This document shows, in pieces, positions 1-39,275 of a stretch of 39,275 bases of DNA. How positions within the stretch are numbered: the first letter of the stretch is position 1; the number at the start of each line of letters is the position of its first letter. The position numbers and the translations under genes are program-made. Below the pieces are notes generated by a model, which was given only the letters and a program-made list of their open reading frames with translations, ran no database searches and was not told the DNA's origin. Origin of the DNA: a virus; IMG/VR virus record IMGVR_UViG_3300033144_002476, positions 1 to 39,275 of that record. The stretch is one strand, 5' to 3'.

Positions 1-114
1 GAAATCTGCTAAAGTTTGTTCCAGTAAATCCTTAAACCATCTTACAGCTTTTTTCCTATTATCGAAGATTCCACAGGGTTCTCCGTTTCTAACTGCTACC
101 CATTTTTTACTCAT
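1..114. repeat. Terminal direct repeat copy 1, identical to 39162..39275 (assembly overlap of a circular or terminally redundant genome)
   Basis: Compared base by base with the last 114 nt and found identical. It carries the 5' end of the 71-aa ORF whose full copy is 39060..39275. Confidence 0.95.
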
Positions 115-120
115 TTTTAG

Positions 121-151
121 CCTCCGTTTCCCTGTTCAATACATATAGGAA
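121..151 (-). promoter_or_regulatory. Conserved 31-nt upstream element, copy A (minus strand TTCCTATATGT-N9-GGAAACGGAGG, then 6 nt, then ATG at 114)
   Basis: Same two blocks with identical 9-nt spacing recur at 39021..39051. Both copies end 6 nt before an ATG, and the GGAGG doubles as the SD. Confidence 0.5.
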
Positions 152-153
152 CT

Positions 154-342
154 TCATAAAAATTCACTCCTAAACTCTCGTTCAGCTATTTGGTTTATTG
201 TTTTATAGACAATATCTCTAGCATCCATTAAAGTCAATTGACCATCAGATAAATCTCGCCCTGGCATCAAATCTACTTTAGCTATGAATTCTTGCATAGT
301 CTTTTCTTTCGTTTCTTTCAGAACGTCTAGTAATTTACTCAT
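154..342 (-). CDS. hypothetical protein (62 aa)
   Basis: ORF track. The ATG is preceded by a GGAGGG SD and overlaps the upstream stop (ATGAGTAA). Confidence 0.6.
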   Translation of the reverse strand: MSKLLDVLKETKEKTMQEFIAKVDLMPGRDLSDGQLTLMDARDIVYKTINQIAEREFRSEFL

Positions 343-508
343 ATTTACCCTCCGAGTCGTGATTCACGCAGAGGGCGTATATTTTTACATCTTCATCATA
401 GTAATCAATTATTCCCTTATCAAAACCTACTGTTTGACCTTTCATAAATTTCTGAAAATCTTTCCATTTCTCTTTTCCAATTAAAGCTATTACTTGTTTT
501 TTATTCAT
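335..508 (-). CDS. hypothetical protein (57 aa, below track cutoff)
   Basis: Hand translation MNKKQVIALIGKEKW...SEGKYE. ATGA overlap with the upstream stop, and its own stop overlaps the next start. Confidence 0.5.
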   Translation of the reverse strand: MNKKQVIALIGKEKWKDFQKFMKGQTVGFDKGIIDYYDEDVKIYALCVNHDSEGKYE

Positions 509-660
509 TGTGCTGACTTCTCCTGGTGTACGTCGTGTAATTTAGTCATTATTTTTTCCATAGGTTCTCTTTGTCTTCTGTCTGTTGATGTTGATAATGA
601 ATGACTCAAAGTCCCAAAGATTAGAGCTATTTCCTGTTTAGTTAAATCAAGATTTACCAT
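505..660 (-). CDS. hypothetical protein (51 aa, below track cutoff)
   Basis: Hand translation MVNLDLTKQEIALIFG...EKSAQ. TAATG overlap with the stop of 660..992. Confidence 0.5.
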   Translation of the reverse strand: MVNLDLTKQEIALIFGTLSHSLSTSTDRRQREPMEKIMTKLHDVHQEKSAQ

Positions 661-992
661 TATTTCCTGTCTCCTAATAAGGCATCGTTTCTTATTTTTT
701 CTATATAAACAGTACCAAAAATAGGTCTTAATAGTTCAGCACATACTTCTGCTGTTTTATCTAAATCTCTAACATCATCTTCACGAATTACTAATCTTGG
801 AGTTATCTCTTTTTCTGCCAATAGTTTTCTGTAATCATCCATCTCTTGCATTCTAACTCTAAATCCCTGCTTCCAAACAATCTTATCCTCAACCTTTTCA
901 ATAAACTTATCTCTAATCTCTTGGATTAATACTTTCTGCATATCCTCAGTATTATCCATAAGGAATGATTTAATTTCTTCATTCAGTATCAT
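660..992 (-). CDS. hypothetical protein (110 aa)
   Basis: ORF track. Fits the chain of start-stop coupled genes. No motif recognised. Confidence 0.6.
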   Translation of the reverse strand: MILNEEIKSFLMDNTEDMQKVLIQEIRDKFIEKVEDKIVWKQGFRVRMQEMDDYRKLLAEKEITPRLVIREDDVRDLDKTAEVCAELLRPIFGTVYIEKIRNDALLGDRK

Positions 993-1204
993 TCTGCGTC
1001 ACCTGCTGATACAAGTGCGAATTTAAATTTCTCCATAGCATAACGATAAGTTAATATGTAGATTAGTAATCCAAATAATCCAAATGAAAGAAATTTCCAT
1101 GAAGGAAATCCTACTTCGATTGTTATAACAAAACTAAACATAAAGAAAGTTCCACATAACATTGCTAGATAAAAATTCTTATAATTATTCATTTTATTCG
1201 CCAT
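989..1204 (-). CDS. small membrane protein (71 aa, two hydrophobic segments)
   Basis: Hydrophobic stretches LAMLCGTFFMFSFVITI and LSFGLFGLLIYILTY. ATGA-type overlap with the next gene. Confidence 0.6.
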   Translation of the reverse strand: MANKMNNYKNFYLAMLCGTFFMFSFVITIEVGFPSWKFLSFGLFGLLIYILTYRYAMEKFKFALVSAGDAE

Positions 1205-1322
1205 CTTTTTGATACCCGTCCTTATCTTCTTGAGATTCTGGACTCATCGTTTTTTTAATTTGATTTGTAAAGTGGCTTTCTTTCTCGATTTCTTTTAGTG
1301 CTTCAGTTGCTGGATTATTCAT
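1194..1322 (-). CDS. hypothetical acidic protein (42 aa, below track cutoff)
   Basis: Hand translation MNNPATEALKEIEKE...QKDGE. Overlaps neighbours at both ends. Confidence 0.4.
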   Translation of the reverse strand: MNNPATEALKEIEKESHFTNQIKKTMSPESQEDKDGYQKDGE

Positions 1323-1479
1323 AGTCCTTAACCTCCACATATCCCTTTTCTCCAATACTAGATTTTTTTGGAATTGTTACTCTTTTCTGATTTGTAGACT
1401 CATCTTTTACCACTGGGAGAATTAATCTTTTCCCAACAAGTTCTTCAAATTCTCTTTCTTTTTGGGTTTGTTTTTTCAT
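1315..1479 (-). CDS. possible AbrB/SpoVT-like DNA-binding protein (54 aa)
   Basis: RVTIPKKSSIGEKGYVEV resembles the swapped-hairpin AbrB/MazE motif. No SD. A TATATAAA box (1501..1508) lies 21 nt upstream of the ATG. Confidence 0.4.
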   Translation of the reverse strand: MKKQTQKEREFEELVGKRLILPVVKDESTNQKRVTIPKKSSIGEKGYVEVKDYE

Positions 1480-1530
1480 AGGTTTTATAGGATTAATAGG
1501 TTTATATACCTTTCGGTTAGGTTACGTTTG

Positions 1531-1854
1531 CTAATCAGATTGCGAAGCCTCCGACTTGTTACTTGTATTCTGCGAACTTAGTTCTTTTAATTCATTAAGG
1601 TTACCTAACGCGATATTGACTGCTCCAACGTTTTCCTTAATAGATTTTTTTATTTTGTAGAGATAGTTATACATCCCATTAATATCAAAAGCATTTAACT
1701 TTTTATGACAATTTTCGCAAATTGGGATTATTATATTATTTTTTGGTTTAAGATGCTTAGGTAATGCATGGTGGCTAGTAATCTTATCATCCTCTTCTCC
1801 ACAAATCCAGCACTCTTTTGTTTCATTAATGTGTATTATCATTTCATCACTCAT
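1531..1854 (-). CDS. HNH endonuclease
   Basis: CWICG...SHHALPKH...N...PICENCHKKLN: paired Cys motifs plus the His-Asn-His arrangement of HNH nucleases. Confidence 0.7.
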   Translation of the reverse strand: MSDEMIIHINETKECWICGEEDDKITSHHALPKHLKPKNNIIIPICENCHKKLNAFDINGMYNYLYKIKKSIKENVGAVNIALGNLNELKELSSQNTSNKSEASQSD

Positions 1855-2030
1855 ATATTATACGAATCTTTTAGTTCCTTAATTGATTCTGTGCAGACAG
1901 GAGTACATAATGTATAAATTGTTGATGATTTGGTTTTGTATTTTGAGTATAATAATCCTATAACTATACCAAGTACCATATTTCCTAAAACAATTCCATA
2001 CATAAGCAAAATCGTTTCAACCTCATTCAT
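1851..2030 (-). CDS. small membrane protein (59 aa, below track cutoff)
   Basis: Hand translation MNEVETILLMYGIVLGNMVLGIVIGLLYSKY... AAGGTGA SD. ATGA overlap with the upstream stop. Confidence 0.5.
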   Translation of the reverse strand: MNEVETILLMYGIVLGNMVLGIVIGLLYSKYKTKSSTIYTLCTPVCTESIKELKDSYNI

Positions 2031-2254
2031 TTGGTCACCTTCCCTGTAAAAGACGCACCCGCTAGTCTATCAATTTCTCTCATTAGCAAACCGCCAGATA
2101 GTATTTCAATATGCCAAGTTCTTATCATTTCCTTTATTGTATCAAGAAAGTCTTTAACATCTTCAACATCTAAAACCCCAGACTTACATCCCCAAGTAGA
2201 CTCTCCTTCTTTGTATATTTGTTGGTCTAGCTCTGCACCTTTATTGAAGTTCAT
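2027..2254 (-). CDS. hypothetical protein (75 aa)
   Basis: ORF track. Start overlaps the stop of the methyltransferase gene. Confidence 0.6.
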   Translation of the reverse strand: MNFNKGAELDQQIYKEGESTWGCKSGVLDVEDVKDFLDTIKEMIRTWHIEILSGGLLMREIDRLAGASFTGKVTK

Positions 2255-3030
2255 TCTTCACACCTCGTTTTTCCATGAAAGTACGTCGTGTTTTCAATTC
2301 GTTCTTTAGCTATATCAAAATATTTCTCATCTAACTCTATGCCTATAAAATCACGATTAATGTTTTTACAAGCTACTCCAGTTGTTCCAGAACCCATACA
2401 ATTATCTAAAACTAAATCTCCTTCATTTGTGTAAGTCTTGATTAAGTATTCAAACAATGCAACTGGCTTTTGTGTTGGGTGTAATTTTCCTTCGCTTTCG
2501 GCTGTTCTGTTATAAATTACACTTCTAGGCTTTCTCTTACCACTAATATTTATATGTTTTATTGAATCTGATTTTGTCATACCGCCATCCAATACTTCTA
2601 TGGGGTTATTCCCCACACCTTTATCATAAGGTTTCCCATCTTTGTGTTGTGGATTATAAATCATAGGATTTTTACTTCCTTGTGTAGAACCACCTAAACT
2701 AAATATAGAAATTGTTTCATGTACTTTTAATGGCTGGAAGTTTGCGTGAACAAAATTACTTCCCTTTGATTTTTCCCAAATCCAATCATATTTATAATTT
2801 TTAATACTACTTATTCTTAAGGCACTACTGAATGGTTCGCTTCCAAATAAAACTATAGCCCCATTATCCTTAATTATTCTATAATATTGTTTCCAAAGCT
2901 TATCGAATGGGATTATTGTGTCCCATCTACATCTAGTTGTTCCATATGGCAAATCACAAAGAATCATATCAATAGATTTATCTGGAATATCTTTTATTAA
3001 TTCTAAACAATCTCCTTGTAATAGTTTCAT
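2251..3030 (-). CDS. DNA methyltransferase, beta-class N6-adenine/N4-cytosine type
   Basis: N-terminal DLPY (DPPY-like catalytic motif), then HPTQKP, then C-terminal DNCMGSGTTG (FxGxG SAM motif). This is the order typical of N6_N4 methylases. Confidence 0.9.
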   Translation of the reverse strand: MKLLQGDCLELIKDIPDKSIDMILCDLPYGTTRCRWDTIIPFDKLWKQYYRIIKDNGAIVLFGSEPFSSALRISSIKNYKYDWIWEKSKGSNFVHANFQPLKVHETISIFSLGGSTQGSKNPMIYNPQHKDGKPYDKGVGNNPIEVLDGGMTKSDSIKHINISGKRKPRSVIYNRTAESEGKLHPTQKPVALFEYLIKTYTNEGDLVLDNCMGSGTTGVACKNINRDFIGIELDEKYFDIAKERIENTTYFHGKTRCEE

Positions 3031-3096
3031 TGCTTACCTCCATTCGTTTTATTTAGAAAAGAAGTCGTGGATATGTATAAGTTTTCTATACACATT

Positions 3097-4623
3097 TTAT
3101 ACACGTTTCTCCTTATTTAAATTTTGGGAAATTGCTTTAAAATTCTCTGGATACTCTTCTGCATATTTTGTCATACTTAATTCGTTATCATCAAGAATAA
3201 CTACTTTTGGTTTATCATCCGTAGATTTTAGAATTTGCGAACCGACTGCTGCAATCACATTAGTAGTAACTGCATTTCCCATTTGTTTATATCTTTGTGT
3301 GTCACTCATTTTAACCTTCTCTCCTTTTTCGTTAATTCCATATTCGTTCCAATCATCTGGGAATCCTTGTAGTCTACAACACTCGACTGGAGTGAGTCTT
3401 CTGATTGAATATCCTGCATATCCGACTTCTGGTGTTCTTCCACTTCTGAGACAGCTTCTATTATCTCTTCCGTCTCTAAGCATGACTCCATGAATATCTT
3501 GTCCGGTAACTGTAAAACTTGGTTCTCCTGGTTCCTTAAATCTTCTTCCATTTTGTCGTTTATTGATTCTATCTGATGTAAGGACTGCTCTGATTCTAGG
3601 AGTGTAATCTCCTGAGAGTTTACTTGCTCCTGCAAGTGTTGGACAGATTCCATCTGTTTCATAGATTCTTCCTTGCTGGAATTTATCTTTTTTGAAGCAT
3701 TTAATAACTGCTGGTCGTTCTTGTTTGCTTCCGAGTCCTTTGTGGTACATGGTGTCGAGGCAGTTTGATTGTTCGACTCTCCTTGCTCCTGTTGTAGCTG
3801 AGAGAAGAATCCCTTGTCCTTTGTCCTTGACAGGAGTTTCTGACATGTCGTATCTGAAAGGTAATATTTCTGGTCTACTTGTTCCTCTAAGATTTCCGAT
3901 AATGAGTACCCTCTCTCTGTTCTGGGGAACTCCGAAAAATTTGCTGTTAAGTACCATCCATTGAATTTCATACCCCAATTCATCCAACGTTTGAAGGATG
4001 ACTCTAAAAGTCTTCCCTTTGTCGTGATTGAGTAAGCCTTTGACGTTTTCGAGGAGTATAGTTTTAGGTCTTTTAACTTTAAGTATTCTCGCAACTTCAA
4101 AAAACATTGTACCTCTAATGTCTTCAAATCCTCTCCGTTTTCCAGCGATTGAGAATGCTTGGCAAGGAAATCCTCCACAGAGCATATCAAAGTCTGGTAA
4201 TTCTTCTGGTTTGATTTTGGTACAGTCTCCGTAGTTTTTAATTCCTGGGAATCTGTATCTGAGGACTTGACTTGAGTATTTATTGAACTCTGACATACCG
4301 ATGCAGCGATATATGGCATTTGACTTTGGCTTGTTGATAATGCCCTGTGTATTCCTTTGTCCGATAGTACCCTCTCCCTTGGAAGATAATTTCCCTTTGG
4401 CCTTGGTTCCTCTGGTATCACTGCTATTGTTTGCACTTTTAAATCCGAGTTCAAATCCTCCGACTCCTGTGAACATGCTGAAGTATCTGATAGTATTACT
4501 TTGTGTGGGCTTCTGTCTAGAGCGTAACAGTGTTCCTTGCTTATCAGAGGACCTGTTCTTCCCTTCCCAGTCTTGCTCGACCTTGGAAAGTGATTTAGAA
4601 TTATTGGTTCTTTCATTGCTCAT
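3097..4623 (-). CDS. dcm: DNA (cytosine-5)-methyltransferase
   Basis: Motif I FTGVGGFELG, IV GGFPCQAFS, VI ENVKGLL, VIII QNRERV, IX RRLTPVECCRLQGFP, X QMGNAV. The likely start is ATG 4623 after GGAGGAGG; the track ORF extends to 4689. Confidence 0.9.
   Translation of the reverse strand: MSNERTNNSKSLSKVEQDWEGKNRSSDKQGTLLRSRQKPTQSNTIRYFSMFTGVGGFELGFKSANNSSDTRGTKAKGKLSSKGEGTIGQRNTQGIINKPKSNAIYRCIGMSEFNKYSSQVLRYRFPGIKNYGDCTKIKPEELPDFDMLCGGFPCQAFSIAGKRRGFEDIRGTMFFEVARILKVKRPKTILLENVKGLLNHDKGKTFRVILQTLDELGYEIQWMVLNSKFFGVPQNRERVLIIGNLRGTSRPEILPFRYDMSETPVKDKGQGILLSATTGARRVEQSNCLDTMYHKGLGSKQERPAVIKCFKKDKFQQGRIYETDGICPTLAGASKLSGDYTPRIRAVLTSDRINKRQNGRRFKEPGEPSFTVTGQDIHGVMLRDGRDNRSCLRSGRTPEVGYAGYSIRRLTPVECCRLQGFPDDWNEYGINEKGEKVKMSDTQRYKQMGNAVTTNVIAAVGSQILKSTDDKPKVVILDDNELSMTKYAEEYPENFKAISQNLNKEKRV
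3306..4616 (-). CDS. 436-codon ORF embedded in the +1 frame of the C5-methyltransferase gene (candidate overlapping gene)
   Basis: ORF track. ATG 4616 overlaps the TGA of the upstream SWIM gene (ATGA). It is the only same-strand embedded ORF >=60 aa in the window. The product is Ser/Glu/Gln/Lys-rich. Confidence 0.4.
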   Translation of the reverse strand: MKEPIILNHFPRSSKTGKGRTGPLISKEHCYALDRSPHKVILSDTSACSQESEDLNSDLKVQTIAVIPEEPRPKGNYLPRERVLSDKGIHRALSTSQSQMPYIAASVCQSSINTQVKSSDTDSQELKTTETVPKSNQKNYQTLICSVEDFLAKHSQSLENGEDLKTLEVQCFLKLREYLKLKDLKLYSSKTSKAYSITTKGRLLESSFKRWMNWGMKFNGWYLTANFSEFPRTERGYSLSEILEEQVDQKYYLSDTTCQKLLSRTKDKGFFSQLQQEQGESNNQTASTPCTTKDSEANKNDQQLLNASKKINSSKEESMKQMESVQHLQEQVNSQEITLLESEQSLHQIESINDKMEEDLRNQENQVLQLPDKIFMESCLETEEIIEAVSEVEEHQKSDMQDIQSEDSLQSSVVDYKDSQMIGTNMELTKKERRLK

Positions 4624-5047
4624 GTTCCTCCTCCTTCTTCGCTTTGTGGACAGAAGATGAAGAGCACCCGTCAATCCTACTAACTTCATCGCAATACAAA
4701 GGGTTCGTCAGGGTGCTCTCTTGTGCACGTCCACCACTCTCCGATTTAATCAAAGAGTGCGTAGTTTTGATAATATCTGTCTCTTTTTCTAATATTCCAT
4801 ATTCTTTAAGAATCTCTAGACACTTGTTTATGTGTTTACATTTTCCTTCTATTTGTTCTCCACGAAATTGAAAATGTGGACAAGTGCATGACATGTTTGT
4901 TATTCCTAGTTCGTTTAGTCTGTCTATGTTTATTTCTACTTCATATGGAGCTTTTTCTTTTTTAGATCCGTGAACTATGAACTCGAATACTTCTGAGTAG
5001 TCGTCTAGTTCTTTGCTTGCTTTTATTCTAAATGGTTGTATTTTCAT
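4613..5047 (-). CDS. SWIM-type zinc-finger protein
   Basis: CTCPHFQFRGEQIEGKCKH matches CxCxnCxH. The likely start is MKIQPF at 5047 after an AAAGGAGA SD; the track ORF extends to 5149. Confidence 0.6.
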   Translation of the reverse strand: MKIQPFRIKASKELDDYSEVFEFIVHGSKKEKAPYEVEINIDRLNELGITNMSCTCPHFQFRGEQIEGKCKHINKCLEILKEYGILEKETDIIKTTHSLIKSESGGRAQESTLTNPLYCDEVSRIDGCSSSSVHKAKKEEEHEQ

Positions 5048-5187
5048 AGTATCTCCTTTATTAACAAAACAAGTAAAATACATATTATACTTATTGCTAT
5101 TTCTTGTATTGTTTGTTTTTTCATTATAATAGGGTTTATAGTCCCCCACGACTGTGACGTAAAAAAATAAATTAAATTTATGTCTAT

Positions 5188-5616
5188 TTACATTGTTGAA
5201 TCTTCGTCTAGTCCAGCATTTTCCGTGTCGACTTCTTTTGGTTCTTCTAGTTTATCTGGAACTGGTGCGCCGAATCCGCCTGCCCTATTTACGTAATAGA
5301 GAGTCTTTCCTTTGACAGATTTCTTTACAATGACTAGATTCTTTCCAGCTAATGGTTCTAGTGATTTTAGACTATTCAAAAGTGTTATTGCACTTGTAGT
5401 AATACTTGCTTTATCGCCATTTCCATCTATGCAATCAAAGATGTAGTAAACTCCATCGCCTTCGTTGTTTGGCATTTCCTTTGGCTGAGTGTAATCAGCT
5501 GGGAATACTACTGCGACTGGTTTCTCCATCTCGAAGGTTATCTTTTGTGGGTAGCCCTGTAGTCCATTGTAGGCTCCTGATTGAAGCTCTGTTTTTGTGG
5601 TTTGTGGTTCTTCCAT
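5188..5616 (-). CDS. hypothetical protein with acidic C-terminal tail (142 aa)
   Basis: ORF track. GGAGGA SD. Function not recognisable; an SSB-like role is only a guess. Confidence 0.6.
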   Translation of the reverse strand: MEEPQTTKTELQSGAYNGLQGYPQKITFEMEKPVAVVFPADYTQPKEMPNNEGDGVYYIFDCIDGNGDKASITTSAITLLNSLKSLEPLAGKNLVIVKKSVKGKTLYYVNRAGGFGAPVPDKLEEPKEVDTENAGLDEDSTM

Positions 5617-5618
5617 GT

Positions 5619-5888
5619 TTATTGTCCTCCTGTAAATTTAGTTAAAGTTAGATAATGGCACATACCTTTTGTTACAGGACACCAGCTTGTATGACTTACG
5701 TGAATTAGCCCCATTTTTTTGAGTTCAGAAGTACGACCAGTTATTCTGTTTATTTTCCAACCAAGAGATTCGGCTATCATAGAATTTGTACAGTATTCTA
5801 ACTTTTTAATTGTTTTGTATACTTTTAATCTGCATTCTGGTAAATCGTTTTTTATCTTCTCGAAGGCTATTAAACTCGTATCTTCCAT
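5619..5888 (-). CDS. winged-helix (MarR-like) DNA-binding protein
   Basis: KVYKTIKKLEYCTNSMIAESLGWKINRITGRTSELKKMGLI has a helix-turn-helix plus wing pattern. Confidence 0.45.
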   Translation of the reverse strand: MEDTSLIAFEKIKNDLPECRLKVYKTIKKLEYCTNSMIAESLGWKINRITGRTSELKKMGLIHVSHTSWCPVTKGMCHYLTLTKFTGGQ

Positions 5889-6139
5889 TATTTGTATTCT
5901 CCTAAAAATTTACTACAATCTTTACATTTCCAGTCTGGCATAAGACTTCCTTTCTTTTTGAATTCTGACATTTGTTTGAACTCTCCACAATTTCCACATC
6001 TCTTTAATCCATCTTTTGTTTCGTTTGGATATTTCATATTTATTACTCTTGTAAATCTTGATTTAGACTTTTTAGCAGCCTTACTTGTTCTAGTTAGACT
6101 TTTAAGAATATCTTTTTTAGTCATGTTTTCAATTTCCAT
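5888..6139 (-). CDS. zinc-ribbon protein (83 aa)
   Basis: CGNCGEF...CKDCSKF paired CxxC motifs. Basic N-terminus. Confidence 0.55.
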   Translation of the reverse strand: MEIENMTKKDILKSLTRTSKAAKKSKSRFTRVINMKYPNETKDGLKRCGNCGEFKQMSEFKKKGSLMPDWKCKDCSKFLGEYK

Positions 6140-6236
6140 TTACATATACTCCGTTACAGTCTAGACATATTAGTTCTGTGTCTGTGACTACTGTATTTTT
6201 ACTTGAACATTCGTAGCATTCGTCTTGATAACTCAT
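6129..6236 (-). CDS. zinc-ribbon mini-protein (35 aa, below track cutoff)
   Basis: Hand translation MSYQDECYECSSKNTVVTDTELICLDCNGVYVNGN. ATGA overlap with the upstream stop. Confidence 0.45.
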   Translation of the reverse strand: MSYQDECYECSSKNTVVTDTELICLDCNGVYVNGN

Positions 6237-6433
6237 TGTATTACCTCTTGCTCTGCGCCGCACTCACATGTAATCCATCTTTCTTCAACGTTTGGATGAC
6301 CTCTAACTAGTGATATTGTTTCATGTGTCCAATTTGACTGACCACAATCTTCACATTTTATATCTTCATACATTTTTAACAGTCTCATATTTAGGTATCC
6401 AAGTTCCATTACTAAACCAATGTAGTCCAACAC
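6233..6433 (-). CDS. zinc-ribbon protein (start uncertain)
   Basis: CEDCG...CECG. The track start is GTG 6433; internal ATGs are equally plausible. Confidence 0.5.
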   Translation of the reverse strand: MLDYIGLVMELGYLNMRLLKMYEDIKCEDCGQSNWTHETISLVRGHPNVEERWITCECGAEQEVIQ

Positions 6434-6484
6434 ATTTTACTTTAACTCCATCAATTGATTTAATTATATTATGTGGGAATTCCA

Positions 6485-6670
6485 TTATTCTTTATCCTCC
6501 AAAAGTTCTGGAAATTCTTTAAGTTTTTTAATTAGTTGGTCGATACAGGATAAATAACAATTCCATGACATTGTTTTACATTTTACTCCACCTTGTGCAT
6601 TATAATAAGCCATACTTGCTATACCATCATAATTTTCTTCTAAGTATTTTAATTTTTCTTTAAATTCCAT
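6485..6670 (-). CDS. hypothetical protein (61 aa)
   Basis: ORF track. Coupled to its neighbours. Confidence 0.55.
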   Translation of the reverse strand: MEFKEKLKYLEENYDGIASMAYYNAQGGVKCKTMSWNCYLSCIDQLIKKLKEFPELLEDKE

Positions 6671-6839
6671 TTACTAAATCCTCAGCGAAGTTGCCTGTTT
6701 TAATTTGTTCGTCCATATAACTAACTCTTTCTTTCATTCCTTCTATAACCCCATGAATTCCTTTTTGTTGAGATTCTAAGACTAGAATTTCTCCGATTGT
6801 TAATTTTTTTAATTCTTCTAGGTTAATTGAGTTTTCCAT
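6660..6839 (-). CDS. hypothetical protein (59 aa, below track cutoff)
   Basis: Hand translation MENSINLEELKKLTIGEILVLESQQ...DLVNGI. AGAGGT SD. Confidence 0.45.
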   Translation of the reverse strand: MENSINLEELKKLTIGEILVLESQQKGIHGVIEGMKERVSYMDEQIKTGNFAEDLVNGI

Positions 6840-6975
6840 GTTTTACCTCTGTTTTTTTAGTTTCTACTTTTAATATCTTGTTACAGTATTCGCAGATTGA
6901 ATATTCTGTTGTTACCCATTTGTTTGCTTTTTGAAAATAAAGCTTTCTTGTTAGGTTGTGTTCACATTGTTTCAT
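6823..6975 (-). CDS. Cys/His-containing mini-protein (50 aa, below track cutoff)
   Basis: Hand translation MKQCEHNLTRKLYFQKANKWVTTEYSICEYCNKILKVE... Confidence 0.4.
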   Translation of the reverse strand: MKQCEHNLTRKLYFQKANKWVTTEYSICEYCNKILKVETKKTEVKHGKLN

Positions 6976-6995
6976 ATCTATACATATATATATTA

Positions 6996-7133
6996 CTATA
7001 TAAACCCTTCGGTTTGTGAATAATACTCTTTTAATTCTTCTAAAAACTTCTTATGTTCTCTTTCCTCGTCGCTGTTACGTTCCCAGAATGGTTTATGATT
7101 CCAGAAGTAGTCAAATATTTGTTTAGGATTCAT
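6996..7133 (-). CDS. hypothetical protein (45 aa, below track cutoff)
   Basis: Hand translation MNPKQIFDYFWNHKPFWERNSDEE... The ATG overlaps the 3' end of the GIY-YIG ORF. Confidence 0.4.
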   Translation of the reverse strand: MNPKQIFDYFWNHKPFWERNSDEEREHKKFLEELKEYYSQTEGFI

Positions 7134-7431
7134 TATATTCCTCGATTAATTTTAGTTTTTTATTAAGTGATAATCTTTTTATTTGCATTTCTCTTTGATG
7201 TGCTGTGTATGGATTGTCGAATGATTCCATATAAACAAAGTGAAGTGGGTTTATTTTATTTCTCATATAATTAGAACGAATACCAGAACGATGCTCAGCA
7301 AGTCTTCTCTTTGGATCCCATGTCATGCCAGTATAATATATTATTTTATCATAAACAAATTCTTTAAATCTCCGATTATAATAATATTTCTCTGCTTTCA
7401 ATATATAAACGTAGTATGTTCTTGACACCAT
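7123..7431 (-). CDS. GIY-YIG nuclease, small YhbQ/UPF0213 (URI-domain) type
   Basis: YYVYILKAE...IIYYTGMTWDPKRRLAEHRSG...FVYMESF...AHQREMQIKR matches the GIY-YIG core pattern. Confidence 0.75.
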   Translation of the reverse strand: MVSRTYYVYILKAEKYYYNRRFKEFVYDKIIYYTGMTWDPKRRLAEHRSGIRSNYMRNKINPLHFVYMESFDNPYTAHQREMQIKRLSLNKKLKLIEEYNES

Positions 7432-7440
7432 TGTTTCCTG

Positions 7441-7973
7441 TGGAACTTTTAACTTTCATCTCCCCCCACGCACTCCTCATCGGTTGGAAACCGAGTGAGT
7501 AGCGCTCCCCCCTCTACGGACTTTGGCTACACACGAAGGTTTTGAGTGATTTCATTGTTTTTATTAAACAATCTTTCTTCAAATCGTGGTTTTATGTAAG
7601 TCTAACATTCACTTTAGTTAGGATTAATCGCCGTTGGTCTCCAGTACTCCTACTTTCATTGATTATCGACTGGCATAGTCATGCTGATTCACAGATTATT
7701 TAACCGTTTGTCCTTAGTCTTGGACTCTACCTAATGCCTTTCGACTCGGTAAAGTGCTTGATAAGATTTCCAACCTTATCTTCGAGAGTAGGATCTCCTA
7801 ATCTGCTTCACTTACTTAATCCTCCAGCCCCGCCTCCCACTGGTATCTATCGCTACATTATCTTCGTTGTCGGAAGTCATATTGTAAGCACGGGTTAGAG
7901 CAACACCAAACACGCATTGCTAGAAATCGCTATTGAGGGTGGTTTTCATCGGACAATCGTTACTGCCTCACCT
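7441..7973 (-). ncRNA. candidate large structured non-coding RNA (class unknown; comparable in size and phage context to ROOL/GOLLD-type RNAs)
   Basis: No ORF >=60 aa in any frame. About 43% G+C by hand count against AT-rich flanks, with G>C on the minus strand. Several nested helices can be drawn. A TTTATATA box lies 22 nt upstream. Confidence 0.5.
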
Positions 7974-7995
7974 CAAATATAATAAGAAAAATAAA

Positions 7996-8003
7996 TATAT
8001 AAA
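7996..8003 (-). promoter_or_regulatory. TTTATATA box upstream of the candidate RNA
   Basis: Minus-strand TTTATATA is followed by 22 A/T-rich nt, then the GC-rich structured segment begins at 7973. It can also be read as TTTATA-N16-TATATT. Confidence 0.35.
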
Positions 8004-8017
8004 TGTTTGTATTGTGT

Positions 8018-8464
8018 TTAAATCAAAATTGCTTCAACTTCTGTATCTTCATCTTCATCAAAGATTACTTTTACGTTGTAAATCTGTTTCTTAGATTTAG
8101 AATCTTCTTCATCAAATCTTAATCTAATCTTAAAGTCTATTGTAGTTTTCTCATCTTCATATGAAACGTTATGGTCGCTGTATATTCTACTAACTTCCAT
8201 TTCATCAAAATCATATGTACCGAGTACATCTACATTGTTACCAGCTTCGTCTTCCTCGTCTTCTACAGCTTGTAAAAATTCAGCAACAGCCAAATCTAGT
8301 TGACTTACTGCTGGTACATCTACATACTCAGTAACGGAGACATTCTGGTATTCTACGATAGGATCAACTACAGGACAGTCTTGTTCGGGAGTTAGTACCA
8401 CTCCACCTAGAGCTCCAACGAGCAAACAGATTGCCATTAAGATTGTTGCTAATGTATTTTCCAT
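8018..8464 (-). CDS. membrane-anchored acidic protein (148 aa)
   Basis: N-terminal hydrophobic segment LATILMAICLLVGALGGVVL followed by a D/E-rich domain. GGAGGT SD. Confidence 0.65.
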   Translation of the reverse strand: MENTLATILMAICLLVGALGGVVLTPEQDCPVVDPIVEYQNVSVTEYVDVPAVSQLDLAVAEFLQAVEDEEDEAGNNVDVLGTYDFDEMEVSRIYSDHNVSYEDEKTTIDFKIRLRFDEEDSKSKKQIYNVKVIFDEDEDTEVEAILI

Positions 8465-8495
8465 TATGTTTTACCTCCTATTATTTAGTTAAGTA

Positions 8496-8675
8496 TTAAT
8501 TTTTCTTAACTGGTTTAACTGGTTTAACTGGTTCTACTGGTTTGTTCATCTCTTCTACTAACAAAGCAATAGTTTTCTGCTTCATCTGAGATAATTGATT
8601 TGCCTGTGCTTGAAGTGATTCAAGTTGCAACTGGATTTCACCAATTTTCGCCTTTAATTCGATTTGTTTATCCAT
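8496..8675 (-). CDS. coiled-coil mini-protein with (K/E)PV repeats (59 aa, below track cutoff)
   Basis: Hand translation MDKQIELKAKIGEIQLQLESLQAQ...KPVEPVKPVKPVKKN. No SD. A TTTAAATA box lies 22 nt upstream. Confidence 0.45.
   Translation of the reverse strand: MDKQIELKAKIGEIQLQLESLQAQANQLSQMKQKTIALLVEEMNKPVEPVKPVKPVKKN
8508..8543. repeat. four tandem 9-nt units (aactggttt-like)
   Basis: aactggttt aactggttt aactggttc tactggttt, encoding the PV(K/E) repeats of 8496..8675. Confidence 0.8.
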
Positions 8676-8710
8676 AGTTTTATTTAGTAATTTAGTTTAT
8701 TTAAAGTTTC

Positions 8711-9073
8711 CTATTTAAAGATTTCATACCTAAAAGAATTAGGAGTATATATTACAAATTTACCTGTTATATTTCTTAGAGGAACTCCAAAAACATCAAC
8801 TAAAGTTTTCATTCCATTTTCTATTTGACTAAATGCTTTTTGCCTTTGTTTATGTGAATGTTTTAATTCAGCGACGGTATAAAGTCCATTATATTTTGCT
8901 ATAAATAAATCTGGAGACATTTCTAAGCCTGTCCAGTTAGGTTTTTCTATAATTGGTTCTTTAATTATTAAATGAATATTGCCTGGTATTTCTCCGATTG
9001 ACTTTAATCCTCGTGGTTGGCATAGTTCTTCTAATTTTTTGATGTGCATTTTTTCAGATTTACTTATCTTCAT
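8711..9073 (-). CDS. possible PD-(D/E)xK-fold nuclease (120 aa)
   Basis: SPDLFIAKYNGLYTVAELKHS fits PD...ExK. The ATG at 9073 is preferred over the track TTG at 9079. Confidence 0.4.
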   Translation of the reverse strand: MKISKSEKMHIKKLEELCQPRGLKSIGEIPGNIHLIIKEPIIEKPNWTGLEMSPDLFIAKYNGLYTVAELKHSHKQRQKAFSQIENGMKTLVDVFGVPLRNITGKFVIYTPNSFRYEIFK

Positions 9074-9314
9074 AATCAATTTCTTTTATTTGAATTTTTA
9101 GATTTTCTAAAGTAACATAATTTTCTAAACAATTTCTCAATATCTCCCTTATTGGAATTTTAATATTACCAAAAGTTAAACAAGTATTACAATATTTATT
9201 ATATTTACAATTATCTCCTTGTGGATTATAAAATTTACAAATATCATAATAAGGACATTCCAGCTTATCAAAATCAAATCCATCATTTATCCTAGTTGGA
9301 GAATATTTATCCAT
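9060..9314 (-). CDS. cysteine-rich protein (84 aa)
   Basis: CPYYDICKF...CKYNKYCNTC cluster. AAGGAGGT SD. Confidence 0.6.
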   Translation of the reverse strand: MDKYSPTRINDGFDFDKLECPYYDICKFYNPQGDNCKYNKYCNTCLTFGNIKIPIREILRNCLENYVTLENLKIQIKEIDYEDK

Positions 9315-9536
9315 TTACTCTACCTCCTTAATTGTTGTGATTTCATTTTTTAACCCTTCCCAGTAAGTAATCTGAGCATCTACTTGCGATTCTGTATAAT
9401 ACTTAGTTCGTCTTGTGTCGACTACTTTTACAGCAGCATCTTTATCTGTAATAGCGTCAATATAAGTAACTTCTTTATATCTAACTTCTTGAACTTGCTC
9501 TATTGGAATTGATTCTTCAACTTTTGTTAATACCAT
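9315..9536 (-). CDS. hypothetical protein (73 aa)
   Basis: ORF track. AGGAGGA SD. Confidence 0.6.
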   Translation of the reverse strand: MVLTKVEESIPIEQVQEVRYKEVTYIDAITDKDAAVKVVDTRRTKYYTESQVDAQITYWEGLKNEITTIKEVE

Positions 9537-9551
9537 TTTTCCTCCTATAAT

Positions 9552-12500
9552 TTAAATTGCTTCACCCAATGAATTTGCTGTATATTCTACAAATTGCCCT
9601 CTCATATGTACTGCATCAGAAATTGTATCTTGAACATCTCCGCTTAATCTTGTAACTTTCCAAAAAAAAGCTTTATCTGTTGCACTTGGTAAATCAATTC
9701 CGGGAACTTCTGCGACAATTAAACCATCACTTGTTGCCGACGCTGTGCTTACTATTGTTAAGGTTTCCTGTGCTCCGGCAGTTACATCTTCGTTAGGACT
9801 TATCCATAAATATTCTAATTGCCATTTACAATTTCCCGGACTAATTCCGTTAGCGTGCCACCCAATATTTAAAGTTATTGGGATAGTTATATCTATGTCG
9901 GGGGGGATTAAGAAAGTCCCACTTACACTTTCTTGATTAGCTTCTATTGCGTCTGAAAATTCCCAACAACCAGTTAATCCATCCTCAACAAATGTTGCAG
10001 GTTTTGCTCCTGGGGCTCTTATTCCATTAGCACCAATATAAATTTTCTTTTTTACCCTCGCTGTTCCATGCAAATTTATCTCTCCGTCTGATTTTATTTC
10101 TGTATAATTTACTGCTCCGCCAATATTAGAAGCACTAAAACTTGCACTTCCATCAGTAAAACTAACCCAAGCTACACCATTATCTCCAAATCCGGGAGTT
10201 TGAGCAGAACCTTTCCAAACAAATTTTCCAACTTCATTAATAAAATTATATCCACTTCCAAAACCAATGTGACTCCACCGAGCAGAACCACCAACTCTAT
10301 TTGGGGGGCTATCAACATTTCCTTTTAAATATAAATGCTTTTGAGATAATTGGTCATCATTTACAACTAAAGCACCACCAATTTCATTATCTCCTTTGAT
10401 TTCTCCTGTAACTGTTAAATCTGTTGATGTTCTAATATCTCCATTAACATCTAATTTATAAGCAGGATTATCAATACCAATTCCAACATTTCCACCCTCT
10501 TCCCACACCATAACATTAGCCACACCGCTTTCAGTTAAACTTAATCCTGTTCCAGTAATAGCACCAAAATGCCAATCAGGATTAACATTATCATCTGCAA
10601 AATATAAAACATCTCCTATTTGAACTCTTCCAGCAACATCTAATTTATGAGTCCCTATTGGGCTTGTTCCTATTCCAATTCTATCAAATTGTCCTGTTCC
10701 GGTAACATTCAAATCTCCCAAAACATCTAAACGATTACTAACATCAATAATCCCATTAGTCCCATCAGAACTTATCTGTAAGTCTGTGTTAGTCGTTCCC
10801 CATTTAGAGATAATATTATCCCCCCCCATAAAATTATCTGTTTGAGAATATAATCCCCAGTTATTTGTTCCTTTTGTTTGTCCAGCGTCATAAAAAGCAT
10901 ATTGATTTGCTATTGCATAATTTCCACCAGTTCGTGCATCATCTGCATAAAAAGCATATCCGTTTCCAAAGATATTTGCAGTTCCTGTCCCAGGACCACC
11001 TGCACCTACTGCTTTTATTCTACTAAAATATCCAAATATATTTTGTCCGTAGTGTGTTAAATCATCATCATCTTCTAATTCTAAACCAACTTCTGCAAAT
11101 CCTCCAAGTAAATTAGAGGCAGCAGCACCAGACCCAACATTTGCAGGAGGTGTAAATGTCGCAGAAAACTTAACTCCATAACCAAAAGCTAATGAAGTTG
11201 AAGTATTAGAAATAAAATCATTTTGAATACCTGCTCCAACATTCGTTGTATCTGTTGTAAAAGGATTATTAATCCCAACACCCTCTGTAATACTTCCCCC
11301 ATTAAAAGCACCTTGTCCTGCTGTTATATCTCCAGCCCCAAAATCCCAGTCTCCTGTCATGCTCCCGTCGGTGATTGTGTTAGTGCCGAGGTCTAAAGTT
11401 GTTGCATTAATTGTTGTTGCAGAAAAATCATGACTCCCCAAATCAACATCAGTCGTCGCACCAGTATAAGGAACCAAATCAGAAATTGCTGTGCTTGAAA
11501 ATTCTAAAGCAGTTCCACCAGTATTTTCTTGAAGTAATCTATTAGTTGAAATAGTATAAGCACTAGGTGTATCTGTTAATCCTAAAAATGTTGTAATACC
11601 GCTTGCTCCTGCGCCTGCTCCTGCTGTTGTATTTGGTAAAAAACCTCTTAAATCTTGAGTTTCATATAGACTCCAAACTCCACCAGTATTGACAAAAGTA
11701 AATCTTGCAATCAAAAAGCCTACTCCTTGAAAGGCTTTAGGGATTGTATAAACTGAACTTGCCCCTGCATCTACTACTGCTTGTTCTGGGAAGTTTTTAT
11801 TATAAGTACCGATTGGCATATTAGCCATTAAATGTGATGGTTCACCACTTTTATTTGCCGTTCCCCATACAACTACACTAAAACTTGTATTAAGTAATGG
11901 GTCTCCAACTGCATCGGTAGTAATATCTGATAAATCTAACACTTCTGTGTAGGATCCGGCAAAATCATTAACCACAATAACATGGTCGCCTATTGTATCT
12001 CCAGGAGTTGCACTTGGAATTACTTCTTCTACGGTAATAATAAAATTAGGGTCAGACCAAATAGTACTTACCACAGTATATAATCCTTCATTACCATTAA
12101 CTCCGTGAACATTAATTGTTTTACCTTCTGGGAAAACGTTTGTTAAATCTCCATCTCCACTAATTGTGAAAGTTTTATTTCCTTGATTAACCGCGTCTAT
12201 AGTATATTGAGTCATATCCTGCAATGGAAAAGGATGTCTATGCATTTGATAAATAACACCAGAAGTATTTTTTATCCAAACTTCGTCTGCTGGTCCAATG
12301 TCTACTGAACCTTCACAGCCAGAATCCCACTGTGCTTCGAATTGTCTTAACTTTTCTCCTATATGAGATAAATGTCCTTGGTTAGAAGTAGTATCCTGAA
12401 TCTCATCATTCCAATTCTGATTTCTTAATGCGCCCTCTGTTTCTGTTGTTGCAGCAGTTTGTAAGAAAACTTGCGCAACTTTAATATGTTCAAAGGTTGT

Positions 12501-13337
12501 GGGAAATGCAGAAGTACTTACTGTTAATTCTTTTGTACTCTTTGGAATATAAATATAATTAGTTTGTGGTGTATCATCAGTACCTTGAGTTAATTCAATA
12601 GTAGCTGGAGGACTTGTATCAAACATTGTAAATCCATCAGAAAACATCATTGTTAAATCTGGATGTCCATTACTTGGTTCAAGTGTTCCTGTAATAGTTG
12701 TACCATCACTTGAGGTTCTAAAATCGAAAGATTCTCTAATTACACCATTCCAAAAATTAACAAATGTATCTTCTAATTCACCTTTAACAGAAACTACAAT
12801 TTCTCCATCTAATTCACCTACAATAGAAACTCCGCCTATTTGAATTGGATAATTTGGAAACTCTGGTTTGTCTGCAGTGAATGCTCCAGCTGTATCTGGG
12901 CTAACATAAACATTATCACCAACAATAAAATCAGATGTATCAATTCCCCGAACATTTCCTCTTTGTGTTGCAATCCCAGAACCCCCTGTTGGAATATTCA
13001 TAGTTGCTACCCAAATTGCTCTGCTTATCCCATCAGGAGTGTTAGCTTGAGCTAATGCAACATTTGGGATACCTAATGTTGCTCCTGCAATAGGATGAAT
13101 TACTTGACCGTTTAAAATATCTTCTCCAGTTGTATTATAAACCAAAAACCAGTCTTCAAAGCCTACTTGTAAATTAGGACCACGACCAGTACAAATATCA
13201 AGTGTTGTTTCTTTATTGTTCCAAGCAACATGACCAGCTTCTGTGCATTCCTCTGTTAGTCCTGTACGAAAATTAAGTTGTCTAAATCTATTTGATTTTA
13301 GTCTATTTAGTATGTCATCGTATTCTGTTTTAACCAT
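9552..13337 (-). CDS. large tail fibre / receptor-binding (adhesin-like) protein, 1261 aa
   Basis: Very long Gly/Thr/Asn-rich ORF with repetitive beta-rich segments, in the structural gene cluster. TAATG coupling to the upstream gene. Confidence 0.6.
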   Translation of the reverse strand: MVKTEYDDILNRLKSNRFRQLNFRTGLTEECTEAGHVAWNNKETTLDICTGRGPNLQVGFEDWFLVYNTTGEDILNGQVIHPIAGATLGIPNVALAQANTPDGISRAIWVATMNIPTGGSGIATQRGNVRGIDTSDFIVGDNVYVSPDTAGAFTADKPEFPNYPIQIGGVSIVGELDGEIVVSVKGELEDTFVNFWNGVIRESFDFRTSSDGTTITGTLEPSNGHPDLTMMFSDGFTMFDTSPPATIELTQGTDDTPQTNYIYIPKSTKELTVSTSAFPTTFEHIKVAQVFLQTAATTETEGALRNQNWNDEIQDTTSNQGHLSHIGEKLRQFEAQWDSGCEGSVDIGPADEVWIKNTSGVIYQMHRHPFPLQDMTQYTIDAVNQGNKTFTISGDGDLTNVFPEGKTINVHGVNGNEGLYTVVSTIWSDPNFIITVEEVIPSATPGDTIGDHVIVVNDFAGSYTEVLDLSDITTDAVGDPLLNTSFSVVVWGTANKSGEPSHLMANMPIGTYNKNFPEQAVVDAGASSVYTIPKAFQGVGFLIARFTFVNTGGVWSLYETQDLRGFLPNTTAGAGAGASGITTFLGLTDTPSAYTISTNRLLQENTGGTALEFSSTAISDLVPYTGATTDVDLGSHDFSATTINATTLDLGTNTITDGSMTGDWDFGAGDITAGQGAFNGGSITEGVGINNPFTTDTTNVGAGIQNDFISNTSTSLAFGYGVKFSATFTPPANVGSGAAASNLLGGFAEVGLELEDDDDLTHYGQNIFGYFSRIKAVGAGGPGTGTANIFGNGYAFYADDARTGGNYAIANQYAFYDAGQTKGTNNWGLYSQTDNFMGGDNIISKWGTTNTDLQISSDGTNGIIDVSNRLDVLGDLNVTGTGQFDRIGIGTSPIGTHKLDVAGRVQIGDVLYFADDNVNPDWHFGAITGTGLSLTESGVANVMVWEEGGNVGIGIDNPAYKLDVNGDIRTSTDLTVTGEIKGDNEIGGALVVNDDQLSQKHLYLKGNVDSPPNRVGGSARWSHIGFGSGYNFINEVGKFVWKGSAQTPGFGDNGVAWVSFTDGSASFSASNIGGAVNYTEIKSDGEINLHGTARVKKKIYIGANGIRAPGAKPATFVEDGLTGCWEFSDAIEANQESVSGTFLIPPDIDITIPITLNIGWHANGISPGNCKWQLEYLWISPNEDVTAGAQETLTIVSTASATSDGLIVAEVPGIDLPSATDKAFFWKVTRLSGDVQDTISDAVHMRGQFVEYTANSLGEAI

Positions 13338-13687
13338 TAACTATAACTAAGCGATTCTCTTTGAGAGAATATATTTGTAAAAGATTCGCTTCCTCCTGCA
13401 TATTCAATAATAGTTCCAGTTGTATAGTTAACACGCTTAATCTTCCAAACTGCAGCACTTGTTAAACTTCCAATAACCGCAGTTCCGATATATTCTATTT
13501 TTGAATCACTTGAGTCTACTTGTACATTTATAGCGAAATCTCCGTCAAGTTGGACTGGCAGTGGGTTAGAACCGCTTATAGGGCTACCTGAACTATCAGT
13601 TAAGCCTGTTTTGACAAATGTTGTATCTTTATCTGTTCCGCCGAACTTATCTTGCTCTCTTTGGTGAATACTTGGACTAATCGCCAT
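13337..13687 (-). CDS. hypothetical structural protein (116 aa)
   Basis: ORF track. AAGGAGA SD. Its stop overlaps the start of the 1261-aa gene. Confidence 0.6.
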   Translation of the reverse strand: MAISPSIHQREQDKFGGTDKDTTFVKTGLTDSSGSPISGSNPLPVQLDGDFAINVQVDSSDSKIEYIGTAVIGSLTSAAVWKIKRVNYTTGTIIEYAGGSESFTNIFSQRESLSYS

Positions 13688-14024
13688 CTTCTTTCTCCTT
13701 ACATTTCTTTGATTCGATTACTTGTTCTACTATTTCTCCTTCGCCGTCTTCTTTTTCTATTTCAAAGAATTCTTCAGGAAATTCTTCAACTGATTCGTCT
13801 GATTCGCTAATGTTTATTACCTTAATTATTCCTGGTTGGTTTAGGTATCTTTCAACGAACATTATGTTTTCTGTTTGGTCTGCGTATTTTTCTACTATAC
13901 ACTTGATTACAAATATATCATCGTTTGTATAAAGTGTCCAACTATCATCATTTTCTATTACGAATATTCTAGAGTTACTTAGATATTTAGTTTGAAATGT
14001 AAACCAATCAATTTCGACTTTCAC
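13677..14024 (-). CDS. hypothetical acidic protein (115 aa; start moved to GTG 14024)
   Basis: GTG 14024 forms a GTGA overlap with the Mu-F gene stop and follows AAGGTGAT. The track start is 14057. Confidence 0.55.
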   Translation of the reverse strand: MKVEIDWFTFQTKYLSNSRIFVIENDDSWTLYTNDDIFVIKCIVEKYADQTENIMFVERYLNQPGIIKVINISESDESVEEFPEEFFEIEKEDGEGEIVEQVIESKKCKEKEDGD

Positions 14025-14668
14025 TTTATCACCTTTATTCGTAAAATACTTCTGCACGACACGTGGAAAGGACTATTTTGAGATTTAATTGTTTTGTTGT
14101 CTACTTTAACTACAAACTCTTTATCAAGTGGAATAGATTGTTCTGGTGTACCGTATTTAGCAAATTCTTTTTTACATATATTAGAAGTTCTATCGTCCAT
14201 TGTAACGTCTAACCATTTTTCTAATTTAAGTCCAGTCTGACTTGCTTGGTTGGCTGCGTCGAGAGTTCCTTGATTATTTGCTCGTAATGTCTCGGTTCGT
14301 AGAATTGTTTTAAGTCTTGTTTGATATTTTTTATCTTTAAACAGTTTCTTGACTCGTTTAGATAACTCAGTTGTTGTTTCTCCGTTTAGTATTCCTCTTT
14401 GAATTTCTTGTCTTAATTGATTTGAAATAGTGTCGCCTGCAGCGTCAATGTTTTCTGATACATAATCTTGTAAGAAATTTAAGTCTTTAGACTTTGGTAC
14501 CAAATTAATTGTTAAGTCTAAGTCTTCGTCTACTTTTTCGATTGCACTTATATATTGAGAACTAATCATATTATTTATTACTACTTTGAACTTGTCTAGC
14601 CTAAAAATTGTTTTAAATTTTTCAAGCAATATATCTACTAATGACTTTTCACAAATCGAGGGACTCAT
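14021..14668 (-). CDS. head morphogenesis protein, Mu-F / SPP1 gp7-like
   Basis: TETLRANNQG...DDRTSNICK...SPFHVSCRS matches the family pattern (PPxHxxCRC-like end). Lies immediately downstream of the portal gene. Confidence 0.75.
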   Translation of the reverse strand: MSPSICEKSLVDILLEKFKTIFRLDKFKVVINNMISSQYISAIEKVDEDLDLTINLVPKSKDLNFLQDYVSENIDAAGDTISNQLRQEIQRGILNGETTTELSKRVKKLFKDKKYQTRLKTILRTETLRANNQGTLDAANQASQTGLKLEKWLDVTMDDRTSNICKKEFAKYGTPEQSIPLDKEFVVKVDNKTIKSQNSPFHVSCRSILRIKVIK

Positions 14669-16292
14669 TTGGAAGTTCCTCCAATGTTTTCACAATGTCT
14701 TTTTCTACTCCGTCTATGTAAGAATTAAGCTCACTTAGGGGTGTTTTCTTTGCTTTTACTTCTGGTTTTTTTTGTATTACTTCCTTTGGTTTTTCCTTTG
14801 GTTTATCACCTTCTTTTTCCGCAGGATTATTTAAGTTAGCAGTTTTCTCCATTAATTCCATTTCTTGTTCACGTCTTTCGTCAAGTCCTTCTTTAAGTTC
14901 TTCTAAATTAATTCCTCTTTCCTTTGCGATCATCATTTCTGTTTTGATTCCTAAATCTTTTTCCATTTTAAGTCTAGTAAGCTCTTTGATGTCGTCGTCT
15001 ATGTCACTTACGTCAAATTCAAACTGAAGAGGCACATCTGCAAAGTCTGCCATTTCACTTCCTTCTGTGAAGAATTCTGGGACTATTTGCGTGTTTAAAT
15101 GATATTGAATTACTTTAAGAAGTGGTCCAAGTGCTTTACGTTTAGCGTTTTTAATTTGTGCATCACCTGTTGCTTTATTGGAATCTTGGCTGAACCCTAA
15201 TTCATCCGCAGTTACACCGAAATTCATCCAAAGAACTTTAGTAAACCATTCTTGCTGGGCGATTATCTCCATTTCTTTCGAGGAAAGTTGAAACGGAACG
15301 AACTTAGCAGGAGAACTTACGATAGGTATTTTATTCCAAATCTTTCGCATAAAACCAAACTCATCTTCTTTTCTAGTTTCTTTTTCCATATTTTCACGAT
15401 ATTGAGCCATTTGTCCGGCTGTTGCTCCAAGTAGTTCTATTACTCCGTCAGGCATATTATTGTTTATGTAAATGTCTAGGTTGTAATCTATTCCATATAC
15501 TAAGTTAAGAATTGTCTTCATTAAAACACTTACAGGAGAAGTACCATATATTGAATCAGATCGAGGATTTTGCATCATGTAAACTACTTCTCTTTTTCCG
15601 AAAGGTACTGGCATAGAACCTGCTGTCCATCCGTATTGAAAATAAGCCGCCTGTTCTTTGTAAAGTAGACTATATTGTTTCATTAATTGTTGTTGAGAAT
15701 TGGTTTGGTTTCCTGCTAAGTCCATTCCTACTCCAGTAAATCCGTCTGGAAGTGGTGTTACGAAGTCTGCTCTGTTCCCCATATAACCATATATGTCAGG
15801 GTTTTTTAAGAACAGGTCACCAGATCGTGCGAACATTTGTTTAAAATCTCCACTTACATCAAATACTTTTACTAATACTCCTGCGTCTACTTCACAAATA
15901 TCTGTAATAAGTTGTCGTATAATATGATTAAAAGATTCTTCATTTCCGTTTGGGTTTCTAAAGAATTTTGTTATTTCTTTTATTTTATCGGTATAATCTA
16001 CTTCTTCTTCCTCTTTAGAATTAACATCACTAAATTCTTCTTTTACATTAACGGACCACTTAATACTACTTGCTTCATCTGCTAAAGTCTTGATAACAGA
16101 AAAAACATAAGGATTATTAGACAACTTTTTAAGCATAGGAGTATTATCTGTTCGAGGCATACCAAAAGGGGGCCTGTACAACACACCTGGAATATATGCT
16201 TTAAAAATATCATCACCCTTTGGTTTAGTATATGCTTGTGTAACTGACCCAGAAGTGTCTACTTTTGCTTTAGTGAAGATGTTCCATGCCAT
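14649..16292 (-). CDS. portal protein
   Basis: 547 aa. PRSDSIYGTSPVSVL, NNNMPDGVIELLG and a C-terminal acidic/Lys-rich tail are typical of portals. Followed by the Mu-F-like gene. Confidence 0.8.
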   Translation of the reverse strand: MAWNIFTKAKVDTSGSVTQAYTKPKGDDIFKAYIPGVLYRPPFGMPRTDNTPMLKKLSNNPYVFSVIKTLADEASSIKWSVNVKEEFSDVNSKEEEEVDYTDKIKEITKFFRNPNGNEESFNHIIRQLITDICEVDAGVLVKVFDVSGDFKQMFARSGDLFLKNPDIYGYMGNRADFVTPLPDGFTGVGMDLAGNQTNSQQQLMKQYSLLYKEQAAYFQYGWTAGSMPVPFGKREVVYMMQNPRSDSIYGTSPVSVLMKTILNLVYGIDYNLDIYINNNMPDGVIELLGATAGQMAQYRENMEKETRKEDEFGFMRKIWNKIPIVSSPAKFVPFQLSSKEMEIIAQQEWFTKVLWMNFGVTADELGFSQDSNKATGDAQIKNAKRKALGPLLKVIQYHLNTQIVPEFFTEGSEMADFADVPLQFEFDVSDIDDDIKELTRLKMEKDLGIKTEMMIAKERGINLEELKEGLDERREQEMELMEKTANLNNPAEKEGDKPKEKPKEVIQKKPEVKAKKTPLSELNSYIDGVEKDIVKTLEELPNESLDL

Positions 16293-16327
16293 GAATGTGA
16301 AGGTGATATTGTTAGTTGGTCTAAATT

Positions 16328-16343
16328 ACTTTTAAAACCAACG
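16328..16343 (-). promoter_or_regulatory. conserved box CGTTGGTTTTAAAAGT (minus strand)
   Basis: Starts directly after the stop codon of 16344..16592 and lies 35 nt upstream of the portal ATG. One of five near-identical copies. Confidence 0.6.
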
Positions 16344-16592
16344 TTAAGCACCTATTGATGCAACACACGCAGCTAGCACGATTGCGCCTACTAGACCACA
16401 TAATCCAAATACTGCTCGTTTCATCCATTTTATATCAGTACCTTGTTTTATTATTGCCTCTGTCATGGTGGCTATGTTTTTATTCATCTTAGTGGTGTTG
16501 TGGTTAAATGCTAAAATAAGTTGAGTAGTATTGTGATTAACATCTTTGTAATTCTTTGGTTCTCTATAAAGCGGTACAAATTCATCTTCCAT
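16344..16592 (-). CDS. small protein with C-terminal transmembrane segment (82 aa; holin-like role only guessed)
   Basis: C-terminal AVFGLCGLVGAIVLAACVASIGA. Overlaps the upstream PLA2-like gene. Confidence 0.55.
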   Translation of the reverse strand: MEDEFVPLYREPKNYKDVNHNTTQLILAFNHNTTKMNKNIATMTEAIIKQGTDIKWMKRAVFGLCGLVGAIVLAACVASIGA

Positions 16593-16887
16593 TTATATAA
16601 TTATCTCCTCCAAATATTCTAACTGCTAAGAAATATTTATGTCCTACCCACCAAGACCATATTATACTTGTTTTTCTTACTTTGAATGCCTCTTTGATAA
16701 TATTACCCCATAGACATAAATCTGCTTTAAATCTACTTTGTCTATTTACTATTTGGTTTCTATATTGTCTGTCGTGCCAATAACAAGCTTTGTTGTATTT
16801 GCATCCGAATAAACCTTCTGGCGAACAACTACAATAATCTACATTCTTGTTGTATTTTGGTGCTCCTTTTTTAAGTATTGGTTTCAT
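16582..16887 (-). CDS. phospholipase A2-like protein (HDxxYRN motif)
   Basis: ACYWHDRQYRNQ...RFKADLCLW resembles the CxxHDxxYRN catalytic segment plus downstream Asp of prokaryotic/fungal PLA2. Cys-rich. GAGGAG SD. Confidence 0.45.
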   Translation of the reverse strand: MKPILKKGAPKYNKNVDYCSCSPEGLFGCKYNKACYWHDRQYRNQIVNRQSRFKADLCLWGNIIKEAFKVRKTSIIWSWWVGHKYFLAVRIFGGDNYINGR

Positions 16888-17017
16888 TTATGTGCTCCTC
16901 GATTCGACTTTCTAGTTCTGTTATTCTGTCTTGTAAATCTCCAAATGCAGTATTTTCTTTAAATGTTCTTTTTTCTTTCTTCTTCTCTTTCAATATTTGT
17001 GCTTTAGTTTTTCCCAT
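16871..17017 (-). CDS. Lys/Glu-rich coiled-coil mini-protein (48 aa, below track cutoff)
   Basis: Hand translation MGKTKAQILKEKKKEKRTF...EEHINETNT. TAATG overlap with the upstream stop. Confidence 0.4.
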   Translation of the reverse strand: MGKTKAQILKEKKKEKRTFKENTAFGDLQDRITELESRIEEHINETNT

Positions 17018-18216
17018 TAGTAAAAGTTATATTTCACTGCTTGCTCAGTTACTTTATCCTCCTTGCTTAAATCTGTTCGTGTGATTACTATTCTTCTCCA
17101 AAGTTCTGTACCTGTGGTTAGTCTAGCAATTTCCGCATTATTTACATCTGTCCAATGACTTCCGCCATCTGCACTTACACTTATTTGCTCTGAGCTTGTT
17201 GCGTCGATTGTTGAATTGATTACTGGGATTGCGTTGTTTGTTGATACTACTGTGTCTTTGAAAATTAGGGTTGAAGTATATGCACCTTCTGCGGCCAAAC
17301 TACCTGCAGCTTCGAAATCTGGAATAGATTCATCTGTATAAAAATCCGTGTTTGATGTTGTATGAGCTGTTCCACTTTCGACCCAAGTAATATCCCCAAC
17401 ACATAAAATAACTGCTTTAACAAAATTACTAGTAGTATTTGCAGTCATATCTGTTCTACAAGTTGCTGGATTATTCTGTTCATCGCTTGATGTGTCAGTT
17501 CCAAATTCATCTCCAGAAGGATTGCCTGCTCCACTTCCTCCGTGAAGTGTTGAACCAGATGGCATCTGCCAATTAGCACGGCTACTAACCCAAGATCCAG
17601 CAACTCCAAAAGACGACCAGGAACTACAATTATTATTTGTTGAGGTATCTACAAACGTTCCAGTATATCTCATATCATTTCCACTTACAGATTGAGCTGC
17701 CGCATAATGTGCTCGTTTCCCTACATCATTTGCGTGAGGTGTTTTCATAGCAGTTATAGATGTACAAGTTGTAATATACGGATTAGAACCGCTAGTCCCA
17801 TAAAATAAAGACTTCATTATTTGTGCTCGTTTAACAGCCTCTGTTCCGACAGTGCAATACATAATCCATTTCCCATCATCAATATTTGCAACCAAACAAT
17901 CATTCTCTGAATAAGTTGTCGAACAATTTGTCGCCTCAATAATGACATATTCAGTTCCAATAGAACTTAAATCTGCTGCTGAATATAAGTCATCTGAACT
18001 ATCATAATTAAAACCGCCAACTACATCAGCATCATCAGAAGTAAAAGTAGAATATTCAACATTCTTCAAATCTGGTGCAGTATTATTTGTAAGCCTTGAA
18101 TCAAAACCAATATAGTCAGCATTAAAAATCATCTGGGATGTGTCATTAAAGTTAGAACCAAGTGCATTCATTACTTCATCTGCACTGTTTAATTCTCCTG
18201 ATTTGATTCCTGCCAT
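17017..18216 (-). CDS. structural protein (399 aa), probable distal tail/baseplate component
   Basis: Ser/Thr/Asn-rich ORF in the tail gene cluster. GGAGGA upstream. Confidence 0.5.
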   Translation of the reverse strand: MAGIKSGELNSADEVMNALGSNFNDTSQMIFNADYIGFDSRLTNNTAPDLKNVEYSTFTSDDADVVGGFNYDSSDDLYSAADLSSIGTEYVIIEATNCSTTYSENDCLVANIDDGKWIMYCTVGTEAVKRAQIMKSLFYGTSGSNPYITTCTSITAMKTPHANDVGKRAHYAAAQSVSGNDMRYTGTFVDTSTNNNCSSWSSFGVAGSWVSSRANWQMPSGSTLHGGSGAGNPSGDEFGTDTSSDEQNNPATCRTDMTANTTSNFVKAVILCVGDITWVESGTAHTTSNTDFYTDESIPDFEAAGSLAAEGAYTSTLIFKDTVVSTNNAIPVINSTIDATSSEQISVSADGGSHWTDVNNAEIARLTTGTELWRRIVITRTDLSKEDKVTEQAVKYNFY

Positions 18217-18236
18217 ATTAATTTAATTCCTCCATC

Positions 18237-18252
18237 TTTTTTAAAACCAACA
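18237..18252 (-). promoter_or_regulatory. degenerate copy of the conserved box (TGTTGGTTTTAAAAAA)
   Basis: Lies 6 nt after the stop of 18259..18651 and upstream of 17017..18216. Confidence 0.4.
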
Positions 18253-18258
18253 ATTCCA

Positions 18259-18651
18259 TTATATTAATTTGCTCTTATCAATATATGCGATTTCTATTGA
18301 ACTTGTTTTATTTATTGCAGTATGAGTACTTCTAGAGAACATTAAAGGTGTGCCGTCTGAATTAACTGTTCCAAATTCTTTTAGACTATTTCCGTTTGCT
18401 TCTGTGCTAAGTAAAAGTCCTCGAATTGTTACTTTCATATTAGTCAAATCAAGTGTAGGATAACCTGTTACGAAGTTTTTGAAATTATCTCCATCGATCG
18501 AAACTGGTGCGATTAAATCTGTATCAGAGAGACTTGGTGATGTGTTATCAGTTCCTACTTTAAATTGACTTGGTGCCGTTCTAGTTGGAGAACTATTGAA
18601 CGAACGGTCTAGAATAATCTTCTTTCCGTCATTTGTTATAATTTGTGCCAT
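18259..18651 (-). CDS. tail/baseplate-associated protein (130 aa)
   Basis: ORF track. No SD. A TTTATAAA box (18673..18680) lies 21 nt upstream of the ATG. Confidence 0.55.
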   Translation of the reverse strand: MAQIITNDGKKIILDRSFNSSPTRTAPSQFKVGTDNTSPSLSDTDLIAPVSIDGDNFKNFVTGYPTLDLTNMKVTIRGLLLSTEANGNSLKEFGTVNSDGTPLMFSRSTHTAINKTSSIEIAYIDKSKLI

Positions 18652-18681
18652 GGTATTTTTAATTATTTAGTTTTTATAAAA

Positions 18682-20550
18682 TCAATGAATATTACTAAAT
18701 TTAACATGGTTCACCTCCGCAGTTGATGTGTTGTTTTCTGTAAGCCTAAAACGTAAGTCTTGACCTGTATTAGAAAATGTGTGAGTAGTATTATTAGTTG
18801 CTGTTTCCCAATTTGAATTATCAGCTGTTACTTCAATCAAGACTGAACCAGACTCAATGTCTATGTCTACGTCTATTGAAGTTATAACTCCGTTTCGTAG
18901 GTCAATTGATTTACTAAGTGCAACTTGACCAGAAGTAAAGTCAAGACTGCCACTTGCCCATGTAGCTGTACCTGAATCGTCTTCAAAGTCTTGGTCGATA
19001 AAGTCTTCAGTATAGATGTTTTCAAATTGTTCAACGAAGTTATCTATCATAGAATTATCATAGTCTTCATCCCATTCTGAGTTATCCCATGTTTCTCTAT
19101 CCCAAAGTGCGTCTGTTGAAGTATCTCGAGTTTGTAGTTTTCTATAACGTGGACTTATTTGAACTTCATTATAAAAATCTCTTAACTCTAAAATTAAATC
19201 TTGGTTTTTAAGGCTTAATTGTTCTTCTATTCGTTTTAGTCTTTCTTCTACATTAATTTGCCAATCTGCTAATCTAATTGCTTCATCGCCTACTGTTATT
19301 TCTTGATTAGAACCTGGGTATTTGATAACTTGCTTTGTTATTATTAATTCTTTATTTATATTAGGCGTGCTTACTGAATCTACTATCTTAACTCTGTCTC
19401 CTACATTTAAACTAATCGTTGAGCTGCTTCTAACTAATAAATCACCAATCAAAAAAGGAACAGAAAATTTAGATAGTAATTCAGCTGTACGAGCTTCTGC
19501 GTCTGCTACTGTTTGAATATCTGTTAGGGTTATTTGTTTTTCCCATGTTCCGTATGTGTCTATTGAATCTTGACTTATTTGATGTATTGGGCTAGGTGCT
19601 AACCAAGTGTAGTTTACTATTGCGTTCTCGGTTGGGAAACTTGTCCCTTCGGTTGGGATTATTTTTTTGTTTTCTCGGTCTACATAATAATAATGTCCAG
19701 TTGTAGAGTCTTTTGTACCACCTATTTTAACTGTTACTGGCGGAGTACTTGAATCTAAAATTAATTCAACGTTTTCAGGGGTTTTGTCAAGTAAAATTCC
19801 ATCTGTGTCGAAGTTAGCAGTAGTCCCGATTGTTCCGTATTCCGTTCCGTTTGGAAGTCTTATTTGTGTCTGACTTACTGCTCCGTCTACTCTTAAGTCG
19901 TTTACCATACGAGAAGTGTCATTAGTCCATTTTGGAACTCCTAGAATTTGAGTTCCTACTGTTAAAGTAAGAGTACTATCAGAATAGCCTTTTGGTTCAA
20001 AGTGTACTGTGTCATTTACTGGGTCATAAAATATTTGATATTCTACTGCCTTAGCGAGTGCGGTTAGTCTTTCCCAGATGTCTGTGTGGGTACATCTAAA
20101 TTCTCCTATTGTTTTTCCTTCTATTGTTCCTGTGGCTACTACGCTTGCAGTTAAGCCTCCGTGTGTTTCAATTAAGTCTTTTGCTATATCACTGATAACT
20201 CCTGCTTGTGGTCCGGATGATTCATATACTGTATTAACGTTTTTTCTTACTAAGTCCCACATTTTATCGTAACAAGTCAAATCTACTCGTCCGCCGTCTG
20301 GGCTTATTTCGGCTATAAAACCAGAGAAAACTTTTTTATCTGTGCTAGTAATAAAACCTGTCCATACTTGAATTACTTGACCTACTTTTAAACTAACTAA
20401 ATCTTCTACCGATGAGAGTAATGTCATTGCTAATTGGCTTATAACTACGTCAGATGTTCGTTCATATTCCCAACTTAATACTTTTTTCTCAGTAGAACTA
20501 TCGTCACGTACGGTTACTCCATCAATAACAACCTTGCAAAGTAACGGCAT
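18682..20550 (-). CDS. tail hub / tail-associated protein (622 aa)
   Basis: Position downstream of the tape measure. Size and N-terminal region are consistent with hub (gpD/Tal-like) proteins. GGAGGA SD. Confidence 0.45.
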   Translation of the reverse strand: MPLLCKVVIDGVTVRDDSSTEKKVLSWEYERTSDVVISQLAMTLLSSVEDLVSLKVGQVIQVWTGFITSTDKKVFSGFIAEISPDGGRVDLTCYDKMWDLVRKNVNTVYESSGPQAGVISDIAKDLIETHGGLTASVVATGTIEGKTIGEFRCTHTDIWERLTALAKAVEYQIFYDPVNDTVHFEPKGYSDSTLTLTVGTQILGVPKWTNDTSRMVNDLRVDGAVSQTQIRLPNGTEYGTIGTTANFDTDGILLDKTPENVELILDSSTPPVTVKIGGTKDSTTGHYYYVDRENKKIIPTEGTSFPTENAIVNYTWLAPSPIHQISQDSIDTYGTWEKQITLTDIQTVADAEARTAELLSKFSVPFLIGDLLVRSSSTISLNVGDRVKIVDSVSTPNINKELIITKQVIKYPGSNQEITVGDEAIRLADWQINVEERLKRIEEQLSLKNQDLILELRDFYNEVQISPRYRKLQTRDTSTDALWDRETWDNSEWDEDYDNSMIDNFVEQFENIYTEDFIDQDFEDDSGTATWASGSLDFTSGQVALSKSIDLRNGVITSIDVDIDIESGSVLIEVTADNSNWETATNNTTHTFSNTGQDLRFRLTENNTSTAEVNHVKFSNIH

Positions 20551-20918
20551 CAGATTCCTCCTTCAAATAAAGTAAGCGTATAACCTAGTTTATTTATGTC
20601 TGCTGCCTGTTTATTCCACGAAAAGTTCTGTACAAGTACTGAATAACTTGCTGGACTTGTAATAAAACTAGATACAAAAGTTGAACCATCTTGTGCTCCG
20701 TTTACTATGGCTTCTATGTTTGCTATAAAAGTTTTCTGTGCTGCTTCAGTTCCTTCAAATATTCCAGTAATTGTAATAGTTCTTAATACTCCAAATAAGT
20801 CTATTAAAATAGCATCATCGCTATCAGACCTAGGGAGTGGTGTCTGAAATAAACTAGAATCTTTAGTATGGTCTTCGGATTGAATATCACCAAGATCTAC
20901 ACTATCTAATGTTGCGAT
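20550..20918 (-). CDS. tail component (122 aa) with no canonical start codon; proposed ATC start
   Basis: Stop-free frame with no in-frame ATG/GTG/TTG. AAGGGGGA lies 4 nt before ATC-GCA. Its TGA shares an A with the ATG of the next gene (TGATG). Confidence 0.6.
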   Translation of the reverse strand: MATLDSVDLGDIQSEDHTKDSSLFQTPLPRSDSDDAILIDLFGVLRTITITGIFEGTEAAQKTFIANIEAIVNGAQDGSTFVSSFITSPASYSVLVQNFSWNKQAADINKLGYTLTLFEGGI

Positions 20919-21031
20919 TTTATCCCCCTTATTTCTTTAATTAATTCCATGTGGTGTAGTTTTTCATTTTGAGTTCTAAGTAATAGAATTTGTTTTATTT
21001 CTTTTAGTATTTTGATTAATTCGTTTTCCAT
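20906..21031 (-). CDS. mini-protein (41 aa, below track cutoff)
   Basis: Hand translation MENELIKILKEIKQILLLRTQNEKLHHMELIKEIRGIKSQH. TAATG overlap with the tape-measure stop. Confidence 0.4.
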   Translation of the reverse strand: MENELIKILKEIKQILLLRTQNEKLHHMELIKEIRGIKSQH

Positions 21032-22017
21032 TATATTGAACTGAACCCCCTATTGCCTCGCTTTTGTAATTCTCTACTTATTGAGTCTGTTAATTTACGA
21101 ATATCAGAATCGTCTCGTATTGTTGGATTGTTTATATTAATTGTAGTTCCCATCCCGCCCATTTTACTTAAAGGTATTACTGCTTCTGGTCCTGCTTCAC
21201 CGATTAAAGCGGTTGTTGGGCTTGTTACTATTCCCCCGTTTGCAAGATGTGGTATATCAATACCGGGTATCCAATTTATAACATCAATCAAACCATTTAT
21301 CATAGTTTTAAACCCATTAGCAATTAAAGTTCCAACTCCCTTAAGTCCTTCCCATATAAAATTCCAAATCTTTTGACCTAAATCTGATATAAATGAAAGT
21401 CCGTCTAAGAAAAATTGCCATATCTTACTTCCTATTCCTAGTATGAATTGAAATCCAGAAACTATTGCGTCCCAAAGCCAAGTTCCAGCGGACACTATCA
21501 AATCTATTACAAATCCAAATGCCTGAGTTAGTTTATCCCAAATCCATCCAGCTACTGCGACAATTATTTCTACTAATAATTTAAAAGTTTCCCATAGTAA
21601 TTTCCCTATTCCAATTATTATTGTTAAAAGTATTTTTGCTATTGTTATCAGAACTTTTAATAATGCAGGTCCTAAATATTGTTTTAAAAATTCACCTAGA
21701 TTAATTTCACCACCGAATAATTTTGTAAGTCCTTCTATAATTGAAACAACTGCTTTTGTTAATTCTACTATAAGTGGCATAAGCGGTAAAAATATAACTA
21801 AGAATAATAAACTTAGAACTTTAAAAAGTGGTTGAAGTATCTTTAAAACATCACCAAGCAAACTAGATAAACCATCGGCAATTAAATTACCTACTGCCAC
21901 GGCCTTGGTGTTCTTTTTCATTTCTTTGTTCTGTTTCTTTAAGGTATCATCACCCACACCGTTTCCACTAGAACCATTACCGCCTTTTCCCGTAGGGACT
22001 CGAATCTCAAATGCAAT
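21031..22017 (-). CDS. tail tape measure protein (short; start uncertain, ATT 22017 or GTG 21957)
   Basis: Long hydrophobic helical core and a C-terminal ALIGEAGPEAVIPL motif typical of tape measures. Position after the chaperone pair. Confidence 0.75.
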   Translation of the reverse strand: MAFEIRVPTGKGGNGSSGNGVGDDTLKKQNKEMKKNTKAVAVGNLIADGLSSLLGDVLKILQPLFKVLSLLFLVIFLPLMPLIVELTKAVVSIIEGLTKLFGGEINLGEFLKQYLGPALLKVLITIAKILLTIIIGIGKLLWETFKLLVEIIVAVAGWIWDKLTQAFGFVIDLIVSAGTWLWDAIVSGFQFILGIGSKIWQFFLDGLSFISDLGQKIWNFIWEGLKGVGTLIANGFKTMINGLIDVINWIPGIDIPHLANGGIVTSPTTALIGEAGPEAVIPLSKMGGMGTTININNPTIRDDSDIRKLTDSISRELQKRGNRGFSSI

Positions 22018-22032
22018 AGTATTTACCTCTCA

Positions 22033-22251
22033 TTATTTACTAAACATTTGTTTGAACATTTTTGCCCAATTTTTCCAATATGTTTGCTCCTTTTCATTTT
22101 GTAGTGTAATAATTGATTGTATTTTATCATCTGTTAAATTCCTCCAATATCCTTGTCCTTTTCCAAAATAGCTTAAAAAAAACCAATCAAGATAATCTGC
22201 TTGTAGTTCTGCATCGTTTTCATGCATCCCTTTAGCAAATTCTTTAATCAA
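22033..22251 (-). CDS. tail assembly chaperone, -1 frame extension (T-like part)
   Basis: Frame is -1 relative to 22248..22640 and open from within the A9 run. No independent RBS. Confidence 0.6.
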   Translation of the reverse strand: MIKEFAKGMHENDAELQADYLDWFFLSYFGKGQGYWRNLTDDKIQSIITLQNEKEQTYWKNWAKMFKQMFSK

Positions 22252-22640
22252 TCTTTTTTTTTATCTGATGAAACAGACCCAGTTACTAATTTGTACTCGT
22301 TGAACAAATATGTTGATATTTCTTCTGGCAGACTAGATATAAATGCTTCAGTTGTAGGAAACGGTGCTTCCGTGATAACTTTAGACAATACTCCAATCTG
22401 ATAACCAACAGAATCCATACTAGCGTTTGGTTGTGTTCCTACTACTTTAATAGAAGCGGTTTTTTTGACCAATTCTCTATGTTCGCCTGAGGTTAGTTTT
22501 CTTACCTTGATTATAACGTCTTCGTTATTAACATTAAGTTCAATATCAAAAGTATCTATTACTACTTGATTATCGTTGAAACTAAAAGAGGGAACCGTAT
22601 TTGATTCTACTTGCTCTTGCTCTGGGGATTTTTCTTCCAT
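22248..22640 (-). CDS. tail assembly chaperone (G-like)
   Basis: 130-aa acidic protein between tube and tape measure genes, ending ...SSDKKKD on an A9 run. Confidence 0.65.
   Translation of the reverse strand: MEEKSPEQEQVESNTVPSFSFNDNQVVIDTFDIELNVNNEDVIIKVRKLTSGEHRELVKKTASIKVVGTQPNASMDSVGYQIGVLSKVITEAPFPTTEAFISSLPEEISTYLFNEYKLVTGSVSSDKKKD
22254..22262 (-). other. A9 slippery run (A AAA AAA in frame) for programmed -1 frameshift
   Basis: Minus strand GAT AAA AAA AAA GAT TGA. A -1 slip reads ...KKK-RLIKEFAKG... into 22033..22251. Confidence 0.65.
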
Positions 22641-22674
22641 TTTTGTCTCCGTAATTTAATTATGCCGTTAGGCT

Positions 22675-22695
22675 GTTCCCTTCAAAAATGGGAAC
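22675..22695 (-). terminator. stem-loop after the tail tube gene (GTTCCC-N9-GGGAAC)
   Basis: Perfect 6-bp stem 10 nt after the stop codon. No U-tract, so it may be an attenuator or stabiliser rather than a classic terminator. Confidence 0.35.
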
Positions 22696-22705
22696 GATTA
22701 ATAAT

Positions 22706-23698
22706 TTAAGTTGCCTCTTTCGGTGCTGTCTCGACGTCGTTTGTATAAATAATACTTGAACATCCTCTAGCCCATCCACTTACTTCTTCTTTTACTATTT
22801 CGCCTACGTTTTGTGGTAGACTTTCTTCGTTTAGATGTACACCTGTCAAATTAATGTCAAGTATATCACCATCGTCATTTGTAAAAGTTAGTTCAAGTGT
22901 TGCTATTTCTGTTCCAGATCCTTCGTCTGGTGCACTAGCTGAATTAGTACCATTCATAAAGTAAGTAAGTAAGCTTGTATAATCGTTAAATGCTGCCGTC
23001 ATAGAGAAGTTGTATTCTCTTTGTTTTGCTACATTTGCTGTTTTAAATCTACTTCCTATTCCGTATAAACTTTCTGCTGAATTATTTATAGTTAATTCAA
23101 AGTTTTGTACTGCTGCGATTTGTGTTCCGTCTGGCATTTCAATACTTCCATGTGCGAACGTAAAAACTGGTTCAATGTCTACGTTATTTGAAACTTTGGT
23201 TGTTCCTAGTGTTTCGTATCTATAAGAACAATCTAGACTAAACTTAACTGCTTCGTCTACTGCTGCTGTGATAGTAGCTGATTCACACTTTACTCCTACG
23301 ATTGTACTAGCAAAGTCTGTAGTTCCTAGTTCAAAACTAGACTTAACAGAAAAACTTGGTACAATATCTGCTTCTGTGTAAGTATGTGTATATGCTCCAG
23401 TTGTTCCTGCGTCAGTATTAGCGCCTAGAACTCCTAGTAACCAATAAGCGTTTGATAAACTTCCTTCTACGGAAACTTTACCGTTAAATTGTTTATTTAC
23501 AGTTGCTGTAGCATTTCTTGCTCCTACTCCTACAACTCGTTCAGCATTATTTTCTCGGCTTACTGTTGCACTTACTCCTTGTCCAAATGGCACATATGTT
23601 TCGTCAGATTCTGTATGACTTGCTGCTGCGTTTGCCCATTCAGACTGTTTTTCGTATGCGTATAAAAAGACACTTTCGGCTCCTGATATGTATGAAAT
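22706..23698 (-). CDS. major tail (tube) protein; proposed ATT start at 23698 (track GTG start 23593)
   Basis: Position immediately upstream of the chaperone pair. GAGGAGG lies 9 nt before ATT with the same ACTAAAT context as the capsid gene. The 35-codon extension is stop-free. Confidence 0.55.
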   Translation of the reverse strand: MSYISGAESVFLYAYEKQSEWANAAASHTESDETYVPFGQGVSATVSRENNAERVVGVGARNATATVNKQFNGKVSVEGSLSNAYWLLGVLGANTDAGTTGAYTHTYTEADIVPSFSVKSSFELGTTDFASTIVGVKCESATITAAVDEAVKFSLDCSYRYETLGTTKVSNNVDIEPVFTFAHGSIEMPDGTQIAAVQNFELTINNSAESLYGIGSRFKTANVAKQREYNFSMTAAFNDYTSLLTYFMNGTNSASAPDEGSGTEIATLELTFTNDDGDILDINLTGVHLNEESLPQNVGEIVKEEVSGWARGCSSIIYTNDVETAPKEAT

Positions 23699-23699
23699 T

Positions 23700-23873
23700 T
23701 TATTTTTCCTCCTCTATTTGATTTAGTTTTAACTTTGCAAGTAATGTGGCTTCTAGTTTTCTTTTTTTGATTTCGTCAAGTGTTAGTACTTTGTGTTCTA
23801 GTCCGGGAATTTTTCGAGCTTTATCTCTTACTGGTTTTAATTTGACTTCTTTAGTTTTCTTTTTAGATTCCAT
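23700..23873 (-). CDS. Lys-rich mini-protein (57 aa)
   Basis: The ATG at 23873 overlaps the end of the upstream gene. The track start is TTG 23882. Confidence 0.5.
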   Translation of the reverse strand: MESKKKTKEVKLKPVRDKARKIPGLEHKVLTLDEIKKRKLEATLLAKLKLNQIEEEK

Positions 23874-24519
23874 TGAATTCAAACCTCACATCAGCATCTA
23901 TATTTCGCTGTAATAATTTATTATTTCCAAATTCTGTAACTAAAAGGGGTCCTGTAATTGTTGGAGTAATAAAGGGAGAATAAAATAAGTTTTTCTTGTT
24001 AGCCATTAAAAAATCTTTAACTCCACTTACTAGGTCCTCGACTACTGTTTGTTCTGTTGCGTAGCATATAATCGAGACAGTATAATCTGATTCAGTAATA
24101 TCTGCGCCTATTCCTATTTCGTTTGAACTAGAATTTATTATGTCTACTGCTATTCTTGGAAAGTCTGAAAGTTTTAAATGTGGTTGTGGAAAATCTGGGA
24201 AAATTCTATCTTTTGAACCATAATCGTAAATAATTGTATAATCTCCCGTTTGTGCAGAAGTGAACGAAATTACGCCAGTTGTATAATTTACTGTGTAGTC
24301 TGTCCCAAAGGATAGTGGAGAAGCCGATACAACCACGCTACGAACGTTTTTAACCAAAGTTGGAGAAGTAGATAACGTATAAGAAGAAGTCGCTGAGAAT
24401 GTACCTGTGTCCGTTTCGGTTGTTACGCCCCTATCCGAGATACTAATAAGTGATTCATTTCTTAAGGCTACAACGAGCTCTTGCTTTATTTGCATTAAAC
24501 TTACCATGTCTCTTGACAA
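23863..24519 (-). CDS. tail completion/terminator-like structural protein (218 aa)
   Basis: Position upstream of the tube gene. No SD. TTG start 20 nt after the TTTTAAAA of the conserved box (ATG 24507 is an alternative). Confidence 0.45.
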   Translation of the reverse strand: MSRDMVSLMQIKQELVVALRNESLISISDRGVTTETDTGTFSATSSYTLSTSPTLVKNVRSVVVSASPLSFGTDYTVNYTTGVISFTSAQTGDYTIIYDYGSKDRIFPDFPQPHLKLSDFPRIAVDIINSSSNEIGIGADITESDYTVSIICYATEQTVVEDLVSGVKDFLMANKKNLFYSPFITPTITGPLLVTEFGNNKLLQRNIDADVRFEFNGI

Positions 24520-24537
24520 TTAAATAAAAATTAAAAT

Positions 24538-24553
24538 ACTTTTAAAACCAACG
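24538..24553 (-). promoter_or_regulatory. conserved box CGTTGGTTTTAAAAGT
   Basis: Lies 3 nt after the stop of 24557..24919 and 18 nt before the start of 23863..24519. Confidence 0.6.
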
Positions 24554-24556
24554 AAT

Positions 24557-24919
24557 TTATTGGTCTGTGATTGTTACTAGGAATCTAAACTTTTTTCCGC
24601 TTGCTCCGTTTGAAATTACTACTTTCATATTACCTGTTACAAATATTCTTTCTGCTACATTTGTGAATGCGCTTCCATCAGTTGTTTTGTTTGCCAAGCT
24701 TCTAGGTAACCAAGTTACATCTGCTGTTCCCAAGTCTGCCTTTGTCATAATTGCTGTAGTTGCTGCTCCATCAACATTAGTCCAAACACTATCTGCGCCA
24801 GTATCTCCATCAATGTAGTCCATTACAATCTTTTCTACATATCCAAATGATTTGTTTGTTGCTGTTAATGTCAAGTCTCCTGATCCGTCAGCTGTTCCTG
24901 CTAATTCTATTATTTCCAT
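24557..24919 (-). CDS. structural protein (120 aa)
   Basis: ORF track. AGGAGGA SD. Confidence 0.6.
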   Translation of the reverse strand: MEIIELAGTADGSGDLTLTATNKSFGYVEKIVMDYIDGDTGADSVWTNVDGAATTAIMTKADLGTADVTWLPRSLANKTTDGSAFTNVAERIFVTGNMKVVISNGASGKKFRFLVTITDQ

Positions 24920-24950
24920 ATTTTCCTCCTAATTTTATTTAGTTTAAGTT

Positions 24951-24966
24951 TATTTTAAAACCAACG
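24951..24966 (-). promoter_or_regulatory. conserved box CGTTGGTTTTAAAATA
   Basis: Directly after the stop of 24967..25293. Followed by AACTTAAACTAAATA and the SD of 24557..24919. Confidence 0.6.
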
Positions 24967-25293
24967 TTAATCGTAATCCTCGTATATTTCTACTTTAAGA
25001 GAATGGTCTTCTGGCATTGTCATTACTGTTTCGTCTGCGAATGTTACTTCAAATTCTCCAAAGAAATCTCCTATTGTGTTTGTGTCGCTTGTTCCGTCCC
25101 AACGGTATTCTACTTCTCCTGCACTTGCGTCTGTAATGTCTGCACTTGCACTGTGAACATTTTTATAAGAAGAATTACCTAGATTAAATTGAACTGTTGC
25201 GTCTGTTAAGTCAATTACTGTTCCATCTGCTTCTTTAAGTACTACTGCTAAATAAGGTTTTGTGTCGTTTTTTTTAATTCTGAATATGCTCAT
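24967..25293 (-). CDS. Ig-like/BppU-N-like small structural protein (108 aa)
   Basis: KKNDTKPYLAVVL...DGTVIDLTDATVQFNL...GEVEYRW...GDFFGEFEVTF matches a pattern common in phage fibre/baseplate accessory domains. Confidence 0.4.
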   Translation of the reverse strand: MSIFRIKKNDTKPYLAVVLKEADGTVIDLTDATVQFNLGNSSYKNVHSASADITDASAGEVEYRWDGTSDTNTIGDFFGEFEVTFADETVMTMPEDHSLKVEIYEDYD

Positions 25294-25493
25294 GTTGTCC
25301 TCCTTATAGTTATTCTATCTGGTGTATTTAATGTGTATCTGGTTTGGTTTCTTGATTTAAGTATAAAATTTGATTGACTTCTTGTTAAAATAATTCGTTT
25401 AAATAATTCAGGGACTTGAATTTCTAATAAAATATAACTTCCTGTTTCTAGTAAAAGTTTATCGCCTGATTCTAGTAATATTGTGTCTACCAT
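25290..25493 (-). CDS. hypothetical protein (67 aa)
   Basis: ORF track. Coupled at both ends. Confidence 0.55.
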   Translation of the reverse strand: MVDTILLESGDKLLLETGSYILLEIQVPELFKRIILTRSQSNFILKSRNQTRYTLNTPDRITIRRTT

Positions 25494-26129
25494 TTATTGA
25501 AAATCTCCATCCACTTTTATTTTTATTGGTTTGTCTACGAAGACTCCTGCTACTTTTGTTTTTATTGGTTTGTCTTGGAATGTTCCTGATATTTTTATTT
25601 TTCTTGTGAAGCCTGTTGGTTCTCCTTCTGCTGTAGCATAAATTGCATAAGCAAAATTACTAAAACTACTTCCGCTAGCTAATGAGGCTGGTAATTCTGT
25701 TAAACTTGTTGCGAAATTTATAGCTCGAGGACCAGCGTCAGTGTCGCCATTTGTAGTTGTTATAGCATTACTTTGATTACCTAGCGAACATACCCAATAT
25801 GTAGTTTCAGCATCAACTTCTATATCTACAGCAACAGTTTTCCACCCAGTACCTGTCCCTTTGGCGAATAATCCATGACCTATTAATGTGCCTGGTCTGT
25901 CGTCTCCAGAATTATGAGTATAAATGCCTAAATCAATATTCATATCATTTGTACTGTTATCTATCCACACACCCATTTCTGAAATCTTTGTTGTTCCTGC
26001 TGGGGTGTTATGTTTTACTCCCAAGAATTGAGAGTTGCTTGTTCCCCCCATTGTTCTGTTTGCGTCTACTGGGTCTGCTACTGGGGCTTCTGTTACAAAT
26101 CCAGCATTAACTCCTGAAACTACTGCCAT
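25494..26129 (-). CDS. structural protein with jelly-roll/lectin-like character and C-terminal 13-aa repeats (211 aa)
   Basis: ORF track. C-terminus KIKISGTFQDKPI KTKVAGVFVDKPI KIKVDGDFQ. Confidence 0.55.
   Translation of the reverse strand: MAVVSGVNAGFVTEAPVADPVDANRTMGGTSNSQFLGVKHNTPAGTTKISEMGVWIDNSTNDMNIDLGIYTHNSGDDRPGTLIGHGLFAKGTGTGWKTVAVDIEVDAETTYWVCSLGNQSNAITTTNGDTDAGPRAINFATSLTELPASLASGSSFSNFAYAIYATAEGEPTGFTRKIKISGTFQDKPIKTKVAGVFVDKPIKIKVDGDFQ
25497..25601. repeat. about 2.7 tandem copies of a 39-nt unit
   Basis: cacttttatttttattggtttgtct / tacttttgtttttattggtttgtct / tttttatttttcttgtg, encoding the 13-aa repeats. Confidence 0.7.
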
Positions 26130-26347
26130 CAGAACATCTCCTCTATATCTTTCTCAGCTTGATTATAATCACTTTGTAGTGCATCAAATTCAGTCTTATG
26201 AGAATTATTTATTTGAGTATTAATAGGTTTAAGTGCCTCTCTGTATTCTGTGTCTTTTTCTTTTCGCTTACTATCTAATTTCTTTCTAGTCCTTAATTCA
26301 TTAATCATCAATCTTAATATGTTTTCTTCTTCTTGTGTAAATACCAT
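26129..26347 (-). CDS. coiled-coil protein (72 aa)
   Basis: ORF track. GGAGGT SD. Confidence 0.6.
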   Translation of the reverse strand: MVFTQEEENILRLMINELRTRKKLDSKRKEKDTEYREALKPINTQINNSHKTEFDALQSDYNQAEKDIEEMF

Positions 26348-26365
26348 TTTTAACCTCCATAAGAT

Positions 26366-27364
26366 TTAACTTTCGTCAATAAAGGTATCACCATTAACAG
26401 CATTCGATGGTTCGACTGTTCCAATCCACTCTACACTAGTAAATCCAGAAGGTCTAGCTGTACCTGCGGTGCTACCATGATTAATATGCCCCTTTACATT
26501 TGTTTTAGTATATGAAACTTTATCATTAAATGTATCCCAATCTGTATCAGATAATGCTCCTGTTGTGCTTGTAGAAGATAAAGCCATACTTAATGCTTGA
26601 GTAGATAAAGATAATCCATTTGCTGTTCCAATTGTTACGGCACTATGTAATGTATCTTTTTGGGTTTGTGTTATATGTTCGTAACTTGTTCCGTCATTTA
26701 AACCTGCTAAAGAATTATGTGCAAAATCTCCCGCAGAATAAGTAGTATTTGTATAATTTCCTGAATGAATGTTTGTTGCTCCTTGGTCTGAAGTCCAGTC
26801 TATTATTTGATTTGCCGATAGTGTTGCTTGAAAGCCTGTATGTCCTGCGCTTGCATAATCTAATTGAGAAAAAGAAGCATGAGCCGTCGTGTTGGTGTCG
26901 GTATAATTAGCAGCATTAATAACTGCTGGGCTTTGGTCGGCTGTCCAATCAACTTCGACATCTTTAGTGAATCCCATCGTTGAAATATCACTTTCACTTA
27001 ATTGTGTATTCGTATCTGTATAATTAGCAGCATTAATATTAGTTGCGCCCAAATCAGTTGTCCAGTCTAAATGTTCATTTGCACTAACTCCGCTTAAATC
27101 ATCGTGAGTAAAATCTGAACTTACTTGGTCATCACTACCTGGAGCGTGTCTATCTGTTGTGTTAGCATCTACATCAGTATTATTACTTACTTCTGTGTCA
27201 AAGTCTGTTACTTGAGAAGCTGTTAAAGATAGATTATCTTGAATGTTTTTATAAGTGATTTTCTTGTTAGTAGCTGTGCCACTTACGTCGTCTACTATGG
27301 TAAGTAAATCTGCATCTACTGGGGTTGTTAATTCATCTAATGCAGTGATTTTCTGATTTGCTAT
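26366..27364 (-). CDS. fibre-like protein (332 aa) lacking a canonical start; proposed ATA start at 27364
   Basis: The frame is open 104 codons upstream of the track TTG (27052). The extension reads IANQKITALDELTTPVDADLLTIVDD..., typical of fibre N-termini. The DWT.D...N..NYT repeat spans the TTG. Confidence 0.6.
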   Translation of the reverse strand: MANQKITALDELTTPVDADLLTIVDDVSGTATNKKITYKNIQDNLSLTASQVTDFDTEVSNNTDVDANTTDRHAPGSDDQVSSDFTHDDLSGVSANEHLDWTTDLGATNINAANYTDTNTQLSESDISTMGFTKDVEVDWTADQSPAVINAANYTDTNTTAHASFSQLDYASAGHTGFQATLSANQIIDWTSDQGATNIHSGNYTNTTYSAGDFAHNSLAGLNDGTSYEHITQTQKDTLHSAVTIGTANGLSLSTQALSMALSSTSTTGALSDTDWDTFNDKVSYTKTNVKGHINHGSTAGTARPSGFTSVEWIGTVEPSNAVNGDTFIDES

Positions 27365-27477
27365 TTTTTAACCCCTAGAATCTTACTTACTTCAGTCTCT
27401 TTGTAAAACTCTCCATTTTTAATATTCTTTCTTGCGTCGTTAATTTCTTGTATTGTTTTGTTATTTAGTTTTTCCAT
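27361..27477 (-). CDS. mini-protein (38 aa, below track cutoff)
   Basis: Hand translation MEKLNNKTIQEINDARKNIKNGEFYKETEVSKILGVKK. No SD. ATG lies 21 nt after the TTTTAAAA of the conserved box. Confidence 0.45.
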   Translation of the reverse strand: MEKLNNKTIQEINDARKNIKNGEFYKETEVSKILGVKK

Positions 27478-27496
27478 AGTCTTATTTATTTAAGTT

Positions 27497-27512
27497 TATT
27501 TTAAAACCAACG
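27497..27512 (-). promoter_or_regulatory. conserved box CGTTGGTTTTAAAATA
   Basis: Directly after the stop of 27513..27902. Confidence 0.6.
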
Positions 27513-27902
27513 TTAAGTATACTTTCTTAGTATCTTTGGAATGTCGTTTTTAATTGTCGTTCTGACAAAGGGGAATGGAATTGATCCAAATTTAGTTATA
27601 TGTTTTGCTAGGTTCTCTGCTATCTTCCTCTTAACATCGACTGAATGTTTTCCTTTTAAATTTGGAATTATTTTAGCTTCTACCCAACTCATTATTTCTT
27701 CTGGTGTTGTTGGTCGCGCGAAACCATATTCGAGGTACTCCCCATAATCTTCCATGCTAATTACTATATCGTCTCCGTCTATTCGATAATGTATAGAAGA
27801 CTGAAGTGCGCCTGTAAACTTTCCATGTTCTTTTGTTAGTTTATCTTTTAAGCTTTCTGTTATTTCGATTCCTATTGCGTGCATACTAGCTTCGTCTACC
27901 AT
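27513..27902 (-). CDS. HK97 gp10-like neck/tail-completion protein
   Basis: GKFTGALQSSIHYRIDGDDIVISMEDYGEYLEYGF matches the gp10-family pattern (tG.L..Si...vEyG). Confidence 0.6.
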   Translation of the reverse strand: MVDEASMHAIGIEITESLKDKLTKEHGKFTGALQSSIHYRIDGDDIVISMEDYGEYLEYGFARPTTPEEIMSWVEAKIIPNLKGKHSVDVKRKIAENLAKHITKFGSIPFPFVRTTIKNDIPKILRKYT

Positions 27903-28288
27903 TATTCTAGTTTATAGAGATTGCATGAGGTATAAATTAGCTGAGCTTCTTCTTCTGGATTAAATACACCTGGCACATCGAAACTCTCCTTGGCTTGAAA
28001 TACTTCACCGTTTACAGTAAATTTAGAATTAATACTCACGTTGTCTGCTATTTTAAAAAGACCTACCATATCGCCTAATTCAATAAAACCAGCTTCTTTA
28101 TAATTAAAAGATTGATTTGTTTTCATTACATAACATTTAATCGAGACAGGTGTTCCATCTATTAAAGTTTCTTCTCCTGTTATGTTAGAAGTTGTTTTAG
28201 TTACTGGGGTGTGTGTGATAGTACGACCTGCGTATTCATTAAGTATCTGGTCAAAGTCTGCTGCACTTATTATTACGTTACTTGCCAT
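27902..28288 (-). CDS. head-closure/head-tail joining protein (128 aa)
   Basis: Size and position between the adaptor and the gp10-like gene. TAATG coupling. Confidence 0.4.
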   Translation of the reverse strand: MASNVIISAADFDQILNEYAGRTITHTPVTKTTSNITGEETLIDGTPVSIKCYVMKTNQSFNYKEAGFIELGDMVGLFKIADNVSINSKFTVNGEVFQAKESFDVPGVFNPEEEAQLIYTSCNLYKLE

Positions 28289-29169
28289 TATGCAAAATTA
28301 GTAAAAGGACGGTAAGAATTAATTGTCCTAAAATCTCCTCCTATTTGTCCTGTTGTTTGACTTCCATAAATTATACCTCGTGCTTCTCCTTGAAGTGTTG
28401 CCACAGCTTCCCTAATATTTGTGTACGGCTCGCCTTTGGATGCAGTCAATCCACCAGGTAAACTTACGTTCGTAAAATCGTCAAAAGTTCCAGAAATTTG
28501 TGATACCAAAGTTCTTATCCCTGCAATACAAATACATAATCTTTTAATTATTCTAGGTAAAGGATAAACTCCGTAAATATATTCTAAGTCTATTAATTGT
28601 TTTCTTGTATCGCTAAAATAATTTACTTCTACGTCACTTGTGCCTAATACTAATTTTCCTGAATCATTGTATTGATAAACATATTCAGGTGTTACATTTA
28701 CATCATCTATCGTTAAAGAGTTAAGATTGATTAATGGTTGGTATTGTACAAAGAAGTTTTTTGTTCCGTCTCCGTCTTTTGTTTGACTTTTATAACCTAA
28801 TTTTACTATTCTAAATTGAGAAGTTACGTCTGTTGCTTCACTAAAAACAGAACTTACTGTTATTTTAGTTTTATTGTTTGCACTTATTTCTCTGTATTCT
28901 CCTGCGTTAGTTCCAGCATGAATCCAAAGAACATAACCTATATACTGATTATCTGTCATATCAAGTGTAGTAAGACTTAAAGTAGTTGTAGAATAGTCTC
29001 CATCTGCTGTTCCACTCTCTTCTATTGAACCGAATTTAGTTTTATAAATATCTTCTATTTCTTCTTCGCTGTCTAAAATGAAAGCTTGAATGTTTGCATC
29101 AGTTACTGGCGCACCTGTTGCTGGAAAATCTATTGCTGCTTTTACTTCGGAAACGGTTGCGTATGTCAT
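28288..29169 (-). CDS. head-tail adaptor/connector-like protein (293 aa)
   Basis: N-terminus MTYATVSEVKAAI...DANIQAFILDSEEEIEDIY resembles gp6-like connector proteins. Position downstream of the capsid genes. Confidence 0.45.
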   Translation of the reverse strand: MTYATVSEVKAAIDFPATGAPVTDANIQAFILDSEEEIEDIYKTKFGSIEESGTADGDYSTTTLSLTTLDMTDNQYIGYVLWIHAGTNAGEYREISANNKTKITVSSVFSEATDVTSQFRIVKLGYKSQTKDGDGTKNFFVQYQPLINLNSLTIDDVNVTPEYVYQYNDSGKLVLGTSDVEVNYFSDTRKQLIDLEYIYGVYPLPRIIKRLCICIAGIRTLVSQISGTFDDFTNVSLPGGLTASKGEPYTNIREAVATLQGEARGIIYGSQTTGQIGGDFRTINSYRPFTNFA

Positions 29170-29405
29170 TACTTTTTACCTCGTTTCTTTTTAGATTTAA
29201 GAGGTTTTACTACCTCGCTTACTATTGTTTCTGCTACGTCCTTAATTGATTCAACTGCTTCGGTAGTTTCTTTGACTGCTTTTTTTACTGAATCACGAAT
29301 CTTCTTAATAGCAATTCTTCCTTCTGAATCCTTTACAAACTCGTATCCTTCTGGAGTACTATCTTCAGTTACTTTATTTGACATACTTTGTGTTGTTATT
29401 ACCAT
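29169..29405 (-). CDS. hypothetical Lys/Glu-rich protein (78 aa)
   Basis: ORF track. AGGAGGA SD. Confidence 0.6.
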   Translation of the reverse strand: MVITTQSMSNKVTEDSTPEGYEFVKDSEGRIAIKKIRDSVKKAVKETTEAVESIKDVAETIVSEVVKPLKSKKKRGKK

Positions 29406-29527
29406 GTTTTCCTCCTATTTGATTTATTTTTTGGATCGAAATAATAAAATTGAACTGTTTTAATTAATGCGCCTACTAAACATACTATTCCTATTATATC
29501 TTGGACGCTTAAAATTTTTTCTATCAT
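29399..29527 (-). CDS. small membrane protein (42 aa, below track cutoff)
   Basis: Hand translation MIEKILSVQDIIGIVCLVGALIKTVQFYYF... ATGA overlap with the upstream stop. Confidence 0.4.
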   Translation of the reverse strand: MIEKILSVQDIIGIVCLVGALIKTVQFYYFDPKNKSNRRKTW

Positions 29528-29961
29528 ACTAACTCATCCCCGTTTTTATCCCTAGTGTCATTGATTAATCCTATTGGAGTTAAACTTGTCATAAACCAAT
29601 TACCCTTTTCTTGATTGTCTTTCACAAAAGAACTAGCTTCAATTGAATCCAGGTCGTCTTCTATTGGTTTAATCATTTTAAAGAATTTTCTGAACCATTT
29701 TATATACTTTTGAGCCTTTGCATATAATGCATGGGAAGTATTCTTTTGAAAGTCTTTTTTATCTTGATTGTATCGCATCATGCCTTTCAAATCAGCTAGA
29801 ACTTCTTTATATGCACATTCATTAAATCCTAAATTATATAATTTTAATTCACGGACTCTTAACTTACCTTTACCATCACAGTATTCTCTACCGTTAAATG
29901 CCTCTTCGAACTTTCCGAGGTGTTCTGCCCATCCTTCCGCAAGTACTATTATATGACTCAA
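29524..29961 (-). CDS. hypothetical protein (145 aa), TTG start
   Basis: GGAGGT lies 7 nt before TTG. TTGA overlap with a 13-codon leader ORF (29958..29999). Confidence 0.55.
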   Translation of the reverse strand: MSHIIVLAEGWAEHLGKFEEAFNGREYCDGKGKLRVRELKLYNLGFNECAYKEVLADLKGMMRYNQDKKDFQKNTSHALYAKAQKYIKWFRKFFKMIKPIEDDLDSIEASSFVKDNQEKGNWFMTSLTPIGLINDTRDKNGDELV

Positions 29962-30051
29962 GTGGATACCTCCAGTGATTTCTTTTTGTTTCTTTCCATT
30001 TTTCTCCTTTGATTTTAATTCTCTCGAACCTAATAATAAAAATAAAAAATT

Positions 30052-30067
30052 GTTTATTAAACCAACG
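30052..30067 (-). promoter_or_regulatory. degenerate copy of the conserved box (CGTTGGTTTAATAAAC)
   Basis: Lies 6 nt after the stop of 30074..30367. Confidence 0.35.
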
Positions 30068-30073
30068 ATTGAT

Positions 30074-30367
30074 TTACTTACCCCAGATTACATAAACTCT
30101 CTTAGCGTCAGTATTACCCGAGCCGCCAAGTGTAATTGTCAAAACGCCGGCACTTACTGCTGTAGTTGGTGCTTCTGTCGTAACAATACTGTTTTCTGTA
30201 TCATGTGATTGTCCTAATATTCCTAAAAATGTAGATATACCGTAATCTGCTAGTGTAATTGCTACAGTATCGGCTGTATCTGCTGTGTTTGGAGTCTCTA
30301 CTACCAACATCTTTCGACCTTGATTTGGTACCGCATCTGTGATTGTACTTGTTGTTATTGCTGCCAT
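30074..30367 (-). CDS. small Thr/Ala-rich capsid-associated protein (97 aa)
   Basis: ORF track. AGGAGGA SD. Loosely similar in composition and C-terminal pattern to the two upstream paralogues. Confidence 0.55.
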   Translation of the reverse strand: MAAITTSTITDAVPNQGRKMLVVETPNTADTADTVAITLADYGISTFLGILGQSHDTENSIVTTEAPTTAVSAGVLTITLGGSGNTDAKRVYVIWGK

Positions 30368-30399
30368 ATTTTTTCCTCCTGTTTGTATTTAGTTTAAGT

Positions 30400-30669
30400 T
30401 TATCTGAAGATAATTAATCCGCTTGCTGCTGTTGCTGTTGCGCTTGAAAGTGTGATTACATTAGTCGTAATACCACTAACTACATTAGCAACACCATCTG
30501 CATCAGTAGTTACATCTGCGAATAAAACTTCATTAGCATTTGTAACAGTCCAAGTATCGTTCTGGGCTCCGTATGCACCACTATCAATGAAACCTAGCTT
30601 TAAACCAGCGTTTGTTGCTCCACCGAGTTCTGCTATCCTTATTGCTACTACATTTGTGTTTGTTGTCAT
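30400..30669 (-). CDS. decoration-like protein, paralogue 2 (89 aa)
   Basis: Aligns along its full length with 30689..30955 (MxTNTNV..RIAELGGATNAG.K.GFIDSGA..AQNDTWTV.NA...GLIIFR). Confidence 0.6.
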   Translation of the reverse strand: MTTNTNVVAIRIAELGGATNAGLKLGFIDSGAYGAQNDTWTVTNANEVLFADVTTDADGVANVVSGITTNVITLSSATATAASGLIIFR

Positions 30670-30688
30670 TTTTTGTGTCTCCTTTTAG

Positions 30689-30955
30689 TTATCTGAATAT
30701 GATTAGTCCACTTGTTGCACCAGTTGCTGCTGATGTAAGTGTCAAAACATTATCTGAGATAGTGACTGCCTCTGCTGTGCCGGCTGAGTCGTCTTTTATG
30801 AATGCTGCCAAAACAACTTTAGCATTTTTTACAGTCCAAGTATCGTTCTGGGCTGCTTTTGCTCCGCTGTCTATAAATCCCATTTTAATTCCAGCATTTG
30901 TAGCTCCGCCTAACTCTGCTATTCGTCCTGCTGTTACGTTTGTATTTGTTGCCAT
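30689..30955 (-). CDS. decoration-like protein, paralogue 1 (88 aa)
   Basis: Immediately downstream of the major capsid gene. Tandem duplicate of 30400..30669. AGGAGGA SD. Confidence 0.6.
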   Translation of the reverse strand: MATNTNVTAGRIAELGGATNAGIKMGFIDSGAKAAQNDTWTVKNAKVVLAAFIKDDSAGTAEAVTISDNVLTLTSAATGATSGLIIFR

Positions 30956-31010
30956 TTGTATATATCCTCCTTTTGGGTGATTATAAAGTGCTTATCGCGC
31001 ACAACTCGCC

Positions 31011-31056
31011 AACCATCACAACTGGTTGATACTGGGTTATTTTTAAGCTAATAACC
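31011..31056 (-). terminator. two consecutive stem-loops after the capsid gene
   Basis: GGTTATT-N8-AATAACC (31035..31056) and AACCA-N7-TGGTT (31011..31027), plus GTGC-N7-GCAC (30988..31002), in a 95-nt GC-enriched gap. Confidence 0.4.
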
Positions 31057-31075
31057 AAACTTAGACTTTTACAAA

Positions 31076-32167
31076 TTAAGCACTGATTTCAGTGATACTT
31101 GAACAAAAGGCTGTATTTTTGATAATCAAAGTTTCGTACACTTTTAACATAAACTTATCAGAATCGTTATTTTTACCGAAATCTTCATAAGTCATGTCTT
31201 GTAGAACTCTCATTTCAACTACACTCATATCAAGAAAGTAAATTGCTTTACTTCCAGACACATTTGTTAGATACTGACTTGGTATAACTGGTATCTGTCC
31301 AACCATTGTATTAAGAACGATTGTACTGAATCCCCAGAATACTTCCTTAGTAGGTTGCATGTAACCAATCTTAGCTGTCAATAAGCCTAGTAGATCTTGA
31401 AATACTCCACTAGAACAAACTGCTAAGTTAGGTCTTCCACCATCATCGAAAGCATATCTAACTGCTGTATCAATATCATCTAGAGTCATAGCAGAAGTGT
31501 TTTTATCAACTGTGTTTGTAGTACTCATTAGCTTTACAATTCCTGAGAACTGTGTAGCATCTGTACTTGCATCACCGTTAACAATCAAATTCTCTTCTAG
31601 TTCTCTAATCTCTCGAGCCTTTACTAGAATTTCTAACTGCTTTGCATTTGTACCAACTGAATCATTAAATGGTCCTGTTGCTCCACCTGCGGAAGTTAGT
31701 CCTCCTAAAATCCAACTTGGCATTCCTGCTTTTGCTGGACCTGTAACTCTACCGATTGCGTATAGATATTTAATAGCTGTACTTTTCCTATCGTAAGTAG
31801 TAGTAGTATCAGTCAAAACTGCATCTTCTATTGCTGTAACTCCTCCTCCTTTTGCTGTAAGTTGATTGTAATCTGCAAACATTCCTTGGTTAGTTACTCT
31901 TGGTACTAATTCTACCAAAGGCGTATACTTCCTAGTAACATCTACAATTCTTGGGTCTACATTTACTGGGATCATTCCGTAACCTGCTGTTCCTGAACCA
32001 CCTGCTTGTGTGTCAAGAGCTTTTAAGGCAATATCCTTAAACTTGTTACCGATAGCTTCCAAAGTAGTCTCGCCTGCTACACCTTTTAATTGTACCCCCA
32101 TAGGGTTACTATAACAGGTGTGATTTGGCATATCCAAAAAACTTACTGCGTAATTTCCATTTTCCAT
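31076..32167 (-). CDS. major capsid protein (HK97-fold type)
   Basis: 363 aa, directly after the protease-scaffold gene. Strong GGAGGA SD. Sequence character is typical of HK97-like capsid proteins. Confidence 0.75.
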   Translation of the reverse strand: MENGNYAVSFLDMPNHTCYSNPMGVQLKGVAGETTLEAIGNKFKDIALKALDTQAGGSGTAGYGMIPVNVDPRIVDVTRKYTPLVELVPRVTNQGMFADYNQLTAKGGGVTAIEDAVLTDTTTTYDRKSTAIKYLYAIGRVTGPAKAGMPSWILGGLTSAGGATGPFNDSVGTNAKQLEILVKAREIRELEENLIVNGDASTDATQFSGIVKLMSTTNTVDKNTSAMTLDDIDTAVRYAFDDGGRPNLAVCSSGVFQDLLGLLTAKIGYMQPTKEVFWGFSTIVLNTMVGQIPVIPSQYLTNVSGSKAIYFLDMSVVEMRVLQDMTYEDFGKNNDSDKFMLKVYETLIIKNTAFCSSITEISA

Positions 32168-32262
32168 ATTTTTTCCTCCATTGTGATTTAGTTTTGATTT
32201 TAAGTTTTCTCTTGATTTTTTGGTCTTGCTTGACCGTTTTTATGACTGTTCTGTCTGGCTAA

Positions 32263-33225
32263 TTACTGAATTAAGTCCAAAGTTCCAGTGATAGATTTCT
32301 CTACAACCTTTTTTGGTGTTTCAGATAATGTGCTCTTAAAGACTGGGCTTTCCTTGATTGTCTTGATTTCGTTAGCCTGTTTTTCAACAAGTGCTTTCAA
32401 TTCAGCGACAACTTTGTCAGTAGCAGATTTTGCTTCTACTTCTGGCTTAGCTTCTTCTTTAGATTCTTCTTCTGCCTTTTCTTCTACTGGAGCTTCTGCT
32501 TCTTTAGATTCTTCTTTTACTTCTTCTTTTACTTCAGCTTCAGGGGTCTCGACAGTTTCAGTCTCTACTTTTTCTGTTTCTTCCATATTTTTATCCTCCA
32601 TAGATTTAGTTAGAAGTGTAATAAGTGATTTACTGACAAGTACTTTTTCTTCTTTAGTGTCTTTGATTGCTTTCAAGAAAATAGATTTCATTGTGTGTCC
32701 TGTCATTTTAGCGCCTTCGTTTACTGGTGTAGCAGTCAAAGCAACATTTAATAATTCTAAATCGTCTATTAACCTGACTGTTGTATCTCCTATTGATTTT
32801 TCTACTGTACGAAGTGGTTTAAATGCTATACTAAACGAATCAAGAAATCCGTCTTTGATACTTCCCCATAGTGCTTTGTATTTAGGAGAATGAGAATTAA
32901 GTTGTGCCTTTACCCACAAACCTCTATCATCTACTTTTGCTTCTACTATCTTTCCTACTGGGAGAATTGTATTGTCGTCTCTAAAGGCTTCGTGTTCGTA
33001 GTCTAGTGTGATTGTTTTTTCACTGATTTGTTTTAGCATTGATTTCATTGCTGCGGGGGTAATTAAATCGTTGTATAAATCAATCTCAGGTACTGAAATA
33101 TAACCTGTTACATAAGACTGCTTATCTCCCTTAAGCCCTACGCTAGAATAAGTAATCTTATCAGTAAAGAAACTATAATCTAATTGGCTATTCGCTTGTT
33201 GTATCAACTCTTGCTCTGCATTCAT
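32263..33225 (-). CDS. prohead protease (HK97/S78 family) fused to an acidic scaffold-like C-terminal region
   Basis: DYEHEAF...LPVGKIVEAKVDDRGLWVKAQL...GFLDSFSIAF matches the S78 pattern. The C-terminal half is a Glu/Lys/Val-rich coil. Confidence 0.8.
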   Translation of the reverse strand: MNAEQELIQQANSQLDYSFFTDKITYSSVGLKGDKQSYVTGYISVPEIDLYNDLITPAAMKSMLKQISEKTITLDYEHEAFRDDNTILPVGKIVEAKVDDRGLWVKAQLNSHSPKYKALWGSIKDGFLDSFSIAFKPLRTVEKSIGDTTVRLIDDLELLNVALTATPVNEGAKMTGHTMKSIFLKAIKDTKEEKVLVSKSLITLLTKSMEDKNMEETEKVETETVETPEAEVKEEVKEESKEAEAPVEEKAEEESKEEAKPEVEAKSATDKVVAELKALVEKQANEIKTIKESPVFKSTLSETPKKVVEKSITGTLDLIQ

Positions 33226-33245
33226 AAATAAATAAAATATAAAAT

Positions 33246-33261
33246 ACTTTTAAAACCAACG
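33246..33261 (-). promoter_or_regulatory. conserved box CGTTGGTTTTAAAAGT
   Basis: Lies 3 nt after the stop of 33265..33711. The protease ATG follows 20 nt later with no SD. Confidence 0.6.
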
Positions 33262-33264
33262 AAA

Positions 33265-33711
33265 TTACTCGATGGCTTTTTTTAGGTCTGCTAGTTCTTT
33301 TTCTGCTGGTTTAACTCTTGTTTCTAGAAACTCTTTTTGACTTCTAAGGTTTTTTACCTTGTTTATTTTTTCTAGATGATTGTTAAGTACTAACATTTTT
33401 TGTTTGAATACCTTTGTTCCTTTGCCTATTTGTTTACTACAAGCTTCGACTATTTTATCGTCTAAGTCGATTGTGTCGCCTAATGTTTTCAATTGCTTGT
33501 CGATTTGTTCTAATTGACCTTTTCCTTGTTCTAGGTCGTTTTCTAAGAACTTTACTAAGACTGGAATCTTATCTGGATTAATTTTTTGAATCTGTGTTCC
33601 GTTAGCTGTTCCTACTAATTCAGATTTACCGTCTATTGGTAAATTTATTTCATCGCTATGCGTAACTGTGACTTCCAGATGATCTTTCATCATTCTAAAT
33701 CTTTTTTCCAT
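33265..33711 (-). CDS. coiled-coil protein (148 aa)
   Basis: ORF track. AAAGGAGGA SD. Heptad-like Leu/Lys/Glu pattern. Confidence 0.6.
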   Translation of the reverse strand: MEKRFRMMKDHLEVTVTHSDEINLPIDGKSELVGTANGTQIQKINPDKIPVLVKFLENDLEQGKGQLEQIDKQLKTLGDTIDLDDKIVEACSKQIGKGTKVFKQKMLVLNNHLEKINKVKNLRSQKEFLETRVKPAEKELADLKKAIE

Positions 33712-33988
33712 TTTTATCCTCCTTTGATTTATTTAGATTGCTATAACTTACCCATGCTTTTTTTTGAAATACTTTTTTTTCTGCTGGACTCATATCACTC
33801 CATCCAAGTATTGAACCTACTTTTTGAACTCTAAACACTCTACCACATTTTCTACATTCAAATAGTAAAACGTTATCGTATAATTCTTTTACTCTGTATA
33901 ATCCTACTGATTTGCTTACTTTTTTACTGTGTTCGCCTTCTTTGCCACAATAGACGCATCTTAAGTAATGAGTTTTATTGTTATCCAT
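33695..33988 (-). CDS. zinc-ribbon protein (97 aa; start moved to ATG 33988)
   Basis: CVYCG...CRKCG. ATG 33988 overlaps the end of the upstream gene by 8 nt. The track start is 34078. Confidence 0.5.
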   Translation of the reverse strand: MDNNKTHYLRCVYCGKEGEHSKKVSKSVGLYRVKELYDNVLLFECRKCGRVFRVQKVGSILGWSDMSPAEKKVFQKKAWVSYSNLNKSKEDKNGKKI

Positions 33989-34250
33989 ATGTACATCCTG
34001 GTGGAATCCAAAACTTACGTTTACCACTCTTTCCTTTAAATTGTTTGCATAATAATGGTTTCTTCTCGTGAATATCACACAAATTATCTTCAGTTAAGTG
34101 AGGGCATACCATTGGGACTATTATAGTGTTGTTTTCTATTTTACATCCGTGTGCTTTGTAATATTCTAATTGAATTCTTTGTTCTCTTAGGTTTGGTACT
34201 TCAAATACTAATTGACGACAGCATGCTCCGCACATTTTACAGTTACCCAT
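33981..34250 (-). CDS. YkgJ/UPF0153-like cysteine-cluster (putative Fe-S or Zn) protein
   Basis: CKMCGACC...CPHL....CDIHEKKPLLCKQF matches the CxxCxxCC ... C.I...RP..C pattern. Confidence 0.55.
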   Translation of the reverse strand: MGNCKMCGACCRQLVFEVPNLREQRIQLEYYKAHGCKIENNTIIVPMVCPHLTEDNLCDIHEKKPLLCKQFKGKSGKRKFWIPPGCTYG

Positions 34251-34482
34251 TTAATAACCTCTTGCTTAATTCATTCATTAATTTTAATTTCTTGTTCTCA
34301 TGTAAATTATTAAACTGATTATCTCTTACTATTTCAAGATTTGAACGATTTATTACTGGGAAATTATTTAATGATACTTTTGGTGTATATCTTGATTCTA
34401 TTGGGTTACGCTCTTTGGAACAAGTTACCCCGTACTTATCCCATAACTTTGCATTATGATTTACATTAATTATAGTTTTCAT
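34243..34482 (-). CDS. hypothetical protein (79 aa)
   Basis: ORF track. ATGA overlap with the terminase stop. Confidence 0.55.
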   Translation of the reverse strand: MKTIINVNHNAKLWDKYGVTCSKERNPIESRYTPKVSLNNFPVINRSNLEIVRDNQFNNLHENKKLKLMNELSKRLLNG

Positions 34483-36980
34483 CCGAAGTTCATTACCACC
34501 TTGTTGTTATTCATTAATTCGAGTGCATAACCCATAGCGATAGGAATATCTGGATGTATTCCGGCTTCTACTAATTTTCCATCACTTAAAGCAAATGAAG
34601 TACATTCAGCTAATATTCTGTCTGCTCGTAGTTTGTCTTGTTCGGTTTTATATGGAATAATAAACTGTTTGTTCTCAAAAGCTGTGCCTAGTCGCATTAT
34701 TAGATTAATTTTACCTACTGTGTGACGTTTATTAGTCCAATCGTAATCTGGTTTAAGTCTTGCTGCTGGATCACTTGCGCTTGTCCAAAAAAGTGTTATA
34801 GGTAAATTCCATTGATTTATGTCTTTTGAAATAGCTTTAATTGAGTTTTCTTCTAGTCCTATCAAATCATAAGTATTAAGTGGATGGAGTGTGTCACGGA
34901 TATACTTCATTTGTTCATCTACACTCCACCCCTTTTCTTTTTGGCTCCCTAGCATATAAAAAAAGTCATCTTTACTTCCTAATCCAAAGAAAGCTGATTC
35001 GTCTGCTGTTACTCTATCACTGAAAGCAAAGTCTACTCCTAAAGTTTTCATTTCAAATTGCATCTCCTTAATATCTTCCGCACTTAAATCTTCTCTAAAA
35101 CATTGAGTTACCCATTCTCGTTTTATCAGACTAGATGTATTATCAATTGGATTATTAAGATATTCCTGTTGAAATGCCACAGAGCCTATCTCCTTTTTGA
35201 TTTTAGTTAGAATATCTTTTGTAAATCTGTCTTTCCAGAGTATATTATTCATGTTTTCATCACAGGCTTGAAATATTTTACCTTTACATTGTTTTATTTT
35301 AACCGTTAAAAGTGAATTTGGATGAAGTATAGTTCCAATCATTTTATATCTACCTTTAATATCAAGGCTAGGAATAATTACTTTATTTAACTTGTTTGAA
35401 TCTTTTACACGTAAATCTGGGTTAAGTACTCTTTGATCGTCTTCTACGTCATCTGCCACGATAAGCGTTGGTCTCATATTATTATATTTGAATCCTCTTA
35501 GATTTTTCTCAAAACTTACTGCTTCTACTCTACATCCACCTACATCGAAACAATCTTCACGGTCTTTTCCGAATTCATCTCTACTCTTACTTGGTGTCAA
35601 ATCTCCATAAACGAATCTTAACATCTCATTGTTTTTAAACTCATTTCTAATTGGATCAATGAACTGTACTGTTTTACTATGATTCTGACTTACATAGACA
35701 ATATACTTTTCAAGGTTATTCACAATGCAAAAGATTAGATATATTATACCTGTTACTGAAGAATTATGTGTTACCATATAATCATTTGTTATGAATGTAC
35801 CATCTCCTTCAACAGAGATACATCTTCCTATTGCTTCTTTCTCAAATGTAATATCTGTAATTGAAGATTTTGTTTTAATACTTCCGCGCCATATACCCCT
35901 TTTTCTTTTTAGTCTAACAGGGATTATTTCACTTGGGACTCTGCATGTAAGTACATAAGAATGTTTATATTCAGAATCTTTATCAAATCTTGTTAGTCTT
36001 TCTCCTACTGTGACTGTTCCTCCAAGTGATCTAATAAGTGCCACATAATCATCCTTTAAATTTTTCTTAGATGTAGCCAATCCAAATCTTTTACCACCCT
36101 TTTGCACATACCCATCAGAATCAACTAACCCTTGAAGCATGGACTCTCTTTGTTCTATTGATGCCGTCATGTACTCTGTTGGAATATGTTTATTGCCAAT
36201 TAGGTAAGATTGTCTTAATTCTTTATGCAAACCAAGAACACCATAACCATACTCAGCTTTATGTTTCGTAATCTTATAATCAAAATATTCAAATATCTCG
36301 GGATCACCTGTTGTTATTTGCCCAGATGATGAAGTTCCATCAGCTATCCAACAACCCAAAACATAAGGGTCTATGGGTAAAACTTTCTCATTAAAATCTA
36401 TTGGTTTACATGACGGTAAGAAATAGCGATATTCCGTAAACTCTTTATTACTTCGTTTATCAATTCTTTTTGACTTATAATTTTTCATTATATCTTGAGT
36501 ATATTTTGTAACTAATTTGTCTCCCGTATTTGATGGGCATTGAACCTTCCATAAATGTCCATCATTACACAACACGCTACGACCATCTCTTGTTTTAAAC
36601 CTAAATAATGGGACTTTTTTTATTGGATGTAATTGTATAACTTTTTTCTTCTTTCCATTCATACCATACACATAATCTCCGACTTTGAGTTCACTTAACT
36701 TTATCCATCCAGAAGGAGTTAAAATGTCAGAATCAAGACTCAGAAGCTTGGCGTGACCCCTTGGTGCTGCTAGTGCTCCATTTCCTGTGGAGAATAAGAA
36801 TTCGTATATTTCATGGTGAAAATCTGGTATTTTGTTTGTTACTGTCTCAGGAAACATTACTTGACTGAATACTGTTATGTTTTCTTTGAAACTGAAGATA
36901 TATCTAAGTACTTGTTTAAGTTCTTCTTGATCCTTAGTTGTTTCTATAAGGTTAACTACCTCTTCTTTTGTGATTTGCAT
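34479..36980 (-). CDS. terL: terminase large subunit, interrupted by an intein
   Basis: Extein: APRGHAK|...|SSVTG (split Walker A), LIVADDVEDD (Walker B) and a C-terminal nuclease-like region (GVDFAFS...). 833 aa including a 328-aa insert. Confidence 0.9.
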   Translation of the reverse strand: MQITKEEVVNLIETTKDQEELKQVLRYIFSFKENITVFSQVMFPETVTNKIPDFHHEIYEFLFSTGNGALAAPRGHAKLLSLDSDILTPSGWIKLSELKVGDYVYGMNGKKKKVIQLHPIKKVPLFRFKTRDGRSVLCNDGHLWKVQCPSNTGDKLVTKYTQDIMKNYKSKRIDKRSNKEFTEYRYFLPSCKPIDFNEKVLPIDPYVLGCWIADGTSSSGQITTGDPEIFEYFDYKITKHKAEYGYGVLGLHKELRQSYLIGNKHIPTEYMTASIEQRESMLQGLVDSDGYVQKGGKRFGLATSKKNLKDDYVALIRSLGGTVTVGERLTRFDKDSEYKHSYVLTCRVPSEIIPVRLKRKRGIWRGSIKTKSSITDITFEKEAIGRCISVEGDGTFITNDYMVTHNSSVTGIIYLIFCIVNNLEKYIVYVSQNHSKTVQFIDPIRNEFKNNEMLRFVYGDLTPSKSRDEFGKDREDCFDVGGCRVEAVSFEKNLRGFKYNNMRPTLIVADDVEDDQRVLNPDLRVKDSNKLNKVIIPSLDIKGRYKMIGTILHPNSLLTVKIKQCKGKIFQACDENMNNILWKDRFTKDILTKIKKEIGSVAFQQEYLNNPIDNTSSLIKREWVTQCFREDLSAEDIKEMQFEMKTLGVDFAFSDRVTADESAFFGLGSKDDFFYMLGSQKEKGWSVDEQMKYIRDTLHPLNTYDLIGLEENSIKAISKDINQWNLPITLFWTSASDPAARLKPDYDWTNKRHTVGKINLIMRLGTAFENKQFIIPYKTEQDKLRADRILAECTSFALSDGKLVEAGIHPDIPIAMGYALELMNNNKVVMNFG
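35763..36746 (-). mobile_element. intein with double-motif LAGLIDADG homing endonuclease; class-3 hallmarks
   Basis: Residues 79-406. Block B NDGHLW, LAGLIDADG motifs LGCWIADGT and LQGLVDSDG, block F RCISVEGDGTFITN, block G MVTHN followed by Ser+1. No Cys/Ser/Thr at position 1. Confidence 0.75.
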
Positions 36981-36985
36981 TAATA

Positions 36986-37417
36986 TTATTTCTTAAGTCT
37001 ATTAATTATTTCGTTCATTTGTTCTTTTGTTAGGTTATTTGATGTTTCTATGCCTACTTCTTGTTTTTCAACCCAGCCTTGTTTTTTGCCTAATCTGCCT
37101 GTAATGTATTTAGCTGAATCTTGTCTTACTCTTGCGGCTGTTGTTGGGTCTTTATCATAATCATCAAACTTTAAGTTTTCAAATAATACATCTTCTGCTA
37201 GTGATACGTTGTCCATACGCTTACTAGCCAATAAAGCCTTTATTTCGTGGTGTTTATCTAAATATTGACACACAGCTCCAGTTGTTATGTTAAGTCTTAC
37301 TGACACGTCTGTAATCGTTCCTAGTGATGCTTCTATGGCTGACCTGTACATCTGTTCAGTTATTTTCTTAGTTTTCTTAGTTTTCTTAGTTTTAACTGCG
37401 GGACTATTCTTTTTCAT
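36986..37417 (-). CDS. terS: terminase small subunit (putative)
   Basis: Immediately upstream of terL. Basic N-terminus plus HTH-like ITDVSVRLNITTGAVCQYL. ATG 37417 follows GAGGAA; the track start is 37432. Confidence 0.55.
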   Translation of the reverse strand: MKKNSPAVKTKKTKKTKKITEQMYRSAIEASLGTITDVSVRLNITTGAVCQYLDKHHEIKALLASKRMDNVSLAEDVLFENLKFDDYDKDPTTAARVRQDSAKYITGRLGKKQGWVEKQEVGIETSNNLTKEQMNEIINRLKK

Positions 37418-37955
37418 TTTTGAATTCCTCATATTTTACATGTATTCGATTCTTTATTTTTTGCTTACTGGCGATTAGTATTTTAGAAAAGATATGGTTG
37501 TCTAGATAGTATTGGCATTTTTGTTTTTCTTCTGGTTTTAAATATCCATTAGACTTTGATTCTACGCCTATTACTTCATAAAGCATATTATTATTACTAT
37601 CTACTGATGTTGTTTTTTTGTGGCATTTAAAATCTGGAAATCCTGCACCCATCATCATTGGTCTGTTTGGTCCTGCCCATTTGTTTTTTGCTTTGACTAA
37701 TTTACCTATCTTCTTACCAGAAAACATATCAGTCGCAATTAGTTTTTGTCCTTCCTTATATCTTTCATTACCTAATTGAGGATTTTCTTCCATATCCTTT
37801 TTTGTAATTTGTAATGTTTCAAACTCAACATTATTCGTCCACTTGTCTACAATCCATCCCTTCTCTTCTAAATCTAATCTGACTCTCTTTTCAAATACTG
37901 CACCTGATTGTTTACTTTTCTTTCCTCTTTTTATTGCTTGTTCATGTGTTTCCAT
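37404..37955 (-). CDS. Holliday-junction-resolvase-like PD-(D/E)xK nuclease (Hjc/RecU-like)
   Basis: GAVFEKRVRLDLEEKGWIV...GFPDF...VIGVESKSNGYLKPEEK fits the Hjc-type G..fE...L...G / PD / ExK layout. ATG 37955 is preferred over TTG 37970. Confidence 0.5.
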   Translation of the reverse strand: METHEQAIKRGKKSKQSGAVFEKRVRLDLEEKGWIVDKWTNNVEFETLQITKKDMEENPQLGNERYKEGQKLIATDMFSGKKIGKLVKAKNKWAGPNRPMMMGAGFPDFKCHKKTTSVDSNNNMLYEVIGVESKSNGYLKPEEKQKCQYYLDNHIFSKILIASKQKIKNRIHVKYEEFKNEKE

Positions 37956-38146
37956 AGTAATTCCCAGCATTCGTTACAAAACCAACAATGAGCTTCTTCA
38001 AAGTAAACTCCTTGGTTGCTTGTTGTGCATTGCATTGAATGTCCTTTTTTTGATTTGTGTCCTAATATTTCTTTTATTGCATTAATTTCTTTATTGCATA
38101 TTTTACAATTTTTTTTATATTTATGTCCTTTAGATTTCATAGTCAC
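37931..38146 (-). CDS. zinc-finger protein (71 aa)
   Basis: CKICNKE...H...C...CWFCNEC. Confidence 0.55.
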   Translation of the reverse strand: MTMKSKGHKYKKNCKICNKEINAIKEILGHKSKKGHSMQCTTSNQGVYFEEAHCWFCNECWELLWKHMNKQ

Positions 38147-38176
38147 TCTTTTATGAGTTTCTATGATTACTTATCT

Positions 38177-38302
38177 TTATAAAGTTTTCTTATTTACGGC
38201 TTTGATTATCATGTAGATTACTGCTCCAGGCCAAAAAAAGATTGCCCAAAGAATTAGGGCTAACCAGCTGAACCATTTATCTTGTTTGTTTGTTTGTTTC
38301 AT
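38177..38302 (-). CDS. small membrane protein (41 aa, below track cutoff)
   Basis: Hand translation MKQTNKQDKWFSWLALILWAIFFWPGAVIYMIIKAVNKKTL. GGAGAA SD. Contains the (AAAC)4 repeat. Confidence 0.5.
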   Translation of the reverse strand: MKQTNKQDKWFSWLALILWAIFFWPGAVIYMIIKAVNKKTL

Positions 38303-38332
38303 AGTATTTTCTCCATTTAGTTATTTTCATTT

Positions 38333-38452
38333 TCATCTCATTATATCATAAACCGTCTCAGGATAGCCAAGTCCTAAAACTAATTTATTTATTCTTCTGT
38401 TAAATTCTTTTATCTTTTCTTCTATATATTCTTTATCTTTTTTCATTTTCAT
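38333..38452 (-). CDS. mini-protein (39 aa, below track cutoff)
   Basis: Hand translation MKMKKDKEYIEEKIKEFNRRINKLVLGLGYPETVYDIMR. ATGA overlap with the upstream stop. Confidence 0.4.
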   Translation of the reverse strand: MKMKKDKEYIEEKIKEFNRRINKLVLGLGYPETVYDIMR

Positions 38453-38853
38453 ACTACATAAACCTCAAGTACTTCTCTTAAAGAGTCGATTGGGTTTTCA
38501 TATTTATTTATTATTGACCGCCAGTTTACTAGGACTTCTTTTAGTGGTACGATTATTAAGTCTACGTCTTCGTATTTTTCTAATATTTGTTTTGTCCAAT
38601 TTTTTGTTATTTTGTGTTGGATTTCGTATACTATTATATCTTTTTTTACTCGCATCCAGATGTCCGGGTAATCTTCGTTTGGTCTTTCTGGATTGTGTTC
38701 TGTATAAATAGGTACTGCGTGATTATCTTTGTGTTTACGTCTTAGCATTCTTACTAACTGGGTCTTTACACAATCGTGTAGATCCGAGGCTTCTTTGAAG
38801 TTTCTAAGTCCTATTTTGTTATTTCGTTTATAGTCTGTTCTTCCTTTTATCAT
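38449..38853 (-). CDS. hypothetical protein (134 aa), weak nuclease-fold resemblance
   Basis: YPDIWMRVKKDIIVYEIQHK gives only a weak PD...E.. pattern. Confidence 0.5.
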   Translation of the reverse strand: MIKGRTDYKRNNKIGLRNFKEASDLHDCVKTQLVRMLRRKHKDNHAVPIYTEHNPERPNEDYPDIWMRVKKDIIVYEIQHKITKNWTKQILEKYEDVDLIIVPLKEVLVNWRSIINKYENPIDSLREVLEVYVV

Positions 38854-39014
38854 AAGTTCATTGGTACTTTATTTGTTTTAATTAAATTAAATGTATCATT
38901 TATTACTGATTTTAATTTTGCCAATTCGTTAATTATTTTACTATCTTTAAAGTCTCTTAGTCTTAAATCTATTATTTTATATCTTACTTCTTTTAAATCA
39001 CTTATTAATCCCAT
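38850..39014 (-). CDS. hypothetical protein (54 aa)
   Basis: ATG 39014 lies 6 nt after the GGAAACGGAGG of the conserved element. The track start is 39044. Confidence 0.55.
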   Translation of the reverse strand: MGLISDLKEVRYKIIDLRLRDFKDSKIINELAKLKSVINDTFNLIKTNKVPMNL

Positions 39015-39020
39015 TCTTTT

Positions 39021-39051
39021 CCTCCGTTTCCTTAATCCCAACATATAGGAA
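39021..39051 (-). promoter_or_regulatory. Conserved 31-nt upstream element, copy B (TTCCTATATGT-N9-GGAAACGGAGG)
   Basis: Same blocks and spacing as 121..151. Lies 6 nt before ATG 39014. Confidence 0.5.
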
Positions 39052-39059
39052 TAATTTAT

Positions 39060-39275
39060 TTAACATAATGATAACTCCGCAGTTCTTTCGTGCATTGGTT
39101 TAATTGTTAAGTGTGGTATTTCTATCGGATAATCAAATTCATCGAACTTATCTTGTCTTTTGAAATCTGCTAAAGTTTGTTCCAGTAAATCCTTAAACCA
39201 TCTTACAGCTTTTTTCCTATTATCGAAGATTCCACAGGGTTCTCCGTTTCTAACTGCTACCCATTTTTTACTCAT
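39060..39275 (-). CDS. hypothetical protein (71 aa)
   Basis: ORF track. Its ATG and first 38 codons are the terminal repeat. After circularisation it is preceded by element copy A and a GGAGG SD. Confidence 0.6.
   Translation of the reverse strand: MSKKWVAVRNGEPCGIFDNRKKAVRWFKDLLEQTLADFKRQDKFDEFDYPIEIPHLTIKPMHERTAELSLC
39162..39275. repeat. Terminal direct repeat copy 2, identical to 1..114
   Basis: Compared base by base with the first 114 nt. Confidence 0.95.

What the first reader, a model, noticed from the sequence alone, without database searches (positions are those of the whole stretch)
3306..4616. 436-codon ORF in the +1 frame inside the C5-methyltransferase gene: candidate long overlapping gene
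Frame A (3097..4623) has every canonical C5-MTase motif (FxGxG, PCQ, ENV, QxRxR, GNAV), so it is clearly real. A second frame on the same strand, shifted by +1, stays open for 436 codons across almost the whole gene. In the ORF track this is the only same-strand embedded ORF >=60 aa in the genome. The 1261-, 833-, 622- and 547-codon genes have none, which serves as an internal control for AT-rich DNA where alternative-frame stops are frequent. Its ATG (4616) overlaps the TGA of the upstream SWIM gene as ATGA, the coupling signature used at more than ten other junctions here. It lies 7 nt after the dcm ATG and shares the GGAGGAGG SD. Across the overlap, frame A uses mostly CTC/CTT, GTC/GTT and ATC/ATT, whereas the rest of the genome favours TTA/GTA/ATA. 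The few NTA codons present (GTA-CTT, GTA-CTC, ATA-TTA-CCT, CTA-CAA) are each followed by a pyrimidine, which avoids +1 stops. The frame closes at ATG-AGT, after which TTA and GTA codons reappear. The frame-B product is Ser/Glu/Gln/Lys-rich. One segment (SLSEILEEQVDQKYYLS) resembles a stretch I recall from methyltransferase-associated proteins. The alternative explanation is a horizontally acquired gene whose foreign codon usage happens to deplete +1 stops.
Basis: partly seen in the sequence, partly recalled or inferred. Interest (0 to 1): 0.8.

Follow-up and report, generated by a model that had tools for sequence, protein, structure and literature searches.

The report
Second gene hidden inside methyltransferase gene
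A DNA cytosine methyltransferase gene of an archaeal tailed virus carries a second 436-codon reading frame, and comparison with hundreds of related viral genes shows that selection keeps this frame open and partly conserved, so it is probably a real overlapping gene whose product has never been studied.

Summary
Frame A (3097-4623, minus strand) is a complete C5 DNA methyltransferase (MTase). Frame B (+1; 3306-4616) is open for 436 codons and is the only same-strand embedded ORF of 60 aa or more in the window.

It is not chance or foreign codon usage. Synonymous shuffles never reproduce it. Genome codon usage predicts about 29 +1 stops where none occur. The avoidance of stop-prone codons ends exactly at the frame-B stop.

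Frame B is open in nearly all homologues, down to 35-45% identity, and in 233 phage records. Its ATG sits 7 nt after the A ATG and overlaps the upstream gene's TGA; nine loci share this layout.

Just after motif VIII, frame B (SLSDILE..VD.KYFLSEK..LL) is more conserved than frame A, and it fixes rare synonymous codons in A. Canonical MTases carry this element in frame; the A chains of this family lack it.

Precedents exist. Phage MM1 annotates the same ORF as a "beta subunit", PHROG 16143 collects such ORFs, and the M.EcoHK31I beta chain lies in another frame inside alpha.

Verdict: a selected, probably translated overlapping gene, most likely a partner of the MTase. Protein-level constraint covers only about 35-70 codons. 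No expression data were available and the function is only inferred.

The parts
3097..4623 (-). Frame A: complete C5 DNA cytosine methyltransferase (508 aa), with motifs I, IV (PCQ), VI (ENV), VIII (QNRER), IX and X (GNAV) all in this frame
   Evidence: Pfam PF00145 E=5e-78. Matches M.HhaI in PDB at E=3e-48. AlphaFold model gives pLDDT above 90 for the catalytic core and motifs IX-X.
3306..4616 (-). Frame B: 436-codon ATG-initiated ORF in the +1 frame, entirely inside the frame-A gene (stop TGA at 3306-3308)
   Evidence: for the ORF. for the shuffles. for conservation in homologues. PHROG 16143 match at E=4e-27.
4627..4634 (-). Tandem Shine-Dalgarno sequence GGAGGAGG. Its end lies 3 nt from the A ATG and 10 nt from the B ATG
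   Evidence: Read directly from the sequence. The same GGAGGAGG-N3-ATG-N4-ATGA layout occurs in L012, L014, L017, L020, L021 and L035, with a weaker SD in L033 and L063.
4613..4623 (-). Dual start site ATGAGCAATGA: A ATG at 4623-4621, B ATG at 4616-4614, and the stop TGA of the upstream SWIM-like gene at 4615-4613, overlapping the B ATG
   Evidence: The B ATG is created by the conserved N-terminal Asn/His-Glu codons of frame A (AAT GAA), as seen in P0002-P0014. Frame-B ORFs in public data begin MKSDTS.CSQES.
4613..5149 (-). Upstream SWIM zinc-finger-like gene, whose termination codon is coupled to the B start
   Evidence: Pfam SWIM at E=0.005, below the curated cut-off. PADLOC SWIM_XIII at E=2.5e-5.
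4494..4604 (-). B residues 5-41 (IILNHFPRSSKTGKGRTGPLISKEHCYALDRSPHKVI): a module homologous to the TRD segment that directly precedes motif IX, in frame, in related MTases. In frame A the same DNA encodes a low-complexity N-terminal extension
   Evidence: phmmer E about 1e-9 to 1e-10 (in a database of 184 sequences) against P0120, P0091, P0092, P0069 and P0111. Frame-A residues 1-40 have pLDDT 36-54.
4312..4431 (-). Frame-A codons 65-104: a low-complexity insertion after motif I that canonical MTases lack. It is a passenger segment in A that keeps both frames open
   Evidence: Alignment to M.HhaI and to homologues. pLDDT 47-59. In homologues L093, P0124, P0125 and P0127 this position reads as TRD-like sequence in frame B.
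3912..4184 (-). B residues about 145-235: the +1 reading of motifs IV-VIII (…SVEDFLAKHS…LKLKDL…SSKTSKAYS…RWMNWGM..NGWYLTANFSEFPR). Its sequence is only weakly to moderately constrained, but it is always open
   Evidence: for the translations. Codon identity 0.44-0.60 against a 0.41 baseline. Fixed codons GGG216, CTT224 and AGC226. AlphaFold pLDDT below 55.
3819..3911 (-). B residues 236-266 (GYSLSEILEEQVDQKYYLSDTTCQKLLSRTK): the strongly conserved frame-B element. It overlies frame-A residues 238-269 (RVLIIGNLRGTSRPEILPFRYD…)
   Evidence: B identity 0.66 against A 0.50 at positions +6..+21 after the Q of QNRER, and 0.28 against 0.17 at +22..+33. B residues L, L, Y, L and S are invariant. Codon identity 0.89. 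pLDDT 86-96. Matches positions 214-244 of PADLOC profile PDLC03734. Aligns to the in-frame Dcm segment in 3lx6.
3309..3818 (-). B residues 267-436: Glu/Gln/Ser-rich acidic tail (net charge -19 over residues 271-436). It is the +1 reading of the TRD and motif IX of frame A
   Evidence: Composition. Open in 8 clade members with unrelated TRDs, each ending at the conserved K-M-S (ATG AGT) about 10-12 codons before GNAV. No synonymous constraint beyond stop avoidance. Predicted long helix at residues 303-367.
2251..3030 (-). Downstream neighbour: a second DNA methyltransferase of the N6/N4 type (context only)
   Evidence: Pfam PF01555 E=1.4e-33.

Best explanation
Frame B is a genuine overlapping protein-coding gene maintained by selection. 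It is not a by-product of codon usage.

Proposed mechanism:
1. Ribosomes reach a dual start site (GGAGGAGG-N3-ATG-N4-ATGA).
2. Some initiate at the first ATG and make the single-chain C5 methyltransferase (A).
3. Others start 7 nt downstream at the second ATG, aided by termination-reinitiation at the overlapping TGA of the upstream SWIM-like gene, and make B.

B has four parts:
- a short N-terminal module related to the recognition-loop end of a target-recognition domain (TRD);
- a long, poorly constrained and probably disordered stretch overprinted on motifs I-VIII;
- a strongly conserved helical element of about 35-70 residues (W.NWGM..NG..LTA..SE.P....SLSDILE..VD.KYFLSEK....LL);
- in this clade, an acidic tail.

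The conserved element corresponds to the segment that canonical C5 methyltransferases carry in frame right after motif VIII, at the hinge into the small domain. The A chains of this family lack that segment. The most likely role of B is therefore as a partner (a beta-like chain) of the methyltransferase, supplying or modulating that element in trans, by analogy with M.EcoHK31I.

What is shown: the ORF, its conservation, the conserved start, the synonymous constraint, and B being more conserved than A in one segment. What is inferred: that B is translated, the coupling mechanism, and the partner function.
For: Openness beyond chance in the window.

Conservation of openness: about 60 homologues, each significant against its own shuffles. 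tblastn finds the same +1 ORF in 233 phage records and 50 plasmids from Firmicutes, Actinobacteria and archaea.

Openness is not forced by the frame-A protein sequence. L071 has a nearly identical core protein but 13 +1 stops in 191 codons.

Synonymous constraint: codon identity 0.89 against 0.41, and rare codons are fixed.

Frame B is more conserved than frame A after motif VIII. This includes a hydrophobic pattern kept with different residues where A is unalignable, which points to selection on the protein rather than on the nucleotides.

Conserved starts: the dual ATG with ATGA coupling occurs in 9 loci, and an ATGAATG variant in 3 more. In Firmicute phages an internal ATG lies 21-26 codons before PCQ in all 9 loci that gave output, with AGGAG or AGGAGG 6-12 nt upstream in 8 of them. 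Many metagenomic homologues have an ATG or GTG at the same place.

Complementary distribution of the element: PADLOC profile PDLC03734 has the catalytic core at positions 27-167 and the DILE element at 214-244 in a single frame. None of 184 A-frame proteins of this family has the element in frame, except the outgroup L010/L011, where frame B is closed.

AlphaFold gives pLDDT 86-96 for the element.

Precedents: the M.EcoHK31I beta chain is encoded entirely in another frame within alpha and is needed for activity (PMC2836561). Phage MM1 orf14 is annotated as a beta subunit embedded in orf13.

Public gene callers sometimes prefer B over an intact A (L092, L093).
Against: No transcript, ribosome-profiling or peptide evidence was available.

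Outside the ~35-70 residue element, B is predicted to be disordered (pLDDT below 55 with a 150-sequence alignment). Its synonymous constraint there is weak (0.44-0.60).

The C-terminal 170 codons show no constraint beyond stop avoidance.

B-like sequence was found only as alternative-frame ORFs of methyltransferase genes, never as a free-standing gene or in another domain context.

Frame A carries all ten motifs, so it does not visibly need a second chain. From my own recollection, not checked here, purified SPR-type enzymes of this family are active as single polypeptides.

The tail-only profile finds nothing in PDB. The Dcm match rests partly on motifs IX-X, which were contributed by chimeric database sequences in the profile.
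Confidence: 0.62

Rival explanations
1. Relic or spare frame. The family switches between single-chain genes and frame-switched (alpha/beta-like) genes through TRD cassette exchange or indels. The frame-B element is used only when the TRD and motifs IX-X are in phase with B. In the window, B is an unused remnant kept by recurrent recombination with such forms.
For: Three of about 57 loci (L070, L078, L098) and 13 of the 150 best B-family database proteins have the DILE element, TRD and motifs IX-X in one frame, while frame A stops 18-50 codons after motif VIII. L098 differs from Brochothrix phage BtpYZU03 by a replaced 5' part of the TRD, joined in B phase, and its B ATG has GAGGAGG 6 nt upstream.
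Against: 51 of about 57 diverse loci are single-chain, yet they keep the B element with invariant residues and fixed codons. Intermittent use would not hold that level of constraint. L078 looks like a plain indel inside a TRD element, so some of the split forms are probably mutants or sequencing errors. The window clade has also extended B by 170 codons and moved its start to a conserved coupled ATG, which a relic would not do.
Confidence: 0.15
2. Programmed +1 ribosomal frameshifting. Translation starts in A and shifts into B near motif VIII. The result is a truncated isoform that ends with the B element, so B is not initiated independently.
For: Constraint on B is strongest just downstream of motif VIII. 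Arg238 is AGG, which differs from the usual Arg codon, in half of the homologues.
Against: No conserved slippery sequence, homopolymer or in-frame stop is present. The codons before the element vary freely (GAA AGA GTG, GAG AGG GTA, GAG CGG ATA). To include the conserved SLSDILE, the shift would have to occur before the RVFIIG strand, which would delete part of the catalytic fold. This model also fails to explain 100-240 codons of upstream openness or the conserved B start codons with SD.
Confidence: 0.05
3. A nucleotide-level element. The conserved ~60-90 nt at the boundary between core and TRD would be an RNA structure, an internal regulatory site, or a recombination site for TRD exchange. 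The frame-B ORF would be incidental.
For: The most conserved nucleotides lie exactly at the junction between the conserved core and the variable TRD.
Against: The variation is protein-like in frame B. Invariant L, L, Y, L and S are separated by freely varying positions. D/E, I/V and F/Y swaps occur. A hydrophobic pair 8-9 residues after YFLS is kept with different codons. This model does not explain stop avoidance over hundreds of codons or the conserved start codons.
Confidence: 0.06
4. Artefact of foreign codon usage. The gene was acquired horizontally and its codon usage happens to deplete +1 stops.
For: The gene's G+C content is 39% against 34% for the window. It uses CTC/CTT, ATC and GTC more than its neighbours do.
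Against: Shuffles that keep the gene's own codon usage still expect about 10 stops. The codon shift ends inside the gene, at the frame-B stop. The same frame is open in homologues from very different hosts and G+C contents of 0.35-0.50. Individual synonymous codons are fixed.
Confidence: 0.02

Closest known systems
M.EcoHK31I (Escherichia coli HK31), a heterodimeric C5 methyltransferase with alpha and beta chains
   Same: A second polypeptide is encoded entirely within the methyltransferase gene in a different reading frame. It is translated from its own internal start codons and associates with the large chain (PMC2836561, citing Lee et al. 1995; PMC3404938).
   Different: There, alpha lacks motif IX, beta supplies it, and both chains are required. 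Here frame A has all ten motifs, and B carries no motif IX, only the post-motif-VIII element. No enterobacterial hit was found among plasmids.
M.AquI alpha/beta (Agmenellum quadruplicatum)
   Same: A C5 methyltransferase naturally made of two chains, split in the variable region (PMC3404938).
   Different: In M.AquI, alpha carries motifs I-VIII and beta carries IX-X. From my own recollection, the two ORFs are successive and overlap only briefly. In the window, B is fully embedded and lacks IX-X. A few relatives (L070, L098) do resemble an AquI-like split, but with an overlap of about 135 codons.
Streptococcus pneumoniae phage MM1 orf13/orf14 and PHROG 16143
   Same: This is the same embedded +1 ORF. 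MM1 orf14 (141 aa, record coordinates 7631-8056) lies inside orf13 (7480-8637). The two are labelled C5 methyltransferase beta and alpha subunits. Window B matches PHROG 16143 at E=4e-27.
   Different: The MM1 version is the minimal form: it starts about 24 codons before PCQ and ends about 31 codons after QNRER. The window version is three times longer, starts beside the A start, and adds a TRD-like module and an acidic tail. I found no experimental or comparative study of the MM1 ORF.
E. coli dcm-vsr overlap (from general knowledge, not tested here)
   Same: A gene overlapping a C5 methyltransferase gene on the same strand in the +1 frame, with coupled translation.
   Different: vsr overlaps only the last few codons of dcm and encodes an unrelated repair endonuclease. 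It is not an embedded ORF.

Membership tests
C5 DNA cytosine methyltransferase (Pfam PF00145) - frame A | Motifs I (FxGxG), IV (PCQ), VI (ENV), VIII (QxRxR), IX and X (GNAV) in one chain | tested here: met
   PF00145 E=5e-78 over profile positions 2-324 of 324. All motifs were located in frame A.
Embedded +1 ORF family of phage-type C5-MTase genes (PHROG 16143 / MM1 orf14) - frame B | Sequence match to the family profile | tested here: met
   phrog_16143 E=4.4e-27, B residues 136-261 aligned to profile positions 10-135 of 139. The exhaustive search found 1239 cluster representatives at E<=1e-3.
Embedded +1 ORF family of phage-type C5-MTase genes (PHROG 16143 / MM1 orf14) - frame B | Located in the +1 frame over motifs IV-VIII and ending after the SLSDILE..KYFLS element | tested here: met
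   In the window the ORF continues 170 codons further than in most members.
M.EcoHK31I-type two-chain C5-MTase | Second chain encoded entirely within the first gene in another reading frame | tested here: met
   3306-4616 lies inside 3097-4623 with frame offset +1.
M.EcoHK31I-type two-chain C5-MTase | The large chain lacks conserved motif IX, which the small chain supplies | tested here: not met
   Frame A contains IRRLTPVECCRLQGFPD (motif IX) and frame B has no motif IX. What A lacks and B has is a different element, the post-motif-VIII DILE..KYYLS segment.
M.EcoHK31I-type two-chain C5-MTase | Both chains are required for methylation, and they associate physically | not testable with these tools
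   Needs expression of A with and without B, followed by a methylation or pull-down assay.
M.EcoHK31I-type two-chain C5-MTase | Sequence homology of the small chain to the EcoHK31I beta chain | not tested
   The EcoHK31I sequence is not in any accessible collection. No enterobacterial plasmid hit was found with the B core.
M.AquI-type split C5-MTase | Alpha carries motifs I-VIII and beta carries motifs IX-X | tested here: not met
   Motifs IX-X lie in frame A, with no stop between VIII and X. Relatives L070 and L098 do meet this feature, in B phase.
Functional same-strand overlapping gene (operational criteria) | ORF longer than expected given the protein and codon usage of the host frame | tested here: met
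Functional same-strand overlapping gene (operational criteria) | ORF and start codon conserved in divergent homologues | tested here: met
Functional same-strand overlapping gene (operational criteria) | Reduced synonymous variation in the host frame, and purifying selection on the second frame | tested here: met
   for B residues about 205-270. It is not met for B residues 271-436. No tree-aware model was run.
Functional same-strand overlapping gene (operational criteria) | Direct evidence of translation | not testable with these tools
   No ribosome-profiling or proteomic data were available.

The most novel reading that the evidence does not exclude
A large clade of viral and plasmid C5 DNA methyltransferases may in fact be two-polypeptide systems. 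The clade includes enzymes of Streptococcus, Lactococcus, Clostridium, Brochothrix and Bacillus elements, some annotated as SPRI-like, and enzymes of archaeal tailed viruses. In this reading a +1-frame chain, translated from its own start, supplies or regulates the hinge element that the main chain has lost. The archaeal-virus clade would then have expanded this into a 436-codon, fully dual-coding gene. From my own knowledge of the literature, that would be among the longest same-strand overlaps in any prokaryotic virus.
Probability: 0.3. Interest if true: 0.85.

Novelty: new variant of a known kind. Interest (0 to 1): 0.74.

Why it matters
Long same-strand overlapping genes are considered very rare outside small viruses, and gene callers forbid them, so they stay invisible. 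Here one embedded frame is kept open, and partly conserved as protein, in hundreds of methyltransferase genes from bacterial phages, plasmids and an archaeal virus.

If it is translated, three things follow:
- A widely annotated single-gene enzyme family has an unrecognised second product, which could affect how phage orphan methyltransferases evade restriction.
- It would be a natural example of two canonical segments of one protein fold encoded on the same nucleotides in two frames (RVFIIG…VFPI in A and SLSDILE…KYFLS in B).
- Over a thousand "hypothetical protein" clusters in public databases would be explained.

It is directly testable in tractable systems such as the Streptococcus pneumoniae MM1 lysogen and Brochothrix or Lactococcus phages.

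Tried and rejected
- Database searches for frame B. Pfam, NCBIfam and a PDB sequence search gave nothing meaningful. A profile of the B tail alone found nothing in PDB.
- AlphaFold on frame B. With a 150-sequence alignment the mean pLDDT was 57.5 and there was no folded domain outside residues 235-270. I therefore dropped the idea that the +1 reading of motifs IV-VIII is a globular domain, and I did not run a fold search on so poor a model.
- Free-standing family. I suspected from memory that B belongs to a free-standing protein family. The exhaustive search and a profile search returned only alternative-frame ORFs and frame-chimeric proteins of methyltransferase genes, so I rejected this idea.
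- Natural alpha/beta split genes. I considered that database proteins joining B to the TRD and motifs IX-X prove natural split genes. Inspection showed that L078 is best explained by an indel inside a TRD element, so these are treated as ambiguous.
- Programmed frameshifting. I looked for slippery sites in the nucleotide alignment upstream of the conserved element and found none conserved.
- Literature. No paper on an overlapping ORF in C5 methyltransferases turned up in three keyword searches. The MM1 genome paper and the EcoHK31I paper are not held.
- C-terminal extension. A within-region synonymous shuffle was not significant. The signal there is codon choice, which only resampling with genome-wide usage reveals.
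Full report
**What is in the window.**
The feature lies on the minus strand. Frame A (3097-4623, 508 aa) is a complete C5 DNA cytosine methyltransferase (MTase). It matches Pfam PF00145 at E=5e-78 over the whole profile and M.HhaI at E=3e-48. Frame B (3306-4616) starts with ATG, is shifted by +1 and is open for 436 codons. After its stop, the +1 frame closes seven more times in the last ~70 codons of A. B is the only same-strand embedded ORF of 60 aa or more in the window.

The window is a complete 39,275-bp contig. NCBI labels it as a Candidatus Heimdallarchaeaceae metagenome-assembled genome. It encodes a portal protein, an HK97-type capsid protein, a prohead protease and a tail tube protein, so it is a tailed virus or provirus.

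**Is the open frame more than chance?**
Three controls say yes.
- Shuffling synonymous codons within the overlap 20,000 times gives a mean of 10.6 +1 stops. The longest open run was 335 codons and none reached 437.
- Resampling frame A with the window's own codon usage expects 29 stops, with a minimum of 17 in 3000 samples.
- Stop-prone NTA/NTG codons make up 20% of the Leu/Ile/Val codons inside the overlap, and 3% in codons 262-438. They make up 43% in the last 70 codons of the same gene and 45-81% in the 31 other genes, whose +1 runs never exceed 67 codons.

A horizontally acquired codon usage would not change at the frame-B stop codon.

**Homologues.**
I fetched 91 loci from viral and metagenome collections, using frame A only as the query. 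Nine close homologues (55-62% identity) have +1 runs covering nearly the whole gene, although their target-recognition domains (TRDs) are unrelated. About 50 more distant homologues, down to 35-45% identity, keep the +1 frame open for 140-280 codons, from near motifs II-III to 27-80 codons beyond motif VIII. Each is significant against its own shuffles.

The openness is not imposed by the frame-A protein. L071 has an almost identical catalytic core but 13 +1 stops in 191 codons. A tblastn search with the frame-B core finds the same frame inside the C5-MTase genes of 233 phage records (Streptococcus, Clostridium, Lactococcus, Brochothrix and others) and of 50 plasmids.

**Selection on frame B.**
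Among representatives below 50% identity, the fraction of identical codons at identical amino acids is:
- 0.41 in motifs IX and X, where B is closed;
- 0.44-0.52 over motifs II-VIII;
- 0.89 in the 19 codons after motif VIII.

Individual synonymous codons are fixed against the family's own usage: Gly216 GGG 100% (background 14%), Leu224 CTT 97% (16%), Ser226 AGC 90% (15%), Leu244 CTT 100% (16%), Pro254 CCT 100% (27%). At Leu224, four of the six Leu codons would create a frame-B stop.

With an ungapped anchor at QNRER, frame B is more conserved than frame A at positions +6 to +21 (identity 0.66 against 0.50). The same holds at +22 to +33 (0.28 against 0.17; BLOSUM 1.08 against 0.13). In that second stretch A is already in its unalignable TRD, while B keeps a hydrophobic pair using different residues. 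That pattern indicates selection on a protein, not on an RNA or DNA motif.

The conserved frame-B sequence is W.NWGM..NG..LTA..SE.P....SLSDILE..VD.KYFLSEK....LL.

**Start sites.**
In the window, GGAGGAGG is followed after 3 nt by the A ATG. Four nucleotides later comes the B ATG, which overlaps the TGA of the upstream SWIM-like gene. The same ATG-N4-ATGA layout, with an upstream ORF ending on that TGA, occurs in eight further loci. Three more have the variant ATGAATG. The B ATG is created by a conserved Asn/His-Glu pair at the extreme N-terminus of A.

In the 9 Firmicute phage loci that gave output, frame B starts at an internal ATG 21-26 codons before PCQ. AGGAG or AGGAGG lies 6-12 nt upstream in 8 of them, although the frame-A amino acids at that spot vary. 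Many metagenomic homologues have an ATG or GTG at the same place.

**What frame B resembles.**
B has no Pfam, NCBIfam or PDB sequence match, but it matches PHROG 16143 at E=4e-27. An exhaustive search finds 1239 cluster representatives. As far as I could inspect them, they are all alternative-frame ORFs or frame chimeras of MTase genes.

The conserved element corresponds to a segment that canonical C5-MTases carry in frame after motif VIII. Window A residues 105-243 match PADLOC profile PDLC03734 at positions 27-167, and window B residues 236-266 match the same profile at positions 214-244. The B-family profile also aligns the element to VTLAQLLDPMVEAKYILT of the Dcm structure 3lx6.

None of 184 frame-A proteins of this family has the element in frame. 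Only the outgroup L010/L011 does, and there frame B is closed.

In the window clade, B residues 5-41 are also homologous to the TRD segment that precedes motif IX, in frame, in related enzymes. The same DNA read in frame A gives a low-complexity N-terminal extension. That extension and the insertion after motif I are predicted to be disordered.

AlphaFold on frame B is confident only for residues 235-270 (pLDDT 86-96). The +1 reading of motifs IV-VIII is not predicted to fold.

**Frame-switched relatives.**
In three loci (L070, L078, L098) and in 13 of the 150 best B-family proteins, the B element runs in frame into a TRD and motifs IX-X, while frame A stops soon after motif VIII. These could be natural two-chain enzymes. 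However, L078 looks like a simple indel inside a TRD element, so I treat them as ambiguous.

**Comparison with what is known.**
- M.EcoHK31I is an experimentally established C5-MTase whose beta chain is encoded entirely in another reading frame inside the alpha gene. It is translated from internal starts and binds alpha (PMC2836561; PMC3404938).
- M.AquI is split into alpha (motifs I-VIII) and beta (motifs IX-X) chains (PMC3404938).
- Phage MM1 already annotates the very ORF studied here as a "C5 methyltransferase beta subunit" embedded in the "alpha subunit".

The window differs from all three. Frame A has all ten motifs. Frame B carries no motif IX but a different element. The ORF is three times longer than the MM1 form. 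I found no study recognising this frame as a conserved feature of the family.

**Verdict.**
The most likely mechanism is independent, coupled initiation at the second ATG, producing a partner protein of the methyltransferase.

The points that remain uncertain are these:
- translation itself is inferred, not observed;
- only about 35-70 codons show protein-level constraint;
- the role of the acidic 170-residue tail (net charge -19) is unknown;
- the enzyme may not need B for catalysis.

Noticed in passing
window 34479-36980 (-): This 833-aa ORF has a homing-endonuclease/LAGLIDADG domain at residues 266-342 (Pfam Hom_end E=2.4e-10). That suggests an intein or endonuclease insertion in a large virion or packaging gene. 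The rest of the protein has no Pfam match.
   Followed up: partly
window 2251-3030 (-) and 3097-4623 (-): Two DNA methyltransferases of different classes (N6/N4-type PF01555 and C5-type) sit side by side, downstream of a SWIM-like gene. No restriction endonuclease was noticed nearby, which would fit viral orphan methyltransferases, but the flanks were not searched for one.
   Followed up: partly
window 4492-4623 and 4312-4431 (-); homologues P0011, P0012, P0014, L093: A low-complexity frame-A peptide module (…SLSKVEQDWEG.NR..D.QGTLL.SRQ…) recurs in homologues either before motif I or inserted after it, sometimes twice. Read in frame B, the same DNA gives TRD-like sequence (GGTGPL…CYALDRSPH.V, CPTLTEPHHNT). 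Pieces of TRD DNA seem to have been moved into the 5' part of the gene out of frame with A.
   Followed up: partly
loci L047, L054, L071, L073, L076: In a related subgroup of C5-MTase genes, frame A ends 17 codons after motif VIII (RVFILGIREDIVDKKEVI*) and the +1 frame is closed. In L054 and L076, motifs IX-X lie further downstream in another frame. These may be M.AquI-like split enzymes.
   Followed up: no
loci L092 (2352-3452) and L093 (389-1249): Public metagenome gene calls chose frame B instead of the intact methyltransferase frame. Alternative-frame products of this gene family populate protein databases: 1239 cluster representatives at 50% identity, mostly labelled hypothetical protein.
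   Followed up: yes
locus L098 versus L096 (Brochothrix phage BtpYZU03): The two genes are 87-94% identical in their flanks, but the 5' part of the TRD is replaced (about 300 nt against about 140 nt), and this changes the reading phase of everything downstream. It looks like TRD cassette exchange that switches a single-chain gene into an alpha/beta-like pair.
   Followed up: partly
whole window: 31 of the 32 non-overlapping ORFs of 120 aa or more are on the minus strand, and no tRNA genes were found. The 1261-aa ORF (9552-13337) and the 622-aa ORF (18682-20550) have no Pfam match.
   Followed up: no

Follow-up and report, generated by a model that had tools for sequence, protein, structure and literature searches.

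The window analysed here is the whole of a 39,275-nt stretch (IMG/VR record IMGVR_UViG_3300033144_002476, positions 1 to 39,275), which is the complete, circular, 39-kb genome of a tailed virus. A second sample (L002) yielded the identical sequence, base for base, by independent assembly. Where the late structural genes give way to a run of small early genes lie 586 nt (7432-8017); nowhere else in the window is there as long a stretch lacking minus-strand ORFs of 40 aa or more. Every reading frame on both strands is interrupted, in agreement with the claim of an earlier, sequence-only reading that the region is free of ORFs. The features of the locus, in the order of transcription, are as follows.

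8018..8464, minus strand: 148-aa ORF upstream of the RNA, with which the late (structural) block ends
7996..8007, minus strand: promoter-like motif of TATA type, AACATTTATATA, ending 21 nt ahead of the first base conserved in the RNA
7488..7975, minus strand: structured RNA core, reaching from its inferred start through segment B, supported by nhmmer and covariation
7432..7467, minus strand: G-run (7457-7467) and short leader, read from the sequence; a UUCC-ACA-GGAA hairpin spans the AGGAAA ribosome-binding site of the GIY-YIG gene
7123..7431, minus strand: stand-alone GIY-YIG nuclease gene, 102 aa (Pfam PF01541, E = 1.5e-10)

The 148-aa ORF comes after tail-fibre-like and other structural genes, and the RNA heads the early genes. 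The base counts given previously for 7441-7980 proved exact (231 G+C in 540 nt, 42.8%; G = 136 and C = 95 on the minus strand). The accompanying claim of elevated GC holds relative to the mean of the whole window (34.2%), but coding parts also reach 41-43%, for example 3400-4800. The statement that genes elsewhere lie less than 140 nt apart was inaccurate, with further ORF-poor gaps at 27053-27512 and 20551-20905.

The box TTTATATA that had been pointed out upstream of the region was confirmed at 7996-8003, and the longer AACATTTATATA is the sole exact copy on the minus strand of the window. A motif of the form AACATTTAT[AT][AT]A precedes the RNA by 21 nt in L003, L024 and L042 as well, and is likewise found 21 nt ahead of a leaderless ATG (L042) and of the mature 5′ end of a tRNA (L052). 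It occurs once per RNA locus, with a second copy in L042 ahead of an unrelated 64-aa ORF. Both the motif and its spacing recur in relatives. A sigma-70-like alternative reading (TTTATA-16-TATATT, 8003-7976) is possible.

Homologues of the 148-aa ORF are followed by the RNA in L042, by tRNA-Met in L001 and by an intron-containing tRNA in L052, such that the slot of the RNA is occupied by a tRNA in two relatives; in L005 a tRNA-like sequence lies just upstream of the RNA. ARAGORN detected no tRNA or tmRNA in the window and the 11 RNA-bearing loci. An archaeal host is suggested by the intron-containing tRNA in L052. The virus is probably archaeal, which remains unproven, and the label of phage given to it earlier is the less likely one. 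Metagenome-assembled genome (MAG) labels of the relatives include Heimdallarchaeaceae, Woesearchaeota and Bacillota.

Conservation and covariation of the RNA

Twelve distinct homologous sequences were recovered from other metagenomes and viral contigs, two of them truncated at contig ends. For the sequences that retain most of the RNA, nhmmer E-values were between 1e-186 and 5e-32, and the matches span its whole length. Sequence conservation begins exactly at the inferred start of the RNA, the genes upstream of which differ among relatives, and the RNA region is 85% conserved whereas its flanks are not. The variants, which are from related viruses, represent approximately eight or nine independent lineages. 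Pattern-scan matches in L011, L012, L013, L020 (a Hydrotalea MAG, within coding sequence) and L021 were due to chance and were dropped after inspection or nhmmer; those in L031, L033, L044, L045, L048 and L049, a family of coding sequences, were likewise chance matches and dropped. No match was found by BLAST of the region and the surrounding 8.4 kb against GenBank phages, and the invariant sequence strings did not turn up in any paper in a full-text literature search. A catalogue of viral candidate RNAs (PMC10690425) may hold pieces of the present RNA among its unnamed entries.

No ORF is conserved within the core (7488..7975, minus strand). Runs without a stop codon are short and vary from one variant to the next, indel lengths are not divisible by three and every variant is closed in all frames. 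An alternative genetic code or a decayed ORF was rejected, as all three kinds of stop codon occur in all frames and no frame is conserved. An intact ORF in homologous loci had been named in the sequence-only reading as an observation that would refute an RNA; none of the loci carries one.

Folding energy does not set the region apart. Its minimum free energy of -134.4 kcal/mol compares with a mean of -136.7 for shuffled sequences (z = +0.35; opposite strand z = -0.17), and by this measure the earlier description of the sequence as helix-rich does not go beyond chance. This, together with the other ORF-poor gaps of the genome, is what would be expected of a decayed gene or neutral spacer with chance helices and no functional RNA. 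It is the comparative data that decide the case. Over the 73 pairs of the core, 95.7% of cells are paired, compared with 83.8% after shuffling and 36-42% with slid partners. Double changes are found at 32 of the 73 pairs (106 cells), against 5-12 pairs (8-19 cells) with slid partners, and the observed value was reached by none of 500 shuffles. The shuffle control overstates significance because the variants are related, and the slid-partner control is the fairer one. In the 5′ domain, 17 of 47 pairs show double changes, against 3-9 with slid partners. Substitutions are concentrated in compensating pairs. These counts already contradict a decayed gene or spacer, as do the confinement of conservation to the region and the pattern of indels and frames described above, and we regard that explanation as hardly credible.

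G-U pairs are frequent and often invariant, and are so only on the minus strand, which places the RNA on the strand of the genes. The proposal of a large structured non-coding RNA on the minus strand is upheld by covariation in 12 distinct homologous sequences. Overall, the RNA comprises approximately 20 helices in several domains over about 490-500 nt. The elements of its 5′ and central domains are listed below.

7933..7976, minus strand: helix P1, UUGAGGUG / CACCCUCAA, enclosing hairpin 7952-7967; supported by covariation
7900..7920, minus strand: hairpin GCAAUGC / GUGUUGC; 3 of 7 pairs compensatory, missing in L014
7851..7890, minus strand: helix UGCUUACA / UGUAGCG carrying hairpin 7859-7879; double changes at 5 pairs
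7824..7843, minus strand: hairpin CCAGU / GCUGG; double changes at 3 of 5 pairs
7816..7823, minus strand: 5′ strand of helix Ha, GGAUUAA, a long-range helix closing the central domain
7691..7806, minus strand: central sub-domain; outer helix 7799-7806 with 7691-7698, hairpins 7760-7780 and 7724-7755
7672..7685, minus strand: hairpin AGCAU / AUGCC; double changes at 3 of 5 pairs, present in 11 of 11 sequences
7630..7670, minus strand: arm of GUCG/CGGC, UC/GA and AGUA/UACU with a GGAG loop; double changes at 6 of 10 pairs
7620..7627, minus strand: 3′ strand of helix Ha, UUAAUCC, partner of 7816-7823

The helix drawn at 7933-7976 in the sequence-only reading corresponds to P1 and is retained, with one compensatory change; pairs in P1 vary from G-C to A-U and from G-C to C-G, and its inner hairpin has double changes at 4 of 6 pairs. 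Other hairpins take the place of the P1 domain in the L008, L024 and L042 types. RNAalifold on six sequences instead paired CCCUCA of the 5′ domain with the 3′ G-run over a long range, a solution that was set aside in favour of the local P1, which has the compensatory change. The flanks of the 7851..7890 helix, GUGCC/GCGA, are conserved in all types.

In the central domain, helix Ha occurs in three versions, namely GGAUUAA/UUAAUCC, UAUUAA/UUAAUA (L008, L022, L027) and GGGUUA/UAACCC (L042). Double changes were recorded at 7 of 8 pairs of the outer helix of the sub-domain (7799-7806/7691-7698) and at 5 of 7 pairs of hairpin 7724-7755, and the strands CUACUCUCGA, AUCAAGCAC and AAGACUAAGGAC are invariant. 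In L042 the interior of the sub-domain consists of other hairpins, with the outer helix retained as CAAACA/UGUUUG. The helix previously drawn at 7760-7780 persists, with a change of G-C to A-U in 4 of 11 sequences. The long-range helix drawn across 7665-7745 could not be kept: 4 of 11 sequences have lost its 5′ strand, and its score is no better than that of shuffles. It is displaced by the hairpin at 7672-7685, and its nucleotides belong instead to this and a second covarying local helix (7667-7670 with 7630-7633).

Alternative pairings at the 3′ end and the genes downstream

Five elements make up the 3′ end of the RNA and the beginning of what follows it.

7595..7606, minus strand: near-invariant linker GUUAGACUUACA, conserved in all variants
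7554..7572, minus strand: variable hairpin AUUGUU / AACAAU; double changes at 4 of 6 pairs
7514..7543, minus strand: segment A, AAAACCUUCGUGUGUAGCCAAAGUCCGUAG, better conserved than any other stretch of the RNA; pairs with segment B
7488..7505, minus strand: segment B, GCGCUACUCACUCGGUUU, near-invariant; pairs with A or with C
7468..7485, minus strand: segment C, AACCGAUGAGGAGUGCGU, 3′ arm of the 15-bp hairpin

The hairpin at 7554-7572 is another that had been drawn from one sequence and is retained; its stem sequences are wholly different among variants and always paired. Within the linker, GACUU (7602-7598) may form a pseudoknot with AAGUC (7523-7519), and in L023 a change of G to A in the linker is met by a change of C to U in the partner. 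Since this is the single supporting event, the pseudoknot remains tentative. A further pseudoknot, CUAAGGAC with GUCCNUAG, was rejected, being perfect in L022 and impossible in L042, which is without the first strand.

Segment A is identical in 8 of the 12 variants, and support for its pairing with B comes mainly from two lineages, L024 and L042. In L024 substitutions in segment B are compensated in A (three pairs) and also in C, and in L042 one A:B pair is compensated, AAACC/GGUUU becoming AAAAC/GUUUU. The sequence of segment C differs in L014, L008, L022, L024, L026, L027 and L023 and is always complementary to B. Both alternative pairings, A:B and B:C, are maintained by compensation. Their calculated energies are similar, with -12.7 to -20.0 kcal/mol for A:B and -16.9 to -22.9 kcal/mol for B:C in 11 of 11 GIY-YIG-linked variants. 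The 15-bp hairpin drawn earlier at 7470-7505 is B:C; it was retained in all 11 of these variants by means of different 3′ arms, but it is only one of two mutually exclusive pairings. L042 has no good equivalent of segment C, and B:C there reaches only -8.9 kcal/mol.

Two mutually exclusive helices under selection are what is looked for in a riboswitch or attenuator, and A:B and B:C meet this description. The RNA might act only in cis, as a very large leader (5′ UTR) of riboswitch or attenuator type which senses a ligand, protein or RNA and gates translation or processing of the early operon through exchange of A:B and B:C. The two helices are energetically balanced, both are compensated and coding sequence follows them directly; the RNA stands at the head of the early gene block. 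No terminator was found after segment B, as a result of which the RNA may in most variants be no more than a 5′ leader; no promoter motif or terminator is present between the RNA and the GIY-YIG ORF in the window, and 10 of 11 linked variants have neither between the RNA and the first ORF. However, L042 keeps the RNA without this platform, having no good C arm and a next ORF with its own promoter motif. Nor is a consistent downstream gene or output element, as expected of a riboswitch, in evidence: the gene may be a GIY-YIG gene, an HNH-like one or an unrelated ORF, neither a U-rich terminator nor any terminator-like site was found, and sequestration of the ribosome-binding site is unclear and only conjectural. 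Moreover, at approximately 490 nt and 20 helices the putative sensor far exceeds known sensor domains and is several times larger than any known aptamer. We consider a purely cis-acting role unlikely. Separately, it was observed that L022 keeps segment C although the HNH ORF inserted there has a TATA-like motif of its own, which weakens the link between C and read-through.

In folds of the whole domain, formation of B:C is accompanied by pairing between the G-run and CCUUCG of segment A. G-runs flanking the 3′ hairpin, alternative conformations, a length of approximately 0.5 kb and a position in the main non-coding late/early region of a circular genome would also suit a replication-origin transcript, that is, a pre-primer whose G-runs form a persistent RNA-DNA hybrid and whose alternative folds decide priming. 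The precedent for such a transcript would be ColE1 RNA II. The first G-run is, however, not conserved (GGAAAA, GGGAUA and GGGUAA in L005, L008 and L026), cumulative GC skew has no turning point at the RNA locus and neither iterons nor an AT-rich unwinding element were found. Dense covariation and invariant loops over 500 nt also exceed the needs of a primer, and such a function appears very improbable.

Only the 78-residue catalytic domain was detected in the GIY-YIG protein, which has no recognisable DNA-binding domain. The gene is present in the window and ten other variants. It is absent from L042, where the RNA is followed by the promoter motif and the 64-aa ORF, it is separated from the RNA by the inserted HNH-like ORF in L022, and a 59%-identical homologue stands in a different context in L006, with no RNA upstream. 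The GIY-YIG gene is a separable neighbour and not part of the RNA, and its place next to the RNA is not obligatory. The idea of an RNA-guided GIY-YIG nuclease was dropped because RNA and protein each occur alone. For the L006 homologue, a split nrdD or intron context was also rejected; the gene upstream encodes a DUF5906 primase-like protein, and a downstream 55-aa ORF matches only the C-terminal glycyl-radical end of NrdD.

The sporadic presence of the GIY-YIG gene among syntenic relatives is that expected of a homing cassette. It resembles the free-standing homing endonuclease genes of T-even phages (seg, mob) in being small and sporadic between otherwise syntenic relatives, in an intergenic spot beside a very conserved gene, and an HNH-like gene has hit the same spot. 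It differs in that the protein has only the catalytic domain, and there are no cleavage or homing data.

A new class of large viral RNA compared with known families

All 4227 families of Rfam 15 were searched, at gathering score on the whole window and at E <= 10 on the region and five divergent homologues. No variant matched, the only returns being snoRNA- and miRNA-like noise far below threshold. The sequence-only reading had raised membership of ROOL or GOLLD and recommended such a scan with all models. There was no match to either (RF03087, RF01998) in the window at gathering score or in the region and homologues at E <= 10, for which reason the RNA is neither; its fallback of a new class fits. 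The RNA is conserved, structured, strand-specific and without a match to known families in these searches, and we conclude that it represents a new viral class of large structured RNA.

Group I and II introns and RNase P RNA are comparable to the RNA in size and multi-domain architecture. They differ in that no covariance model matches, no gene is interrupted and the order of motifs is unfit. GACUA...UAGUC bears what we take to be a likeness to group I P7; there was, however, no match to RF00028 at E <= 10, and on our own reading of the sequence a P8-like hairpin (7672-7685) abuts UAGUC without any J8/7 strand. The group II models (RF00029, D1-D4) gave no match, the conserved block starts with GAGGUG, where a group II intron would have GUGYG...AY ends, and there is no domain VI-like hairpin. 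Neither the archaeal nor the bacterial RNase P models matched, and the only CR-I-like element, the heptamer AAAGUCC, is near the 3′ rather than the 5′ end. As to gene interruption, the upstream neighbour is the 148-aa ORF, a DUF4190 protein or a tRNA-like sequence, and each gene downstream of the RNA has an ATG of its own.

The RNA might instead be catalytic or mobile, either a ribozyme that cleaves or processes itself or a degenerate intron, and be tied to the homing endonuclease genes, cutting itself free of the nuclease mRNA or moving with the nuclease. It would directly adjoin sporadic GIY-YIG and HNH-like nuclease genes, as observed; a 30-nt near-invariant, partly unpaired segment and invariant junction strands recall an active site, and alternative pairings are typical of ribozyme reaction cycles. 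Against this, no group I, group II, GIR1 or self-cleaving ribozyme model matched at E <= 10, the differing upstream genes leave no exon continuity, the P7 likeness has no J8/7 strand to go with it and L042 has the RNA without any nuclease gene. We judge it quite improbable.

The reading we favour, with somewhat better than an even chance of being correct, is of an RNA gene at approximately 7975-7488 with a TATA-type promoter at 7996-8007, a self-standing core and a two-state 3′ end formed by A, B and C. A multi-domain RNA of approximately 490 nt would be transcribed from this promoter at the late/early gene boundary and would fold into a variable 5′ domain, a central domain closed by the long-range helix and a 3′ domain in which the near-invariant A (7543-7514) pairs with B (7505-7488). 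The core is inferred to function independently as an RNA, whether as a machine of RNA alone or as a ribonucleoprotein, because L042 retains it as a transcription unit of its own, to which no following gene is fused. Transcription in the window and ten other variants would continue into the mobile GIY-YIG nuclease gene, and segment C (7485-7468), the first part of the extension, could take B from A. If C can capture B, two states follow, one with the core folded and C free, the other with the core opened and the B:C hairpin formed, and we infer that these may couple folding or processing of the RNA to expression of the genes downstream. Action in trans, interconversion of the states and what such a switch controls are all inferences, and the 5′ end, 3′ end and stability of the RNA are likewise inferred in the absence of transcript data.

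To our knowledge, few classes of more than 400 nt with dense conserved structure exist beyond ribosomal RNA, RNase P and introns, and we know of no such large class from archaeal viruses. So far, each new class of large structured RNA has brought unexpected biochemistry. It is possible, although we lean against it, that this is the first large ornate RNA class from archaeal (possibly Asgard) viruses and the first early-promoter product, a ROOL/GOLLD-like RNA machine (a ribozyme or an RNA-only or ribonucleoprotein assembly) whose two-state 3′ end reports folding to the genes behind it. The RNA offers a defined promoter, a likely start site, approximately 20 helices supported by covariation and natural swaps of sub-domains, as well as a natural version without the alternative hairpin (L042) and competing helices open to compensatory mutants. 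Were the host assignment true, it would give a view of how RNA is used early in infection by viruses of archaea, possibly of relatives of the eukaryote ancestor.

ROOL and GOLLD often adjoin tRNAs. The present RNA differs from them in giving no covariance-model match, in a host that is probably archaeal rather than Firmicutes, in heading an early operon and in its two-state 3′ end. ROOL and GOLLD form oligomeric RNA-only complexes (PMC12286853), and there are no oligomerisation data for the RNA described here. In common with ROOL and GOLLD, it is virus-encoded and structured, approximately 500 nt long, with many helices, conserved loops and an unknown biochemical function. The context looked for in ROOL, a phage or prophage location that is often beside tRNA genes, is also met, since the slot of the RNA holds tRNA genes in L001 and L052, and in this respect the resemblance is one of context only.

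The ORF-free stretch and the genome around it

The window begins and ends with an exact 114-nt direct repeat (1-114 identical to 39162-39275) and thus represents a complete, circularly assembled genome of ~39.2 kb, with a G+C content of 34.2% and all long ORFs on the minus strand. PHROG matches were found for the large terminase, head protease, major head protein, minor tail protein, tape-measure protein, baseplate hub and portal. Next come a 1261-aa tail-fibre-like ORF, small ORFs and then the two genes that flank the gap studied here:

8018-8464, minus strand: 148-aa ORF upstream of the gap
7123-7431, minus strand: 102-aa GIY-YIG protein (Pfam PF01541, E = 1.5e-10)

The GIY-YIG gene opens a run of small ORFs, with a winged-helix protein and a C-5 cytosine methylase coming next. 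Because structural genes precede the gap and the small-ORF run follows, it was placed where the late genes end and the early-type genes begin. The 833-aa large terminase (34479-36980, minus strand) contains LAGLIDADG homing-endonuclease domains (PF05204, PF14528), and most of its homologues are ~505 aa long and align with only half of it; on these grounds it very probably harbours an intein. A 148-nt direct repeat (30524-30671 and 30810-30957; 76% identical, 286 nt apart) occurs in the ORF-poor stretch that lies upstream of the gene for the major head protein.

As the sequence-only reading had proposed, 7432-8017 (586 nt) lacks ORFs: nowhere else in the window does so long a stretch go without a minus-strand ORF of 40 aa or more, and all six frames are filled with stops of all three kinds. 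The accompanying hand counts were exact (231 G+C in 540; minus-strand G 136 vs C 95). Other statements fared less well. Genes elsewhere were said to be closely packed, but two more gaps poor in ORFs, of 460 and 355 nt, are also present. The former (27053-27512) begins immediately past one copy of GTTGGTTTTAAAA, the late motif, its only ORF being 38 aa, with ~300 nt left without assignment; the latter (20551-20905) lies between the tape-measure-like and baseplate hub genes, and neither matched Rfam 15 at gathering score. Elevated GC is not distinctive either, as 41-43% is also found in coding parts, and the claimed richness in helices has no support from folding energy (MFE -134.4 vs -136.7 +/- 6.6 kcal/mol in shuffles, z = +0.35; opposite strand, z = -0.17). 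Thermodynamically the region is not special, and sequence evidence alone would be too little to claim an RNA. An assembly artefact is excluded, since a 2.7-kb contig from another sample (L002) is identical to the window across the whole region.

A conserved, strand-specific, multi-domain RNA

Homologous metagenome and viral contigs (L-numbers) were reached via relatives of the GIY-YIG protein and by exact-pattern scans with invariant stretches; several pattern-scan matches proved to be chance matches inside coding sequence and were discarded. Counting the window, the non-coding block was found in twelve distinct versions. Those recovered are the window itself (the query, = L002), L003 (= L017 to L019), L004, L005 (= L015), L014, L008 (= L009, L010, L016), L022, L023 (truncated where its contig stops), L024, L025 (represented by just its last 62 nt; nhmmer E = 2.4e-12), L026, L027 and L042 (= L051), the most divergent. 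Among versions with most of the RNA, nhmmer E-values range from 1e-186 to 5e-32. The four closest share 85% identity across the block, and conservation begins abruptly at UUUGAGG, upstream of which their sequences are unrelated. G exceeds C in every version. An intact ORF at homologous loci would have refuted the RNA proposal; a conserved reading frame was sought across versions and none was found, the longest stop-free stretch being 33-89 codons in shifting frames.

RNAalifold gave 137 pairs for the six full-length versions, 47 of them showing one or more compensatory double changes, and 76 pairs (33 with double changes) for eleven versions. The core structure (73 pairs) has 95.7% of cells paired, compared with 83.8% in column shuffles and 36-42% when the 3' partners were slid by 1-3 columns; double changes fall in 32 of its pairs, affecting 106 cells, whereas sliding leaves only 5-12 such pairs and 8-19 such cells. 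For the 5' domain (47 pairs, window-type sequences) 89.6% is paired, and double changes are seen in 17 pairs, compared with 3-9 after sliding. In almost every sequence nine pairs are G-U; these would be A-C mismatches on the opposite strand, which places the RNA on the minus strand. The parts of the RNA are as follows:

7976-7824, minus strand: 5' domain, P1 with an inner hairpin and three further hairpins
7823-7816 with 7627-7620, minus strand: long-range helix Ha closing the central domain, with three complementary versions in different lineages
7806-7691, minus strand: five-helix sub-domain within the central domain
7685-7672, minus strand: hairpin within the central domain
7670-7630, minus strand: three-helix arm within the central domain
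7606-7595, minus strand: near-invariant linker GUUAGACUUACA
7572-7554, minus strand: variable hairpin

The framework helices stay constant while lineages swap whole sub-domains: the 5' domain is distinct among the window, L008, L024 and L042 types, and L042 has exchanged the interior of its central sub-domain. Comparison with homologues upheld four of the five helices originally drawn (7933-7976, 7760-7780, 7554-7572 and 7470-7505). The remaining one, GUCGA-GGCAU with AUGCC-UCGAU, lacks its 5' strand in 4/11 sequences and shows no excess over shuffles, whereas local helices competing with it covary in 11/11.

The Rfam search recommended by the sequence-only reading matched no family. With Rfam 15 there was no match for the whole window or for six homologues (L004, L005, L014, L026, L027, L042), at gathering score in the case of the window, and nothing meaningful in 7100-8300 at E <= 10. 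ARAGORN found neither tRNA nor tmRNA in the window, and no similar sequence was found in GenBank phages. Together with the covariation, these searches bear out the proposed large minus-strand RNA as a conserved, strand-specific, multi-domain structure of ~490 nt, unrelated to any Rfam family.

In L024 (5504-5525) and L026 (100-120) the RNA starts with a hairpin, CUUAAUUGUGAUGAUUAAG, that includes the C/D RNA box C consensus GUGAUGA. This hairpin is possibly a K-turn or K-loop bound by L7Ae, an archaeal protein; only a weak snoRNA-like match came from Rfam (E = 0.58).

Alternative 3' pairings and the GIY-YIG neighbour

Three segments make up the 3' region:

7543-7514, minus strand: segment A
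7505-7488, minus strand: segment B, GCGCUACUCACUCGGUUU, almost invariant, with two possible partners (A or C)
7485-7468, minus strand: segment C

Segment B can pair upstream with A (AAACC/GGUUU, GUG/CAC, GUAGC/GCUAC) or downstream with C, the hairpin drawn initially; the two pairings use the same nucleotides and so cannot coexist. Segment B of L024 has three substitutions, and A has a compensating change for each (CC to AU with GG to AU; G to A with C to U); C compensates for them as well, and a perfect 10-bp helix results there. The C arms of L014, L008, L022, L023, L026 and L027 differ in sequence and register, and all pair with B. Folded separately in eleven variants, A:B ranges from -12.7 to -20.0 and B:C from -16.9 to -22.9 kcal/mol. 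Formation of B:C releases CCUUCG of A, which is then able to pair with the G-run after C, a pairing with a matching change in L042 (U-G to A-U). L042 is an exception that is informative: it keeps A:B (-16.4 kcal/mol; AAACC/GGUUU becoming AAAAC/GUUUU), and its B:C is only weak (-8.9 kcal/mol). These data demonstrate that the 3' end has two pairings which exclude each other and are both maintained.

RNA and GIY-YIG gene are neighbours that can be separated. L042 has the RNA and no such gene, and in contig L006 a 59%-identical GIY-YIG homologue stands in other surroundings, with no RNA. There (1066-1585) the homologue is flanked by a DUF5906 primase-like gene on one side and a 55-aa ORF on the other; the latter resembles the anaerobic ribonucleotide reductase NrdD only at its C-terminal glycyl-radical end. 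This separate occurrence argues against an RNA-guided GIY-YIG nuclease. The spot between the RNA and the GIY-YIG gene seems to attract homing-endonuclease-type genes: in L022 a 97-aa HNH-like ORF, equipped with a TATA-like box of its own, is inserted there (1320-1613; PF13392, E = 3e-5, narrowly missing the curated threshold). Free-standing homing endonuclease genes of T-even phages are sporadic and sit next to very conserved sequence, and the GIY-YIG gene is like them in both respects; since the protein has only the catalytic domain, the homing-endonuclease reading stays open.

Because L042 keeps the RNA as a separate unit, we infer that the core functions on its own; that it is purely a cis-acting leader is considered unlikely. 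In most lineages, read-through into the mobile nuclease gene may have added segment C, which would compete with the closing helix of the RNA and could thereby link its folding or processing to expression of the downstream sequence. A ribozyme or mobile RNA is considered improbable.

Promoter motifs, host and comparison with known RNAs

Two promoter-like motifs were recognised in the window:

8007-7996, minus strand: AACATTTATATA, the only exact minus-strand copy
16330-16342, 18239-18251, 24540-24552, 24953-24965, 27499-27511 and 33248-33260, minus strand: GTTGGTTTTAAAA

At other loci the first appears once or twice as AACATTTAT[AT][AT]A, and in the loci compared it always ends 21 nt before a functional start: the first conserved RNA base in the window, L003, L024 and L042, the ATG of the first ORF past the RNA for a second copy in L042, and tRNA position 1 in L052. 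The promoter-like motif is therefore conserved at fixed spacing. The biochemical role of the RNA is not among the points established and remains unknown; an origin transcript is rated very improbable. The six exact copies of GTTGGTTTTAAAA are confined to the structural genes and to the gene strand, and comparison with ORF starts places 3/6 at 20-22 nt before a start codon, suggesting a late promoter with leaderless transcripts. An archaeal TATA box is expected ~21-22 nt from transcript starts and leaderless start codons, and this fixed distance supports such a reading. A sigma-70-like reading of the same bases is also possible, so promoter evidence alone leaves the host unsettled.

Just upstream of the RNA, five lineages have a conserved hairpin (GGGGUGA, ~20 nt, UCACCCC) followed by a T-run, which could be a small RNA gene or late-operon terminator:

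L008, ~10440-10500, minus strand
L026, 1-50
L027, ~160-215, preceded by a second copy of the promoter-like GGAAGTTTTAAA box
L022, ~790-830
L024, ~5375-5440

Two relatives of the upstream 148-aa ORF are followed by a tRNA instead of the RNA. In L001 it is a tRNA-Met (3475-3551). The tRNA of L052 (3577-3688; 47 bits against the Rfam tRNA model) is preceded by the same promoter motif as the RNA and has ~40 extra bases in the anticodon loop, a short intron of the type found in archaea or eukaryotes. The L052 contig is labelled a Heimdallarchaeaceae MAG at NCBI, and terminase relatives are labelled Woesearchaeota and Bacillota; MAG labels come from binning, and those of the relatives are mutually discordant. 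Taken together, promoter, tRNA and labels make an archaeal host likely but do not show it.

A literature search found the invariant RNA strings in none of the papers that could be searched, with unnamed fragments in a bulk viral-candidate-RNA catalogue still possible. We rate the RNA as a new class within a known kind, the large structured viral RNAs; it may be more than that if an archaeal host and autonomous function are confirmed. It differs from ROOL and GOLLD and is a member of neither family, but these are its nearest analogues in kind, in size, ornate fold, viral home and exchange with tRNA genes (PMC12286853).

Follow-up and report, generated by a model that had tools for sequence, protein, structure and literature searches.

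The window, by which we mean the entire 39,275-nt stretch of viral DNA analyzed, contains a tail module on its minus strand in which four genes appear to begin with ATH codons (ATT, ATC or ATA; AUH in RNA). The gene of central interest, here called g122, lies between the tape measure and baseplate hub genes, and the features that bear on its expression, and on that of the other three, are as follows:

18682..20550, minus strand: baseplate hub gene, 622 aa (PHROG baseplate hub, E=2e-7), its ATG overlapping the g122 TGA
20550..20918, minus strand: g122, a 122-aa tail gene with an ATC start, an open frame without a canonical start, with 11 database homologues and an AF2 model
20916..20918, minus strand: ATC, the putative g122 initiation codon, the corresponding codon of homologues being ATG, ATC or ATA
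20923..20930, minus strand: Shine-Dalgarno (SD) sequence AAGGGGGA, 4 nt 5' of the ATC, read directly
20906..21031, minus strand: conserved small ORF, 41 aa, with a similar ORF at this position in nearly all relatives
21031..22017, minus strand: tape measure gene, 328 aa, ATT start at 22017 (PHROG tape-measure, best E=2e-15)
22706..23698, minus strand: major tail tube gene, 330 aa, ATT start at 23698 (Pfam Phage_tube_2, E=5e-21)
23700..23873, minus strand: conserved small basic ORF, 57 aa, in nearly all relatives, with a common motif (KKLMTDVAKGKIT...)
26366..27364, minus strand: fibre-like gene, 332 aa, ATA start at 27364, with an N-terminus alignable with relatives

Direct reading of the minus strand from 20936 to 20550 bears out the original prediction of a frame devoid of ATG, GTG and TTG between the tape measure and hub genes: 129 sense codons, preceded by TAA (20939-20937) and closed by TGA (20552-20550), contain not one of the three. 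The TGA has an A in common with the ATG of the 622-aa hub gene, giving the predicted TGATG overlap, and the strong SD proposed to lie 4 nt 5' of ATC-GCA is present as described, the order at the start being AAGGGGGA (20930-20923), TAAA, ATC (20918-20916) and GCA. Upstream of the ATC the frame extends just six codons, which likewise lack ATG, GTG and TTG. The emphasis originally placed on the absence of these codons anywhere in the frame was accurate, but their internal absence is not rare: they constitute 2.9% of in-frame codons in the genes of the window, so that the chance of finding none in 121 codons is P ~0.027, and 7 of the 63 window genes have no internal ATG, GTG or TTG. The oddity of g122 is its lack of a canonical start codon, not the scarcity of such codons within it.

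That the frame behaves like a real gene, as had been claimed, is upheld by relatives 50-82% identical to it (11 homologues in databases) and by a model with a tail-tube fold. In most of these relatives an ATG takes precisely the place of the ATC in the window (MATL vs IATL; also MASL). ATG stands at this codon in L129 and L130 (P0003, P0008) and in about 24 loci whose DNA was read, loci with ATG there including L006, L008-10 and L012, and the proteins P0005-7, P0010 and P0011 likewise begin MAT or MAS at this position. ATC recurs in four further lineages (L001, L002/3, L011/14 and L126/7) and ATA occupies the codon in three (L004/5, L055 and L128), while a GGAGG-type SD is found at similar spacing in every homologue, regardless of start codon. 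The comparison that had been proposed as a check on the start thus supports ATC initiation, the reading originally preferred: an AUH codon stands at the AUG position of orthologues, behind a conserved SD at functional spacing. Database annotation reflects the same property, in that all four truncated proteins (P0001, P0002, P0004 and P0009) derive from genes that start with ATH but were annotated from an internal ATG or TTG, and g122 itself is missing from the ORF list of the window.

The g122 product resembles a Dit or tube-initiator protein with a tail-tube fold. Its AF2 model, of moderate confidence (pLDDT 77.8), matches the tail-tube-like beta-sandwich of several PDB chains in Foldseek with modest E-values (best 9ki1_u, E=1.7e-4, TM 0.65; also 9ndy_A, 8eon_A, 7yfz_a, 8v3w_G and 2x8k_C), these being baseplate chains of Mu, Bas63, E217, Pam3 and diffocin together with SPP1 Dit. 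The gene directly follows the tape measure and precedes the hub, an order retained in L002, L004 and L006. Position and predicted fold are thus those of Dit (SPP1 gp19.1), lambda gpM and tube-initiators, and the protein probably forms a small tube-fold ring of this kind between tape measure and hub. Unlike typical Dit proteins it is single-domain and, at 122 aa, much smaller; unlike those of curated families, it matches no Pfam or PHROG family at E<=0.01, and so has no curated Dit family membership.

Three further AT[T/C/A] starts, predicted at 27364, 23698 and 22017, are present as ATA-GCA, ATT-TCA and ATT-GCA, respectively, and at each of them relatives show, on alignment, either an ATG start or a conserved ATH start. 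The ATT-GCA-TTT-GAG of the tape measure gene, with the SD GAGGT 7 nt upstream, aligns with ATG-GCA-TTT-GAA in L002 and L001. In the tube gene, where AGGAGG lies at 23713-23708, the Pfam Phage_tube_2 match begins at residue 7, and the first canonical start occurs only at codon 36. The first canonical start of the fibre-like gene is 105 codons downstream of its ATA; its IANQKIT aligns with MADQKIT (L094) and MVDKKIT (L002), and searches of Pfam and PHROGs with the 332-aa protein gave no match. The suggestion that AUH initiation is systematic therefore holds in part: such starts do occur in the structural module, but they are concentrated in the tube and g122 families, sporadic in other structural genes and found nowhere else in the genome. 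When 701 long ORFs of the loci were scanned without bias, SD-plus-ATH starts turned up almost exclusively in these two families; tape measure genes of relatives have ATG in 14 of 15 distinct starts; and the window genes begin with ATG in 57 cases, ATH in 4, and TTG and GTG in one each.

The extent of this exchange is most evident in the tube gene. Among 50 start contexts, which are distinct but not phylogenetically independent, ATG accounts for 27, ATC for 11, ATA for 6, ATT for 4 and TTG for 2, with no GTG. A neighbor-joining (NJ) tree of 44 proteins places ATG as the ancestral start and yields at least 14 switches between ATG and ATH, an approximate NJ/Fitch count. Within the N-terminal 31 codons, which lie 5' of any canonical start, synonymous differences number 3200 and non-synonymous 3003, and by this measure the segment is under purifying selection. 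Judged from these alignments, AUG and AUH exchange freely at such starts across the phage group, a situation of which we found no description for phage structural genes in the limited library of literature searched. In E. coli, initiation from GUG and UUG reaches 10-100% of the AUG level. The corresponding values for AUA, AUC and AUU are 1-2% (bioRxiv 10.1101/063800). Given these relative efficiencies, so many AUG/AUH switches without GUG are unexpected; moreover, the low level for AUH ill fits a major tail tube protein, which implies either that the host differs from E. coli or that coupling changes the rules.

Both families share an upstream architecture. The ATG of the 41-aa ORF overlaps the tape measure stop (TAATG), and its own TAG starts 10 nt 3' of the g122 ATC, counted from the first base of that codon (+10). 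In nearly all relatives g122 is preceded by a small ORF of similar sequence (~35-100 aa), whose stop lies between -4 and +71 nt of the g122 start, or between +1 and +25 nt in the ATH lineages; the 41-aa ORF itself gave no match in Pfam and PHROG searches. The TAA of the 57-aa ORF ends one base before the tube ATT (TAA-A-ATT; stop beginning at -4), and in nearly all lineages the small-ORF stop falls within ~30 nt of the tube start, mostly from -10 to +16. A stop near the start, as in coupled gene pairs, is thus conserved across relatives for both g122 and the tube gene, and this succession of conserved small ORFs ending near the start suggests that each is translationally coupled to the ORF upstream. 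The arrangement resembles termination-reinitiation overlaps (ATGA or TAATG, in phage late operons) in having the stop on or near the start and the SD inside the upstream coding sequence, and the ATAG overlaps in L004, L055, L038 and L043 recall classical ATGA; it differs from classical coupling in that the restart codon is often AUH. A stronger SD as compensation for ATH was considered and rejected, SD strength (about -11.6 to -11.9 kcal/mol) being equal for ATG and ATH starts.

On this basis, 20918..20550 very probably represents a functional tail gene of tube fold, started at AUC by SD positioning within a coupled chain that would run from the tape measure through the 41-aa ORF and g122 to the hub. 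The strong SD, at good spacing, would place the ribosome on the near-cognate AUC, and decoding would fall to initiator tRNA; the protein would therefore carry Met, not Ile, at its N-terminus. Ribosomes finishing the 41-aa ORF just past the AUC may reinitiate there, and reinitiation may aid the function of this codon, a weak one in E. coli. The reality of the gene, the homologous position of its start, the conserved SD, the layout of coupled ORFs and the recurrence of AUH are shown by the sequences, whereas we infer the use of initiator tRNA, the reinitiation and any effect on expression level. The same layout would serve the tail tube gene, with its small ORF ending at the start, strong SD and ATT, and the tape measure (ATT) and fibre-like (ATA) genes would be two more structural genes of the window with an AUH start.

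The AUU-initiated infC and pcnB of E. coli, and ebpA (ATT) of E. faecalis, are comparable in having a near-cognate AUH start behind an SD, and in that standard annotation overlooks such starts or puts them in the wrong place. The bacterial examples are conserved but isolated, and serve autoregulation or attenuation of low-abundance proteins, whereas here repeated alternation between AUG and AUC, AUA or AUU is seen in a single phage group, the major tail tube gene is affected, and at the same positions GTG is absent and TTG rare. It is conceivable, though in our estimation rather unlikely, that at the coupled tail-gene starts of this group AUH serves almost as well as AUG and is tolerated more readily than GUG or UUG. 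Were this so, it would imply relaxed third-position proofreading of the IF3 type in the host or late-infected cell or, alternatively, that reinitiation after a short upstream ORF bypasses start-codon proofreading, and it would define a class of start sites in metagenomic phage genomes that systematically escapes current gene finders. Programs that recognize no start other than ATG, GTG or TTG lose the tube and Dit-like genes of this group or cut them short (calls for the tube gene are 144 or ~296 aa, vs ~333 aa at full length), and starts missed in this way corrupt protein families, structural predictions and viral annotation. If AUH does work well, the group would offer a natural test of the interplay between start-codon proofreading and translational coupling, and its many matched ATG/ATH sequence pairs are suited to reporter assays.

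The AUH codons might also be a regulatory device, tying expression of the tube and Dit-like genes to translation of the small ORF or to low IF3 late in infection, and so setting their timing or stoichiometry. We view this as a real possibility, albeit one that falls somewhat short of probable. The concentration of AUH in two families, both of which have a conserved small ORF that terminates at the start, accords with such a role, as does the narrow SD spacing of the ATH group (13 of 21 at one value, vs 5-11 nt for ATG), although the latter may stem from common ancestry. The AUU start of infC, which is IF3-sensitive, is one precedent. Another is the E. faecalis ebpA ATT start, which is reported to attenuate expression (PMC4447247). 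Against a regulatory function, the ATG relatives have the same small-ORF layout and SD strength, so that the architecture is not specific to AUH, and the repeated switching on the tube tree looks like near-neutral exchange. A regulatory function would extend AUC initiation within a coupled chain as the main explanation, rather than replace it.

The original prediction had also allowed that ribosomes on the 41-aa ORF might slip -1 near AGG-GGG or AUA-AAA-U, fusing the small peptide to the 122-aa product, which we now consider very improbable. The g122 frame is indeed -1 relative to the 41-aa ORF, over an overlap of ~31 nt; a single tRNA-Lys slip on A-AAA is possible in the window and in L001; and slippage by -1 can be promoted by an upstream SD-like sequence, as happens in dnaX. 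Nevertheless, neither AGG-GGG nor AUA-AAA-U is a canonical X XXY YYZ in the frame of the 41-aa ORF, and no such heptamer is present in the small-ORF frame of the window, L001, L002 or L004. There is no slippery run in L002 (ATA AGG AGA TTA CAA TCG) or L004 (GAG AAG ATA G); heptamers in L055 and L014 fall beyond the stop of the small ORF, and none is common to the ATH lineages. The overlap geometry, which ranges as given above in relatives and in ATH lineages, is not conserved, and L055 leaves one codon of open g122 frame before the small-ORF stop. As to a stimulating structure, RNA at the g122 start folds worse than its shuffled counterparts (MFE -9.4 kcal/mol vs a shuffle mean of -12.6, z=+1.13), and an Rfam search at the g122 start matched no family. 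Most relatives, moreover, have their own ATG at the same codon. The tail chaperone, which harbors the genuine -1 site of this genome, shows a perfect heptamer, A AAA AAA, within a nine-A run (22254-22262) at the end of gene 22248..22640, with the -1 frame open to 22033. Although g122 lies in the same module as this G/GT-type frameshift of tail assembly chaperones, its start differs in having neither a slippery heptamer nor a frame relation common to relatives.

That the ATC records the loss of a start codon, leaving g122 unexpressed or a decaying pseudogene in this genome, is scarcely credible: a single substitution converts ATG to ATC and the tube tree has ATG as ancestral, but the g122 frame is intact and conserved, the SD is retained, at least eight lineages with proteins 50-82% identical to that of the window have kept ATC or ATA, the gene would, from its fold and position, encode a ring that a tail needs, and the same pattern occurs in the indispensable tube gene, with its N-terminus under purifying selection.

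In other respects the genome looks standard. An alternative genetic code was rejected because TAA (40 genes), TGA (18) and TAG (5) are all used as stops and translation table 11 leaves the ORFs intact; the window has no tRNA genes, hence no phage tRNA that might explain unusual initiation. When GTDB was scanned for the host with the tube alignment, the only hits were two short MAG contigs ('uncultured Akkermansia' and 'Woesearchaeota'), which are probably mis-binned viral contigs and were discounted, and a megablast of 6 kb against INPHARED gave no match, hence no close cultured relative. By tblastn the tube protein reaches no more than 27-33% identity, with Haloarcula tailed viruses and Bacillus phages as the matches, and TerL is ~25% identical to that of Vibrio phages.

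This 39-kb tailed-phage genome, with a base composition of about 34-35% G+C and all of its genes on the minus strand, orders its tail genes as tube, chaperone, tape measure, a 41-codon ORF, the 122-aa gene (g122) and hub:

22706-23698 (-), tube gene (Pfam Phage_tube_2)
22033-22640 (-), chaperone gene with -1 extension, its -1 frame open from 22260 to 22033 (about 72 more codons)
21031-22017 (-), tape measure gene
21031..20906 (-), 41-codon ORF, starting on the tape measure stop (TAATG), its TAG stop just past the g122 ATC
after TAA 20939-20937 to TGA 20552-20550 (-), g122 open frame, 129 sense codons
20918 (-), ATC, probable start of g122, preceded at 4 nt by a Shine-Dalgarno (SD) site rich in purines
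18682-20550 (-), 622-aa hub gene

The start region of g122 reads GAAAT-AAGGGGGA-TAAA-ATC-GCA, the A of its TGA is also that of the hub ATG, and none of the 129 sense codons in its frame is ATG, GTG or TTG. The original prediction described the open frame, SD site, stop/start overlap and 41-codon ORF correctly throughout. Its emphasis on the absent codons holds in part: the missing canonical start is indeed odd, but the internal absence is less striking (P ~0.027 for 121 codons, given that ATG, GTG and TTG constitute 2.9% of in-frame codons in the window), and 7 of the 63 window genes likewise lack all three internally.

The g122 frame represents a genuine gene. A protein search recovered 11 homologues of its product (50-82% identity, 22 invariant columns), while no family was recognised for it in Pfam or PHROGs. 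An AlphaFold model built on these homologue sequences (pLDDT 77.8, pTM 0.70) resembles tail-tube-fold chains of solved baseplates, including those of phage Mu (9ki1; E=1.7e-4, TM 0.65), Bas63 (9ndy), E217 (8eon), Pam3 (7yfz) and diffocin (8v3w), and also matches the tail-tube fold of SPP1 Dit (2x8k). Because of this predicted fold and the position of the gene, the product is most likely a small Dit- or tube-initiator-type ring protein that links tube to hub.

The suggested check of whether homologues carry ATG at the same position gave a clear answer: most do. Homologues P0003, P0005-8, P0010 and P0011 open with MAT(L/I) or MASL and align residue for residue with IATL of the window; ATG is seen at the aligned codon in DNA of the related loci L129 and L130, and a GGAGG-type site precedes that codon in related contigs. 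The homologues that appear truncated at the N-terminus (P0001, P0002, P0004, P0009) are exactly those whose genes start with ATT, ATC or ATA (collectively ATH, or AUH in RNA), where the gene caller took an internal ATG or TTG instead. The codon is ATC in the window and in L001, L002/L003, L011/L014 and L126/L127, ATA in L004/L005, L055 and L128, TTG in L069, and ATG in about 24 other lineages. Since separate assemblies agree on the codon (L002/L003, L004/L005, L126/L127), sequencing error is an unlikely source of the ATH starts.

The other ATH starts proposed for the window, in the tube (23698), tape measure (22017) and fibre-like (27364) genes, gained support from the Pfam span or from aligned starts of relatives. 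The Pfam match begins at residue 7 of the ATT-initiated tube protein, 29 codons upstream of the first canonical start, and when the tube proteins of four lineages are aligned beginning at the ATH codon, identity is 74-85% along the full length. In the tape measure gene, ATT-GCA-TTT-GAG aligns with ATG-GCA-TTT-GAA of L002 and L001, ATT occurring only in the window among 15 distinct starts. The 332-aa fibre-like gene, with 105 codons before its first canonical start, begins ATA-GCA-AAT-CAG-AAA-ATC-ACT (IANQKIT), which aligns with the ATG starts MADQKIT (L094) and MVDKKIT (L002). ATH is thus the commonest non-ATG class in the window (ATG 57, ATH 4, TTG 1, GTG 1), all four cases lying in structural genes. 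A 399-aa gene has an ambiguous start, either ATT 18222 (-), 6 nt downstream of GGAGG, or ATG 18216, 12 nt downstream; the former may be a fifth ATH start.

An IMG/VR scan with the tube alignment yielded 62 loci, all relatives compared being metagenomic contigs. Among 50 distinct tube-gene start contexts, which are not independent samples, ATG occurred in 27, ATC in 11, ATA in 6, ATT in 4, TTG in 2 and GTG in none. Fitch parsimony on an approximate neighbour-joining tree of 44 tube proteins required at least 14 changes between ATG and ATH, with ATG at the root and in all distant relatives (46-50% identity). The 31 N-terminal codons of the tube gene, upstream of any canonical start, show 3200 synonymous versus 3003 non-synonymous differences, an excess common to ATG and ATH lineages, which argues from sequence that this segment is translated. 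When 701 long ORFs were scanned without bias, SD-plus-ATH starts were almost confined to the tube and g122 families, with one additional ATC start in a variant Dit family (L030, 4705). In the family-by-family start counts, g128, g129, g293 and g218 of the same loci had no ATH. The AUH initiation originally termed systematic is therefore recurrent and gene-specific, but not genome-wide. Possible ATT starts elsewhere in the loci number one in the hub gene (L002, ~5114-5120, GGAGGAATATAAA-ATT-GTT-TTG) and two in the 130-aa gene (L049 and L010, AAGGAGTGTTAAA-ATT-TCA).

Initiation at near-cognate AUH codons is an established phenomenon, as is translational coupling, and genetic code table 11 lists AUH codons as starts; g122 taken alone is one more such case. 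In the literature searched we found no account of a phage group that repeatedly replaces ATG by ATC, ATA or ATT in particular genes, among them a major structural one, with hardly any first-position variants.

SD strength at the tube gene is high and equal in ATG and ATH groups (about -11.6 to -11.9 kcal/mol). In nearly all lineages both the tube gene and g122 follow a small conserved ORF of about 35-100 aa, whose stop falls -4 to +71 nt from the g122 start and, at the tube gene, mostly between -10 and +16 nt; ATAG stop/start overlaps occur, analogous to the classical ATGA. Ribosomes completing the small ORF may restart at AUH, which would be read by initiator tRNA through a third-position mismatch. 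Across the phage group (window 20906-21031 (-) and 23700-23873 (-); L001-L074), the two small-protein families keep their position and part of their sequence, and each ORF stops where the following gene begins. The product encoded before the tube gene is basic, with the motif KKLMTDVAKGKIT, and the one encoded after the tape measure is helical.

In E. coli, AUA, AUC and AUU initiate at 1-2% of AUG, and GUG and UUG at 10-100%, infC and pcnB being the only confirmed AUU genes (bioRxiv 10.1101/063800). An abundant tube protein whose start flips many times between AUG and AUH, and is never GUG, does not fit these rates: either start-codon proofreading differs in the host, or reinitiation relaxes the rule, or output does fall and is tolerated. 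AUH may have a regulatory role, making expression strictly dependent on the small ORF or responsive to IF3, by analogy with infC and with E. faecalis ebpA, whose ATT start is attenuating (PMC4447247), although ATG relatives share the same small-ORF architecture. The other route originally offered, a -1 slip from the 41-codon ORF, is very improbable: g122 does lie in the -1 frame, but neither proposed site fits the X XXY YYZ heptamer, L002 (ATA AGG AGA TTA CAA TCG) and L004 (GAG AAG ATA G) have no slippery sequence, the stop-to-start distance varies from +1 to +25 nt across ATH lineages, and the start region matches no Rfam family and has a weaker predicted fold than its shuffled versions (z=+1.13). 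A textbook -1 site exists for comparison in the chaperone gene (130 aa), which has a slippery run at 22254-22262 (-) and ends GAT AAA AAA AAA GAT TGA; its -1 frame closes 13 nt upstream of the tape measure ATT.

Among cultured viruses, the tube protein comes nearest to haloarchaeal tailed viruses, namely HCTV-1 and HCTV-16 (30% identity across 83% of the protein), with Bacillus phages ranking behind them, and a 50%-identical relative lies on a contig binned as Woesearchaeota; hence the host domain is not certain. Genome matches for the tube were limited to two short MAG contigs, themselves probably viral, and the window phage genome contains no tRNA genes.

Further features of the genome include an unusual gene order, with large terminase, protease and major capsid (31076-36980 (-)) upstream of the tail module, and the following:

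14649-16292 (-), portal, downstream of the tail module
14021-14668 (-), Mu-F-like gene, downstream of the tail module
9552-13337 (-), 1261-aa orphan after these two, with no Pfam or PHROG match
7123-7431 (-), GIY-YIG homing-endonuclease-like gene (PF01541, E=1.5e-10), early region
3097-4689 (-), C5 cytosine DNA methylase gene (PF00145, E=5e-78)

Within the methylase gene, in another frame of the same strand, lies a 436-codon ORF (3306-4616 (-)), unexpected at 35% G+C, whose translated product contains much Ser, Glu, Lys and Gln and gave no match in Pfam. The N-terminal part of the 833-aa terminase also matches DnaC-like and primase P-loop families.
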